A stretch of 64,000 nucleotides of DNA from Eutreptiella sp. 'Long Island Sound 2002' (GCA_964036045.1 OZ038378.1:146134001-146198000); one strand, 5' to 3'; positions 1-64,000 are shown, counted from the stretch's first letter. The notes: generated from the sequence alone by a model not told the origin. A program made the numbers and translations.

Positions 1-1168
1 CCAATCACCACCAACCGCCAACCGCCAATCACCACCAACCGCCAACCGCCAATCACCACCAACCGCCAACCGCCAATCACCACCAACCGCCAACCGCCAA
101 TCACCACCAACCGCCAACCGCCAATCACCACCAACCGCCAACCGCCAATCACCACCAACCGCCAACCGCCAATCACCACCAACCGCCAACCGCCAATCAC
201 CACCAACCGCCAACCGCCAATCACCACCAACCGCCAACCGCCAATCACCACCAACCGCCAACCGCCAATCACCACCAACCGCCAACCGCCAATCACCACC
301 AACCGCCAACCGCCAATCACCACCAACCGCCAACCGCCAATCACCACCAACCGCCAACCGCCAATCTCCACCAACCGCCAACCGCCAATCACCATCAACC
401 GCCAACCGCCAATCACCACCAACCGCCAACCGCCAATCACCACCAACCGCCAACCGCCAATCACCACCAACCGCCAACCGCCAATCACCACCAACCGCCA
501 ACCGCCAATCACCACCAACCGCCAACCGCCAATCACCACCAACCGCCAACCGCCAATCACCACCAACCGCCAACCGCCAATCACCACCAACCGCCAACCG
601 CCAATCACCACCAACCGCCAACCGCCAATCACCACCAACCGCCAACCGCCAATCACCACCAACCGCCAACCGCCAATCACCACCAACCGCCAACCGCCAA
701 TCACCACCAACCGCCAACCGCCAATCACCACCAACCGCCAACCGCCAATCACCACCACCCGCCAACCGCCAATCACCACCAACCGCCAACCGCCAATCAC
801 CACCAACCGCCAACCGCCAATCACCACCAACCGCCAACCGCCAATCTCCACCAACCGCCAACCGCCAATCACCACCAACCGCCAACCGCCAATCACCACC
901 AACCGCCAACCGCCAATCACCACCAACCGCCAACCGCCAATCACCACCAACCGCCAACCGCCAATCACCACCAACCGCCAACCGCCAATCACCACCAACC
1001 GCCAACCGCCAATCACCACCAACCGCCAACCGCCAATCACCACCAACCGCCAACCGCCAATCACCACCAACCGCCAACCGCCAATCACCACCAACCGCCA
1101 ACCGCCAATCACCACCAACCGCCAACCGCCAATCACCACCAACCGCCAACCGCCAATCACCACCAACC
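1..1168. repeat. 24-bp tandem satellite (CCAATCACCACCAACCGCCAACCG)n, ~48 units, truncated by the window start
   Basis: Near-perfect 24-bp periodicity read directly, with few variants (e.g. aatctcc at ~364 and ~844). Confidence 0.98.
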
Positions 1169-1257
1169 ATGGTTGAACACATCAGCTACATGCTGTCTTT
1201 TTGCAAAACTGCCGTTCAGGAACCATTTTTCTTCTTCTCTTAAGGATCCCCCTGAGG
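1169..1257. mobile_element. Right end of a MITE-like element whose interior is the AACCGCC satellite
   Basis: Satellite is followed by ATGGTTGAACAC...TTTTTGCAAAACTGC...TTAAGGATCCCCCTG. The short copy at 4096-4294 has the same layout: AACCGCC repeats, TTTTTGCAAA, TTAAGGAGCGCCCTG. Confidence 0.55.
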
Positions 1258-2461
1258 AGGGGATAGTTTGACCGTAACCCACTTGTGGTCAGGGCCTACG
1301 ATGACCGTAGGGGAGCGGGACGGACAGCAGCCGTGCAGTTGGGCCGGGATCCGCATTCCGTCGGTTCTGCGTCGTGCGTCGCGCGGCAGAGGGTGTACGT
1401 CCTGTGCGGCTTGGTGCCGGTGTCTTCCGCGCCTTGTGGTCGTGATGTGCCGCTGGTGACGGGAATCCCCACGTCCGACCAGCGCGTTCAGGCAAGTGCA
1501 AGTGTTGCGAACTGTTCTGCGCTGCGGGACGGGCCTTGCGCCCTCCCTCCAACTTCACGCCCCCCCTCCCCCCCCCAAAAGACGTGGGATGGCCGCCACC
1601 CCCCCCGACACGGAGCAGTGAGGCAGGGAAGGTCCCGGGGCTCCGTGGGCACCACCTCCCGAGGGAAGGCAAGGGTGACTGGGGGGGTGAGGGGGGGGGG
1701 GGCAGGCATAGGGAGAGGGGGGGGCGCACGAGGGGGTGAGAGGCCGATGGGCCCCCGCGCCGATGGAGGGAGAGGGCCCAAGGGAAGGGCGGTGAGTGGC
1801 GATCGGCCCATGGGCGCCGCAGACCAAAACACGCACCAAAGGCGTCATGCCGCACATCCCGAAGCGTCCGGGTGACCCACAGAGCGGCACCGGAGCTCCT
1901 GCGCACAACACAGGCCATCCCCCCCGCCCCCCAACGCCGGGGGGACAGAGATGCGCCCTCTACGCACACGCCAGACGGATCGCCGCACTCGTCTGCGTCT
2001 GGAACGGAGTTGGCGGCGCAGGGCGCGTGAGGGCAGGCGTGGCTGGGGCTGAGGGGCAGGGCCACGCCGGACATTTGGGACGCCCGGCCCCTGCACAGTG
2101 CACCCCCTCCCCCCCTTTGTTCCGCTCCCGTGCGCCGGGGCCTATCAGCCGCGAGGGTGGGGGGGGGGGGCGTGCCACCCGGTATTCAGGGCCGACGGGG
2201 GCACGGTCGTCGTTCTACGTCGAGCCATTCCGTGTGTTGTGCGGCGGTGCAAGGCCCCCGTTGTTTTGACCGCGTGGCACTGTCCCGCACATCGAGTGCC
2301 GTGGCCGGGGTGGCTGATGGATGCGTGCCGCGAAGTGCTGCGAGGGAGGCAGAGGCGCGCCGTGCCCATGAACGGTGGTTGACAGCTGCCGAGGCGACAA
2401 GGGAAAGCACGTTTGCCCCCCCCCCCCCCCCCCCCCCGCCGCCCTCCTGCGGTGCTCTCAG

Positions 2462-2721
2462 GCAGTGGGTTCTCCCTCCCCACGGAGGTCTGCATCGCGG
2501 AGTACTCCATGCGGCACGGGTTCGCCGACACGCCGTACCACCAGTTCATCCACCCGGGCTACATCCCCCCGCCGTGGGACGGCATGGCCGAGAAGATCTG
2601 CATGAAGTGCCCCCCAACGGGCATCCCCTTCCGGAACTTTGCCTTGGCGGACTACGACTACGAGGCGATCTGGGGACGCATTCGCGGTCTGCGCACCTCC
2701 GTCTGCCACCCCCTCATGTGA
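2462..2721 (+). CDS. Exon of plus-strand multi-exon gene of unknown function (SGFSLPTEVCIAEYSMRHGF...GLRTSVCHPL)
   Basis: CTCAG acceptor at 2460-2461 and strong C/G third-position bias. Ends at TGA 2719-2721 or at the AT|GTGAG donor after 2717. Confidence 0.65.
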
Positions 2722-2808
2722 GGGTCAGGGTCAGGGTCATCGAGCGGTGGAACCAGTCTTGGTTTTATTACCCCCTTTGGGGTCTAGGGGGGACCTACCA
2801 GGTTTAGC

Positions 2809-2809
<1 letters not shown>

Positions 2810-2839
<30 letters not shown>
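2810..2839. repeat. (CAG)n microsatellite
   Basis: Direct reading. Confidence 0.95.
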
Positions 2840-2841
<2 letters not shown>

Positions 2842-3243
2842 GCTCGCGCGAAATGGACAAACATCACAACTCGGTCCTGGTGCTTAGGATTCGGCTGAAA
2901 TTTTGGTGGATGATGTCTGTGGGTGTGAAGAACAATCACACAAAGTATGCGCCAGAAACTCAACGGCGGCGGCCGGGAACGGGTGTCGCGAGTGGCCGAC
3001 CATCAAAAACTGCAATTTAGGGCCAAAACCAGCCGTTCCCCCCCCCCAAAACCGCCGTAGAAGCTGTTCAAAACGACCAAAGGAAGGCAACTGGTGGCTA
3101 CTCTCCACATGCAGCTTGACTGTCCCGTGTCCAAGAGCCCTCTAGGGCCCTCTACTCCACGATATATCCGAGAAATGCCCCCAAATGCCCCCCCAAAACC
3201 CCCAGAACACATTGCCGTGCCCCCGCTTTCCTTCCGCATGCAG

Positions 3244-3416
3244 ACCTCATCCCGTCCGATGCGCTGGTCGTCGCGAAGGCCACCAAAACGGAGCTCGAGT
3301 GCTTCGAGTGGCTGGCGGCCCGCGCCGGTGCCCCGCAGCCGTACCGCATTCATGAGTACTGCGACGTGTTCCGCGTGTTCGCCCGCATGTGCGGCCGGGA
3401 GCTGTCCGAGGACCAG
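3244..3416 (+). CDS. Putative internal exon (DLIPSDALVVAKATKTELECFEWLAAR...MCGRELSEDQ)
   Basis: TGCAG acceptor, CAG|GT donor, GC3-rich open frame. Phase with the preceding exon is not resolved; an alternative in-frame acceptor lies near 3205. Confidence 0.6.
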
Positions 3417-4095
3417 GTCCTTTGCACGTGCCGGGCCCCTGAGGAGGTCGTCAGATTGGCAGGGCCGAGATGTACTCCGATCGGGTACACCCCCCGGTAC
3501 ATCAGATGCCACAGGGAACCCGCGGGAAAACGGACAAAACCGGTGGGAAACGGGGGAGAACGGGTGGGAAACGGGGTCGGGGGGGTCTGGGTGCAGCGCC
3601 GTGTGTCCCGTCGGGACGTTTGCCGGGTCCCTCGCAGCCCCGGATCGGGGGGCCCCATCGACTGCATTCCATCGGCCGTCCGTCGACCCCCAAAACGCCG
3701 CGCGGCCCGTGGGCGTTGCTCCACAGCCCCGGGGCTTGTTCGGCGGTGTTCCTCCCACTGACCCCCCCCCCCCCGTCCCGATGGCGGGGGGTCCGGTCCC
3801 ACATCACCGCCCCCCCCCGCCCCACAAAAAAAAAGGACTGGGCCGGTGTCAAGCGTCGCCTGCGCCCCCCCCCCCCGCGATGTGCGTGCGACTCCCGACG
3901 ACTCGTGGCCGGGCCGTGGTGACGCCCCCCCCCCCCCCCCCCCCCAAACACACACACACATGTGTTGTCGCCCGGTTGCAGTCCGGCCTCTGGTGCATTG
4001 GGCATGGGGCAGACTGTGCTAAAGATGAAGTTGAATAAAATAGAATCCAAAAGAATGAAGTAGAATCGAATGCAGTAAAAGACAAGAAACTAATG

Positions 4096-4294
4096 GGGGG
4101 GCTTTAAGGAACCCATTTTTTGCCCTAAGGGCCGCCCCCATGGACCACCAACCGCCAACCACCAACGCCGCCAACCGCCAACCGCCAACCGCCAACCGCC
4201 AACTGCCACCAACCCTGGTTTAACGTGTGAGCCACCTGCGGTATTTTTGCAAACCTGCGGCCTTGGACCCCCCCCCCCCTTAAGGAGCGCCCTG
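4096..4294. mobile_element. Short MITE-like element containing AACCGCC repeats
   Basis: Ends GGGGGCTTTAAGGA ... TTAAGGAGCGCCCTG are roughly inverted; internal (AACCGCC)n. Confidence 0.55.
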
Positions 4295-4532
4295 GTGCCC
4301 TGGCAGTACCCCCCCCCCCACCCCCATCCCCCGCACGCAGCATGACACGCTGGACCCAAGAGGTCGGGGTGCGAAAGATGCGGAGGACGCCCTTTGGGGG
4401 GCACCAGCTTGTGCAGGTACGTGGGTGTGTATGGTCTTGAGGAGGGCGGGTAGAGGCTGAGTGGGTTTGGTGTGGGAGGCGGAGGGGTGTGCGGATGGGG
4501 CCTGGTGATCCATCCTCCGCCTGAGGGCCCAG

Positions 4533-4568
4533 ACGATGCGCTGCAAGAACAACCGCTGCCAAGGCCAT
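4533..4568 (+). CDS. Putative micro-exon TMRCKNNRCQGH
   Basis: CCCAG acceptor and CAT|GT donor. Phase 0/0 fits the exons at 3244-3416 and 6099-6344. Confidence 0.4.
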
Positions 4569-4716
4569 GTGGGAGGGGCGGGGGGTACTGCCAGCGATTG
4601 AGGTGCCCCCTCCCCCAGTGGAGGGCTTCCTCGAAGGGCGCACACGCACGTACACGGGGAAGTACCAACGGTTTGTGCGTCAACCACCACGACCACCGAG
4701 AGTGGAAGGCCATTCC

Positions 4717-5060
4717 ATTTCGTTTCGTTTGGGTTCTTTTTGTTTGATTTCGTTTTTTTTGGTTTCATTTCATTTTGTTTCGTTCCATTTCGTTTTGTTT
4801 TGTTTTGTTTCGTTTCATTTTGTTTCGTTTCATTTCGTTTTGTTTGGTTTCATTTCGTTTTGTTTCGTTCCATTTCGTTTCATTTTGTTTTGTTTCGTTT
4901 CATTTTGTTTCGTTTCATTTCGTTTTGTTTCGTTTCATTTCGTTTTGTTTCGTTCCATTTCGTTTCGTTTCATTTTGTTTCGTTTCATTTTGTTTCGTTT
5001 CATTTCGTTTTGTTTCGTTTCATTTCGTTTTGTTTCATTTCGTTTCATTTTGTTCCGTTT
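4717..5060. repeat. Degenerate pentamer microsatellite (TTTCG/TTTCA/TTTTG)n
   Basis: Direct reading; explains the spurious F-rich ORFs. Confidence 0.95.
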
Positions 5061-5295
5061 CTTATGTCGTATTGCACTGTATTTCATCGTTAAGGCACTG
5101 TGCCCCATGCCCCAGCGGCACACTCCCTCCGCATTGATGGCACCCCCCCCCCCCTCCAACACGCACACTCCCTGACACCGCAAAAGGGAGTCCCGCTTTC
5201 AGGCGCGCCCCGTCCAGGGCCGCCCAGGGCCCAGGGACAGCGTCATGGACCACCGGGGGGGGGGGGGGGGTTGGCACAAGGCCTCGGTATCTGAT

Positions 5296-5385
5296 TGTGT
5301 GCCTTTGGCGGCGCCTATTGGCCTCTCGCCACTGCTCATTCTGACCCTTTGTGGACCCGAACGTGTTTTGGTTGTGTCCCCCGGG
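5296..5385 (+). repeat. Dispersed repeat (GCCTTTGGCGGCGCCTATTGGCCTCTC...); second copy at ~15098-15200
   Basis: Two clearly homologous copies in the window. Confidence 0.8.
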
Positions 5386-5949
5386 GGGGGGGGGCGTCGC
5401 TACCGGGTGCCAGGGCAACCCCTGCTCCACCGGCATCAGGTGGGGGGTGTCTCCCGCAGCCCAGATGGGCTGTTTGCGCAACAGAAGCGGGAGCCCATCA
5501 GGGGCAGACCAGCCGTGAGAGGGAAAAGGACATATGGTGAACGGCTGGGACAGCGCGTGGAGGAACAGGGCACCTGGGCCGCACAGAAACACAGCGAGGC
5601 AGGCTACGGACGGCCTGTGGACAGAGGTGTGTGGACAGCAAAAACAGTCAAACGACCCCGGCAGCAACCAGCACATCCTCAATACGCCAACTACTGGGCG
5701 CCGCTGACGCTCAAACGGCACAGCCCGCCACATTCAGCAACAGCCCCAACACACCAACTACTGGGCTCCGCGAACGCGGAAACAACACCAGCAGGAGCAC
5801 TGGCCGCGGCAGCCGACAGAAAGCAGCGACCCGACGCAACATGCGAAGGGAAGACCGGGTGACTGTCCAGGGCCCCGTAAAGAAACAACAACGCGACGGA
5901 ATGCCACATGGGGGGGGGGGGAGGAGGTGGGACGTGCCGGTCATGTTTC

Positions 5950-6035
5950 TGCTTTTGCGCGAATTTTTTGTACCCCTCCTCCGGGGGTACCCCTCGAAAC
6001 AAAAGCCGTACGCCGGTAACAGGAATTCTTTTTCC
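5950..6035. repeat. Dispersed GGGGTACCCC-containing repeat family; further copies at ~54300-54415 and ~55545-55665
   Basis: Shared motifs GGGGGTACCCC, CCGGCGTAC/GTACGCCGG and AAAAATTC; this copy is inverted relative to the other two. Confidence 0.7.
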
Positions 6036-6098
6036 ACCCCCCCCCCCGCCCCCCCCCCCCCCCGGCCCCTGGTCATGGCCCCGCCGCCGCCTCCTCAG

Positions 6099-6344
6099 AT
6101 GGTGCGGCTGCAGAGGGCCCCCGCCGCGTACCAGTTCCCGGACTGCCGCTGTGACTACCACGTGCACCTCCTGGACGCCGACCCGGACGACGGCCCGGCG
6201 TACCACTGCGCGCGCCTCGACTGCATGTCCTACTGCTACGCCCTCAACGCCGTCGCCGCCCACCACTTCCCCGACCTCGTGCCCCACCGCCCCCTCGTCC
6301 TGCAGGCCCCCCTGCCCCCCGCCCCCGCCCCGGACCCCACGTGA
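6099..6344 (+). CDS. Putative terminal exon, Cys/His-rich (MVRLQRAPAAYQFPDCRCDYHVHLL...YHCARLDCMSYC...PDPT*)
   Basis: CCTCAG acceptor, extreme GC3 bias, TGA at 6342-6344. Confidence 0.65.
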   Translation: MVRLQRAPAAYQFPDCRCDYHVHLLDADPDDGPAYHCARLDCMSYCYALNAVAAHHFPDLVPHRPLVLQAPLPPAPAPDPT

Positions 6345-7174
6345 CCCCCCCCCCCCCGCATTGCCTCCAACGCCCTGTCGGAGCCCGCCCGCCCCGTGGC
6401 AGGCCCGTCCTGTGCCCTTGGGGGGGGGCACAGGCCCCACAGCCGATGGGGCCCCAGTCACGCCACCCCCCCCCCCCCCATTCCCCGAGGGCCTGGAGGG
6501 GGGTACCCCCCCCCTGCGGGCCTGGGGTGGACCGTTTTGGATTTTTTTTTTCGAGTTTTGGGAATTTTGTGCAATTTTTTTCCCCCTAAAAATTCCCACA
6601 CGAGAATTTCCAAAACATTCCACAAAGACCGCACGGCCGTGGCAGAGGGCCCGCGCTGAAGATGACTGCCGAATGGGTCCTTCGAGGCGGGGGGCAAGCG
6701 ACGGGTTTGGCTCTGTGACGACACCGAACAGGGCCCCTCCGGTCCACCGCGGCCGCGCCGCCGCTACGGACTACCGGTGGGCGACCGCCGTCCGCTCCCG
6801 CGTCACGACCGGCGGTGTGCGGGGGGGGTACCCCAACCCCACGACCCCCGTGCCCCACGGCGCTTGCGGAGGGGGCACAGCCCCGGGCCGTCCCCGGCGC
6901 TGAGCCCTGCCCTGAGGCACTGGGACGATGCGTGGATGGGCGGCAGGTGGTTTGGGACCCCACCGCATGGCCCTCAGCCGGAGATGTGGTGTGGGACCGG
7001 GTCCTCCCCCCCCTCCCTCTCCCCCGCGGGGGCGGGCGGGGGGGCTGGGGGACTCCGGCCACAGTTGTTTGCCAAAGGTTCCGGCCTCGGGGTCCATGCA
7101 CGCCAGAAGGCGCCCGAAGGAAAATTATGCGCGTGGCTGCCTGCAGCCAAAGCATTGCTCTGCATTTTGTACCC

Positions 7175-7270
7175 AGCACTAACCCTCACCCCAACCCTGA
7201 CCCCCACACTGACCCCACCCTAATCAAGACTGACTACTGGGACCACGCTGATGGGGGAGGGATCATCAGG
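7175..7270 (+). repeat. Telomere-like (TAACCC-degenerate) repeat joined to a conserved TAATCAAGACTG... motif
   Basis: Homologous to 26150-26250 (+) and 30825-30900 (-). Confidence 0.7.
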
Positions 7271-7899
7271 TGCACCAATAAACGGGGCTCGACAAGGAGG
7301 GTCTGTGGTAAAACGCAGTAAAAACAGTTTTTAATGGATTTTTTTGCTATGTTCTGCAAGTTAATGACAAACAGTTGTTGCTCAGTTTTACCTCTGCGGG
7401 TGGGTTTTGCACTGAGCCTCAAAAGTTTATAAAAAAAACTTTATTCTACTGAGTAAAAAACTTTAGTAAATATTTCTTCGGCTAATGTACGGAAAGTCAA
7501 CACCACATCATTTCCTCCCCACGTTGGGGACCCCCAAGACAGCAGGGGTTATTTGAGAAAGTGCCTCTCAGGGTTCTTCATGGCGTCTTGCTGGGGGATC
7601 TTGCAGTGGCTTGGACCGTTCATGGGGTCCCTCAACAAACACGTGTGGGCAAAATGGCTCCATAAACCTTGCCGTCTTGGGGGTCCCCTGAATGGGGACA
7701 AAGTCAAAAAGTGCCTATGGAACCCTCACCGTCTTCGGGGCCCACATGTGTGCACCACCCTTGGTGCCCATGGGGCAAGGGGGTGTCGGCAGTGCGGGAA
7801 CACGGTGCATGTGTTCCCCTTTATCACCACAATGGTGTCCAAGGCAATGCAGAGCAGTCTAAGGCAACGAAGGAAGTAATACTCCAAAAGTATGTCAAA

Positions 7900-8600
7900 A
7901 AAAAACCCACTTCCAAGGCTGAGTTTGCGGTGTTTTCACCCCCAAAATGGGTCGTTGGGCCAACTACTTACCCACATGCCCCCACTAAAGGACCCATCCT
8001 GAAGAATCTAGGGGTCAAAGATGGTTGAAAGGTCACTGATAACAGCCCAAACCTGACTGGGCTCGCATTTGGAAAAATGTGTTTTTGACCCCCTTTTGCC
8101 CCCTTTTCAGTACCAAAATGGCCCTTTCCACCCCTTTTTTGGGAACCTGCATGGCGTAATATGCGCCAAAATGGCTCAAAACAGCCCCGAACCACTTGTT
8201 TGAGCACCCGAAGTGGTGTGGTAACAGCTTCGGAAAAACAAACATCTTGCGCTCTGCGGCGCAAATAGGGCATTGTTGGGTGTTGGCGGGGCCGAAATAG
8301 CTTGTAAACGCTCCCATTCATAATTTCTTATCACCACAAAGGTGCCCAATGCAATATATGGCAATCAAACCCGGCAAAGAAAGGTGGAAGGTCATTTCAA
8401 AGCTGATTTTGGCCATTTTGGGGCATCCAATTGGCTTTGTGGGAGCTTGCATGGGCTAATACGGGTCGGAAACCGCTCAAAACAGCCCAAAACCACTCGT
8501 TTGAGTACCCCAAGTGGCCGAGGAACCAGTTTGGAATAAATCAGTGTGGACCCCTTTTTGATCCACATTTGACCCCCCAACTAACCAACCCCAGCACATG
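7900..8600. repeat. Dispersed repeat family with internal GCTCAAAACAGCCC...CCACTTGTTTGAGCACCC subunits; related copies at ~29950-30480 and ~61560-61900
   Basis: Recurrent motifs seen by eye in three regions. Confidence 0.6.
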
Positions 8601-10199
8601 CGCAATTGCCACTCCACAGCCACTACACAGTGCCCCAGGGTCTTTGTTCATCATCTAGATTGCTTCCAGTGCAAATGGCCCCCTCCACGAACATCGTGGG
8701 CACCCCAAATGCGCCAAAATCGCCATCTTTTGACATATTTTGAAATCATGTGCCGCTTGCAACCACCGTTCCTGGCTGCCACTATTGAGTTTCTTGCTCC
8801 GGCTCCTGTAGGAATCATCCACCAAATTTTTGGTCGCGGTGGAATTCTCATTTTGGCCCATTTCACGCGTGCTGGCCTGTGCTGCTGCTTGCTGCTGCTG
8901 CTGCTGCTACAAGGTGTGGCTCCACCTTGCACTCTAAAGAGGGTTGTAAGGCCTAACTGATTCGGCCAGCTCGGTGACCCTAACCTGACCTTAGGATCCC
9001 GTGGGAGTGAAATTCCCTCGGGACTCTCGTCGCCCGTACGCCCCGAAGGGAAGCGGGACAGGATGACTTGGGCAGAGTTGGCCTTGGGGACTTGTTTCGA
9101 CGGCATCCCGTCCCTCTTGTACAGCATTGCGAGGGCTCCAAATACGGACAGCCCAACAACAGCCGTTCCTTTTCAAGCCGAGAAAAGCAGACCTGCCCCA
9201 ATGCCACTGTGCGCTACCCATTCACCTCACCACCGCCGCCCAAACACCCGCATTCACCTCAGCACCGTCCTCCGAACACCAGCAATCACCTCACCACCGC
9301 CCCCAAAACCCGGCAGTCTCTGTGCTGCAGTTGCTCAACCCGCATGTCGGATCTTTTTCTTTGTTACACTGGCCTTTGGGACCAATCGCTTGCTCAGCAA
9401 ACACCTGTGCAACTCCCAAAGCGGCAAGCCTTATTCTCAGCGTGACTTCAAGTCCACTCCCCTGCGACGACATCATTATGCAATGTACTGCGGTGCCCAC
9501 GACAAAGTGCTTTCTGTGTTGAACGTGATGGAAAGTTGTCCATAGACTCCGTGTGTGTAAATACATGTTCGCTGTTCAAGCGTTTGGACGATAGACAACC
9601 CTTCCGCACATCCGAAACACATCCCAGTCTGCATTGTTGTGGTTTGACACATACAAACGAGCGTTGTGAAGGCTTGCCGAGGGGTGTGGCTGAATAAGCA
9701 GCAGCAGAAGGGCATTGCCCAGCCACTTTTGATACAAAGTCCTATTTTGTCCCGATGACAACGGATGTCGTTGGTGAAGGTTTGGCGAGGGTTGTATGAT
9801 GTTTGTGTGGCCAACTGTTGCACGGCGATGTCCCGCGCCCCACGCACAAAGTTGCCCGAAGAAGGAATGCAGTTAGTGGAACGGAGTGGCTGCACAAACA
9901 TGGCTGCGATGCTTTGTGTGATTGCGCAGCACCGTGTGTCTGCACCAAGCGGCCCGGTTGAAGCGCAGGGCATGGTTTTGCTTTGCCGGTCGTGACTCGT
10001 CGCGGCCACACCATCAGGCGCCGGGAAGGCAAAATGAAGTTCAAGGGCCACGGGGGATGGGTACATGCGGTGGCAGGAGGGATGAAAGCCCATACCAATG
10101 TGCACAAGCACACACAATAGCAATGATGAGCCACGTGCGGATGCATCGACGTTTGTACGCCGGGTTTTGCCCAACAGCCGTGATCATTTTTTAATGAAA

Positions 10200-10460
10200 T
10201 GAATAAAGCATGATGTCACTCCCACAAGTGTGGGTGTCAATACATTCACAACAATAGTGCTCCTTACGCTCTCCACAAACTGTGATGGTGGAGCGCTTGT
10301 GACGACACACCGCACAACCTTCTGCCATTGCACGCAGTTTTTCTTGACCTGCTCCCAAGACAGACGAGTGAAATACCGAACTTTAGGAGACGGCAACGCA
10401 TTGCATGTTGCACGTTTGGTTGGGACAGCCGCCCTTCCAGGCACGACTCATGCATAGTGC
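10200..10460 (-). pseudogene. Decayed Cys-rich transposase C-terminal fragment; paralogous to 49780-49900
   Basis: Nucleotide homology to ~49800-49900. Minus-strand translation CAVCRHKRSTITVCGERKEHYCCECIDTHTC. Confidence 0.45.
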
Positions 10461-12513
10461 CCAGGCACATCTGTGGTGGACGATGGGGGGGAGTAACATG
10501 ATTGGGTGGGGAGTGGCAAAGTGAAAGTGGTGGGTGTGGACAGAGTTGGGGATGCACAGGGGATATCTGTTTGCAGACGTTGGAGCAAGGGTGTGTGGAG
10601 CAGGTGGCATTGTGTAGGAGGCAATTGAGAGTTGTGTGTGGGGGGGGGGGGGGGTGGCGAGGGGGGGAGGGGGGCGCTATGGGTGTGCGGGTGACGGGGC
10701 GGTGCAAACACGAATCTGTTCCTATCGAAAGCTGCGTCGATCCACTCGCGATCCACTCAGGCTTTGGCCATCGCTCAAACCCCAAAGCCTGCAACACAGG
10801 GGCGCAGCCTTGCAGTGACAAGTGCCATGGTCCAGCTGACTGCCACTGCCACAGTCCCGTTGGGGGAACCATCGTCTGGTGACAGTTCCGCCCGGGGGGG
10901 GGGGGGGGGCGTCGTCCCTGGGCAGGGGGATGGACATGGAGAGGGCTGGGGCACTGACGAGGATTTTGTTGTGCTGACGTGTGCTTGTACCCTGTGACCT
11001 GCACACACTGCGCCTCTGTACGGGGGGGTACTGAAACTCTGTACACACCCCTGCAGGAATGTCATGTCAGGATTGGCAACAGGTGCATTATGCTGCTCTA
11101 TAGGAACAGGGCGACTGCTGTAAATGGTGCCTGTGTAGGATGGGGGTACTAGTGTCCACACCGCACGGGCGTCTCCTGTGTGGTGAGGCGGGCCCATGTG
11201 CGGTGGTTGCACTGAGTTGGTGGGTGAATGCCTGGCAGGGACAGTGGGATGTGACCGTGCAGCACCTTGGCCCAATGTGTGCACCGCATGCGCGGTGTTC
11301 GAAACAAAGCGCTATGCGTCCAGTCCACGCGAGACTTCCCAACAGCATTGCAGACGAAGGCACTCCAAAAGTGTGATGGCATCATTCAAATGACCTTGGG
11401 GCACAACAACGGCTGCTGATCCATGCAGCACCTGGACAAATGGCATTCGGCAGAGGGTGAGAGAGCACGCTCTTGTGCTTCTCATCACCAGATCCCGTGT
11501 TGATGCGACTGTCCCTCTTACTTGTTCCCACGGGGGAGGGGGGGGCGGGGCAGTCGGGCCCAGTCCTTGTATGCGACCCCCCCCCCCAGACCCCCCCCCC
11601 TTTGGGTTTTGAAAGATAGCAGTGTGACGGGCAGGACCATAGTTGACCATATGACCATATGACCATATGACAAACAAAGTATACCCCCCCCCTATTTCGA
11701 GGTCGCTTGTTACGAATTTGAGGTCGCCACGTCACGATATGGGCGTATATTAACGAGTTTTTCAAATTCCTAACGAGTGCGTTTTTAACGTGTATTCGTA
11801 GAATTACTCGAACATATCGTCATATTTTTGAATTCTGAGTTGATATTCGTACTCAGCGACCCAAAATTAGTATATGGGGATACCTGACTTATCAGATTTT
11901 GATAGGTACCCGTGTTTTTCCGGGGGTGGCCAAAATGGCCATCTGGGGGCTGTGTGCAAATCCTACCGGGATGTGACGGGCAGGACCATAGTTGGTCTCA
12001 CTTGGGCCGGAAAACGCCCCCCCCCCCCCCCCCGAGATTTCTGGCACCCATTGCCTGGGAATACCCAAGCCGATGCTACCCTATCCTTTTGGTGAGGGCC
12101 GCTGCGTGAGTTGGGCTGCGTGGGCAGCGTAACCCCCCCCCCCCCCCCCCCCGGCAGAGCTGGGGCCGCCGGAAATGCCAGACACATCCGACACAGACTC
12201 CAATGACTTGGGGGGATCACAGATATCGGAGGAAGAAGGCAGTGAAGTGATGCGCGTAAAGGACAGACGACCATTTGGTTGTAGGTCGCTTGCTGCTCGC
12301 CTTGACCACGTGGGTGTGGTGAGGGCCGGGGGAGGGCCGGGTGAGGGTTGGTTAAGGGTTGGGAGGGGTTCCGCTGACCCAAACAGCCCATGACGCATTC
12401 GATTGTGGCGCTCTGGCGGTGAATTCAAGGCGACATTCGGCACTGTTCTGGGAGCGATGACCATATGCCTGTGACACGGGGTTGGGCCCCTGACCCCCGT
12501 TCCCCCGCCTTGA

Positions 12514-12713
12514 NNNNNNNNNNNNNNNNNNNNNNNNNNNNNNNNNNNNNNNNNNNNNNNNNNNNNNNNNNNNNNNNNNNNNNNNNNNNNNNNNNNNNNN
12601 NNNNNNNNNNNNNNNNNNNNNNNNNNNNNNNNNNNNNNNNNNNNNNNNNNNNNNNNNNNNNNNNNNNNNNNNNNNNNNNNNNNNNNNNNNNNNNNNNNNN
12701 NNNNNNNNNNNNN
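12514..12713. other. Assembly gap (200 N)
   Basis: Run of n. Confidence 1.
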
Positions 12714-13014
12714 GGGGGATTCGAACAGGTCACCCCCCCTTGCCTCAAAATGATCCTCTCGTCGCACTGATCATTTTGAACACAGATATGTGGGGTTTTT
12801 GAGAAAAAGGGTTCTCCCCCTTGTGGGGTCCAGACCCAGCAGCCAGGTTTGAGAGGCTGGAGGGGGTAGGTCAGGAAAAAAAAACTTCATGTTTTGCATA
12901 CATATGCGGATTCCCCATCAAATTCTGGGCACTTTGAGCATACACACATGAGTTAAAAGCGAAATTCTATTGCCTTCGGCAGTGCACCTCGAAGAGAGGC
13001 TGACAGTCACCCAA

Positions 13015-13047
13015 TCAGTCAGTCAGTCAGGCAAGCAGGCAGGCAAG

Positions 13048-13122
<75 letters not shown>

Positions 13123-13187
13123 AAACACACAGTTTGGCTTTTTTGGTGGCACACTACAGCAACCAACAACAACAACAACAACAACAT
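13015..13187. repeat. Compound microsatellite (TCAG)n-(CAGG)n-(AAC)n
   Basis: Direct reading. Confidence 0.95.
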
Positions 13188-13992
13188 CCGCAACCGTTCA
13201 GTTCGTGACTGGGCCTGGGTACCGCCCCGCCCTGAGACTGCATGTGTACCACTAACACACATTTTACCTTCCTGCCTGTTACACGACTACAGCTACAAAC
13301 AATGGGGGACAGTCCCACTTTAGGACCAATCAGTGGTCCAGTGGTAGAACAGTCGTCCAACAACCACCCTATGGGCGGACCAAATCCCGGTGGGCCACTG
13401 CCGGCACGCGCCGATCGGTTTGTGAGCTTTTTTTTACCGGACCCTGGTTCAAACCCTTCAAAGCACAAGCTTTTGATCCCCACCCCCACCCCCCCCCCCA
13501 CCTAAAATGCGGCATCCAGTTTCAGGGGAACAGAGGCCTCAAAATCAAAAAATCCATTGGGGGATCGTTTTGTCGGGCAAAATCATGATTTTACAAGTGG
13601 TTAGACATCCAATATCATGCCTTGGGGTATGCCACGCGAACGACCCCCAAAAAGGGGGGGGTGTATGGTGTCCGCGCCTGCGCTTGATCTAACAACCTTT
13701 CTTCGAGGTGAGTTTACCCCGCACATATGCTTTAAAAAAAAAGTTAGGGCCAAAGGGCCAAGTTAGGGCGAAATGTGGTCTGAACCTCCTCAACGTTTTG
13801 GCCACTTCGGGGGGGGGGGGGGGGGGGTCTGAGCCACCCCCCCCCCCCGCCCTCTGGAGCATCTGTTTTGCCCAGTTCGGCTGTCCATTTCACTTCGTAC
13901 CAAAGGCTGCCACAGGCCTTGGAGGCGTGGCAGGCCACCGCACCCCCCCCCCCCCCCCCCGGGGCACTCAGGCGCATGGATGCAGGGGGGAC

Positions 13993-14226
13993 CTCTGGTC
14001 TGCGAACTTGATGGGGAAGCCGGCCCCGTCCCGGTCCGCCAACGGGGCAAACTGCACGGCCTTGGTCACCTCCGGGATCAGCGCCGTGAAGTGGGAGTCG
14101 TTGTAGGCGAGGAACAGCGGCGTGCGGGACAGCAGCTCCGAGGGGCCCCACAGCAGCGGCAGGTACACCCCCCCGAAGTAGATGGGGGCGAGGGCATTGC
14201 CGCTGACGTCCTTAAGGAACTTGGGG
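13993..14226 (-). CDS. OTU deubiquitinase (A20/Cezanne/TRABID-like) exon containing the His box (GGVYLPLLW...PLFLAYNDSHFTAL)
   Basis: AG acceptor at 14228-14227, GT donor at 13992-13991, 234 nt, phase 2/2. Motifs match the A20-family GIYLP and Y..xHF boxes; His codon at 14091-14093. Confidence 0.9.
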
Positions 14227-17214
14227 CTGCAGCAGGCGGAGCACTCGTGGGAGGGGGAGGGGGGGGGGGAGGGAGGGATCAGGCGGGTCCGGGCTGCAGC
14301 ACAACAGCGGGCGCGGCGGTCCTCTCGACCGGCGCGCGGTATTTTGGTATTTTGTAGGGAGGCCCCGTGGATGTGCCCCCCTCCCGTGAAACGCAAGGCA
14401 GCCTGGGGCGTGTGTGGGTGCATGCCCCAGCGAGTACTTGCACGAGGACGTCGTACTTGAAATTCGGGCCATCCGGCAGCCGGCTCAGCAGTTTGGCACA
14501 CAGTTGGACGGCACTGTGAAGGGCACCAACGGCGCTTGGAGGGTATGCAAAACCGGTTGGAGGGGGACCGGCGGCGGTCGGAGGTCCACGTCTTTTGACA
14601 GGAAAAAAAAGGAAAATGTGTGCACTCAAAAACGACTTGCACACGCCTACGCACACCCGACGGTTGACGCAGCCCCGGGAACAAGACGCCCGACTGCCGT
14701 ACTGCATTGCGCTGCATCCGACACATGGAGTGCTGCGCGGCCAGGGGCCTCTGTGCGGATGGTCAGGGAGGGCGGGTGACCACTGTTGTGGTGACCGCTG
14801 TGTGGCACACTCAGGCCTAGCAGAAGGAGGGCTGGTCGGGGCCAGCCCCGCCCCCAAAGACCAACAAGCAGGTACACGTCTGGGGGAGGAGGGGGGGCAC
14901 AAAGGCTGAGTGAGAATGCCGCTTGGTAACTCTGAGTGTACGTACGTGTTTGCCTTTGAGGGAATCCTCCAGGCATGGGGGGCTTGTCCACCCACTGGGC
15001 TGGGGGTGGAGGGGGCGGGTTCAGAAAATTGTGAGAGGTGGGAGCACGGGGACAGGGAGGAGGGGGGGGGGGGGGGGTACAAGGTCATGCTGTTGGTTTG
15101 TTTGCCTTTGGCGGCGCCTATTGGCCTCTCACCCTTGCACATTCTGACCCTCTGTGGGTCTGAACGTGTTTTGGTTGCGTCAATGGAGCCCCCTGTCCTG
15201 TGTGACTATTCCGGAGTCGGCTGTCCCAGAGACAGGCTGCCGCCTGTGCAGTTGACCAGATGCATCCAGATGCACACTCCGAGTTGCGTTGCCACCCCAA
15301 AAATGGGCCAGCCACGTACACTACGTCTCAGGATGTCAGGCCCACCAAGAGGACGCGGAGGTGTTCACCATCAACCGCATCTAGGCGGAGCCCTGGAGGG
15401 CCACGGTTACTGCCCCAGACGTCAAGGAGGATCTCAGTCTTGAGGAGGAACCGAGCCTTACCCCTGACAACTGGGACATGCTGGGTTTGCTGACTCCATC
15501 AATGACTTGTGCGCGCTGGTGTGTGCATCTGTAAGATAATTTTCTTGATAGGGGCTTCTACAACCACAATGATTCTTTTCTTTTTGTCCCTTCCTTTGCC
15601 TCCTTCTGCGCTCTGCACCATTTTCAGCGAGCTCCCCTGCCCTGTTACCTCCCCTTGTATTTCCCTTTCCCCCTGCCCAGCTTCCTCTGGGCTCTGTTTG
15701 TCCTGTTCTGGGGGGTAAAGGGCGGTGGGGGAACGTGTTGCTGTGGGGAGGGGGAAGGGGTGGGAGTGGGGGGGGGGGGGGGGGGATGTCGTCGCGCCCT
15801 GTCCCCTCCTTCCCCTTGAGGAGGGAAATCCTGGCTCAAGGGGGCTCCTTGTTGGTCGGTGTACTTGGTGTTGGTGGTTTTGGCCACTTGCTTCTGCTGG
15901 CTAAAATATCCAAGTCTAACCTGGCGTAGTTTCATGCTGTTTGCTGGCTTGATGGCCTTAGCTAGCGCGGCGGTGGTAGACCATGCACGTAGCGGCCCGC
16001 CGTCAATCTAAGGGTTTGGCACCGGGGCTAGTTCCCCTTCATATGTGTCCCCGCAGTTGGGGCGAGTGGGGACTCCGCGGCCTTCCCCCCCTCCCCTGTC
16101 TAGTTTCTGTTGGCACATCACCCAGGGCCCGTGGTGCCCCAGGTGTCTATTCTGAGCAGCCCTGGGCTGTCCTTGGCTGCCCTATGCTATCGTTGTGTGG
16201 GTGTGTGCGTTCCGTTGTTGCTGGTGTCGGTGTTGTTGTGCCGTTGGCATCGTGGTTGGGGATGCTGCGGTTGTTGTTGGGGCGCAGCGGGGTGGTGGCG
16301 GTGTGTCTATTCGAGTGGTGTCGGCGTTGTGGTTGATGATGTTGCCTCCTGTGGCACTAGCAACCAAATCAGTCCCAACATCCAACACCTGACAGGGCTG
16401 CATCCGCCATCGGTGACCCTGTCCCCCGTTCACCTGTGGTTGAGTTGCCTCCAACATCAGTGCCCCACCAGTCTATAGTCCTCCCCACCTCTCCGTGCCC
16501 TTGTGTGGTTGCTGTGGCGCATGGTATGGGCAACCCCCCCCCCCCACCCCCGTGGCTGTATGTGTTGATGTCCATACATTTTCATCCCCAGTTCAACTGC
16601 TATGATGTTTGCGTGGTTTGGTTGGGCCATAAGTCTCACTAGATTGTCTAGTATGAAGTGTATCCCTTCTCCCAGAATAAACACTTCTGGTGCCCATATC
16701 CTTTCCTCTCATACCCACACACAGCCTCCCACTACCTGCACCACGTAGACTCTGTCTGGTCCCAAGGTCCCAGGAGGTACATTTGTGTCCCTCCATCTCC
16801 ATCGGGTAGTCTCCTGTCCATCCCCTTCTCCTCTTTTCCTCAAAATTTGGTGCCACTGTAGATTCAGTAGGTCTGCTATGTACCTCCTAAATTTCTCTCC
16901 AAAGGCCAGTGGTCTGCTCATGTCTGTGTTGTATCCCCGTGGTGGGGGTGCACCTATTGGCCGTGGCTGCACCTATCGACTTTTTCTTGTTCCCCACAGC
17001 CACGAACTCCATGTGTGTTTTGTCCCTTGGTCCCCGCTATCTTCTTCCTTGTTTTGGTGCCCGGCCTTTTGTGCGGTCTCCGTGTGCGGCTCATGTTGCC
17101 CGCGAAAATCTGATCTAAAGTATGTTGGGCTGAACTGAAAGTTTTTGTGGTATGGTTGTCGGGCACGTTGGTTGTTCCCACCCTGCCCTGCTTGTGCCAC
17201 GTTACCCTTCCAAT

Positions 17215-17380
17215 TCTCATGTGTTGCGTTCATCCGCTTGAACAACTCTGTTGCCTTCTCCTAGTTGTTCTTATTTTGTTTGGGTGGTGCCCAAAGACCA
17301 TCTTCTTGTACGCCGCCTTGACGTCCTCCTTCGTTGCCCAGGGTCTCATCCCTAACTGGGCATGCAAACCAACCTCCGCA
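17215..17380 (-). pseudogene. Degraded DnaJ/J-domain
   Basis: LGMRPWATKEDVKAAYKKMVFGHHPNK, then a frameshift and stop, then EKATELFKRMNATHE. The HPD motif has become HPN. Confidence 0.7.
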
Positions 17381-18689
17381 AAATCCGGTGGCAGGACTTC
17401 CACTGGCTCCACCTCCACGTTTGCTCTCAGCTTCCAGCTGTCACTCCCCCCACCATGAGTACCTGGGCCTTCCCCTCCACCACTTCTTCAATTACTCTCC
17501 TACACCCCTCTAGGTCCCCTTGTTCCACTGCACGCCGTGGCCCACCACTAGTTCCGCCCCTGCACCCTGGAATCCTAGAATCCTGTGCCCACCATTGCTT
17601 CCCTTGTTGTTGTTGCCTAAACTCCTCAGCTGCTTTTCGTTTTGCTGTTCCTTCCCCTCTGAAGCCCCACTTGTTTCAGTGGTCTTTTCCTTTCTCTTCT
17701 GTAGGCCTCTTCCAAACCGCTCTCCCAAATGTTGCTCTTCTCCTTCAATGCCATGGCGGTCTTGAAATGGATGGTGGAAGTAGTTGACTCTGTCATCTTT
17801 GGCAGTTGTGTTCTTGTCTCGTTGTTGTTCCTTACCCCTTTTCCGCACTTGGTTGTGGCCTTCACCTACCGGTGCCGTATACTTTCCTTATGTGTCTCTT
17901 CCAACCATTTTTCTACTCCACTTTCTTGCACTTACACTAACTTGTTCCTTTCTCTGAGTACTGTCCAAGCCTAAGCTATTGCATATCCTGTACACTATAG
18001 ATGGGTCCAATGTCCCTTGCCACACTAGATGGCCCCCTGTCGCCTCCGGACTGGCATGTTGCACATTCCACACGCGTGTTTGGGTCCTCCCCACACCGCC
18101 TACCCTCCTTTCTTTCTATGGGACCATTGCTCTGGTCCCAAGGTTGAGGTCGGCCCCGTGGACTGTGGAATTGTCTCCTATTCCGTGGATGCAGCTCTGT
18201 CTACCGGTGCCTTGTCCTCTATGTGGGGTTTCCTCCTCCCTCTCTTCCCCTCCCCTCTCCCCCTGCTTCCCTATGTGCTTGCTCCGCCGTTGTGCCTTCC
18301 GGCCCCTCCATCGTCCCTACAGCGCCTCCACTCTTTTCCTACTCCTCACTCTCTCCGTCTGTGTTTAGCCTCTCATGTTTCTCTTTTGGCCCTCGTCCCC
18401 TACACCCTCCACTATCCCTTGCTATGATGCTCCATCTTATTGTATCTAGAATTTATTGTGTCCTACTGTCCAGCATTGGCCCCATTTGTGGGGACGATGA
18501 TCCTGACCTCAAACTGTTCCCTGGTTACCAGATGTGGTTGGCCATCCCCCCACACTCCCTCCAGGTGCCGGTGGTAGTCATGGTGGACTCCTGCTGCCCT
18601 TTGTGTGGCTTGCTGCACACCTCGTAGCACCTCCTGTCCCTCCTAGGTTAGCTTAAAGGCTTTCTGGGCGCTGACCACTCCATAGCCCC

Positions 18690-19060
18690 CTCTGCTGACC
18701 CAGCTCTGGACCATGGCTATGGGTGCCCTTCCTTTTGGGAGGATAGACTTCAGGAGTATCCCCACTGTGTTTGTGGCGCTAACACCTTGCGCCGTGAGTT
18801 GGGTGTGTATGCACCCACCCCAACCACCAACCTCCCATTTCCCTTCCCCTCTTAATTGCCTCCTTCAGATCCCACTCTCCCACCACGTACTCCGTTTTGG
18901 TCAGTAGTAAATTGGGGGGGGGGGGGGGATTATGAGTCCTTCCACTTGTACTCCCATGGCCGTTTGGTCCCCCGCACAACAACCCCCTGGTTTCATTTCC
19001 CTCTGCTGCCTGGGCGGCGACTGCCATGGTCCACTGCTGGAGGAGGTCCTCCTGCATTTC
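18690..19060 (-). pseudogene. Degraded AMSH-like JAMM/MPN+ metalloprotease domain
   Basis: DLLQQW...GNETRGLLCG, frameshift, VQVEGLIIP, frameshift, WLGWVHTHPTH, frameshift, VSATNT...SILPKGRAPIAMV. JAMM Glu at 18992-18994 and HxH at 18803-18811. Confidence 0.65.
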
Positions 19061-20120
19061 TCTACACACTCCTCCTGGTCTTCCCTTGTTTCCTGCCGCC
19101 TCCTTTGAGCCATTTCTTTTTCCAGGGTCAACTGCTCTCCCCGTTTTCGCCCTCCTCCATCTTCCTCGTCCCTTTGCGACTGGCAGTGTTCCTCCAGGTT
19201 CCCTTGATCTCCTTGATTTCCGCCAGGACTTCTGGGTGTGTTCCCGTCTCCGCTGTCTTTCCCTGGTTCCTATTAACTGTCTTGCTCCTTCTGACTGTGG
19301 TCCCCAGGGGGCTTGACAGCGATTCCCCTGTTGTGCTCGCTCCTTGGATCTCCCCTGTTTCCCTTGTAACATCCTGCTGCTTCTCCTCTCCTCCTGCTTC
19401 GTCCCCTTATTTTCCGTCACCGCTGTGTGATGGTTGTCATCTTTCTTCCTCTTCTGCCTCTCCTGCCCCTGGCTGTGCCGCCTCCTCCCCATCTCATTCT
19501 TGTCTGGCTGTCTGGCTGTCCGGCTGTCGTCCTCGGTCTCGTCCTTTCTTTCCCCTTCTCCGATCCTTTGCCCGCTCCCCTCCTCCGCAGTTCGCTTCTC
19601 TGCTTCTTCCTCCGCTTCCTCCGACCGTTCGTTTTCTTCTCGCAGGTCCACCTTCACCACTACTTCGTGCCAGCCCCATGCTTTTCCCAAGCTGTGAACA
19701 ATAGCCCCTCTAATTCTTCATCCTCCGCGGGGGGGGGGGGGGGCAAGGGGCAATCTCTACAGGGTCTGAGGGGGAAGTTCTACACAGACTGGTTGGTGAC
19801 CAGGAGCACCACCGGCGTGCCGTGCTCTTGTTGTCCGAGGTCATTTGTTTATGCGGTTCTTAAAGTGCCGTTTCAGGTGGTTGGACTTGTGTGCAGGCCA
19901 GCCCCGTGAGACAGCCAGAGCCTGATGGCGGTCGGAGGGCCGTGGACCATAGTTTGGGGGGGGGGGGGGGGGACTGATGGGTCGCGCGAAGGGCAGGCGA
20001 ATCGGAGGACGGATGGCGCCCGGCAGTTCTGGTGTTGGGCGCTCTGCCATGACCTGTGACTGCCGCAGCGGTCTGACTGTGTTCCTCAGTGTCCCCCTCG
20101 GCGGCGCAGCACCACAACAC

Positions 20121-20378
20121 CTGTAGACGGTGATGGGCCGGCGCACAACGTGCGCAAGCACAAACACATGGATCTCCGTCAGCGACTTCTCGCGGTCGCG
20201 CACGAGGCGCAGCTCGTTCGCCCACTCCTCTTCCCACTGGTCCGCGGACCTCTCGATCTCACACCCGAAGTTGAGGACGTCCTGCTCGACCAGGCCCTTC
20301 CGCCACTGATTCCGGAACCAGCGCGACGCCTCGGAGGTCTGGTCCATCGTGGACTCAATGGCGGTGCGGAGGAGGTAC
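20121..20378 (-). CDS. OTU deubiquitinase internal exon (YLLRTAIEST...KSLTEIHVFVLAHVVRRPITVY)
   Basis: GT-AG boundaries, 258 nt, phase 2/2. Matches the A20-family LE.IH.FVLA...RRPI motif. Confidence 0.9.
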
Positions 20379-20648
20379 CTGCGGTGTCACGGAGGAGGAC
20401 ATCAGCGGAATGTCAGGGCAGATTGGCCACCAGGGCGATGTTTGAAGGGGGGGGGGGGGGCAGGGGGCGTCATCAAGGACTGGCTGGTCACCCTGCAACA
20501 CGGCCGGTCCAGGCCATGGCTTACTGTTACCTAGGCCATGGCTTACTGTTACCTGGGGGTCTTACCCCCCCCCCCCCCCCCCGAAAGGTCACGGCTGCCA
20601 CTAAGCCGTGGCAAGGGCCAGTCTCCAGTGTCCAGTGTCCTAATCCTC

Positions 20649-23450
20649 GGGTATTTGGTAACACTTAGTACCAAACGAGGTAAAACTTAGTAAAATTTGG
20701 TAAAACTTAGTACAAATGAGGGAAAACTTAGTTAAAAAAAATTCAAATAAAAATTTAGAAAAATGTTTTGTTTTTACTAAGTATAAATACAAAATTTCTA
20801 CCTCGGCCAAACCATCATGCACACCAATATGACATAATATAATTGGGAGGGGGGGGGGGGTCCGGAATGGCAGCCTGGGCTCCTCTGCCTGACCCACCCA
20901 CCCACCCACCCACATCAGAACAAGTTTCCTCAGGGAAAAATCGACATTTGTCAAAGGGGCCCAAAATTGGAGGTCGATTTGAGGTACACAACCTTTTTTT
21001 GGCCGGGCCGTGGCCAACATCAGCTCGGCGGCACTTGGAACAAAATTGGGTGCAATAACAAGAGAGAACCCGGCAAGGCCAGAACCAACAGTAGTGGCAA
21101 CTACTTACAAGTAGTTACAAAAGACACACTTGAAGATCGTATGGCTCGTTTGCCTGCCTCTGCTGGATTCATTGTGCACATCCCAAAGATAGTTTTTTTC
21201 AATTCCCCTTGCAGCTCGGTGCAAAATTCTTGGTCATTTCTCAGTTGACCATCAGCATTTTGGGGGTATTGAGGAGGCACCGCATACCACTTGCGACAGA
21301 TCCACACACCGGGACAGGTGTTACCATCCGCAGCAGCAACAACGGCAAAAGCATCAGCAGCAGCAGCAAGGTTGGCCGCCCAAAATTGGCGCAATCCTAC
21401 ACATATCTCTGATTGACACGAGATAGACGCGTGCAAGGTACAATGAAGAACCCCACACTCAAGGCACGTTATGTGAGGTGTTCCATCACAAAAAAAGCAT
21501 GTGTCACCGGGGTCCGCATATTTGGGTTCGGTGCACATCCAAGCTCCCAATGCATTGTTGGAGTCCTGGGTGTGGAGGCCGGCTTGCAATGATTGTAGTA
21601 CAAAACAGTTTGCGCCATTTCACGCAGCAACCAAAATCTATCAATCTATCCTGTGTCACTTGTAATATGCCCTTGACAATGTGTCGAGACGGCACAATGC
21701 AATGTCAAGAGACATGCCGGATGGCAACTATCACCATCAACCTGCTGGACGAAGGTGGAATGCAGGGGTGCAATTGCAAATGCAAGGGCACCAAAACCAT
21801 CCAAAAAGATTGCCCACTTCTTCCGCTGTTGTGGTTGAATGCCTTCTCGCTCGGCAATCAAATCCACAAAAGCCAACTCGTGGTTTGCCCCAACAACGTG
21901 TGGCCGGTCGCATAGGGGGTCAAACCTAAGGCACAGGTATTCACGTGTTGGGGCAATCAACGACAAGCGGGGCACCCAAGGTGGCCAGTACAAGCGCATT
22001 GAATGCCACTAGGTATTCCCACGGGCCAACTCTTGCTTCGAGTCTTGGGCAAGAGAAAGAGGCTCCCCAGCACAACTACCGTCACCAAAGCAGTCGTCCT
22101 CAACAACCCTTTGGGCCTTTTTTTGGCCACCATTTTTGTAGGGGCTTGCTTGCGACTTGAAGTCACGCACATGCCGCGGCTCACCGCTCAATGCGAGAGG
22201 CCAGCTCAACGCGGGAGGCATTTGTCCACCTCACATGGCCGTACCTAAAAGGTCAAACATCAATGTACTTCCATGAGTACCGCAAAAGCACCGTAAAACC
22301 AGGCTCCTTAGCAAGAAGCCATAGCAAGGTGGCGTCACAAATTCCAAGGGTGCCTTACGTGGCACACACGCAAAACTTTGTTGTGACATTGTGAACGCGG
22401 AGCAAGGAAAAGAATTGTGTCCATGTGACATGGTGACCTTCATTAACAGAGAAGGTCTCCTTAAACCGGTTGGCGCCCCATTTTCGCGAGGACACACCAT
22501 GGTGAACAAAAGGGGCATCACCATCATCCACAAACACTTTGTTGTGTCCCTAGGCAGGGGAGCACATCTTTCAAAGTTTCGCGAATCCCACGCAACTTGT
22601 ATTGTGTGACAAGCTTCAACAAATGTGCCCTTGCCCCAGCTGGTGTAGCACATAGAACCCCCGGAGGTGACTGGCCTACCCTCCCAAACCAACCCAACCG
22701 CCTATGGACGTAATGCTCCCGGGCATGGTCCAAATAATGGGGTGTTGCAGAATAGTGGTCCTCCGATGCAACCCAACCTACTTGAAAAATAGGTGTGGAC
22801 CAATTGTAGGTCTTGGATGTAGGTCCCAGAGGTTTGCATGCACTTGTAGCCGCAAGTCATGGTCTCCAACTATCACTTTCAAATGCTCCCTCAAGTTCTG
22901 TTGTGCATGCCACTAGCACACAAGCCATATAATAGCAAGCCACACTGCATAGGTTGCGTTGATCATTTCGTCGGCACCGTCACTCAATAGTGGTCCACTA
23001 GTGGGCGGATTGGTTACACAACCCCTGCCGTCTGGGGGGTCACCAACGCTTCAGAGCGGGGGGCAGAATCAAAAGTGGCCTACAAGTGGGTAGATTGGCT
23101 ACATAACCCCGCCCGTCAAGGGGGAGTCCCCCATGCTTCAGAGCGGGGAATCAAATCAGAAGTGGCCTACAAGTGGGCGGATTGGCTACGTAACCCCTAC
23201 CGTATGGGGGGGTCCCCGACGCTTCACAACGGGGTACAGAATCAACAGTGGTCCACAAGTGGGCAGATTGGCTACATAACCCCTGCCGTCTGGGTGTCCC
23301 CAAGCCCACAAGTTTTTTTTACTAAGTAATTTACTTAGTAGAAAAAAGTTTTCTACTAGAGGAAAAACTTAGTAACAAAATATCTTTTAAGAAGTTTTGA
23401 AAAGTGGTCAAAAAAACTTTGAAAAAATTTTACTAACTTTTACCAGACCC
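20649..23450. mobile_element. Mutator/MULE-like non-autonomous or decayed element with a 9-bp TSD
   Basis: CTAATCCTC lies at both 20640-20648 and 23451-23459. Termini GGGTATTTGGTAACACTTAGTA and (rc) GGGTCTGGTAAAAGTTAGTA are imperfect TIRs with AT-rich subterminal repeats. Confidence 0.75.
23000..23310 (+). repeat. ~90-100 bp tandem-unit repeat (ATCAGAAGTGGCCTACAAGTGGGCGGATTGGCTAC...); further clusters at 42470-42740 and ~62990-63240
   Basis: Three to four units per cluster, seen directly. Confidence 0.85.
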
Positions 23451-24625
23451 CTAATCCTCCCCTATCCTCAGCTTGTGTGTGACCCACTTTGAATGCCAAC
23501 ATCAGCAAAGACTTCACGCATGGTTGTTCCTAGGGCCGTGAAGTGTGCAGCTGTGAAGTGTGGAGGGGGCGTCGGGGCAAAGGGCACATGCACATGCTGG
23601 CACAAAGCGGCATCTGTGTAATGGAAAAGGGGCCAAAGTTGCAAGTAGCCCGGCATACATGTTGCACAATACACATAGATGCACCATGTAGCCGTGAAAC
23701 GCATCACACTGGGTGAACTAGGGGACAATAGGTGAGGGAACGGGGCCGGTCCATATCCCCCACTAGAAAGGGGCCAGTCCATATCGCCAACTTTAACGGG
23801 GCAAGTCCATGAGGAGAAATCATCCCAACTTTAACGGGGCAAGTCCATGAGGAGAAATCATCCCAAATTGCCCCATCCCAGCCCCCCCCACACACACCCA
23901 CCCATCCGAGGGGTAGAATCCACCCCCAAAACAAGGGTAGGAATCAGAAGTAGCCCAAAAAGGTGCCTTGTGCGCGCCCTGTGCACTAACGCTCCCTCGG
24001 AACTGATAAGCCATGCTACTGATTCGCGATCATCCGAGAGTGTGGATGGAGGGTTCAAGTGCTGTCCCATAGGCGGGTTGTGTGCAGCCAGGAGGTTCGT
24101 GGGGAATGGGTGCCCTATGTGACCAGCTGCTCAAAACCCTCTGAGCAACAGGCCCAAACCATGCTGCTCCTTCAACTCTTGCCCCTCCCCCCCCCCCACC
24201 TCCCGTCACGTCAGTAGCATGCACATGTCTTTTGGGTATACTCAACCTTTGTAGAGTGCACAAACACTGCACAGGACGTCATGTGAGTCCTAGATCTGTG
24301 GCGGCTTATCAGTCATGTGGTAGTCATGTACCCCACTCTTGGTATGCAATTGCTCTTGCTTTTCCCTTGTGGCTGGGGGCAGGGTTTTGCTTTTCGTTCT
24401 GGCAGGGGATGGGGGCACCCCCCTGGGCCCCCTCCCCCTCACCCCCTTTTTCGCAATACCAGTTCCAAAATGGCATCATGCATCATTTCATGGCGCCTAT
24501 TGCACATGGACACCTTGTACATGCGGTGCACAGGTTGTGTGTGCCCTGGCGCTCCGACTTTCCACATCCCAATCGTTGCACTATGTGCGCCCTGTGCGCG
24601 CACCACACGTCGGGTGTTGCCCCCA

Positions 24626-24697
24626 AGAAGGAGTACCACGAAGGAGTACCACGAAGGAGTACCACGAAGGAGTACAATGAAGGAGTACCACGAAGGA
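24626..24697. repeat. 13-bp minisatellite (AAGGAGTACCACG)n
   Basis: About 5 copies. Confidence 0.9.
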
Positions 24698-24984
24698 GGT
24701 AGGGAAGAAGAGGGACACAAGGTGCAAGGCGCAGTACAAAGAGCATGATCAGGGTGAGGCATTGAGGGGCTCGATGGTCGGTAGTGGTTGACTGAATGTC
24801 CCCGCCATAGACACTTCCAGCCATTAGTCCATACAGCGATTCAAAGCAGTTCATTGGCACATTTGATTCATGGTCATGGGTGAGCTGCGTGCAGCGCGTC
24901 AGGGAACGCCATCATGAGTCGGCAAGGAGCAGCAGCCAATGACGGACTGCAGGAAGCACCGAGAACGAGGAGGGGCTGAGGCAC

Positions 24985-25322
24985 CTGCGGTCCTGGGCCC
25001 CGGTCAGCGAGTAGGACACGCCGTGGCACAGGCAGTTGTTGTCCGCCGCAGTCTTCAGGGGAAATAGGCGCACGAACTGGCGGTCCCAGTTCAGGATGGG
25101 GTCCTGGACCTCCAGCTTTTGCTGGACGGTGCTGTCCGTGAAGTCCCTCAGCATGCCGGTGTCCACCTTGAAGGGGATGGTGAAGTGTTTCTGGGGTGTG
25201 AAGGTGTCGGCAAAGCCATCGCCCACGAACCACAGGCCCTTGTCGTTCTTCTGGATGGCGCCCTTGATAGCATCCTGGATGTTCGCCGCCTTCTTGGGGT
25301 TCAGGCAGGACACGCTTTTGGA
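24985..25322 (-). CDS. OTU deubiquitinase exon containing the catalytic Cys box (LFPLKTAADNNCLCHGVSYSLTGAQDR)
   Basis: DxNCL OTU motif with Cys at 25032-25034. AG acceptor at 25324-25323, CAG|GT donor at 24984, 338 nt, phase 0/2; joins 20378 in frame. Confidence 0.92.
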
Positions 25323-25559
25323 CTGCATCACAAGAACATGGGCTGGACCACCGCTGTGGCCCCTGAGATCACCAATCCATCAGACGGGGCCCAAGCCGGA
25401 GACACTGCAAAGGGACGGAGAGAGGAAGGGGGAGCAGCACTTTCCCAAACTTTCTTTTTTTTTTTGGCTCAGACTCACAAGTGCTTCGTAAGTGCTCGGC
25501 CAGATGGGCCGGATCAGTAATGACAGTGTAAGTACAACATATGTTGTCCCGTGCGGTAC

Positions 25560-25609
25560 CTGGTCCGCATACCACCCGTGGTGGCGGGACGTACACTTGG
25601 AGCTCTCAT
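25560..25609 (-). CDS. Putative upstream micro-exon of the OTU gene (ESSKCTSRHHGWYADQ)
   Basis: GCAG acceptor and CAG|GTACCG donor. 50 nt, phase 1/0, fits the next exon. Confidence 0.6.
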
Positions 25610-25711
25610 CTGCTCATGCAGTATCAGAAACTGCCACGCCACTGGGGCAACGAGAAATGAAATCTGTTGATGTCAAAAATTTCTGTTATGAGAAAACAGG
25701 GAGAAACTTGC

Positions 25712-25796
25712 CTGGCGTCCCTGGTGGGGGTATGTCCTTCATGTGCGCAGGCGTTTGATTGTCCATTGTGCCCTCTGGCCTTCGGGTCTGCTGCAT
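25712..25796 (-). CDS. Possible first exon of the OTU gene (MQQTRRPEGTMDNQTPAHMKDIPPPGTP) ending at a GC donor
   Basis: AG|GCAAGT donor in phase 1 matches the micro-exon. Start codon uncertain. Confidence 0.4.
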
Positions 25797-26149
25797 TTTC
25801 TGCCCCTGGGGATATTCATCTGCTTGACCTGATTTTCATACCAGTCCCTTTTGTGCTCCCACCACCATTTGAGGGCATGTCTGATGTGGTGCTGCCAGTC
25901 AAGGCTACGGCAGTGTATACCACGCAGGCGTACACCGCAAGGTGCTGGGGTGACTGGCAGCACTTTCCCAAACTTTCTTCGTTCGATGGCATTTGGGATG
26001 CCAACTGCCGGCGGTTGACCAGGAATGTCAGTTGACCGTCAAATACCAGCAATCGCAGTTAACCACCAATCACCAAACTTGAGACTTCCCCTAAAAAGCA
26101 GGGTGGTCCTTAACAGAAAAAAAGTGTTTCGCTACGCCGGGACTGAAGA

Positions 26150-26250
26150 GAGGTCCCCTAACCCTAACCCTAAACCTAACCCTCATCAAGATTGAATATT
26201 GGAACCGAGCTGGTGGGGAAGTGATTGGCAGATAAGGGGTTGAAAAAAAG
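26150..26250 (+). repeat. (CCCTAA)3-4 interstitial telomeric repeat plus conserved motif
   Basis: CCCCTAACCCTAACCCTAAACCTAACCCTCATCAAGATTGAATATTGG. Confidence 0.8.
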
Positions 26251-26805
26251 TGTATGACATTCTCATGGTCTCCAATGCTAGATTTGAAAAACATTCTGTA
26301 GTTTCTTTTTTTTTTTACTTCCGGCGCCACATAAGTTCGAAGTTCAAAGTCTCGCTATGAACAAAGGAGAGGCACTCATAGGCAGGTTGCCTAGCATCAG
26401 TCTAGCCGTAGTAACTATAGCCACAGGCTTCGTGCAGGTTATGCACGTCCATCAAGGACGCCTGTGGGGACAAGTTATCCCACAAGTCGGCTGACAGTGG
26501 TGTGCAGATGTGCTCTGCCACGGGCAGTGTCTGCCCAGTCCGATGTGTGAAGTGTGGTGTTTCAAGCGCGTTGGTTTTCGAGCCACAAGTCACGTGCGGC
26601 GGGCCCTGGGAGACCCAGTCAGCTGAATCTCCCACGGGTCCGTCGGATCAGGGTCCCCAGTAAGCTGGATGTAGTCCGGGGTGTCGGAGTGGTGTGTCCT
26701 ATACCGCTTGAAACGCCGACCCGGTGACAAGTTGACTGCACTCGCAGGCCTCTTTTTCTGTTCCCGGACAAGGCTCCACCGCTCTGCAATTTCCTCCAAC
26801 CAGGC

Positions 26806-27837
26806 CTAGTGTTCCATCAGCCACCGGCTCATACAGGCCCGCACCTCTTCCAGTGACTCTTGCCGCCATTGTTTCATGGATCTATGTTGGCTGGTGCGGG
26901 CAAGTTGCAAGGTATCGCACATGGCCTCGGTCAAGCACGTGTCCCTGTCCCCCAGCTTATGGGTCACCATAGCAGCCCATGTGCAGAACTTCTGGTAGGC
27001 CAGCTGCTGGTGGCTAATGTTGGCCCGGGCAACCGTGGCCGAGTGGGCGAGCGCAGAGCGCAGCGCGAGTTCCAACACGTCCGTATGCCGCAGGGCCCAT
27101 GTGGTTAGGCGGCGTAGGTTGGACAGTGTGCCCAACAGGACACGCTGACGCGCACGGTGCGCCGCGTAGAGCGTCACGCGGACACTATGGTGGAACCAGA
27201 GCCGCGTGCGCTGGGCGGACACGGCGAGCACCCTCGCGCAGGTGTCCACGTGGGCGGCCCACGTCACTGCCACCCTGACAGTAACCTGTCGTTGCGCCAG
27301 GATTCCCCTAACGGTTCCCCTGATCAGTGATTGGGCCGTCTGCATCAGATTGTTGGCCGCCATGTAGGTTGCCCCTGTCACCGGTCGCCACTGTTTTGCG
27401 GGGGTCACAGACGGTGTTAAGTGCATGCCTGTGTCGAGGAAAGTCTCCGCACAAGTGAGTCCGTCCCCTGTCAGCACCGGTAGAGCCTTGATTATCATGC
27501 ATGCCCTTGGGACGGTGTATGGTTGACGCAGGAGTTTCGCCACCGTGCGTTTGGTTTCCAGCCTGTGGTCCCTTTGGGTTTTGCAGAGTTCTCTTGGTTG
27601 CCAGCCGCAGAGCGTTTTCGGGGGTTGTAGTTCTGTAGTTTCACAAACAATGGCGGTTCTCAATGGGATCGCGGTGAAGCAAAAGCCAACACACTCAGCA
27701 ATACAAAGACTAAGGGGGAGAGCTAAATGAAAAACACGCAAAACAAGAGACAATTCCAACATTGCCACTAGCTGGGTGACTTTACACTCCTGCCCTACTC
27801 TACGCATGCGAACTGCAAGATAGTTGATGGACATCAT
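26806..27837 (-). CDS. 343-codon intronless ORF of unknown function, probably element-derived; N-terminal hydrophobic segment duplicated at ~27970-28020
   Basis: Long open frame. The FCFTAIP segment recurs in ORF 27850-28254. No recognisable domain. Confidence 0.35.
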   Translation of the reverse strand: MMSINYLAVRMRRVGQECKVTQLVAMLELSLVLRVFHLALPLSLCIAECVGFCFTAIPLRTAIVCETTELQPPKTLCGWQPRELCKTQRDHRLETKRTVAKLLRQPYTVPRACMIIKALPVLTGDGLTCAETFLDTGMHLTPSVTPAKQWRPVTGATYMAANNLMQTAQSLIRGTVRGILAQRQVTVRVAVTWAAHVDTCARVLAVSAQRTRLWFHHSVRVTLYAAHRARQRVLLGTLSNLRRLTTWALRHTDVLELALRSALAHSATVARANISHQQLAYQKFCTWAAMVTHKLGDRDTCLTEAMCDTLQLARTSQHRSMKQWRQESLEEVRACMSRWLMEH

Positions 27838-28479
27838 TAACTTGATTGTTTAAGTCCAGTGTCGCTTGCACGGCTCTACCTTGGACAAGCATGGCAATAT
27901 TGAGAGTTCTTGACTTGGAGCGGGAATGTGGTGAAGTGGATAGCAACACCAAATATAAATGGTAACGAATGGGATTGCGGTGAAGCAAAAGCCAAATACC
28001 AAAGCCACACCAATGCGAATGCTATGCACATGCATGTGCTTGGAGGATTGTAAACAATACAACACTTTCGCGAGGGTCCTAGTGTAGAGCTCATATGCCG
28101 CCAGCAGCTTCCACCATACTCGGGTGTCCATCACTGTCAGCACGATTTGCTGTATAGCATGGTGCAAGCGCGGTACCCACCCATGGCTCCGGTTGATCTT
28201 GTCCCACTCTTTGTTTGCCAAGTCGTGTACCTGCTTGATCATGGGAGCACCCAACTCTCAAGGCTAGAGGCTATGGCGGTTGAATCATCTAAGTCTCCAG
28301 AGCCACCGGTCCCTTTGCTTGCATCAATGGAAGGTACCACCGTTTGCCTTGAAATACACTTGCAACCCCCCCCCCCCCCCGCGGAGACCGTCACTTGGCG
28401 ACCGTCTCCCCCCCCCACCCGGGACACCGTCGCACACTAACTTGGGAGATTGCAAGGGGGTTGGGGGGTACAAAGTGTG

Positions 28480-29490
28480 CTAGAAGGTGCTATTTTGCAG
28501 CATGGATGTAGTACAAATGACACATGGTTGTTTGACTCGTGAAGGAGGTGTGAAGGCAAATGTGGATAGCTCGGTCACCCCATGATGTCCAGCATGGATG
28601 ATTGTTTCACCTTTGGAAAGTGCAAGTTGTGCTAGCATGATGCATTGAATACACGGGTTCTCCAAGTAGGGCTTAATATTACCAATGACGATCAAGGCGC
28701 TGCAGCTTCGCGACAAAGCAACGTATTGACGTTGCAAATTGTCAAAGATACCAACGGAAGAAGCTGCTAGGGTAAGAATGATAACATCACCCCGGTAGAC
28801 TTGGAACTTCCCAACGGTGGTAACATTGTTGACAAGTGGATGTGACTCGAACAGAACAAAATTTAGGCAGGTTTGCCCGTAGTGGTTAGGCAAGGGGAGG
28901 GCAGAGTGTGACTTCCAATCCCTTCGCATGCCATCCGATAGAATGTCTGCCACGGCTTTGGTCTCAGTAAAACTATAAGGTGAGGACACCACCAGAGGAT
29001 AGAATTGCTAGCGCAAAGTTCATTATACTCTAGCTGAGGTTTGGGGACGTAATAGTGTCAATGACGAGCACCATTTGGTTGTTCAGAAGTAGGAACGAGG
29101 GGTTTTCACCGGGGGAATTAGTTCTATGACCAACCATTGAGCCGTGAAAAAGATCATTAGTATTTGTGCTAGGGATTGATTCATACAGGTGTTGAAGCAT
29201 ATTGTCGCCAATGATTTGTGTCTTTAATGGACAAATGCTTGTTGATGGCAGTGAATGAATCCAATTGCTTGTTGTCTCCTACAAGGGTAATGGCTCGTCC
29301 TAGACTGAAACATGCAATATCCATTGCAACATTGCAGCGGCTACTCTCTTCTATAATGACGTGCTCAAAGTGAAGGGGTAAAGTGGGGTGTCATGCCAGG
29401 ACCCATCGGTTGTGAAAGAAATGCAATAGCAACAGTGCAAGATTGTAAGTAGACTTTCCATTGCCTGCAGGTTCATCAATTGCACAGATT
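28480..29490 (-). pseudogene. Decayed SF1 (UPF1/DNA2-like) helicase
   Basis: Motifs in order: AIDEPAGNGKST (Walker A), FEHVIIEES (Walker B), ITLVGDNKQL (III), TTVGKFQVYRGDVIIL (V), RQYVALSRSCSALIVIGN (VI). In-frame stops present. Confidence 0.85.
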
Positions 29491-30824
29491 TGCGTGGAGG
29501 AAGTGTCTCTAACGCAATGTGTTGGGATGCCTCCAATGAAAAATGCTCGCTTCTGGAGAATAATGCACAATTATCATAAGCATTGATTGCCAGATTTTAG
29601 TTTCCGCGAGAAACAAATCAAAGGCACCATGTGCACATTGCAATTGTAAAGCATCGCCAAGCCATTGAGATGGATTAAAGTATGGAGAAACTTCTAAATC
29701 GTAGTAACCCTACGCAAGAGTGTCTTGCACTGTGACCTCAAGAACATCATCATGACTTTCCATGACCGCACCTTCCCATTGGCATACACCATCACGCAAT
29801 AGGATTGTGGCTCCGGGTACAAACTCAAAGTGTCCCAAAGCGGTAAGAAATCATGAGGATGAAGGGGATCACTTGCAATGTAATTCCATGCTGTCAACAC
29901 CGTTCCATGCCCTACTAGCACCACCAACATGCATGGCACACATGCTAGGGTGGGGTTAAGGGGCTCACATGTGGGTCCAAAAATGGTCAAAAATGAAATT
30001 TTCCAAAATTGTTCCCAGACCACTCGAGGTGCTCAAAAAAGTGGTTTAAGGCTACTTGGAGCCTTAGTTGCCCCATATTGGCCCATGCAAGTTCCCCAAA
30101 ACCTTTGAAATGGGCAATTTTAGGACCAACAATGTGTACAAAGGGGGGGGACAGGGGGGGGGGGGGGGGTGCTTTGTTTGAATGCCATGGTTTGTGTTGG
30201 GCACCCTTGTGGTGATAAATAGTGATGACGGGGATTACTTGAAAGCTAATTCCGTGCAAACAACACCCTTTAATGCCCCATTGGAGTGGTGCAGCATGCA
30301 CAGTGCACGTGCTAGGGTAGGGGGGTCCAAAAGTGGGCAACAATCATTTTTTCCAAAGGTGTTCCTAGACCTATTGGGGTGTTCAAACAAGTGGTTAAGC
30401 GCTACTTTGAGCCATCTGGGACCCACATGAGCCCGAGAAAGCTCCAAAAACGCCGTAAAATCAACAATTTTGGGACTAATGGTGAAGCACACGAGGGTCT
30501 GTGGGGAATGCGGGTGGAGGGTTGATAGGTGAGGAGTGCGGGAGTGCTAGGTGGCATGTCTCTTTAGCAAACGGAGCCATTTTGGACCATGTGAGCACAT
30601 GCAAGCTCCAGAGAAGCCTAGAAATGGGCAATTTTGGGACCAACAACGCAGCTAGGGGCGGGTCCGGGGGGAAAATGGCAGGAAGGGTGATAGGGGAGGG
30701 GTGCGGGAGGAGTGTTGGGGGGATGTCTCTCAAGCGAGCGAAGCAAGCGAGGAAGAGTTTTTGAGGGTGGCATAATGGTCAAAGTGGCAGGGGTCGTTTT
30801 TGGTGTTCCTCAACATGCATCCTT

Positions 30825-30940
30825 ATTCAGCCCCGTAGCTGATATTCCCTCACCCCCCAGCTCAGTCCCAATATTCAGTCTTGATTAGGGTCAGGGTTAG
30901 ACCTCACCCTAGCTCGACCCCTAGCCTAATCCTAGCCTAG
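30825..30940 (-). repeat. Inverted copy of the telomere-like-repeat-capped motif
   Basis: rc reads CTAACCCTGACCCTAATCAAGACTGAATATTGGGACTGAGCTGG. Confidence 0.75.
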
Positions 30941-32408
30941 GCAGCGATGGGCGGTCCTTAGGGATAAGAAAACTGGTTCCCTAAGGATTGTGTTGCTTAA
31001 AGTAAAGAATTCAATTCATCAATTATTTTTTGGTCTAGACCAAGATGAGCTAGCATATACTGCTCACCATATGGTACTCAAGACAACCTCTCGGAATCAA
31101 GGTCCAAAGCTGACCAGTTCTATGATGATCCACAAATGACTGTGGTAGCAAATCTCACAGGTAGTGAGGACTAGCTGAGTCCTAACCCAGGTTATGCAGT
31201 GGGAGACTGCTACACCCGTAGGATTCCCGCTGTGCATGAGGCACAAAGATTTTCACTTCATCAATGTTAGACAAAGGGGGGGGGGGGGCAGAAAATTGTG
31301 TCCCTTGTGGAGACACCTGTGTGGCAGCACGACTATGCTACAGTATAGGAGTAGGATGAGATGTATGGGCCCTGACCATGCTTGCTGTTTTAGATCTCTG
31401 GGGGATTCTTGAGTGCAGCGCAGCTTTGTTGGGTGGCCATGTTGCGGGGTTTTCACTGCTGCTCAGCGCCCCTAAGTCTGAATTGTGGCATCACTCAGTT
31501 TGTGCATGCAGTGCAGAGTGGCTGCAGCAGGAGCCTGTCCTCATTCAAGCATTCTGCAGTAACACAATGTTAAGGCCCTTGTAGATTCCTGCTGCCTCAA
31601 ACAGCATTGAAAATTCAAACCAGTCCACACATGCTCGTCCACTGGTTCACCCCTCAGGTTCTCATGGGTAAGTCAGCTGAACAAGCAGAATGCTCTTCAA
31701 GGCAGCCCACAAGCAGCTCCTTTGCAGCAAGGTCTCTTGCATAAAGCACGTGTCACAGAAGAGGCATGGCACAGAATATCAGATTGGTTGATATCCGTCT
31801 TGTAGCATGTAAGACCCAATACACAAGCAGACATCATGCCCTAGCATCCCGAATGCCCAGAAATGCCAGCACATGCACAACAATTAAAACGGAGGTCCGG
31901 GGGTGCCCCCGACAATCCCAAAGGCACATGCGTTGAAAATGTCATCTCAATGACTGGGAGGATGCATTGTGTTTGAGGTTGACGATGGGTTGTGTTCTTT
32001 TTTGCAGCCCAGAAAGAGCCGCCAGGAACGTGACTCTGTGGGGCTGCCAATTTTGCAACATGATGGATTGAGCAAAGTAATACTTGACAGCTGCGAACTG
32101 GCGGTGGTTGGCCGGTCACAAATGACAATTTTGCAGGGGCTCAGTGTAGTTTCAAGTGTTCACCTGGGCGTTGCACACACGCTTCTTTCGTGCCGGTACG
32201 GGCCTGGGGCACTGGTCAGCACCCTCTGGAATCACCCAATGTACCTGCGGCTCACTGGTGGCTAAGTGGAAATGTGAAGTTGGGGCTCATTTGGGGCTCA
32301 GTTGTGCATTGCGATGTCTTTGTGCTTGTTTGTTGTGCGTTTTGCATGCTAGGTAATGTGCATTTAATGTTTTTAGAAGTTTTAGATACTCACTTGGTCA
32401 AGGTTCAA

Positions 32409-32582
32409 GGGGGGGGTACTTTTTTTGGCGACGGCTCGGTTGACTGAGCGCCCGACTGAGCCGTCACTGAGCCGTCACTGAGCCGGCTCACTGGGCGCTC
32501 AGTGAGCGCTCAGTGAGCGCGCCAAATGGCTCAGCGAGCGCTCAGTGAGCGCTCAGTGAGAGCTAATTGGGGGCTCACTCAG
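32409..32582 (+). repeat. Left TIR (~174 bp) composed of CACTGAGC/GCTCAGTG palindromic units
   Basis: Aligns over nearly its full length to the reverse complement of 39887-40070. Confidence 0.95.
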
Positions 32583-32654
32583 AGGGTTCCCCCCCCTTTC
32601 CGCCTCTCCTCCGCCCCCCTATCCGCCTACCCATCCATTCCTTCTCGCTCCCAT

Positions 32655-32656
32655 AG
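32655..32656 (+). promoter_or_regulatory. Candidate (trans- or cis-) splice acceptor AG 18 nt upstream of the ORF1 ATG
   Basis: Polypyrimidine tract CCATCCATTCCTTCTCGCTCCCATAG|GTCCT. Confidence 0.4.
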
Positions 32657-32673
32657 GTCCTCTCTTTCACACC

Positions 32674-34560
32674 ATGTCTAATGTTGTCCCAGGCCTGGAA
32701 CCGGCAGCTTCAAAGGCTCTCGCGTCTTTCCTTAGTCGCCCCCGGGTACCTACCGCTTTCACAGAGGCAGCGTACCCGGGGGTGCCTTCGACGGACCTAG
32801 AGCCCTTGAAGCTGTGGGCCCAGCAGCTCCCTGCCCCTTCCCCAGAAGTGGTCCACATCAACGTGTCCGATGTGACCCTTCTTGGAAAGAGCTGGATGCA
32901 CCGGTGCAACCAAATGTTGCGCCAGGTGCATCCAGCTCTTCGTGCCGTACGCTTCCGCTTTCCTGTGGCTGCTGTCCAAGATTTGGTGCAGCAGTCCTCA
33001 GGAAAGCTGATCGGTACCCCCCACGAGTTCGGGACACGGGTTCATGACACCAAAGATCTCCAACACGGTTGGACTTCAGATCTTGGTGTCAGCCACGTGG
33101 CACCCAAGAAGGGACTCCTTGAGCCCCTGCCTTTCGGGGTCGGGGTGGTGTCAGGGGAATGGTGGGAAAGCCTTTCGGCTTGTCCCATCATTCCTGAGTG
33201 GTGCCATGTGGTGCCCGACTACACCACCCCAGCCCTGTACAGGACCAAGGAGCCCGTGTTCCTCCGCGGTGCCGCCTCCCCTCCCCCCTACATCTCCCTG
33301 GCTGCCCCGGTGTTCTCACATGAACTCCCGGCTCATGACCTTGAGTCGGATGAGTCCTTGTGCGACTTGGGGCTCCGGGTGGTTAGGGGGGCGGTAGAGG
33401 CCAAGGAGTGCGAGAACTGGTACCGCATTCTCGTCGACTCCTGCGGCACCCAGCCGGATGCAATTTGGGATCTGCTGTCCAATGCACACTCTCGCGAGGA
33501 GTGCTTGGCTGATCCCAAACTGCCACGGCGCTGGGGTACTCGGCCCGGCAAGCTTATCTCTGTGTTGGGAAGGGACCCCTTGCAACGGGCTAGTCAGCAG
33601 TGCAGTGCTCGCTGGCCCGAGATGAGGGGTCTCTTCCCAACGCAGTGGTCGGCAATTGCCGCCGGGGAAGATGCTAGGGAGCAGACCTGGCATACTGACG
33701 TTGATAAGTTGCCAGGTACGCTCCCTAGCATGGGTGAGCTGCCCGACCATCTCTCAATGATGCTTGTCCTCTCGGACAAGTATCATTTAGAGGTGCACTT
33801 GGGCAGCCACCTGGGTGACCATGACGCTCTGCGGGTCGAGACCTTCGAGTTTCAGCGTGGGGACATGGTTCTCTTTGCCTCCACGCTGAGACATCGGAGT
33901 CTCGCCGCGCTGCCGGGGGTGGGGAAGCAGGTCGTTCTCTTCCGCTTCCTCACCCCCGACGAGCGTCACAAGTGGGTGGACGTGGACGGTTCATCCTTGA
34001 CCCTCTGCCAGGGGCCAAGGATGAGCTGGCTTCACGGCCACGGGGAGACGGGCCGCTGCCCAACCCCAGGGCTATCAGCCACTGGGGGCAGTACTTCGCC
34101 TTCGGCGAGGGACTGCAGGGCGCGGTCGGTCTGCCGCGGTTTGAGCAGCTGGACGACTGGCTGGCCCCGTGGGCCCGTCAGGCCCCGGCTGCCCATACCA
34201 CCCGCTGCTGCTGGCCAGGCCTGCCCTGGACGCCGCCGACCCCATGTGCCACGTGTACGTGGAGGAAGGCGACGTCCTGTGGACAAGCGTGCCATCATGG
34301 CTCGACCTGGGTAACAGTGGACCCGGGGAGGCCGCCATGCTGCAGCAGTATTGGGCCCCCTGCTCCCGCCCCATCTCCGCACAGCAGGCTTTGCTGCTCG
34401 GCTTCTCGTGGCATCGCGGGCCGGAGAAGCGGTGTACAAGGAGCGATGCAGGCGCCGAGGTCCCGCTTTTGATGCGCTGCATCTGCAGCGGCAAGGTGTT
34501 ACTCCCTTCTTCCCCTGCCCTGCAGGATTCACACCGGGGTGTTGGGGGGAATATTGGTAG
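32674..34560 (+). CDS. ORF1: 2OG-Fe(II)-dependent dioxygenase (DSBH; PhyH-like features), 3' part frameshifted
   Basis: DLGLRVVRGAV, QTWHTD (HxD), LEVHLGSH, FEFQRGDMVLFASTLRH (distal His). Codon-like sequence shifts frame at ~33985 and ~34190, possibly again at ~34420. Confidence 0.75.
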
Positions 34561-34890
34561 GGGGCGCGACAAGGTGGTGGTGGGGTGCACCAGGGTGTTT
34601 GGAAAGGTGGGTCTGGGGCTGTGGGCCTGTGGGGCTGTGGGCTGGCAGGGGGTTCTCTGTGTGCCCCACGAGCGGGCTTAACATGTGCACAGGGTGCCCC
34701 ACGAGTGGGCTTAACATGTGCAGAGGCTGGCCAGCGCGTGGGCCTCCTGCACAGGCCGTGCCAGTCTGCTGCTGGCCTTTACGGGGCCTGTATGGGAGCC
34801 TGTACGGGCCCTGTGTGTGGCCTGCATGGGGCTGTGCTCAGGCGGCTCTAGCATCCTGCCGCCAGTTGCAGTTGCCAGTCTGGAGGTGCA

Positions 34891-35086
34891 ACTGAGACCT
34901 GACTGAGCCGTCTGGTGCGCTCAGTGAGCGCTCACTGAGCCATTTGGCGCGCTCACTAAGCGCTCACTGAGCCATTTGGCGCGCTCACTGAGCGCTCACT
35001 GAGGGCTCACTGAGCGCGCCAAATGGCTCAGTGAGCGCTCAGTGAGCCCAATTAGCTCTCACTGACGGCTCAGTGAGCTCTCAGTG
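34891..35086. repeat. Internal array 1 of TIR-type CACTGAG/CTCAGTG units, between ORF1 and ORF2
   Basis: Same units as the TIR, including CCATTTGGCGCG and AATTAGCTCTC spacers. Confidence 0.95.
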
Positions 35087-35088
35087 GG

Positions 35089-35290
35089 GGGCGGCGCGAA
35101 CGTTACCCGGGCGCGAACGTTGACTCTGTGCTTTGCTGCTGTTTGCATCTTTATTTTTGGACCCCCCCCCCCCCCCCCCCCCCCCCCCCCACATTTGCAG
35201 GCTCAATTCCCCCTGCACGAGCCTTTGGTTGATGCAAACGGCAGCAAAACACAGAGTCAACGTTCGCGCCCGGGAACGTTCGCGCCGCCC
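35089..35290. repeat. ~61-bp near-perfect inverted repeat (35089-35149 and 35231-35290) with an 81-nt loop containing poly-C
   Basis: Arms differ by 2 substitutions and 1 indel. Confidence 0.9.
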
Positions 35291-35404
35291 ACCGAAGGTG
35301 CCAGCAGCTCCTCACGACCACCGCTACTGGCAACGCGACGGCAACTGCAACTGGTGTCAGCGACGTAGGAGCCGGTGCCAGGGGCATCGGGAGCGGAGCC
35401 CGCG

Positions 35405-36835
35405 ATGGTGACAGCCGCGGACGAGAGGGCAGCGGCGGTTGACAAGGCTCGGGGGCCGGTGGGCCCATCAATCGCCGACCTGGCCATCGGGTCCCCGGTC
35501 CCTTTTCCCCCGGTGCAGCCACCCCGGGCCAGTGATGTACGCGCGGGCTACTGGGGGCTGTACATTGCCCCGGTCAACAAGCAGCCCGCACCGGCGTACG
35601 TCCTCAACAGGACGGTGAACGTGAAGGGGGTACCGCGGCACTCCACCGAGAGGTGGTATTGGAGCGTCACCCTCAACGCGGTCACCGCCGCGCAGCAAAC
35701 GACGGCCACCCAGATGCACCTGCCGTGCAGGGTGACCCTGTCCGAGGATTGTGGGCTTGTGGCAGGGGAGGGGGGATTTTTTGTAGCCCGCTTTGCCTAC
35801 CGGCTGGGGTCCAAACACTGGTGCTTGGACCTAGCCGTGGGGTCGGAGGAGGGGGGGTTGCTGGCGCGCGCTGGCTCAATTGCTTTTAAGCAGGTGCTGT
35901 CATGGGATGTGCAGGGGGAGGGGTTTTTCTCGGAGGCTTGGCACGCCATGCGTGGCCACGTCTCCACCTTCCGTGCCAGCGCTCTGGGGGGGGACGTCAT
36001 CGACCCGGAGGTGGTCAGTGATGGGGAGGTGACGGATGGGGGGAAGAGTGATGGCGCCCGCAGTGATCGGAGTGCCCGCAGTGGGACCGCAAAAGGAAAA
36101 AAACGGGCAGCCAAGGACAGCAACCCCCCCGCCCCCCCCAAAAAGCTGGCGGGCAAGGGAAATGCAGCCGCACCTCAGAAGGCGGCTCTGGGGAGCCCCC
36201 TTCGTGAGCCTGGGTCACCGGGCACTGTGCCCATGATCGTGTACCGGGAGGCATGCCGTGACCGTGACCAGTTCCGCCAGAAGCGGGATGCTGCCCGTCT
36301 GGCAGCGGAAGCAGCCACCCGTCTCAAGGAGGAGCTGGACACGGTCAAGCGGCAGCGGGACGACCTGCAGGCCAAGCTCGTGGACGCTGAGCGCCAAGGG
36401 GCTGCCACTGAGGCACGCCTCGAGGTGCTGCAGCGGTCCAAGGGCTTGAAGCACATTGAATCTGGGCCGGGGGCTGCATCCCCCTCCCAGTCAGGGGTTC
36501 CGGTTGCACCCCCCGCCACCTACAGCGCGCAGTCCATGCAATTCCTGGCATCGGGACTGTTGGAGTACGCCCACTTGGCCACGCGGCTGATGGCCGACGC
36601 CAAGTCGTCGTGCCAGCAGCTGCAGACCATTGCGGGGCTGGCTCGAACAACCACGATGCCGGACCTGAGCGTGGACAGCCTGACGAAGGTTGAGGCGGAA
36701 GTGTCAACCCGCCTGCAGAACGCCGACCGCCGGTACCGGTCGGATGTGGTGGCGGCTGCTCAGCAGGCTGGCTGGGAGCCACACCCCGTGGTTGGCAGTC
36801 CGGGTTCTCTCCCTGGAACTGCGGCTCTGTGGTAG
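35405..36835 (+). CDS. ORF2: unknown protein with a beta-rich N-domain, basic linker and coiled coil
   Basis: Uninterrupted frame from ATG 35405 (476 aa). Heptad-like RDRDQFRQKRDAARLAAEAATRLKEELDTVKRQRDDLQAKL; KGKKRAAK is NLS-like. The same frame stays open upstream beyond a single TAG at 35366-35368. Confidence 0.75.
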   Translation: MVTAADERAAAVDKARGPVGPSIADLAIGSPVPFPPVQPPRASDVRAGYWGLYIAPVNKQPAPAYVLNRTVNVKGVPRHSTERWYWSVTLNAVTAAQQTTATQMHLPCRVTLSEDCGLVAGEGGFFVARFAYRLGSKHWCLDLAVGSEEGGLLARAGSIAFKQVLSWDVQGEGFFSEAWHAMRGHVSTFRASALGGDVIDPEVVSDGEVTDGGKSDGARSDRSARSGTAKGKKRAAKDSNPPAPPKKLAGKGNAAAPQKAALGSPLREPGSPGTVPMIVYREACRDRDQFRQKRDAARLAAEAATRLKEELDTVKRQRDDLQAKLVDAERQGAATEARLEVLQRSKGLKHIESGPGAASPSQSGVPVAPPATYSAQSMQFLASGLLEYAHLATRLMADAKSSCQQLQTIAGLARTTTMPDLSVDSLTKVEAEVSTRLQNADRRYRSDVVAAAQQAGWEPHPVVGSPGSLPGTAALW

Positions 36836-37420
36836 CCGCTGGACCCCCACTACGTGGTTCGTATATATGTATGGTATATATTGTTGTTGAGCACTTCATG
36901 GTGCTGAAATTTCTTCTGGGGGGGCTGGGGCCACAGATTGCAGCGTGCTATGCACTTCCTGCACCACTTTCTGCCCTGCTGTGTGCCTTTGTTTCACAGG
37001 TAAACGTGCCGTGATTGTGGCCGTGTACCAATTGCAGTTGTATGTTACTTTCAAAATATCGACGGAGCTGAAAATTTTTCAAGGCGGCCAGGGGCCACCA
37101 CTTTCAGCTCTGATGTGCGGCTTTTTTTCACACAAGCCAGTGGCCACAACTTTCAGCCCTGTTGTGGGCCTGTGTTCAAGACCAGGGCCGACTCTGGCCC
37201 CTGTGGTATGTTAATTGCGCCCCTTTTTCTTTCTTTCATTTTTTCAAGCAGGCCAGAGGCCACGTCTTTCAGCCCTGTTATGGGCACGTACAAGAGCAGG
37301 GCAGTCCCGTCTGGCCCCTGCGGTATGTTCAGACCGCAAACAGTCCCTTTGAAAAAAGTATTGGCCTCTTGTGTGGTGCCTGTGTACTGCCTGTCTTTTG
37401 GTGTGCAGTGACTGGGAGGT

Positions 37421-37553
37421 AACTGAGAGCTCAGTGAGAGCTAACTGAGCGCTCACTTAGCTCACTGAGCGCTCACTGAGCCATTTGGCGCGCTCAGTGA
37501 GCGCTCACTGAGCGCTCAGTGAGCGCGCCAAACGGCTCAGTGGGCTCTCAGTC
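37421..37553. repeat. Internal array 2 of TIR-type units, between ORF2 and ORF3
   Basis: CACTGAGCGCTCACTGAGCCATTTGGCGCGCTCAGTGAG... Confidence 0.95.
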
Positions 37554-37762
37554 GGGTGGATGGAATTGTTGGCCGCCACAAACAGGTGGTTGTGGGCAGG
37601 GGGTGCAAGGGGGATGTGCCACCTACCACCAGGGACTGAAAACAGGTGTGTGCCAGGGCTGTGGGGGGGGGGGGGGGGCTGCAGCGCATATTACGGCATC
37701 AACCGGGCGGAGGGGGGCATCAAAGGGGGCAATGGGAGACGCTGCGGGGGGGGGGGGGGCAG

Positions 37763-37910
37763 GATGGGACAAACACCCTGGCGGCATCCTCGGGGGGGGG
37801 GGTATGACGGGACAAACACGCTGGCGGCATCCCCGGGGGGGGGGGGGGGCAAACACCCTGGCGGCATCCCCCCGGGAGGGGGGGGGGATGGGACAAACAC
37901 CCTGGTGCAA
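37763..37910. repeat. Four ~40-bp repeats (GACAAACACCCTGGCGGCATCC + poly-G) upstream of the transposase
   Basis: Direct reading. Confidence 0.85.
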
Positions 37911-38093
37911 CCCCACTACCCCAACCCGACGAAGAGTGTGAATCCTGCAGGGGCAAGGGGGGGGGAAGGCTAGGGACAACAATCAAGGGGAAACAGGTGG
38001 GGGGGATAGCAAAGAGATGTGAAAAGAGGTAAGTGTGCCGCAAGCACGGGGACTGCATGTGGCAATACACCTCTACCACAGGTCCTACACAAA

Positions 38094-39842
38094 ATGCCAC
38101 CTAAGCGTCCCTTTTCCTTGTTGGGAACACGGCGCCAGCGCGCAACCCGGATTGAGCATCTGGAGGCCGCGGTGGCGGCCTCCCTATGTGAGGAATATCG
38201 GGCCGAGCTGCAACCCGATGGTAGCATACTGCTAGTCCCTGAGGACTATAGCCGGCCCACGGACACCAATCCCGACATCAAGTCGGAGGCCTTGCGCGTG
38301 CTGTGGCGGATGCGTAGTTCACAGATGTCGCGCCGCGACATGGCCTACCTGCTGCCCGACCTGCACAGCACCGTTAGCTGGGCCGACGTGGCCCCGTGGC
38401 TGAAGCACCTCAGCCAACCTGCTACCCGGCGGGTTTGTATCCTTGAGGGGGAGTATGAGATGCAAGGGGCGTACTACAATATTGCTGAGCGGCTAGCCCT
38501 GCTCTATGAAGCGCGTGCCGTACGCACACCGGAAGCCTTGCAACCGGGCGCGCAGCGCAACACCTGGGTGACCATTGGCGTTGACGGCACCAACCGGTGG
38601 AATCGGGCCTACGTGCACTGTGCAGTGGCTGCACCGGGTTATGGGCCCACACAGCTTGCTAGCTGGTGGCTGTTCGAGGGTAGCGAGATGTGGGCCACGG
38701 TGTACAGCATGCAATTGGAGTGTGACTTCGATACGCAGCTCCGCGCTGCTACGGCCCTGCAACTGCCGCATGCGGATGGGGTGGCGCGCAGCCCCCTATT
38801 CTTCGTCCGGGCCGATGGCAAGGCCCACATCATGCTGGCCGGCGGGGACGGCTTCACCAAGAAGAGCCCCGGGGCCATGGTGTGCCACTGCTGCGGGGCA
38901 AACCGTGAAACGGTTTTGCGCAAGTTCGGGGGACAAGAGGTTGCCCTGGAAGGAATCAAGGGACATGTACGGCTGACCGGGGTGTTTCGTGACATCCCGG
39001 CGGACCGCCGCATTCTTGACTTCGGTGCGCATGGAGTCATGCGTGTTGCCATTGCGGGGGTCAATGGAATTGTGCGGGGGCTGGTGACCCATGGAGGGGT
39101 ATCGAGGAAGAGTGCGGCCACCATGGTGCAAGGGGTTGTAAACGGGGCACGGAAAGTGGCCCGCACGGTGCGGCCTGGAAAGTGGGGGGCGGACAAGGCA
39201 AATGCCAAAGGACAAGTGCGCATGGAGTTGGGGGCTGCTGCGCACTTTGTCAAGGCCCGGCTGTGGGGCCCACTGTTGCAGCTGGTTGCACCGGTGATTG
39301 GGAACCATCAAGTGGGGGGCAGGCCATGGGTTGATGTGTGCACGGAGTGGTGGGAGGCGTTTGCGGCCATGGCCGAGGTGGCCTGGAAGGACGACTTTCT
39401 GAGTGGTGCAGAGCAACGTGCCTTGCTGCAACGCCAACGGACCATGGGGGCAAGGCACCTTGACCTGGGATGGGGGAAGACCTTGTGGACGCACATGTGG
39501 GTTGACCACATGTATGCGTATGTTGCACGGTGGGGGACCATTGCAAGGTTTAGTTGCTTTGCATTGGAGGGCAGCCATGTGCGACTGAAACGGTTGCTTA
39601 GGAATAGTGGGGGGGTTAGCTTGCTGAACGATAGGTCCGGCTTGCAGTGTGTGGTGGATAACCACACACTAGATGATAACCTCCGCAAGGAAGGTTGGGA
39701 GGTGGAGAGTAGGGCCGTGACCAAGCAAAGGGGGTTCCAACGACGGTGCATGACTTGGTCATGTGCCCGGCGGGAGAGGAAGGGGAGAGAGAACATGGTG
39801 AGGAGGATTGTGGAACGTGCATTGCGACAAAGGACCAAGTAA
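38094..39842 (+). CDS. ORF3: intact RAG1/Transib/CMC-clade DDE transposase (582 aa)
   Basis: VTIGVDG (D, 38583), FFVRADGK (D, 38814), CHCC, RILDFGAH, THMWVDH and FSCFALEGSH (E, 39567). Same order as RAG1 D600, D708, CxxC, H795, H937/H942 and E962. Confidence 0.85.
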   Translation: MPPKRPFSLLGTRRQRATRIEHLEAAVAASLCEEYRAELQPDGSILLVPEDYSRPTDTNPDIKSEALRVLWRMRSSQMSRRDMAYLLPDLHSTVSWADVAPWLKHLSQPATRRVCILEGEYEMQGAYYNIAERLALLYEARAVRTPEALQPGAQRNTWVTIGVDGTNRWNRAYVHCAVAAPGYGPTQLASWWLFEGSEMWATVYSMQLECDFDTQLRAATALQLPHADGVARSPLFFVRADGKAHIMLAGGDGFTKKSPGAMVCHCCGANRETVLRKFGGQEVALEGIKGHVRLTGVFRDIPADRRILDFGAHGVMRVAIAGVNGIVRGLVTHGGVSRKSAATMVQGVVNGARKVARTVRPGKWGADKANAKGQVRMELGAAAHFVKARLWGPLLQLVAPVIGNHQVGGRPWVDVCTEWWEAFAAMAEVAWKDDFLSGAEQRALLQRQRTMGARHLDLGWGKTLWTHMWVDHMYAYVARWGTIARFSCFALEGSHVRLKRLLRNSGGVSLLNDRSGLQCVVDNHTLDDNLRKEGWEVESRAVTKQRGFQRRCMTWSCARRERKGRENMVRRIVERALRQRTK

Positions 39843-39886
39843 GTGCTTATGATGGATGATTTGTGCCCGTGCATGTTAAGTGAGCC

Positions 39887-40070
39887 CTGAGTGAGCCCCC
39901 AATTAGCTCTCACTGAGCGCTCACTGAGCGCTCACTGAGCCATTTGGCGCGCTCACTGAGCGCTCAGTGAGCCCTCAGTGAGCGCCCAGTGAGCCGGCTC
40001 AGTGACGGCTCAGTGACGGCTCAGTCGGGGTGCTCGGTCAACTGAGCCGTCGAAAAAAAGAAACCCCCCC
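39887..40070 (-). repeat. Right TIR (~184 bp)
   Basis: Reverse complement of the left TIR; the outer end reads CACC-G7 on the minus strand from 40074. Confidence 0.95.
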
Positions 40071-40984
40071 GGTGAAATCCTCTTGGCCTAGGGATTGGTA
40101 TCCCTTTGGGGACATTCCAAAACCCCAACCCACCCCCGAAAGCCACAAGTTTTCATATGAAACCCCTTGAAAAACACCACTTAGCCCCAAATGAGCCGTT
40201 TTAGCCCCAAATGAGCCCCAACTTCACAGTTCCAAGTGAGCCGCAGGTACAAAGGTAAGAGGACAGCTGCAGGAGGACAGCAGGGCCAAAAGAAAAAAAC
40301 GAACCAAAGGAAAGGACGCTCAGTATGAGCGACAGGATTGATCCGAGCCACAGACATTCTGGATGACTGCCCAGCGCCCCCAGCACGCAGACGAAATTCG
40401 ACCTCAAACGCAGGAGAAACAAAAAAAGCAGGCCACTAGACGCATCAGGGATGAAGTAACCACTTGCAAGAGCTACACTGAAGTTCTAAAATTTGACGGG
40501 AACAACACATAGTGTTGCTCGCACAAGGACATTGTTGTTGGCGCGAGCCAAAAGCAGTGACTGTTGGTCCTGAATGCACTAGTCGTCAAATGATTCCCCA
40601 ACCTCCACCTCCAGAGCACAAGAAGGGATAAACATGGGTGGCAGCACAGGAATCAGTATCCCTAAAATACCATCCCCAGCCCCAAAGGACAGAAACAACT
40701 TGATATTAAAAGGAACCGCCAAATTCAACGGTTCCAAAAGTTGCAGAAACATTACCTATTGTTGCTCTGACAGGGGGGAGGGGGGTAGTGTTCAATCTGT
40801 GCAAACGGAAGCCCCAGGACATGTTGGCGATGGATACCAAGCGATGGGCATGGGCTGCCCGCTGTGCAGCTGCGGCAAGTGGTGTTCCTCTTTGTAGGAT
40901 CTTGTTTTGACCGGCGCTTGTGGGCATACATTCGGATGCGCCAGCGATGCCTCGAGGAAAGTGTAGCTCGATTGCAGAAAAAAG

Positions 40985-41160
40985 CTTAAGTTGCTTTTTT
41001 TTTGGCGTAAGTCGCATAACTTTTTTTTGGCATAGTCGTGTTTTTTGTTTCCGACCAAAACTTTTTTTTTGTTGGGTAGGTTGCGTAACCTTTTTTTGTG
41101 GCGTACGTCCCGTTGGAAAAAAAAACCTTTTTCAGAAAAAAAAGAGAAAAAAAGAAGATT
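40985..41160. repeat. TTTTTTGGCGTAAGTCGC-type dispersed repeat; related copies at 42750-43060 and 60305-60520
   Basis: Shared GGCGTAAGTCGC/GGTCGCGT motifs between poly-T/A runs. Confidence 0.7.
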
Positions 41161-44100
41161 ACCCGGAGAAAACACAAGAATCACACAACAACAACCATTG
41201 CTACTAGAGGAGGTGAAGCATATAGCCCCCATGGACATTTTGGGTACCTCCGGCAAGGGTAAAGCAATGTAGCCGTGGCGTGGAGGGTGGTTTTTATACT
41301 CATCGCCTGCGGATGGCCCAAAGAAAGAAATCATGTTGGAGCACACCCACTCATATCAGGTACTCATCATGATTGCAAACAAAAAATGCAATTTGCCCTT
41401 CGGCCTTTGGCAAGCAACTATATTTTGCTATTGGTGCCACCAGCTGCCAAGCTAAAGCCAACGATACCACTTGAGTTCGGTCACCTCGGGCCAACTACAT
41501 TCTTTGCGTGCGACCATAATGGCGTGGAGCCAACTACAAGACATCGGCGGACACACGCTTGGAAATCAAATTAGACGTTGTGTCTCATGACTTCGGCTTT
41601 GCACGCGGAGTGCCAGACTGCGCACAAGCGTCACGGATATCCTTCACACGGTACTTTTCTAGCTCTTCACTAAATTGTTGGTCGTTCACCAACCGATCCT
41701 CTAAGCCCTTTGAGTATGCCTCGGGGACCTTGAATCGCTTCCCACGAATGAGCACCTATGGACGGGCGTCTCACCTCTGGGAGGGTTAGAAGATTCGAAG
41801 CACTACGGGTTGTTGGGTGGACGTCAACATTGCCCTTCACTTACGGCCCATTAGGGGACACATCCCAGGAGTTGAAGGCTGGGGAGGCAGGAGATTCCTC
41901 AAATTTTGGCTCCAAGGAGGAGGAAGCATATTGCCCTTGAGTTGCGAAAGAGGATCCTCTTCATCAAAAAGGAGGGAGCAAGTAGAGGGGAGCGGGGACT
42001 CAGAGTTGGTGGATAGGGCAAGAGGAGATTCTACAGGCTTCTAGCAACTCACGTCATCCTCCCATCCATTGTCTAGGATGGTGCTGGGGACTCAGATGGA
42101 GCGATCCGCATTGATGATGCGCAATGCTTCCTCGATGAATCCTTTCAGAAAGGCGCCAGGATAACATCAATGTCCTCGAGGCTTCCCTAATTGCCAACCA
42201 ACTCCTCACAAAGATGCAACGATTCAAAGCCACATGACCAACCATCCTTTTGAAACCCCAAAGCCCGAGCATGTGTGGAAACACCATTCAACATTTGTGG
42301 GCACCGGCAAGCGCGTTGCCTGTGGTCATAGCAACTCTAGGTGGTGAGGTGGTGGTCGCGGACAGTACATCACCTCTCCCCGCTTACACCACATGTGCAA
42401 CACACAAGCCTTGGCCCAATTGCAATTTTTGAGCCGGAAGCTAAAACGACCAAAAGAGCCAATCAAGAGCCCCAACGCTTCAGAGCGGGGGACAAAATCA
42501 GAAGTGGCCTACAAGTGGGCAGATTGGCTACACAACCCAGGGGTCCCCAACATTGTAGAGCGGGGGACAAAATCAGAAGTGGCCCGCTACTGGATAGCTT
42601 GGCTACATATCCCCTGCCGTCGGGGGGGTCCCCAACGCTTCAGGGCGGGGGACTAAGTCAGTAGTGGCCCACAAAATGGCAAACCGGCTACATAACTTGT
42701 GCCTTCTGGGGCGGTCCCCAACACTTCACAACGGGGGAGAGTTTTTTGCTTTTTTGGCGTAAGTCGCGTATTTTTTTAAAGCATAAATCGTGTATTTTTT
42801 TTAAAAGCGTAGGTGGTATTTTTTTTTGGCGTAGGTCACGTAACTAAATAGCGTAAGTTGCGCAGTTTTTTGTTTAAAAAGTGTAATTCGCATATTTTTT
42901 AAACAAGCGTTAGTGGCGTGATTTTTTTTAGGCGTGGTCACGTCACAAAAAAAGTGTGAGTCAGATGTCATACATTTTGAAGTTTTTTTTTTCCACACTC
43001 AACTTACGCCAAAAGAAATAAACAGCTTGCGCCAAAAAAGGCAAAACAAGCGACTTGCGCGCGCCTAACACGCGATGCCTCATGCCCAAGGTGGTTGTTT
43101 GCCACTCCAACTGTTTGTCCAGTGGTTTTGGGTGGGGCCTTGGGTTTCCTCATCAAGTGGCTTGAACACCAAGACGCCCTGTGCCAAACGGAAACCCTTC
43201 GGTGGGTTGCCGTTGGGGCCATGCGGTCCGGTTTGAGGGCACCAGCATGGCCCCGGCCTTGTGCCAAACTGACTCCGAGCGGGGGGCTGGGGGGAGGTTA
43301 CGCAGATTACGGGCTAGAGGGGCAGCAAGAGGAGAGCGCCGAGGAAAGGTGTGGGCAATACGATCCCCCCGATTGTGACAGGGCGCAGGGGCAGTCTTCC
43401 GTCGCAGATCTGGTCCAGGCACTCGAGGTCAAGAAGACGAGCTGGTCAAGGCTTTTAGTGTCGTTGCGGGGGCAAAACCTCTGCCGGATGGCAGATGTTG
43501 AGCAACAGGACGGAAAAGCGGCTCGCAGTACCCTCCCCGCCGCATGTCCACTCCCCCCCCCCGGGAAGATGCGCCCCCCCACCCACCCCCCTGTGGACGG
43601 TTGCCTGGTGACACCCCCCCACCCCACCCCTTGGGGCACCGTGCGACGCTCATGAGTGATGCGGCGATATGTATCACCACGCTCTGAATAGCCAACAACC
43701 TACGCAAGACGAGGTGCCTCTGTAGAGCGGATGTATATCACGCTCATCCCAGGGGTAAACATCATTGTGCTATCAGGTTCCATCTCCGAGAAGGTGATTC
43801 AAAGTGTCCTGTCAAAGTACAGGGGATACAAGTAGCAGTGCCTCATAACACGCTGACCCGCGACAACACACTGACAAAATTTCGGGGTTGACCAAGTGAC
43901 GGTCCCCCCCACCCCCTGGGGAAGGACAGGGGGGGGGGAGGACAGGGGGGGGGGGGGGTACGTCGAACCTGGGTACTTCTCCGTCGGCGGTGGACAGCAG
44001 TGCAGGTAGGGAACAGAGCACAGGGGTCAAGGGGACTGGACCTGCATAGGTTTGGAAGCAAACAAAGTGAAACAGGACAAGTGTGGGACCAGTGTTGAAA

Positions 44101-45400
44101 TGAGAGGACACTGGGGTACATGTTCAATGGTTTGGGCCCACATTTGGCCAACATTCACACGGCCTGTGCTTGTGCAAAGGTGAGGCAGTGCACCAGGCAG
44201 CACGGGAGGAGCACGTCCCTGTCCATCCTATTCCTGACTCTTTTCAGCGCCACGTGGTGAAGACGGTTCATCAACTCAAAATCACTCGGACCAATCAACA
44301 CCGGATGGCCCACTCCAATGCACGTCAATCCTGACAACGGCAGGCGGGTACACACCCAGCACTTGAATGCCCCGCAATGCGGTGTTCAATCAAGGCCGGT
44401 TGGTGGCCATGCAGCAGTGACCAGTGCCACGTCCTCTGTGTCCCCCGCTTTGCTGGTTGAGCTCAGTTCTGGGGGCAGTTCTGGGGGCGGGGCATGTGTC
44501 AGTGGGGGGGGGGGGGGGGAGGCGCATGCAGTGGAACACCTCCTGCGCACAACGGCTGCATTCCGCCCCCGTGGTGCCCACTCCCCTGCCAGGGCTGACA
44601 GACTCCTTGTAGACCTCGATGGCCGGAGAGTGCCTCCCACCACTGATGCATAATGCCGGAGATTTCCGGAGTGCCAAGTGCTATGGTGCGATGTGGATGG
44701 CATTCCGTAAACCCAAATATCTCCAAAGACCCTGAGCACGGTCGAGACAGCTTGTGAAGACCATGATGCCCCACGCGCTGCCTGTTTGTGTCCTTTGCCA
44801 GATCCCACTAAAGCGTTCATTGTAGGAGTGAAAATGCAAAACAGGTTTTCCCTCAAACGCTCTCGGACTGTTTGGGTCACCAAAATGAGACTTTTTGAAC
44901 CCTGAGAACCCAATGTTGACGGTATGCCTCCCTCGAAAAACCCCAGAGTGGCCTGAAAGGGCGCCAGGCACGCTACGCACTGTGGGAGCCGTCCATGGCA
45001 GAGGTCAGACACAAGGGGTCACCCGGGGCTCAGAACATGTGCAGTAAAGAATCTGTTCCAAAAGTCACAGGGGTTACACATCAGTGCGTCGGGCAACAGT
45101 TGGGACGTGGGGAGCGAGGCCCGATGGCCTCGGGGGCTCAAAGTGGTCAGGTTGCAACGTCCGCATTGGGGTCAGGCCACGCCGGCCGCACCACGGCGCA
45201 CACCGGCGACTGTTGATCCAACACAAGTGCACCCACAGTCCACCACACGCTTGACTTGTGCCTTCGAGCCCGGCCCTCCACCTCTGGCCCACGGTTGTCT
45301 GTGAAGGGGTCGGTCACGGAGTAGTACAGAGGAGGGGCGGATCCGGGGACCCCCAACAGGGCGCCGTCCCCGCAGATCAAGTGCAGGAGCCCGTGCACTG

Positions 45401-45627
45401 TCATGCGTCCTCGGGCTCGTCCTCGTGGTACTCCTCCCCGCGCTCGGCCAAGTCCTCTCGGGTCAAGAAGAAGGAGGACTTCTTCTTGCCCACGCTGGTG
45501 GGCTTGTAGCGGTCCTGGGGGATGCCCAGGTGCTGCGACGGAGGGGCCGCGGGGGCCTGCGACGTGTCGTACGCGTAGTACGTGCCCGTGGCGACGCGGC
45601 CCCAGTTCGGATCCTTGTTGGACGGTG
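45401..45627 (-). CDS. Terminal exon of a small 3-exon gene (APSNKDPNWGRVATGTYYAYD...EEYHEDEPEDA*)
   Basis: CACAG acceptor, strong GC3 bias, TGA at 45403-45401. Confidence 0.8.
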
Positions 45628-45648
45628 CTGTGCGGGGGCAGACCAGGG

Positions 45649-45785
45649 ATGTGTTGGGAGGGGGGTGTGACCTAATTAAAAAACAGACAAATGCAAACCA
45701 GAGGTAATGCATGTGTTGGGAGGGGGGTGTGACCTAATTAAAAAACAGACAAATGCAAACCAGAGGTAATGCATGTGTTGGGAGG
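45649..45785. repeat. Exact 62-bp tandem duplication (x2.2) inside the intron
   Basis: ATGTGTTGGGAGGGGGGTGTGACC...GGTAATGC repeated. Confidence 0.9.
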
Positions 45786-45789
45786 GGGG

Positions 45790-45990
45790 GGGGGATACCC
45801 CACCCCCCTTCCAGGGCGCCCAGCCTATGCCTAGCCACTGTCCCCCTGACGCCAAGTGCCAGCTTCAACGGCATTTGTAACCGACAGTAACCGCCCCTAA
45901 CCGCTTTGCCATCTCCTCCAAGCGCCCATCTAACCGCCTCTGGGGCCACCTCTGAGGTCCCTTCCCTTCTAATGCATCCCTGGGGCAGAC
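45790..45990 (-). mobile_element. SINE-like dispersed repeat; related copy at ~58770-58940
   Basis: Shared CGCATTT..AACCG.CAG.AACCGCCCC core. Confidence 0.55.
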
Positions 45991-46414
45991 AGGGTGGGTG
46001 GCAGGCCGTCCGCACCGGGGCACGATGGGGGCGGCCGAACCCTCAAACGTGCAGTAGGATGCTTCCGCTTCGATGAACTTGGTCACGTTTTGCGGAGGCG
46101 TACCTCCAGACGGTGTGTTGGTGTGGGGCAGTGCGTAAGTGGGCAGAGGCCGCATTGGGGAGGGCAACCAGCAGGACCAGGTGCACTCTTGGGGGTATCC
46201 GTGGTGGGTAACTTGGGCTCTGCAGCAAATCCAGATCCGAGCCCTTGCCTTCGGTGGGGCCTCCTTGGGATTGAGGTCAGGTACCTTCTCTCTCACAGCC
46301 CTCCGGTGCTGTGTGGCAGTGGGGGGGTACTTCAGAGGGCATTGGCGTGGGTGCCAACAATGGGTTGGAAGGTTCTGAGGTCCCTGACACCCCCGAGGGA
46401 CATGGCCTCCTCAC

Positions 46415-46488
46415 CTGTCTGACCCCAGTACTCCTGTCCAAAGCGGGGTCTATGCCCGTACGCCCGTACACGTGGTGCGGTGCGAATC
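46415..46488 (-). CDS. Middle exon (IRTAPRVRAYGHRPRFGQEYWGQT)
   Basis: CCGCAG acceptor and G|GTGAGG donor. 74 nt, phase 2/1, joins the terminal exon in frame. Confidence 0.6.
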
Positions 46489-46980
46489 CTGCGGTTGGGA
46501 GGAGGAGCATTGCTGGACCTCCAAAGGCAGCAACCCCCATTTGTTTGCCAATACCCAAAGGGGGTTCTCCCCCACTGTGCCAGGGGGCAGGTAGAGGGCA
46601 GGGGTCCACAGGCACAGCGGTGTGCCCAGATGTGTTCATATACCAGCAGACCACCGCCCTGTGAGAGGCACCCCCACCATCGCGGTGTGCACAGGGGCCC
46701 CTCCCCCAGCCCCACCCCCCAAATGGCGCAGCTGCACATCCGCCCCTTACAGCAAGGAACGCTTTTTAGTAGCCACAACAAACACGGTCAGAGGTGCACC
46801 AAACCTCAGGTACACACATTGATCAGTCTGTTAGCCAAGCACACAACATCTTCCGATCATTCCGACTGCAAAAAGTATGGTCAGAAGAAACACAAAAAGA
46901 CGGGGGCCATGGGCCCTGGCAAGGGCAGGTCTGTACAAGTGGGGAAGCGATCCCTTGAGTGGGGTTGGGTCCCAAATCAC

Positions 46981-47168
46981 CTCCCCACCCTCCCAATAAT
47001 GGCCTGATTGGCGTAGAGAACGAGGGAACGGGAGTATGCACACAGCAGACCATTGATATCCGGAGCGAGTGCATTGGTAGAGGCATCTGGGCCAACGATC
47101 ACTGTTGACACCCCCGAGTCCTCATTCGTGACCACCAGGCCCATATCTGTAGATCCAGCATCAGCCAT
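46981..47168 (-). CDS. Putative first exon (MADAGSTDMGLVVTNEDSG...); full CDS would be 162 aa
   Basis: ATG preceded by a CTGTCTTTTCCAG acceptor; AG|GTGATT donor in phase 2. The three exons total 489 nt. Confidence 0.45.
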
Positions 47169-49789
47169 GCGTGGCGGGAAACGTCTGGAAAAGACAGGGC
47201 AGGTGTTCTTCAGGGTGGTGGAATGTGTTGAGAATACACGAATACATGCACAGTGCGCATGGAATGCTTTGGTATTGCACTTCATTTCAGTGGTGCCAGT
47301 AGGCTTCTTGTGGATGCCACCCAAACACACCACAAGGAATCGGAAGGAAATGGTGTTGCCTCTGGAGAATTATTTGCACCGCGTGCGCATCGTGTGCTAC
47401 TTCTGCAGCAAGTGCACCCAGAACAGCCTGATTTTTACCCTTTCCCAAAATGCCCCTGAAGGAGAGCAATTGCTCTCCTTCAGCTTTGGCCACAAAACTT
47501 GCATAAACACCCCCTCCTTCCCACAAAGATAGCACAATCAAGAGCACAATACCATTGGCACCACTTCAGAAATCTTTGACATGCTCGTTGGGGCCATTTG
47601 CGGTCTCAAAATAAATATATCCACAGAGGTGTCAGGCGCGAGAGAACAAATCCAAACGACAGCACAACACCTTTCCTATAAATGTTGCCAAATAGCCGCG
47701 CCGCGTGTGTGCCATGTGTGTGTGTAAGGTGCTCCCCCTTGTTTTTCTTTGTGTTCTGGACTTTGTAAATTTTGTTGCCATTCAGCCATGTTTCTGTGGA
47801 ACACAGTCTGCATTTTGTGCAAAACTCCGTTGAAAATTTTTCTCCCACTATTGTCACGGAGGGGAATCTAAACACTTCGGTTTAGCATCCACACTGCAAT
47901 GAAAAGGTAGCCCCCCCTCCTCTTGCACAAGCACAGGCCAGGCCATGCACTTTCATGCATATTGGCAAAATCTGTTTCATTTGGCCTCCTCATGAAATGT
48001 GCCAAAAAGTGTGGGTCTTATCGCATACCCCCCCGGTCCCGTTGCGCCATTCTGCCCTTGAAATGTAACCTAACGATTACTCGCAATCTGCAGGCAATCA
48101 CCTGCTTGTTGCGCAGAAGCACAGCACTGTCAAACATGGGTCTCCTATCTGACGATTGTTTTACTCAAATGATGCAGAATGGCACCCATCCGATGGAAGA
48201 TCCTTCCCGGGAAGATGGAATGCTTGTCTGGGTGCCCGTTTTGATTGAGCCTCACACATGCCCTATTGGCCCCCACTCGACAACCCAATGGCCTGGGTTG
48301 TTTGATATTAGCATTGTTTTTTTTTCGTTTTCTCAGGCTGTGATTGACAATTTGACCCCAATGGAATCTAAGGGAATAGCTGAGTTGCCAATTTTAGCTA
48401 ACCCACTGTGGGATCTGAACATAGGGTGGTATGAATGTGCCTTTGCCTTATTTTGAAGATGAGAAAATTGGCAGAAGGTTGTCAATCAGCAATGGTTGTA
48501 ACTTAGCCTGTTTGTTATGGGGGGTTACTTGGACTCAGACACTGACAACCCCCCCGCCGCCTGAACTTTTTGGGCCCTGGCAGTGGGGCCGCAAAAGGTC
48601 AGGTGTGGACCCGCCACTTACCTCCAGCCACGCCTGCCTGCACACGGCCTTCATCGCCTTCTCAGTTCATTGCTTGTCCGGCTGGCCATGTAATGTGCGA
48701 TGGCATAGTGTTCTTCCCTGCATCCTCCCTGGCTGGGGCGAGAGACAAAGCCTGTTGATTCTGGGCATTATCACCTGGTCACACCTGGGCATCGTCTTGA
48801 GTTGGGTCGTGGCTTTTGCTTGTGTTCCATGTTGGCTTGCCCCTTCTGGGGTTTGCTTGCTGTTGTGGGCTTCACTCGGCCACCCACCTTGCGAATGTGG
48901 CTTACCACGGCATGGGGAGTTGGGGAGAGGAGGGGTGGTGGGGGGGCAGGGGGGGGGGGGGGCGGAGGAGGACCAGTGACTCAGCTCAGTGCTGTCCACG
49001 TATTTAGGGTCAGCTCACATGAGGCTCCCTAACCAAACCTCCATGCCCCGCCGCGTACATACTGATTGAGGGATTGTTGCAGGCTATGGCAGGTCCCTTG
49101 CGAGACCCACCGGCATAGAGCCCCTGCTCACCCTGTCCCACAAACACCCCGGCCATGACCTTGACAGAATGCGCCCCAAAGGGCTCGCCAACACACATGT
49201 TGTTGGGCTGCCCTAGGCAAGGAGAGTGCAAAGCCACTCCACATGTAGGTCTTGCTGTTTGGGGTTTCCGACGTCATATAAAGAGCGACACCCTCCCTAT
49301 AAAACCCATTGCTTGTGCAATGCAGGCCTTATAGATTCCCAGGCATGTACGTCCTCCCCTGCGTGACACAACCCCTGGACATTGGGGAGATCTGACCACC
49401 AGGATCATTGGCACTGACGTTGTGACCGACTTCGCTTTGTTCTTTGCGTGACTTGGATGTCGTCAAAGCAGCTAAACCTTTCTAGGTTTCAGCGACTAGA
49501 TTCATGCTTGTGCCTGTTTGTGTTCGCATCATGCTCTGTTTTTGGTTTTTCAAGCTCAAAGCTTCTGTGCCCGTAATATCAGTCTTGTACTAAGGGGGAA
49601 TGTTTGCCCGGCGCGCGCCCGGCGCGCTACTTTTCTATTAACTATCCCGACTTCAACCCCAGATTTACCCTCTCATGGAGAAGCCCCCCAAGTAGACCAC
49701 GTTGCACTGCACACCTTCCCTACAAAGCACGTTGCATAATAAAGCAATACCTGTGAATTCAGCAACTCCAACTGTCATCTGTATTGTAC

Positions 49790-50175
49790 TTAACAAACAA
49801 CATTGGTCCCACAAGTGTGGGTGTCAATACATTCAGTACAATAGTGCTCCTTACACTCATCATAAACTGCGACAGTGGAGCGCTTACGGCAACAAAACAC
49901 ACACACTTCTGCCTCATCCTCTGCCTCATCTTGCGTGCCACAACCGAGCAAACAACTGCTCAATGTGTGCCCTATACCACCCGTGCACGTCATTGTAACA
50001 TCGTTGGCGGGCTGTCAAAGTGCCATTCTTTCTTCCAATGAATGGCACAATGACATGAATCCGGCCTTTACAAGCACCATCATGGCCCCCAACTTCGAAA
50101 TCAAAGAAATCACCTCGGGTACGAGAAGGTCCATACCCATCCCAAATCAAAACATCTGATGTCCCGGGGGCCAAG
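49790..50175 (-). pseudogene. PIF/Harbinger (IS5-like, DDE_Tnp_4-type) transposase C-terminal relic plus Cys-rich tail
   Basis: LIWDGYG...IVPFIGRKNGTLTARQRCYNDVHGWYRAHIEQLFARL, followed by CVFCCRKRS...ECKEHYCTECIDTH. Confidence 0.6.
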
Positions 50176-52729
50176 GGGCAAATCCATATAAGTCACAAAA
50201 GATGCCCGGCGCGCTAACGTTCCCCCTAATGCCCTCAAAGCAGTACTAATGCCCCCTAGGGGGCGTTTTCGCACAGCGCGGGCACAGCACCAATTATTAC
50301 ATTGTTTATCCCAGGAACACCCCTAAAACTACCCACCTACAGAAGCATGCAGTCAATTCAAAGCAGCATGGGGTGCAGAATTCAGGACACTGGGATCCGT
50401 GGCAAGCATCTGACTAAACAAAAAAATCCCTGGTCCACCAGCAGGGGCTGTAGGGTGCAGAATTCAGGTCCCTGGGACCCATGGCTACCAGTGGTGGAAA
50501 ACGGCCGACTTTTTGAACAGCATGCGCACAGCGCGGCCACAGCGCACGGTGCGCCCCCCTAACACTGGGCCTGTACTAGATAAATGGTTGGTATGTACTA
50601 GGGTAGAGGACACCACCCGGACGCTTCATGGACTCGACAGTATAGCATTATCCTCTGAACTGCTGCATGCTGGGAATGTCCAGGGTCTTTTCCCGGGCAT
50701 GAGGCATCGATGCGGTCCATCAAATATTTGCCATCTGTTGTTGAGTCTGTCCAATTGTCCAATCGAATACAGAGCTCGCACATACCCCCGTGTCACAAGC
50801 ATATGGTCATCGCCACAATTCTCTCTGTGCCTTGTCTCGCCGTGCTGCACCGCAGCGCAAACCAGACCAGTGCCGAATGTTGCCTTGAGTTCACTGCACG
50901 AGGCGGCTATCGAATGTTTCTTGGGCTGTCCGGGTCAGCTCTCCCCCACCCATTGGCGCCGGTCAGTCATCAACCATGCACATTGCGGCTTGTTTCTACG
51001 CTTCCCCACTCTCTATGGCTCACCGGCCCTTTTCCTTACCCTGTCTCCTGCGGCGCTGACAACAGCAACACATAACAAATAAGGGCCACTTCCCCCACCC
51101 TTGCCCCCTGCCCAACAACCATGTCCTTGGCCCATTCAAGGACAAGCGGGGTGCCACTTGTCCTTGGAGAGAAGGGGGGGGGGGGGGTTCTGCACACCCG
51201 ACTGCACCACCGCACGGGTGTCCACCGCTCTAAAAATATCGTCACTACGAGTTTGTTTGGTGATCGGTGACCCTCCTGCATGATCTCACAGGTCATCACT
51301 GCTCTAATCATGCATTCCTGGGGTCCTTTGCTGCCCCCAAAAAGGGGAAATGAGCCCACGGCTAGGGGTGAGCAAGAATCTAAACGTTGGGGCGGGGGGG
51401 AGGGGGGCTTCTCCAAATCCTCCCCTATGGGAGGGCTCTTTGGGCCGGTGCCCAAAAATAACCTGTTCCATGATTTCAGACGAAAATTCTGGACAGCAAT
51501 TGTGCAACAAGTACAGGACCCATGATTGTAGAATGCTTTGGTGCCGCAGGGGTATACTACAGGGTGGCATAAGGTATTTGGGTGACCGTTGTTCATTCTT
51601 GGAGGGTTTTGGATGTGTGCTAACCATTCGTGGAGGGTTGTGGGCTTGCACCATTGATGGTGCAAGGAAGGGGGGGCGTAAAAGTGTAGCAGGAGGCTGG
51701 TACGTGGGCGGCTTTCGTGCCCTCCAAAATGAACAACAGGATGAGGATTCAAAGAGCACACAAAACTGCCAAATAGTGGCCAACCAAGTTTGGAATTCGC
51801 TAATATTACAGACCTGGTGTTCCATTTTGAGTCAACCATGTTACAACAACACCCTGTTACACAGGTTGTCTTGTTTGAAGTTTCGCGTGCACAGCGGCTC
51901 CTTCCTGCTTTGGATGCATTCGGAGTCCCATTTCCAAGTAGGCCTACGAGGTTCAAAACTGTATCCTTTCGCTTGTTGCTTGTTGGGCAACGATTATTGT
52001 GCTGAGTCATGCTGCATCTATGGCCCGTGGATTGCACAAATTGGCAAATCAAACATGAACCATGGCCATCTTCTATGCAACGCAGAGAAAACTCCTAAAG
52101 ATGGCCTGTCTTGGTGCACAAGGATTGCAAAACCCAGTCTGCGAAGCCCTGCAAACCTGAAAAATTCATTGCGACAAAGGGCGAACTGCGGCTCCCCCAG
52201 GGCTTTGGCGAGCCGAGGATTCCATGGCACCACCAACCAAAGACAAGGGCTTTGGCTAACCCATAAATGCCCATTGCAAAACCACACAAAAAACGTATCA
52301 CACCACTCACACCACGGATTGCACATTGTCTGAAAGTGAAGCAAGGAGGGCAACCAAGAAAAGGGATGCGCCATGCAGCACAAGTCAGAAAGGGTGCAGG
52401 GGCAAAAAAAAAATTTGCAATTTTTTTTGCAGATTTCATTTTTGAGAAGGGCGTGCAGCTAAAAATTAAAAACTTTTTGCTTTTTTTTGGGGGGGTACAA
52501 CAACCTTGCGCCGGGAATTCATCATTTTTGCAGGTACTTAATTTCAGGGCAGTGGGTGCCGGGCACCTTCACCTTCACTGGCTGATGCAGATGGGTTGTA
52601 GCCGGGTTCCTATTCGGGCAAGCAGCCTGTGCAGTGGCCACCAAGGGCTGAGAGCACAGAATAAGCCGAGAAAATTTTGGTCCAAGGCGCAGGGTTACAC
52701 CCCAGAGTTATGGAGACTCATTGTCGGCA

Positions 52730-53351
52730 AGTCGGTTTTCTGTTATACACCAGATGCAATTTTTCAAAAGTGCCGAAAATTGGCTCTGTTATTGGAGGTC
52801 AACACCAAGTGCAAGGTGCACATATCAATGGAAAGAAGCATTGGTGTCATGTGCATGTTTTAACTTCAAAATTGGTTTTCCGAAAGGCATCCAATCTAAT
52901 CCACTGCTTTGCATGGTCGCGGTATTCTGCACGCGGTGGAACTCTTCTATGCAAACTGGAGGTTTTCAACACATCATCAATTCACTTTACCACATTGTTT
53001 TTTTGTCCATGGAAAAGGCTATTGTACATTTCTTGAGGTGACATTTTGTTTCTGTGGACCAATAATGATCATCTGAAGACTGCTGCTTTGTTTTCTTGGC
53101 TTTGTTGCTTTGATTGATTTGATTTGCTACTATTATTCGGAAAATCATTTTGGTCTTGAACCTGAATGGGCAAGTTGTTGCACTGCGTGCGCACTGCGAG
53201 TGCACTGGGTGGGCACTGCGTGCAGTGCCGACACAATGAAACCAAGCCAAGGAGGGAGGGAGGAAACCCCCCCTGCATTTATGCAGGCATCACAAAGGTT
53301 GTCATGTCCTTGGTGATTGGTGGCCGTGGCCAAGCACAATCTACTATTGCG
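52730..53351 (+). pseudogene. Possible decayed CRESS-DNA-virus-like Rep (HUH endonuclease + SF3 P-loop)
   Basis: FLLYTRCNFSK (motif I-like), HINGKKHWCHVHVL (II), YIS*GD (III-like), SLVIGGRGQAQST (degenerate Walker A). Confidence 0.3.
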
Positions 53352-55256
53352 TGAGTGTGTTGGAAGATGGTGGCAGCCTTTTGGGGACATAGGTATTCTG
53401 CCTTGACCCCGTTGAGGCCCAACTTGTAGCAATATGCAGCACTATGTGGGCCGTTACTGATAAGCAATGCTACTGATTCGCGATCACCCGAGAGTGCGGA
53501 TGGAGGGTTCAAGTGCTGGCTTATAAAGAGAACCCAAAAAAGACATTGTTTCCTAGAGATAGCAAGGCAATGACCATGAAGTTGGAATGCGCTTCGGAAT
53601 GTGTAACAACCCACTTGCCGATTTGTTGTATCGTGAATTTACACGACGTCCAGTGGTTCCCCATCATCATAATCCACCATCCACCTAAAACAAAGAACGT
53701 GCAACGAAACTGCGTAAAAATGGGCTAAAATGGCTGAAAATGGGTGAAAATAGGTGGCAATTCAAATGCGCCACATCCTCAATGCACAAGAAGCGTAAAA
53801 AAATCTGTTATGGAACAACCAACTGGTGAAAAAAGGCCAAAACTAGGGTTCAAGTAGTTGCCGACATACAAAAGTTTGCACTGCGTGCGCACTGCGGGCG
53901 CATTGCAGGCGCACTGCGTGCACGGCATTCCCAATGTATTTAGGAGTTGATCACGAATTTTCGTGTTTCATATCAGCAATTCCACTTGGATACAAACGCG
54001 TCAACAGGAGCTCCAATCCTCAAGAACAAGAGGTTACAATATACCTCTGGCAATGTTGCATGGTTGCAATGGCTAACCAAGATGAGCGGGAACGGATTGC
54101 ACCGACAGAGCAAAATCGATTGACAAAAAAACTGCTCTGTTGGTTTATGGAGAAACATTGTCGAATGCTGGCCATGACAGCATTTGTCAACCTACGGCGC
54201 ACTGTCATTCTGTCCTACTCCATACCCTGGCATGCACCTGCCAAATGGTACCACATCTGCTCCAATAGACCATTATGCCTCTGCCCCTCCCAGGGGGGGG
54301 GTAGAAAAAAAATTCCTGGTACCGGCGTACAGCTTTTTTTTCGGGGGGTACCCCCGGAGGGGGAGGGGGGTACGAAAAAAAATTCGCGCAAAAATTTTTT
54401 CCGGACCCCAAAATCTGAAATTTCCTTAAGTCTACCCCACGTGTTTGGGTTTGGAAGGTGCAAGGAGGGTATTTTTCAAAGTAACCATGCATATTTCAGC
54501 CGATATGGGTGGTGTTTGTGTTTAAGGGCACAAAGACCCCCGGTCTGTTCCGGCTGCAATGCAGCGCCCCACCCTGGCCTCTTATCGGCAGGAAAGAGTC
54601 CCCAGATAAGGCAATACACCCTATCTGGGGCGAGAAACCGAACCAGCAGCATTGAAGGACAACGGTGATTGATGTCCATTCTGGCCGTTCTGCAGGTTGC
54701 CCAAGCCTACAGTGGACCCCACAATGTCATGTCCCCATTGCCTTCTCGCATGCTGGTTGATGACCGCCACGCCACAATGGCTTGCCAACAAAGATTGGTT
54801 CTCAATGAGGCTACGGTTGTGTGTTGGTGTGTTAGTATGTCTCTATATGTGTGTGAATGGTGCACATTGTCGCACTACGCCGTTCTTGCGCGCACATCGC
54901 CAAAAAAAATTTGATCGCGGACGACATCTAAAAAGTCTGCGAGAAGGAAAAGCAAATAACACGTACAATTGAACCCAAATCTTGATGGATTATTGTTAAT
55001 TGGACCCTCTCCCTCTCATGCTTTCTTCGCCCTCCCTCGCTGTGAAACAAACAAACAAACAAACAAGTGGAACACCCCACATTTCACATTGTGTACCGCA
55101 ATTCCACTCCCGGGTTTCCACAACGGGCCACCAAACGCTGGTGGCCACGCGGTTCCACGCTACGCCCACACTCATTGCTGAGTGGGGCACCGCTAGCATA
55201 GCAAGGCTAGCAGCTCCGCTTGAGGAGTAGATGGATCGGACACAATGCTCAATGTG

Positions 55257-55410
55257 GGTGGCAGCGTCCCGCGCCAGGGGCCCCTTGTCCGCGGGCTGAC
55301 AATTGCATTTAACAAGTGTCCCCCGCTACTGGAGGTGGCAGCGTCCCGCGCCAGGGGCCCCTTGTCCGCGGGCTGACGATTGCATTTAACAAGTGTCCCC
55401 CGCTACTGGA
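55257..55410. repeat. Near-exact 77-bp tandem duplication
   Basis: Two copies with one mismatch. Confidence 0.95.
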
Positions 55411-57501
55411 GAGAAATCAATGGCGCCATGCAAAAAAAAACCCACTTACTTTTATCTCACCAGTAGTTCATGTGCCAACGTCCTACAATGTGGCAAAGTG
55501 AAGGTGGCATGCAAGTTCAAGTAGCACACAGTAAAGAAATTCCTCCTGGCGAAAAAAAATTCCTACATGGGGTGCCAGCTTTTTTTTCGGGGGGTACCCC
55601 CGGAGGGGGGGGGGGGGTACGAAAAAAAAAATTCACGCGAATTTTTTTCCACCCCCCCCCCCCGGCCCTCCACCAAACCGCCATCGCAAGGAAAGCCCTG
55701 GTCAAAGGAGCACAAAAAGCGCCAGCGGATTTCATCTTCTAAGCATCGTGACTGTTTGAACAGTGACCTCCTCCCAACCAGAGGACCGCCAGTGCAGAAG
55801 AGTACCCAGCTGCCCAGCAGAGCAGATACAACACAATGCCCACCCTCCCTCCGCATTGTCAAAGATATGGCAACACCCAAATCAATACAGTTCATACGCT
55901 GCACCCTGCACCCTGCACCTTTGGACAGGGCATATCTTGTGCATGGCTGTGCAAGTAAAGGTCACTCTATGTTGCAGTGAAATGCTGCGAGACGAGACTC
56001 TGGAAGGGCAGACCTACAGTCCGTTCTGTTGAGTTCCTCCAGGCCCAATGGCGAGGCCCCTAAGAGCCCTGACTGCCCTGCGCATTCCACCCTCTGTTCT
56101 GCTGGCAAACAGTCGGGGACCCCCATGTCACTCCAAGCGAAAATGCACGTGCCCCAACGGGCGAGAAATCAGGCCGGCCTCGTGATAACAGAAGACGCAT
56201 ACCAACAGAAATGCACACAAACCCACCGTTATTCCTCCTACATGCCGGTTGGGAATGCACAACGTCAACTCACATAACACCGCATGTGCACTAGATAAGC
56301 GTATCTTAGATAAGGGGCAGGACGCATGAGGGATGGCAGTGGCATGACATCAACCAGGGGCGGATCAGCTGGACGGAGGCAAAGCTCACCTAACATATAT
56401 AATTCCACCGACAGAGAATAGCCGCAACTCACTGCCGTTTGTGAAAAGAATGGTCCCGAAAAACGGTGGCTATTCATGACTTTGCAGTCGTGTTCTTGTT
56501 GCAACTTAAGTTCGTGGCTGCGACCCATGGCTGTGATCAACAACTCTCCAGCAATGCAGGCAGGGGCCTGCGGCGCCTCGCATCCCTGACCTTTGCACAA
56601 TCCCCACCCCATGTCGCACACTAAACGGAGGAGCAGAATGGGACACGGCGGAAATCAGGATGGCTGGGGCCACGGTCAAAGAGATAGGGGCTGTGCCCAT
56701 GCGTTCCCCAGAGTGCCCATGAAACCAGAGAGATGCCACCCCACAAAAGGGGCTGCACGAGGGTCACAAAGCGCTCCACACACGCACGTCCTTGTTGGCA
56801 CATGCAGCAACGTCCGGCATGTTGGTCAAAGGCCCTGACGGGCATCCGTGATTGTGCCATCGCCGCCGCCGTGTTCTGTCCACCTTGGTCTTGATATAGT
56901 ACAGTACAGAAAGGTGCCCTCACTCGGGTGCTCCACCGCAACCAATTGGCTTCCTTTGGTCACAAGGGGGGGGGGGAGGGGCTTTCCGAGACACCACCGC
57001 AGGTGCCCTCCGTGCCCAACCCCCAGCACGACACTGGCCCACGTCATGCGCTGGTATTCAGTGGCTCCTTGGGATAAACCCCCGTTTGCTCGCCGTCACC
57101 ATCTATTCCAGCACCATCCATCTGCGCCTTGAACTGCACCGGCCCTCCGCACGTTTCTCTCTCAGTGTTCCTTGTGCTCTCAGCCTCCTGGACAACGATG
57201 TCTGCCGGCGCTGACACGTACCCCGGGCAGGACAGTGCACAGTACCCCAGCCCACCCCACTGCCCGTTTCCTACGAGCACTCGCTCATAGCATCCCTGGC
57301 AATGGCACCTGCGGCGCGCCATGCGCCGTGCAGGCGGCGAATAGTGCAGCAATACCCGCCCCTGGCCCGGCAGGTCACAAGGAAAAATTGATGACGGGGG
57401 CATCCAGTCGAGCACGAGCACTGCCCTGCGCCGATATCCGGGGGCGCATTCCTTGTCCGCTGGTGTGAAGATCGTGGCAGCCACCGTCCAGTGCGGGTGG
57501 G

Positions 57502-57774
57502 TCAGTACAACGCCAAGAAGGACGCGAAGCGGACCAACGTCACCCCCACTGCTTTGCCCTCCAACCACCACCACAGCCCCAGCCCCGCGGCGGTCAGCAC
57601 GGCCGCGGTCACCGCGGTCCAGAACACGTTCCACCATAGCAGGGCCCACCAGCCCTCGGGGGGGCAGGGGTCGGGCCGGCTCAGGCGGTGCGTGATCTGC
57701 ACGCGGCGGTGGTAGTAGCACAGTTTCGCGAGCGTCGAGAGGTCTGCGCGCGAGCGCGCCTGCTCCCACATCAA
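57502..57774 (-). CDS. Terminal exon of a gene whose upstream exons were not located; C-terminal hydrophobic segments (WWALLWWNVFWTAVTAAVLTAAGLGLWWWL)
   Basis: GTGCAG acceptor at 57776-57775, GC3-rich frame, TGA at 57504-57502. Confidence 0.65.
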   Translation of the reverse strand: MMWEQARSRADLSTLAKLCYYHRRVQITHRLSRPDPCPPEGWWALLWWNVFWTAVTAAVLTAAGLGLWWWLEGKAVGVTLVRFASFLALY

Positions 57775-60700
57775 CTGCACAGCACAGCGTCGGCAGGCGG
57801 AGGGGGCGGGCCTGCGGTGAGTCGCTGGGCATCGGCATTCCGATTTCTTTGCAAATGACACAGCGCTGATGCGCAGAATGAGGGGTGGTCGGCTGCGGTT
57901 TCCAGGACCGAACAAGCGCACACCTGCCGTGGGCAGGGAATCGCTTGAGGGGGGGGGGGGGGGGGGCAGGGCGTTGCTTGAGCGGAGGGAGGAGGGGGGG
58001 ACGGGTCCATGGGAGGGAGCCCCCCCCCCCCGCCAGAATGAAGCATATCGGCCAGGAATTGCAAAAATGCACCACATTGACCCATTCAGCACATAAATTT
58101 GTCATAATGTCTGAACACAGATAATCAAATCATCTTTTTGGGTCCATTGTGCCCTCACCTAAACACCGCCAGGCAACACAAACAGTGCAGTGAAACACGC
58201 GCAATGATGAGCAATTGTTCCATCATCAGCATGTTTAAGGAGCGCCGATCTTGGCTGTTGATCCTATTTAGCAAATGGAACAATCGCTCGGTCTTGGCAT
58301 GCCATTACGGCTGCTTGTCTTACACAGAGTTGCCATTGGAGTGTTCAGAAACAGTGTGGAACATGCTTTCTGTGCCACGTTGTATGCCTCTTGCCTTTTC
58401 TTCCCAGTCCATCCATCTTGGAAGCGAAAATAGAGGATCACGTTTACAACGTCGTTGCGTTTTGCGCGGGGACATGGTGTCTGCAACAGAGGGAAGAAAG
58501 GATAAAGTGGAGTGACCAAAGAACCCTGCTATAGGTGCGCCGAAGGCGTGGGAGGAAAAAAATTGGCCCAAACGAAAAAACGTTCCCAGAACCCTGATTC
58601 TCAGGTAAATTAGAGCGGAGGGGGGAGAGGGGGAGGGGGGGAGGGGGTCCAAGGGAGGGAGGGAGGGGGTCCAGGGGGGAGCCCCCCCCCCTGCTGGAAT
58701 GAAAATTAAAGCAACGCCCTGGGGGGGGGGGGGGGTTACCCCCCTCCCCCCTCCCCACTGCACTGACTCTACCCCAAAGGCATTCCCATACTCCAACACC
58801 AGCCCCACCCGCATTTCCAACCGCCAGAAACCGCCCCCCCCCCACCCAATTTCACATCCCCTGTGACAGCTCTGCAACCGCTCTGGGACTGCCCCGATGG
58901 TCCCCCTCCCCTTCAAGCAAAGCCCTGGCCGTGGGTCGTGGGCCAAGCGCAATCCAATCAATGCCGACTGCCATCTTCCCTCTGCCAATGGCCGTGGATG
59001 GGCGGCCGACTGACATTGCACCGTGTCATGGCCCGTACACAGTGCGCCCCACCCCCTGACATGACTGCGCCTGCCTGGCCTGAGCCACCCAGGCACGTGT
59101 GTTCCTGCCCTTCACTGCCATCACCTCTTTTTCTCAGGACTCCAGCTGCACCTTCTCGCCCACTTGGGTCCCCCCAGCCGTGTCCTGCTCTTCCCCGTGC
59201 CCACATGTCGCGTTGTCTGCCTGACATGTGCTGCCTCCCGGCTGGCATCTCTTGCCTCATCTGACCTCTCCCCTCGTCCTATCTTCGTGCGACCCGGTAC
59301 CGCCAGCCTGTCATGTGGTTTGATCCTTGTATTTCTGTGCCTCGCATCTTGACTGCGTCCTCCGCTGACCGTCTCTTTTGCCCTCGGCAGCTCTGGGTGT
59401 ATCTTACCAGTGGCTCCTGAAAATTAGGCCTTTCGTTAGGGAACAATGGACACGTCCTCCTCTTGTATGAGGCTCTACAACATTCGGAGCTCTGCGTGGT
59501 ACTGTAGTGAAAGGTATCAGCTACAGTACGCAGGGATGAGGCATATGGCTTCCCGTGGGTCTGTTGTGCCATATTGTGCACCACTGGGGATGTTGGCGAA
59601 AAGGAGTCCCACAGGGCGAAAAAGAACACCCACAGATGCACCCATGGGCACAGGACGGAGTCTGAGCACAACAAGTGCACGAGCAGAACACCACCACGCG
59701 ATAGGGATGACTGGGATTGGCTGGAAAGGGCGCTCACCTGGACGGCTCTGCTATCCACTGATGTCGACCCCCTCGTGTACAACAGAGCCCACAGATTCAC
59801 TGTGAGCTGGGCCACCAACAGCCACTCATGCAACAACCGCCACTCTGCAAAAGGCAGTGGGTCGGGGGGTCTGAGAAACAGCGGCATGGAGGCACGCGGC
59901 GGCCACCCAACAGTTGCTGTCAATTTGTTGCCAAATGTTGTTTTGGTCAATCACCAACAATCATCCACTACCCATCAACCACCATCAGCAAAAACCTTAC
60001 GCCGCCTAGACATCAGGCTTTCCATGCTCCCATGCATCATTCTTTATCAGCGGCAGTTATACACAGCAAAAGAAGGTGCACAGGGGGCGTTCAGACTCAA
60101 ATCCTGACCTCAACCCCCCCAAAAAATTTTTTGGGCCCTGTGGGAGGGGGGGGGGGGGTACATAAACCCTGCCTTCTGGCAGAACCCGCCAAAAGGGGGC
60201 AATCCAAGTGGCTACAAAACTCGTGCTGTCGTGGCGTCCCCATACAAAGGAGGATTGAAAATGGCCACATAGCCGTCTCAAATCAGAGAAAGGTTGGCAG
60301 CGTTCATTTTTGTTTTTGGCACAGGTCGCGTGCACTTTTTTTTGGTATGCATGCCGCGTGTACCGTTTTTTTGGATGTAGGTCGCGTAACAAAATCAAAG
60401 GCGTAAATCGCCTTTTGTTTTTGGCATAGGTCGTGTATGCCGTAGCATTTTTTTTCGACATGCGACTTTCGCCCCAAAAAAAGGTGCACACAACATACAC
60501 AAAAAAAGTAAGCGACTTACGCCTGACACGTTGGAAAGGGTGCCTCCAGCCTCGGCCTGAAACAAGATTGTTCGACCTTTCTAGTTCCACCACCTCAGTG
60601 CCCCGTTGTTGGGCCGTGCCGCCCTGGCGCACAAGGGAGGTGACAACACAGCAGCGCGGGGGAGCCGGAGCCCCTTAGGTCTCCACTCAAGTGGTCCTCC

Positions 60701-63700
60701 TCCCCCTATGCTCCCATTCACCACATGAAAAATAGTGGTGCATTGCAGCAGATGCACAACTGAACCAGCAAAGGCAAATGGAACAGTTATTGGCCGCAAG
60801 AATCAAATGGGCTGCAGGGAGGAATCAAAATGGCTACATATGCCTTGCCGTCCCGAGGTCCCCAAATGGGGAGGAATCAGATGGGTACCCACCCTGTGCC
60901 CCCACAGCTCGGGGATAGAAGAAATTTCCATTCAAATAGAGCATGTTGGGTATAAACAAGTTCAACAAAAACAATGCTCTGCCCCTTCCTATCCCATCTA
61001 AAACGATGTCCGGGCGTCATTGGTGCCCAAGTTGGTTGTACCCATTGTCAACCAATGGTGTGGGCACGGGGGAGGGGTCCAGAGGGAGGGGGAGAGGGTG
61101 GGTATTTGCGCCGTGCGCTACTTTTACAGCGGGTTTGCCTGGAGTGGGTTGGCTTTTACAAAATGCCCCCAAAGGAGAGCAAACCCTTGGATACAAAACC
61201 TGTGTAAACATCCCTCCGTCTTGCCCGATCCGTCGCCTTCCAAGGTGAAAATACACAAGATGGCCCCTTGGGAGCAACCACCACCGTAGTGTGGGGTCTC
61301 CTTGCTGGATTGTCCACTTTTCCTACCCTAGTCCAAATAACAGAGGAAATTATAGCTCTTCCGGCCAAGCCACCAGTTAATCCACGGCTACTTGGTCGGG
61401 CTAGGCGGCTAACTTTGTGCACTGTGTGTCAAATGCTCCCTCCTGGCTCAACACGTAACCGCCCCACGTGGTCAATGCATGGGCAGAAAATGCAGAAGGC
61501 TGAAAAGGGTTCATGTGGGCTCCAAGTAGGCCAAACATACTGACAAAAGCATGCAGAGTGGTCTAGGTTCATACTTTCGGTAAAAGGCGATTTTCAACCC
61601 AGTTTCAACTTGAAATGGCCGATTTTCCGGCATTTAGGGATATTTGGGAGGCCAAAACAAATAACCACCGGCTGAAAATAGGCTAAGAATGCCTCTTGAA
61701 GTGCCAAGGATCAACTTTGGAAAACTGTGTTTCCGGACCCTCGTCAGGCCCTCCTTTGGACCCTCTTTTGGTCCCAAAATATTCCATGTTTTGAGCCGTT
61801 TCAGGTCGTTGAGGAGGCCAAAACAGGTCATTGTGGGCTAAAACCACTTGTCTAGGTCTCCTAAGAGGTCTAAGAACAACTTTGGAAAGATCAGTTTTGC
61901 CCACTTTTTATTTAACCCACAGGGGACCTGTGCTAACCCTGCCCTAGCACTGGCCCAGTGCAATGCCCCCAGTGGTTTTGTGCCGGAGATGTACAGGAAC
62001 GAAGAGAGGGCCAAATCCTGCCAAAATGAAAAAGTCAAGGAACATGCGGGGGGGGCATAATTTCGGCACTCTCCGAGTATGGCATGCCAGCCCTCCAATG
62101 CAACTCCCACCCCCTCCCCCGCACTCCAATTGATGCTACTACACCCCAAACAAAATATCCAGACCCACCAAAATCGTTTCAACTTTTGCTTTTGCTCTTT
62201 TGTTTGCCAGCTCCAAGTGTATACCCACCGAGATCCTTGCCCTTTTGTTCCTTCCTTTCGTGGTGTTCTTGCCCCTACGGTTACTAATCCCGCTGCTTCT
62301 GCTCCTAGAACCAACCCTTAGTGTATTGCTCCTTTGTGGTGGAGTGTATAAGCTACCTAGTGCTCTTTGGTAACGTGGAAGTTTGTGGTACACCACCACA
62401 ATTGGCCCTTTCCTACCTCCACACACACCTCCATCAAACCACCATATTCTTGTAGTGGCTCAGTCCAATTAGAAAAAAATTGGTGGCCACATCGAGTACT
62501 TTGCGGGTTGTGGACTTGGCATTCCATAGTTAGGGTCGCTATGGGGTGCTGTACAAAACCAGCAACGGTACGTATTGCAAAAGAGGCATTATTCCGGAAA
62601 AAAAAATTGTACTCGCCTTTATCGAAAAAAGAAAATTACACACAATCAGCTAGTTGATACACCACTCATCAAGTTCTAGCTGCAATTTTTGGGCACCTAT
62701 CTAGCACCTCGGACCAATTGAGGGGTGTCCTCCTCTGTGTAAGGAGTGGCCATGGCAGGTTACCCCTTGGGCTTTGCGGCTTCCATGTTTCGCTCCAAGG
62801 AGGGATCCTTGCCTTCGAGCGGGTGGGGGTAACGTGAACACCATCTGGGGTCTCAGAAAGTGCACCCTCAGAAATTGCACCCTAAACTTGGGTGCTGGGG
62901 GTGAGGTAGGAGGGGTATGAAGCTCAGTCACCCCTTCCTGAATGATCCACACAGGGCAATCAGCATCGGGCAGGGACAAAATCAACGCGGGAATGAAATC
63001 AAAGTGGCCACATAACCCCGACTATCCTGGGATCCCCAAAGCAGGGACCAAATCAAAATGGCTACACAACCCCTGCCGTCTTGGCTTCAGAGTGGGTTTC
63101 AAATCCCATCCGGTACCACAGCCACCAATGTGGTGCGTTTCATCATCTTGGTTGTTGCCATCTTGGGATTCGGGCAAAAATGGCTGCATAGCCCCTGCCA
63201 TCTTGAGGGTCCCCAAAGTAGGGAGGAAATCACAATGGCTCACGGCCACTAGTTGTTTTTCGTCGTAACTGTGAATGATGCATTTTTCCGCTTTTTTTTT
63301 GTTTGCGGTAAATGCGAGGACCCAGTTTTGCAGTACTCACAAATACCGTTTTTTGTACTTGCGTTTACTGCAAAAAAAAAAAAAAACTACATGACCGTAT
63401 GTTTTTTTTGGTACTCGTGTTTACTGCAAACAAAATTACACAACTTATACAACGTACACACACACTTCTCGTGGAATAGTTGTAAGCAACGACCAAAAGA
63501 GAAGACATCACTTCGACTTGACCAAGCCACATGCAATGGACCCCCAAATCCCCACATGAACATAAAAGCAGGGGGTTCCTCAACCAACAACCCATCCTAA
63601 GCTGACAACCACCAACCCTGTCTTGTGCAGCTCTAAATACGAACATGCCTGGGACCATGAGAAAAAGGAGGGTTGCTGAGGCATGTTGAAGGAAGGAGAC

Positions 63701-64000
63701 AAAGAACCCATCATGGGCCACAGGTGTTGTGGGGTAATTGAGGGTTGTTGAGCGTTGACTCAGGTTTTTGTGAATAATGAAAACCTTGCATCAGTGACCA
63801 TTGCTGGACGTTGGTCACGGCTATCAAAGATTGTGAAGGTGGTTGCAATTTGTTGGGTGACACAACGAACAGTGAACACATCACGGTGTTCTTGAACCTT
63901 GCCATACCTTGTAATGGGCAGTTCTTCAATTTGGTGGTGGGGGATATTCCGTGCCGTACTCAAACACACATGAGCAAACAAATGATGCATATTCCATGCG

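Follow-up and report, generated by a model that had tools for sequence, protein, structure and literature searches.

V(D)J recombination descends from RAG1-fold transposases, whose known diversity is, to our knowledge, small, with animals and fungi at its centre. The RAG1 core carries the residues D708-C727/C730...H937/H942-E962. Transib elements have a 5-bp target-site duplication (TSD) and terminal inverted repeats (TIRs) starting with 5'-CAC, with an RSS-like heptamer/nonamer. The CMCT clade (CACTA/Mirage/Chapaev/Transib) is defined by Kojima (2025; PMC12730594), who also describes the fungal CMCT member PlavakaA, with 2-bp TSDs and 5'-TGT..ACA-3' termini, and the fungal CMCT transposons EnSpm, ESTA, and PlavakaB, which carry TET/JBP dioxygenases. 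TNPA attaches to the subterminal repeats of En/Spm and is able to block RNA polymerase, and in CACTA elements a conserved transposase stands beside a binding protein and repeats that diverge (PMC2613891). The locus described here lies in a 64-kb stretch of DNA, hereafter the window, and proved to be a genuine cut-and-paste DNA transposon of 8 kb, recently active and of autonomous type, from a repeat-rich eukaryote. The likely explanation of the whole is a recently active RAG1-fold transposon, with arrays as predicted protein-bound boundaries and ORF1 as a passenger.

Extent and copies of the transposon

The termini of the element, 5'-TGTAC...GTACA-3', were defined from four other copies at 90-98.5% identity, and the terminal sequence reads TGTACCTGCGG. 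Copies L001, L003, and L014 were collinear with the window transposon at 95-98.5%, and L011 matched at the left end; beyond 32240 and 40251 the window copy and the other copies diverged completely. Four copies had a TSD of 2 bp each (AA, TC, AG, and CA), that of L003 being read with a right-end inversion assumed. The left terminus was found in a diverged form, TGTATCTACGG, in L002, and the right end of L005 reads ...CCGTAGGTACA. Global alignment of both ends gave imperfect TIRs of ~345 bp. The first-pass annotation had set the ends at 32406 and 40074, which is ~170 bp too far inward on each side, and had named CA(C)-starting ends as typical of RAG1/Transib/CMC transposases, whereas the actual termini are 5'-TGTA..TACA-3' with 2-bp TSDs. 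The ~180-bp TIRs that it described are the outer arrays; these are inverted repeats, but subterminal ones, lying ~200 bp inside the TIRs, since other copies stay collinear out to the terminal bases.

Well over 100 copies were present in one long-read metagenome assembly, based on clusters at >=90% identity (83+60 sequences for ORF3, 91+23+17 for ORF1, and 70 for ORF2). The proposal of a transposon in multiple copies, whose three genes occur together on the same strand and are each flanked by palindromic arrays, was upheld in other copies, and the co-occurrence of the three ORFs was borne out by collinear copies and diverged lineages alike. No further copies were found inside the window, where the ten other long ORFs had no Pfam match and neither a tRNA nor dinoflagellate or Euglena spliced-leader relics were found in the searches; Rfam families were found neither in the window nor in five loci. 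The euglenozoan type put forward in the first-pass annotation gained no support from these markers. A scan of JGI metagenomes gave one 2.3-kb contig without context, IMG/VR and the GTDB prokaryote genomes gave no relatives, and no member of the ORF clusters had an NCBI or UniRef name.

Table 1. Features of the transposon and their positions in the 64-kb window.
Feature	Position	Strand	Basis or remark
Whole transposon	32240..40251 (8012 bp)	+	Homology to other copies stops exactly at these bases
TSD of the window copy, AA	32238-32239 and 40252-40253		Directly outside the transposon
Left terminus, 5'-TGTACCTGCGGCTCAC...	32240..32300	+	Outer part of ~345-bp imperfect TIR; identical terminus in five copies
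Array 1, left subterminal	32443..32583	.	11-bp phased units CA[C/G]TGAGC + GCGCGCCAAATGGC motif
ORF1, probable 2OG-Fe(II) oxygenase	32674..34681	+	Weak profile matches and aligned residues
Array 2, internal palindrome, ORF1/ORF2 gap	34890..35086	.	Repeat and palindrome detection
44-nt inverted repeat around C31 run, upstream of ORF2	35106..35274	.	Inverted-repeat detection
ORF2, orphan protein	35405..36835	+	Mechanical ORF starts at GTG 35375
Array 3, internal palindrome, ORF2/ORF3 gap	37400..37556	.	Repeat and palindrome detection
ORF3, predicted RAG1/Transib-fold DDE transposase, 582 aa, intact in window	38094..39842	+	Fold and motifs
Array 4, right subterminal, inverted counterpart of Array 1	39875..40030	.	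Alignment of the two ends
Right terminus, ...GTGAGCCGCAGGTACA-3'	40190..40251	+	Comparison among copies

The three encoded proteins

Judged from codon comparisons, all three ORFs have evolved under purifying selection, with dN/dS of 0.15-0.21 for ORF3, 0.25-0.30 for ORF2, and 0.30-0.37 for ORF1 (tblastn-guided codon pairs, dS saturated).

The long open frame at ORF3 spans 38019-39842 on the + strand. Its AF2 model (pLDDT 88.6, pTM 0.81) was compared with the PDB by Foldseek, and ranks 1-48 were all RAG1, BbRAGL, or HzTransib, with E-values from 3e-10 to 2e-5 and TM 0.5-0.6 over about 520-690 columns for the top matches; the next best were the P element (5e-3) and Hermes (0.04). The motifs are D164, D241, C264-x2-C267, H467-x4-H472, and E492, and in the model D164 lies on beta1, D241 after beta4, and E492 on a helix. 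The catalytic D/D/E columns were kept in the family alignment, while C267 and the first His of H467-x4-H472 were nearly invariant in an alignment of 20 sequences, down to 28% identity. None of 11 ORF3 family members matched any Pfam transposase model at E<=1, including Plavaka, Transposase_21, and RAG1, and PDB sequence searches with the single sequence and the profile gave no match to RAG1 or Transib; the resemblance is visible only at the level of the predicted fold. On this model, ORF3 has the complete RAG1/Transib architecture of a DDE transposase, together with the C(2)C/H(4)H zinc motifs that mark the CMCT clade. The type assigned to it from the outset was upheld, with a predicted RAG1/Transib-type fold along the entire protein and the DDE triad on an RNase H-like fold. 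In the tests run, none of three findings that would count against the first-pass annotation was made, i.e., a known family matching across the length of the element, the three ORFs failing to co-occur in other copies, or ORF3 lacking such a fold.

ORF2 begins with a globular N-terminal part, followed by an acidic/Ser stretch; from ~aa 240 it is basic and rich in Lys/Pro/Ala, and a coiled coil occupies ~aa 297-356. Pfam gave no match, no DNA-binding domain was recognised, and searches of Pfam, PDB, and the sequence clusters turned up relatives in the source genome only. No similarity could be detected between ORF2 and the coiled-coil ORF of the distant L012 family. Matches to histone H3 tails in the PDB (E ~0.4-1) were rejected as compositional.

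To judge from its sequence, ORF1 probably encodes a 2OG-Fe(II) oxygenase of PKHD/prolyl-hydroxylase-like type. The sole family matched was Pfam PF13640, in 4 of 20 members and below the cutoff (E 0.0045-0.05; 14.9-18.4 bits against 27). With hhalign, ORF1 reached 17.7% against YbiX alone and 79.3% (E 1.5e-5) against a seven-member alignment of YbiX and cyanophage oxygenases. In the alignment to YbiX, the distal His, H407, falls on H158 and K418 on R168, the 2OG-binding Arg column, a two-residue gap in WHTDVD interrupts the alignment of H340-T-D342 to H96/D98, and the GDxVLF strand agrees. ORF1 carries an HxD...H triad with a basic residue ~10 aa past the distal His, as in 2OG-Fe(II) oxygenases. 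The AF2 model was unusable (pLDDT 32), PDB sequence searches with ORF1 and its profile gave nothing meaningful, and the ORF1 core had nothing but noise in a tblastn search of phages. The alignment depth (Neff ~1.3-1.4) is sufficient alone to account for the low scores and the unusable model. Those scores, the few matching members, the value for YbiX alone, the model, and the empty PDB searches would suit an unrelated accessory protein that is not an oxygenase and shows the HxD...H pattern by coincidence. We regard this as rather unlikely, given that no family other than PF13640 was matched, that the probability rose with the seven-member template, and that the distal His, the K418 column, the GDxVLF strand, and, with its gap, HxD were aligned, while the shallow alignment accounts for what was low. 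Of the dioxygenase proposed initially, the 2OG-Fe(II) assignment stands as probable on the sub-threshold match, the hhalign result, and the aligned triad, with a model that could not be used; it is not detectably of TET/JBP type, as the Tet_JBP domain had no match even at E<=10 in ORF1 or its pieces. Action of ORF1 in DNA modification is speculation. In the window, ORF1 reads as a single frame at 32674-34314 only; compared with the 669-aa L001 version, it has lost 1 bp near 33986 and another near 34164, so the window copy may depend on other copies. The predicted metal/2OG residues H340, D342, H407, and K418 are encoded at 33691-33927.

Palindromic arrays and the reading of the whole element

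The four arrays alternate with the three + strand ORFs, so that every gene has an array on both sides. The unit GCTCA[C/G]TGAGC (GCTCASTGAGC) had 20 exact occurrences in the window, all within the four clusters, against a chance expectation of 0.02 from shuffles. The period was 11 nt in all four clusters (TRF), and both orientations were present in every array at a spacing of 11/21/32 nt. The outer arrays are mutually inverted (32455-32582 versus 39887-40014, 128 nt, 91%), with an extension at 32411-32453 versus 40028-40070. The internal arrays are near-perfect palindromes, with arms at 34951-34998/35000-35047 (94%) in Array 2 and at 37464-37507/37509-37552 (91%) in Array 3; folding of their ssDNA gave z = -13.2 and -11.0, respectively. 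No terminus-like sequence was found adjoining them, and TGTAC termini occur at 32240 and 40251 only. Array lengths differ between copies by steps of 11 and ~32 nt, which shows slippage or recombination. Array-mediated rearrangement was ruled out for the cases seen, i.e., the L014 deletion and the L003 inversion, whose breakpoints lie outside the arrays. At 40-64% protein identity, lineages L002, L004, and L005 kept the gene order and all four gene-bracketing arrays, and every lineage has its own variant of the 11-bp unit. The L012 family (31% identity) retained arrays around its genes while ORF1 was absent, and L006, from another metagenome, had an 11-nt array upstream of a transposase at 41% identity. 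Since the internal arrays occupy the same intergenic positions across all lineages examined, including the 31% family, maintenance rather than accident is suggested.

Each internal array resembles a right-type array fused head-to-head to a left-type array, and distant relatives of ORF3 were always alone on ~2 kb contigs, as if three single-gene transposons had inserted side by side, with the palindromes as two abutting ends and the cassettes separately mobile. We hold such a composite to be very improbable. The internal arrays have neither TGTAC termini nor the outer ~200 bp of the TIR, the palindrome arms are separated by 1 nt, which leaves no space for ends and a TSD, and the three-gene order with four arrays persists at 40-64% identity; the short contigs are equally explicable by assembly breaks at repeats. 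It is likewise improbable that the element is an ordinary member of a named CMCT lineage (Plavaka, Mirage, EnSpm), with arrays as functionless subterminal repeats spread inward by unequal recombination. The 2-bp TSD and the 5'-TGT..ACA-3' ends do fit PlavakaA, and the length steps among copies fit functionless arrays, but the missing Pfam transposase matches in the 11 family members and the constant intergenic positions, down to 31% identity, argue otherwise. The element may nevertheless belong to an already named family, being set apart here by Pfam models and published descriptions. Quite improbable, in our estimate, is a wider reading, i.e., an unnamed superfamily-level RAG1-fold branch from aquatic protists (at least 337 clusters at 50% identity) with modular cassettes insulated by phased palindromic operator arrays, which a fast-co-evolving dimeric element-encoded protein would read, and with one lineage whose captured oxygenase would act on DNA or chromatin at the arrays to escape host silencing.

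In the preferred reading, a recently active RAG1-fold transposon, ORF3 would cleave at the TGTA termini in the manner of RAG/Transib. The 11-bp palindromic units, one helical turn apart, are predicted sites for a dimeric element-encoded DNA-binding protein, comparable to TnpA on the subterminal repeats of En/Spm. The best candidate for the binder is the fast-evolving, basic/coiled-coil ORF2, by its position, composition, and fast evolution only; the N-terminus of the transposase is the alternative. The terminal arrays would aid pairing of the ends, while the internal ones, without cleavage termini, would most likely form boundaries, either protein-bound or cruciform, between three transcription units and permit autoregulation. 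ORF1 would be a passenger cassette, missing from the most distant family despite the gene-bracketing arrays there, and a role for it in counter-silencing, on the model of fungal TET+ transposons, is only a guess.

The ORF3 family, large and diverse, escapes Pfam and occurs in environmental data only; it offers a distant branch for reconstructing the evolution of the RAG1 core. The arrays around every gene, kept to ~30% transposase identity, suggest an undescribed way to partition or regulate the genes of a multi-gene DNA transposon. A non-TET oxygenase passenger, if true, would carry the theme of transposons bearing oxidative enzymes beyond fungi.

Comparison with described transposons

The DDE triad on a predicted RNase H-like fold, the CxxC and Hx4H motifs, and a TSD of 2-5 bp are features of the CMCT clade that are all present here. 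Most members have 5'-CA..TG-3' termini, whereas the window element has 5'-TG..CA-3'; PlavakaA shares the exception and resembles the window element in its 2-bp TSD and 5'-TGT..ACA-3' termini (PMC12730594). ORF3, however, has no sequence match to the Pfam Plavaka model, a comparison made via Pfam and the published description, within which a remote kinship is possible. PlavakaA is fungal, whereas the present element sits in a repeat-rich genome with contigs on the Mb scale and has relatives in aquatic metagenomes. No published description of gene-bracketing 11-bp arrays was found, nor was a mention of them in the accessible part of the Plavaka paper (PMC12730594). The first-pass annotation knew of no described element with this combination; partial precedents are TET/JBP-carrying EnSpm, ESTA, and PlavakaB and the ends of PlavakaA (PMC12730594).

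The predicted ORF3 fold is like that of RAG1, ProtoRAG (BbRAGL), and Transib over its whole length, and its spacing D..D(+23)CxxC...Hx4H(+20)E resembles that of the RAG1 residues. Identity is, in contrast, ~10-12%, a RAG2-like partner is absent, and there are three genes. RAG1/Transib have a 5-bp TSD and CAC heptamer-like ends, whereas the window element has a 2-bp TSD and TGTA ends without RSS-like heptamer/nonamer organisation. Membership in Transib was rejected on the TSD of 2 bp instead of 5, termini other than CAC, and the absence of Pfam/PDB sequence similarity.

With fungal TET+ transposons the element shares the combination of a cut-and-paste transposon with an accessory gene for a 2OG-Fe(II) oxygenase (probable for ORF1), there sometimes with a third protein. 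The passenger of PlavakaB, EnSpm, and ESTA, which are sister lineages of PlavakaA, is of TET/JBP type (PMC12730594), whereas window ORF1 is PF13640-like, without a Tet_JBP match and with weak affinity to PKHD/prolyl-hydroxylase-like oxygenases. En/Spm, a two-component system of the TnpD transposase and repeat-bound TnpA, differs in its CACTA termini and 3-bp TSD, neither of which is found in the window element, and in its alternative splice products, where the present element has separate intronless ORFs, extra arrays between genes, and an ORF2 not similar to TnpA. Both nevertheless fall in the CMCT clade and carry short repeats in two orientations in an array of ~150-200 bp, ~200 bp inside each end, and both combine a conserved transposase with a fast-diverging second protein and fast-diverging repeats (PMC2613891).

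Extent, copies and mobility

Close homologues of ORF1, ORF2 and ORF3, the + strand genes for a candidate 2OG-Fe(II) oxygenase, a coiled-coil protein and a DDE transposase, came nearly all from ERZ25074135, a single long-read metagenome assembly in ENA, with contigs of up to 7.8 Mb and a coverage of about 40-50x; a few short JGI contigs also bore them. The copy at locus L001 was collinear with the window over the whole element at about 95-98% identity and unrelated outside. The left terminus was common to copies L003, L011 and L014, and the right one to L014 and L003. The element is therefore 8012 bp long, with the ends 5'-TGTACCTGCGGCTCAC...GTGAGCCGCAGGTACA-3'. It thus reaches about 170 bp further out at either end than the first-pass annotation gave. 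The two bases flanking the ends were identical left and right in four copies, AA in the window, TC in L001, CA in L014 and AG in L003, the last on the assumption that the right end was inverted together with its flank; by chance, four such matches would arise with a probability of about 1.5e-5. From these pairs, the target-site duplication (TSD) is 2 bp without fixed sequence. The left and right 345 bp form imperfect inverted repeats, conserved well over the outer ~60 bp and in the array part, but only loosely in between. TGTA..TACA was retained in diverged copies as well (L002 left end, L005 right end).

Cluster sizes at a minimum of 90% identity (ORF3, 83+60; ORF1, 91+23+17; ORF2, 70) correspond to well over a hundred copies, and young copies varied in array length by 11 and ~32 nt. 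L014 carries a deletion derivative without window positions 34570-37957, so that ORF1 adjoins ORF3, while in L003 the right end was inverted with about 1.2 kb of flank; the breakpoints of both rearrangements lie outside the arrays. The family has been recently active. No recognisable host gene was found in about 300 kb of copy flanks, and retroelement-type ORFs (Exo_endo_phos, GIY-YIG, zf-CCHC, RVT_1, RNase_H) were found near other copies. Such flanks point to a large, repeat-rich eukaryotic genome. The window itself begins in a tandem array of the 24-nt unit CCAATCACCACCAACCGCCAACCG, repeated 48.7 times at 99% identity, and one 85/86-nt tandem-repeat family has arrays on opposite sides of the transposon.

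Coordinates of the element and of other features, in the window and at related loci
Locus	Positions	Feature
Window	32240-40251	Element
Window	about 32443-32583	Array 1, outer
Window	about 34890-35086	Array 2, internal
Window	about 37400-37556	Array 3, internal
Window	about 39875-40030	Array 4, outer
Window	32645-32673	YAG|GTCCT, ORF1
Window	near 33986 and 34164	1-bp deletions in ORF1
Window	35106-35274	44-nt inverted repeat
Window	36962-37285	~47-nt units
Window	37750-37926	43-nt tandem repeat
Window	38070-38093	YAG|GTCCT, ORF3
Window	53179-53925	Small element
Window	53179-53225; 53877-53925	Its direct arrays
Window	about 53715-53760	Its internal periodic run
Window	1-1168	24-nt tandem repeat
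Window	22984-23294; 42540-42738	85/86-nt repeat arrays
L003	11714-13399	Inverted right end and flank
L014	7522-12158	Deletion derivative
L012	5451-9905	Nested insertion
L003	15193-15876	Retroelement-type ORFs
L013	3812-5596; 14204-15346	Retroelement-type ORFs
L014	17005-21749	Retroelement-type ORFs

Palindromic arrays

The 11-nt pattern GCTCA[C/G]TGAGC occurred 20 times in the 64-kb window against 0.02 expected, and all 20 occurrences fell within four clusters, with three long ORFs, all on the + strand, between them. The layout of arrays and ORFs first noticed in the sequence is thus real and far beyond chance. The unit is palindromic except for its central base, from which its orientation can therefore be read; both orientations were present in each array, at spacings of 11, 21-22 or 31-32 nt, with the motif GCGCGCCAAATGGC scattered among the units. 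Arrays 1 and 4 are mutual inverted copies (128 nt at 91%). Arrays 2 and 3 are near-perfect palindromes, whose single-strand folding far exceeds that of shuffled controls (z = -13.2 and -11.0). The stretch from array 2 to the ORF2 start contains a 44-nt inverted repeat (95%) whose arms enclose 31 consecutive C.

Several transposon families of this genome seem, as a general habit, to carry 11-nt-periodic arrays. In a separate small element in the window, the 11-nt unit GCACTGCGTGC forms a direct array of about four units on either side of about 650 bp; this interior holds a further 11-nt periodic run of GGCTAAAATGG type, similar to what lies upstream of L008's distant transposase. On L012, the transposase gene of a distant family is split by a nested 4.4-kb insertion, with palindromic arrays of 11-nt CGAAATTCGTA type at its borders and filling its interior.

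Encoded proteins

ORF3 and ten relatives matched no Pfam model at E<=1, and PDB sequence searches with ORF3, a profile search included, gave no match. An exhaustive profile search recovered, at E<=1e-3, the representatives of 337 protein clusters (50% identity), of which 51 reached E<=1e-30. The AlphaFold2 model, from a 58-sequence alignment, was confident (pLDDT 88.6, pTM 0.81), and Foldseek ranks 1-48 against PDB were all mouse or zebrafish RAG1, amphioxus BbRAGL or Helicoverpa Transib (E 3e-10 to 2e-5; TM 0.5-0.6 over about 520-690 aligned columns), followed, orders of magnitude weaker, by P element transposase and Hermes. The RAG1/Transib-like DDE fold proposed earlier for ORF3 is borne out by this model. 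Conserved residues were D164, D241, C264-x2-C267, H467-x4-H472 and E492, a set characteristic of the CACTA/Mirage/Chapaev/Transib (CMCT) clade. To our knowledge, PDB holds no CACTA, Mirage, Chapaev or Plavaka structures, so the RAG1/Transib matches at the top show kinship at the level of the clade and not membership in Transib. All distant relatives from other metagenomes (L006-L009 and cluster members) stood alone, each on a contig of about 1.1-2.6 kb, as would be expected if assembly had broken at flanking repeats or if the contigs derive from transcripts. Upstream of ORF3 lies a G-rich 43-nt tandem repeat (3.8 copies, G10-15 runs).

Intact copies of ORF1 have about 620 conserved residues (669-aa ORF in L001); in the window, two 1-bp deletions abolish the frame after residue ~438. 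The sole family match was PF13640 (2OG-FeII_Oxy_3), sub-threshold at E 0.0045-0.05, and the structure model was poor (pLDDT 32) because of the shallow alignment. In a profile-profile comparison, E. coli YbiX and six 2OG-Fe(II) oxygenases from phages, aligned as a reference, matched the ORF1 core at 79.3% probability and E 1.5e-5. Here WHTDVD, opened by a gap of two residues, pairs with the invariant H/D columns, the distal H407 with the invariant His, and K418 with the invariant 2OG-binding Arg; the GDxVLF strand also pairs. We thus consider it quite probable that ORF1 contains a PKHD/prolyl-hydroxylase-like oxygenase domain. Of the dioxygenase gene first annotated, the 2OG-Fe(II) domain is in this way upheld as probable, with no sign of TET/JBP. 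ORF1 also has a conserved C-terminal domain (about aa 440-610). The motif YAG|GTCCT stands 15-20 nt before the ATG of both ORF1, where a CT-rich tract precedes it, and ORF3, and could serve as an acceptor site for splicing or trans-splicing. The other loci gave no match to a strict pattern search.

ORF2 had no domain match and no relatives beyond this genome in a search less exhaustive than that for ORF3; by such searches, relatives of ORF2 and of ORF1 in other organisms may be missed. Its N-terminal part is globular; beyond it come an acidic/Ser stretch, a basic stretch rich in Lys, Pro and Ala, and a coiled coil. Repeated units of ~47 nt follow downstream of the gene.

Conservation, mechanism and known systems

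In the diverged lineages L002 and L004, identity was about 62% for ORF3, 45-60% for ORF1 and about 40% for ORF2. The gene order ORF1-ORF2-ORF3 was retained in both, so that the three ORFs do occur together in other copies, as they also do in the collinear L001. Arrays stood at matching positions in all four cases in L002 and in three in L004, where none was detected between ORF2 and ORF3; both lineages have the unit variant GCTTTCACTGA/GCGTTCACTGA. L005 (54%) retained ORF2-array-ORF3-array with the unit GCTTGCAGTGA. In L012, from the same genome at 31% identity, array, coiled-coil ORF, array, transposase and array follow each other, with 22-nt TTGGCGCGCGCCAA-type units and no ORF1 homologue, and in L006 (41%, other metagenome) the transposase gene is preceded by an array of 11-nt ACTAGGATCCT units. 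dN/dS between lineages was 0.15-0.21 for ORF3, 0.25-0.30 for ORF2 and 0.30-0.37 for ORF1, rough values since dS is saturated. The lineage comparison, dN/dS included, indicates that all three genes encode proteins. The arrays bracketing the genes are an old, maintained trait, whose repeat unit, judged by these loci, co-varies with lineage, and ORF1 looks like a cassette gained in one branch.

We infer that ORF3 would cut at the TGTA ends by a RAG/Transib-type DDE mechanism, and that the palindromic units, one helical turn apart, would be bound by a dimeric element-encoded protein, like TnpA on En/Spm repeats. ORF2 is the best candidate for this binder, and the transposase N-terminus an alternative. 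No terminus-like sequence adjoins the internal arrays, which makes them unlikely cleavage sites. Our preferred reading is that, bound by protein or in cruciform shape, they would mark off three transcription units from one another and so permit autoregulation. A composite of three elements is less likely, and so is a lack of function in the arrays, given their recurrence across lineages.

The element is best classified as a DNA transposon of the CMCT clade carrying accessory genes. The three-gene, array-bracketed transposon with a RAG1 fold described in the first-pass annotation is real and largely as described there, with boundaries and ends corrected. Transib is defined by a 5-bp TSD and CAC termini, whereas the element has neither. 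The members of the CMCT-type clade named in one recent source include EnSpm/CACTA, Mirage, Chapaev, Transib, Plavaka, ESTA, Lanisha and RAG1 (PMC12730594). PlavakaA, as described there, has a 2-bp TSD with 5'-TGT..ACA-3' ends (PMC12730594), and the element shares both, but the Pfam Plavaka model detected no similarity in ORF3. In En/Spm, subterminal repeats are bound by TnpA, which in its bound state is able to block RNA polymerase; the repeats and their binding protein diverge, whereas the transposase is conserved (PMC2613891). The element resembles this in its conserved transposase with diverging second protein and repeats, and what sets it apart is that every gene is bracketed by conserved palindromic arrays in 11-bp phase.
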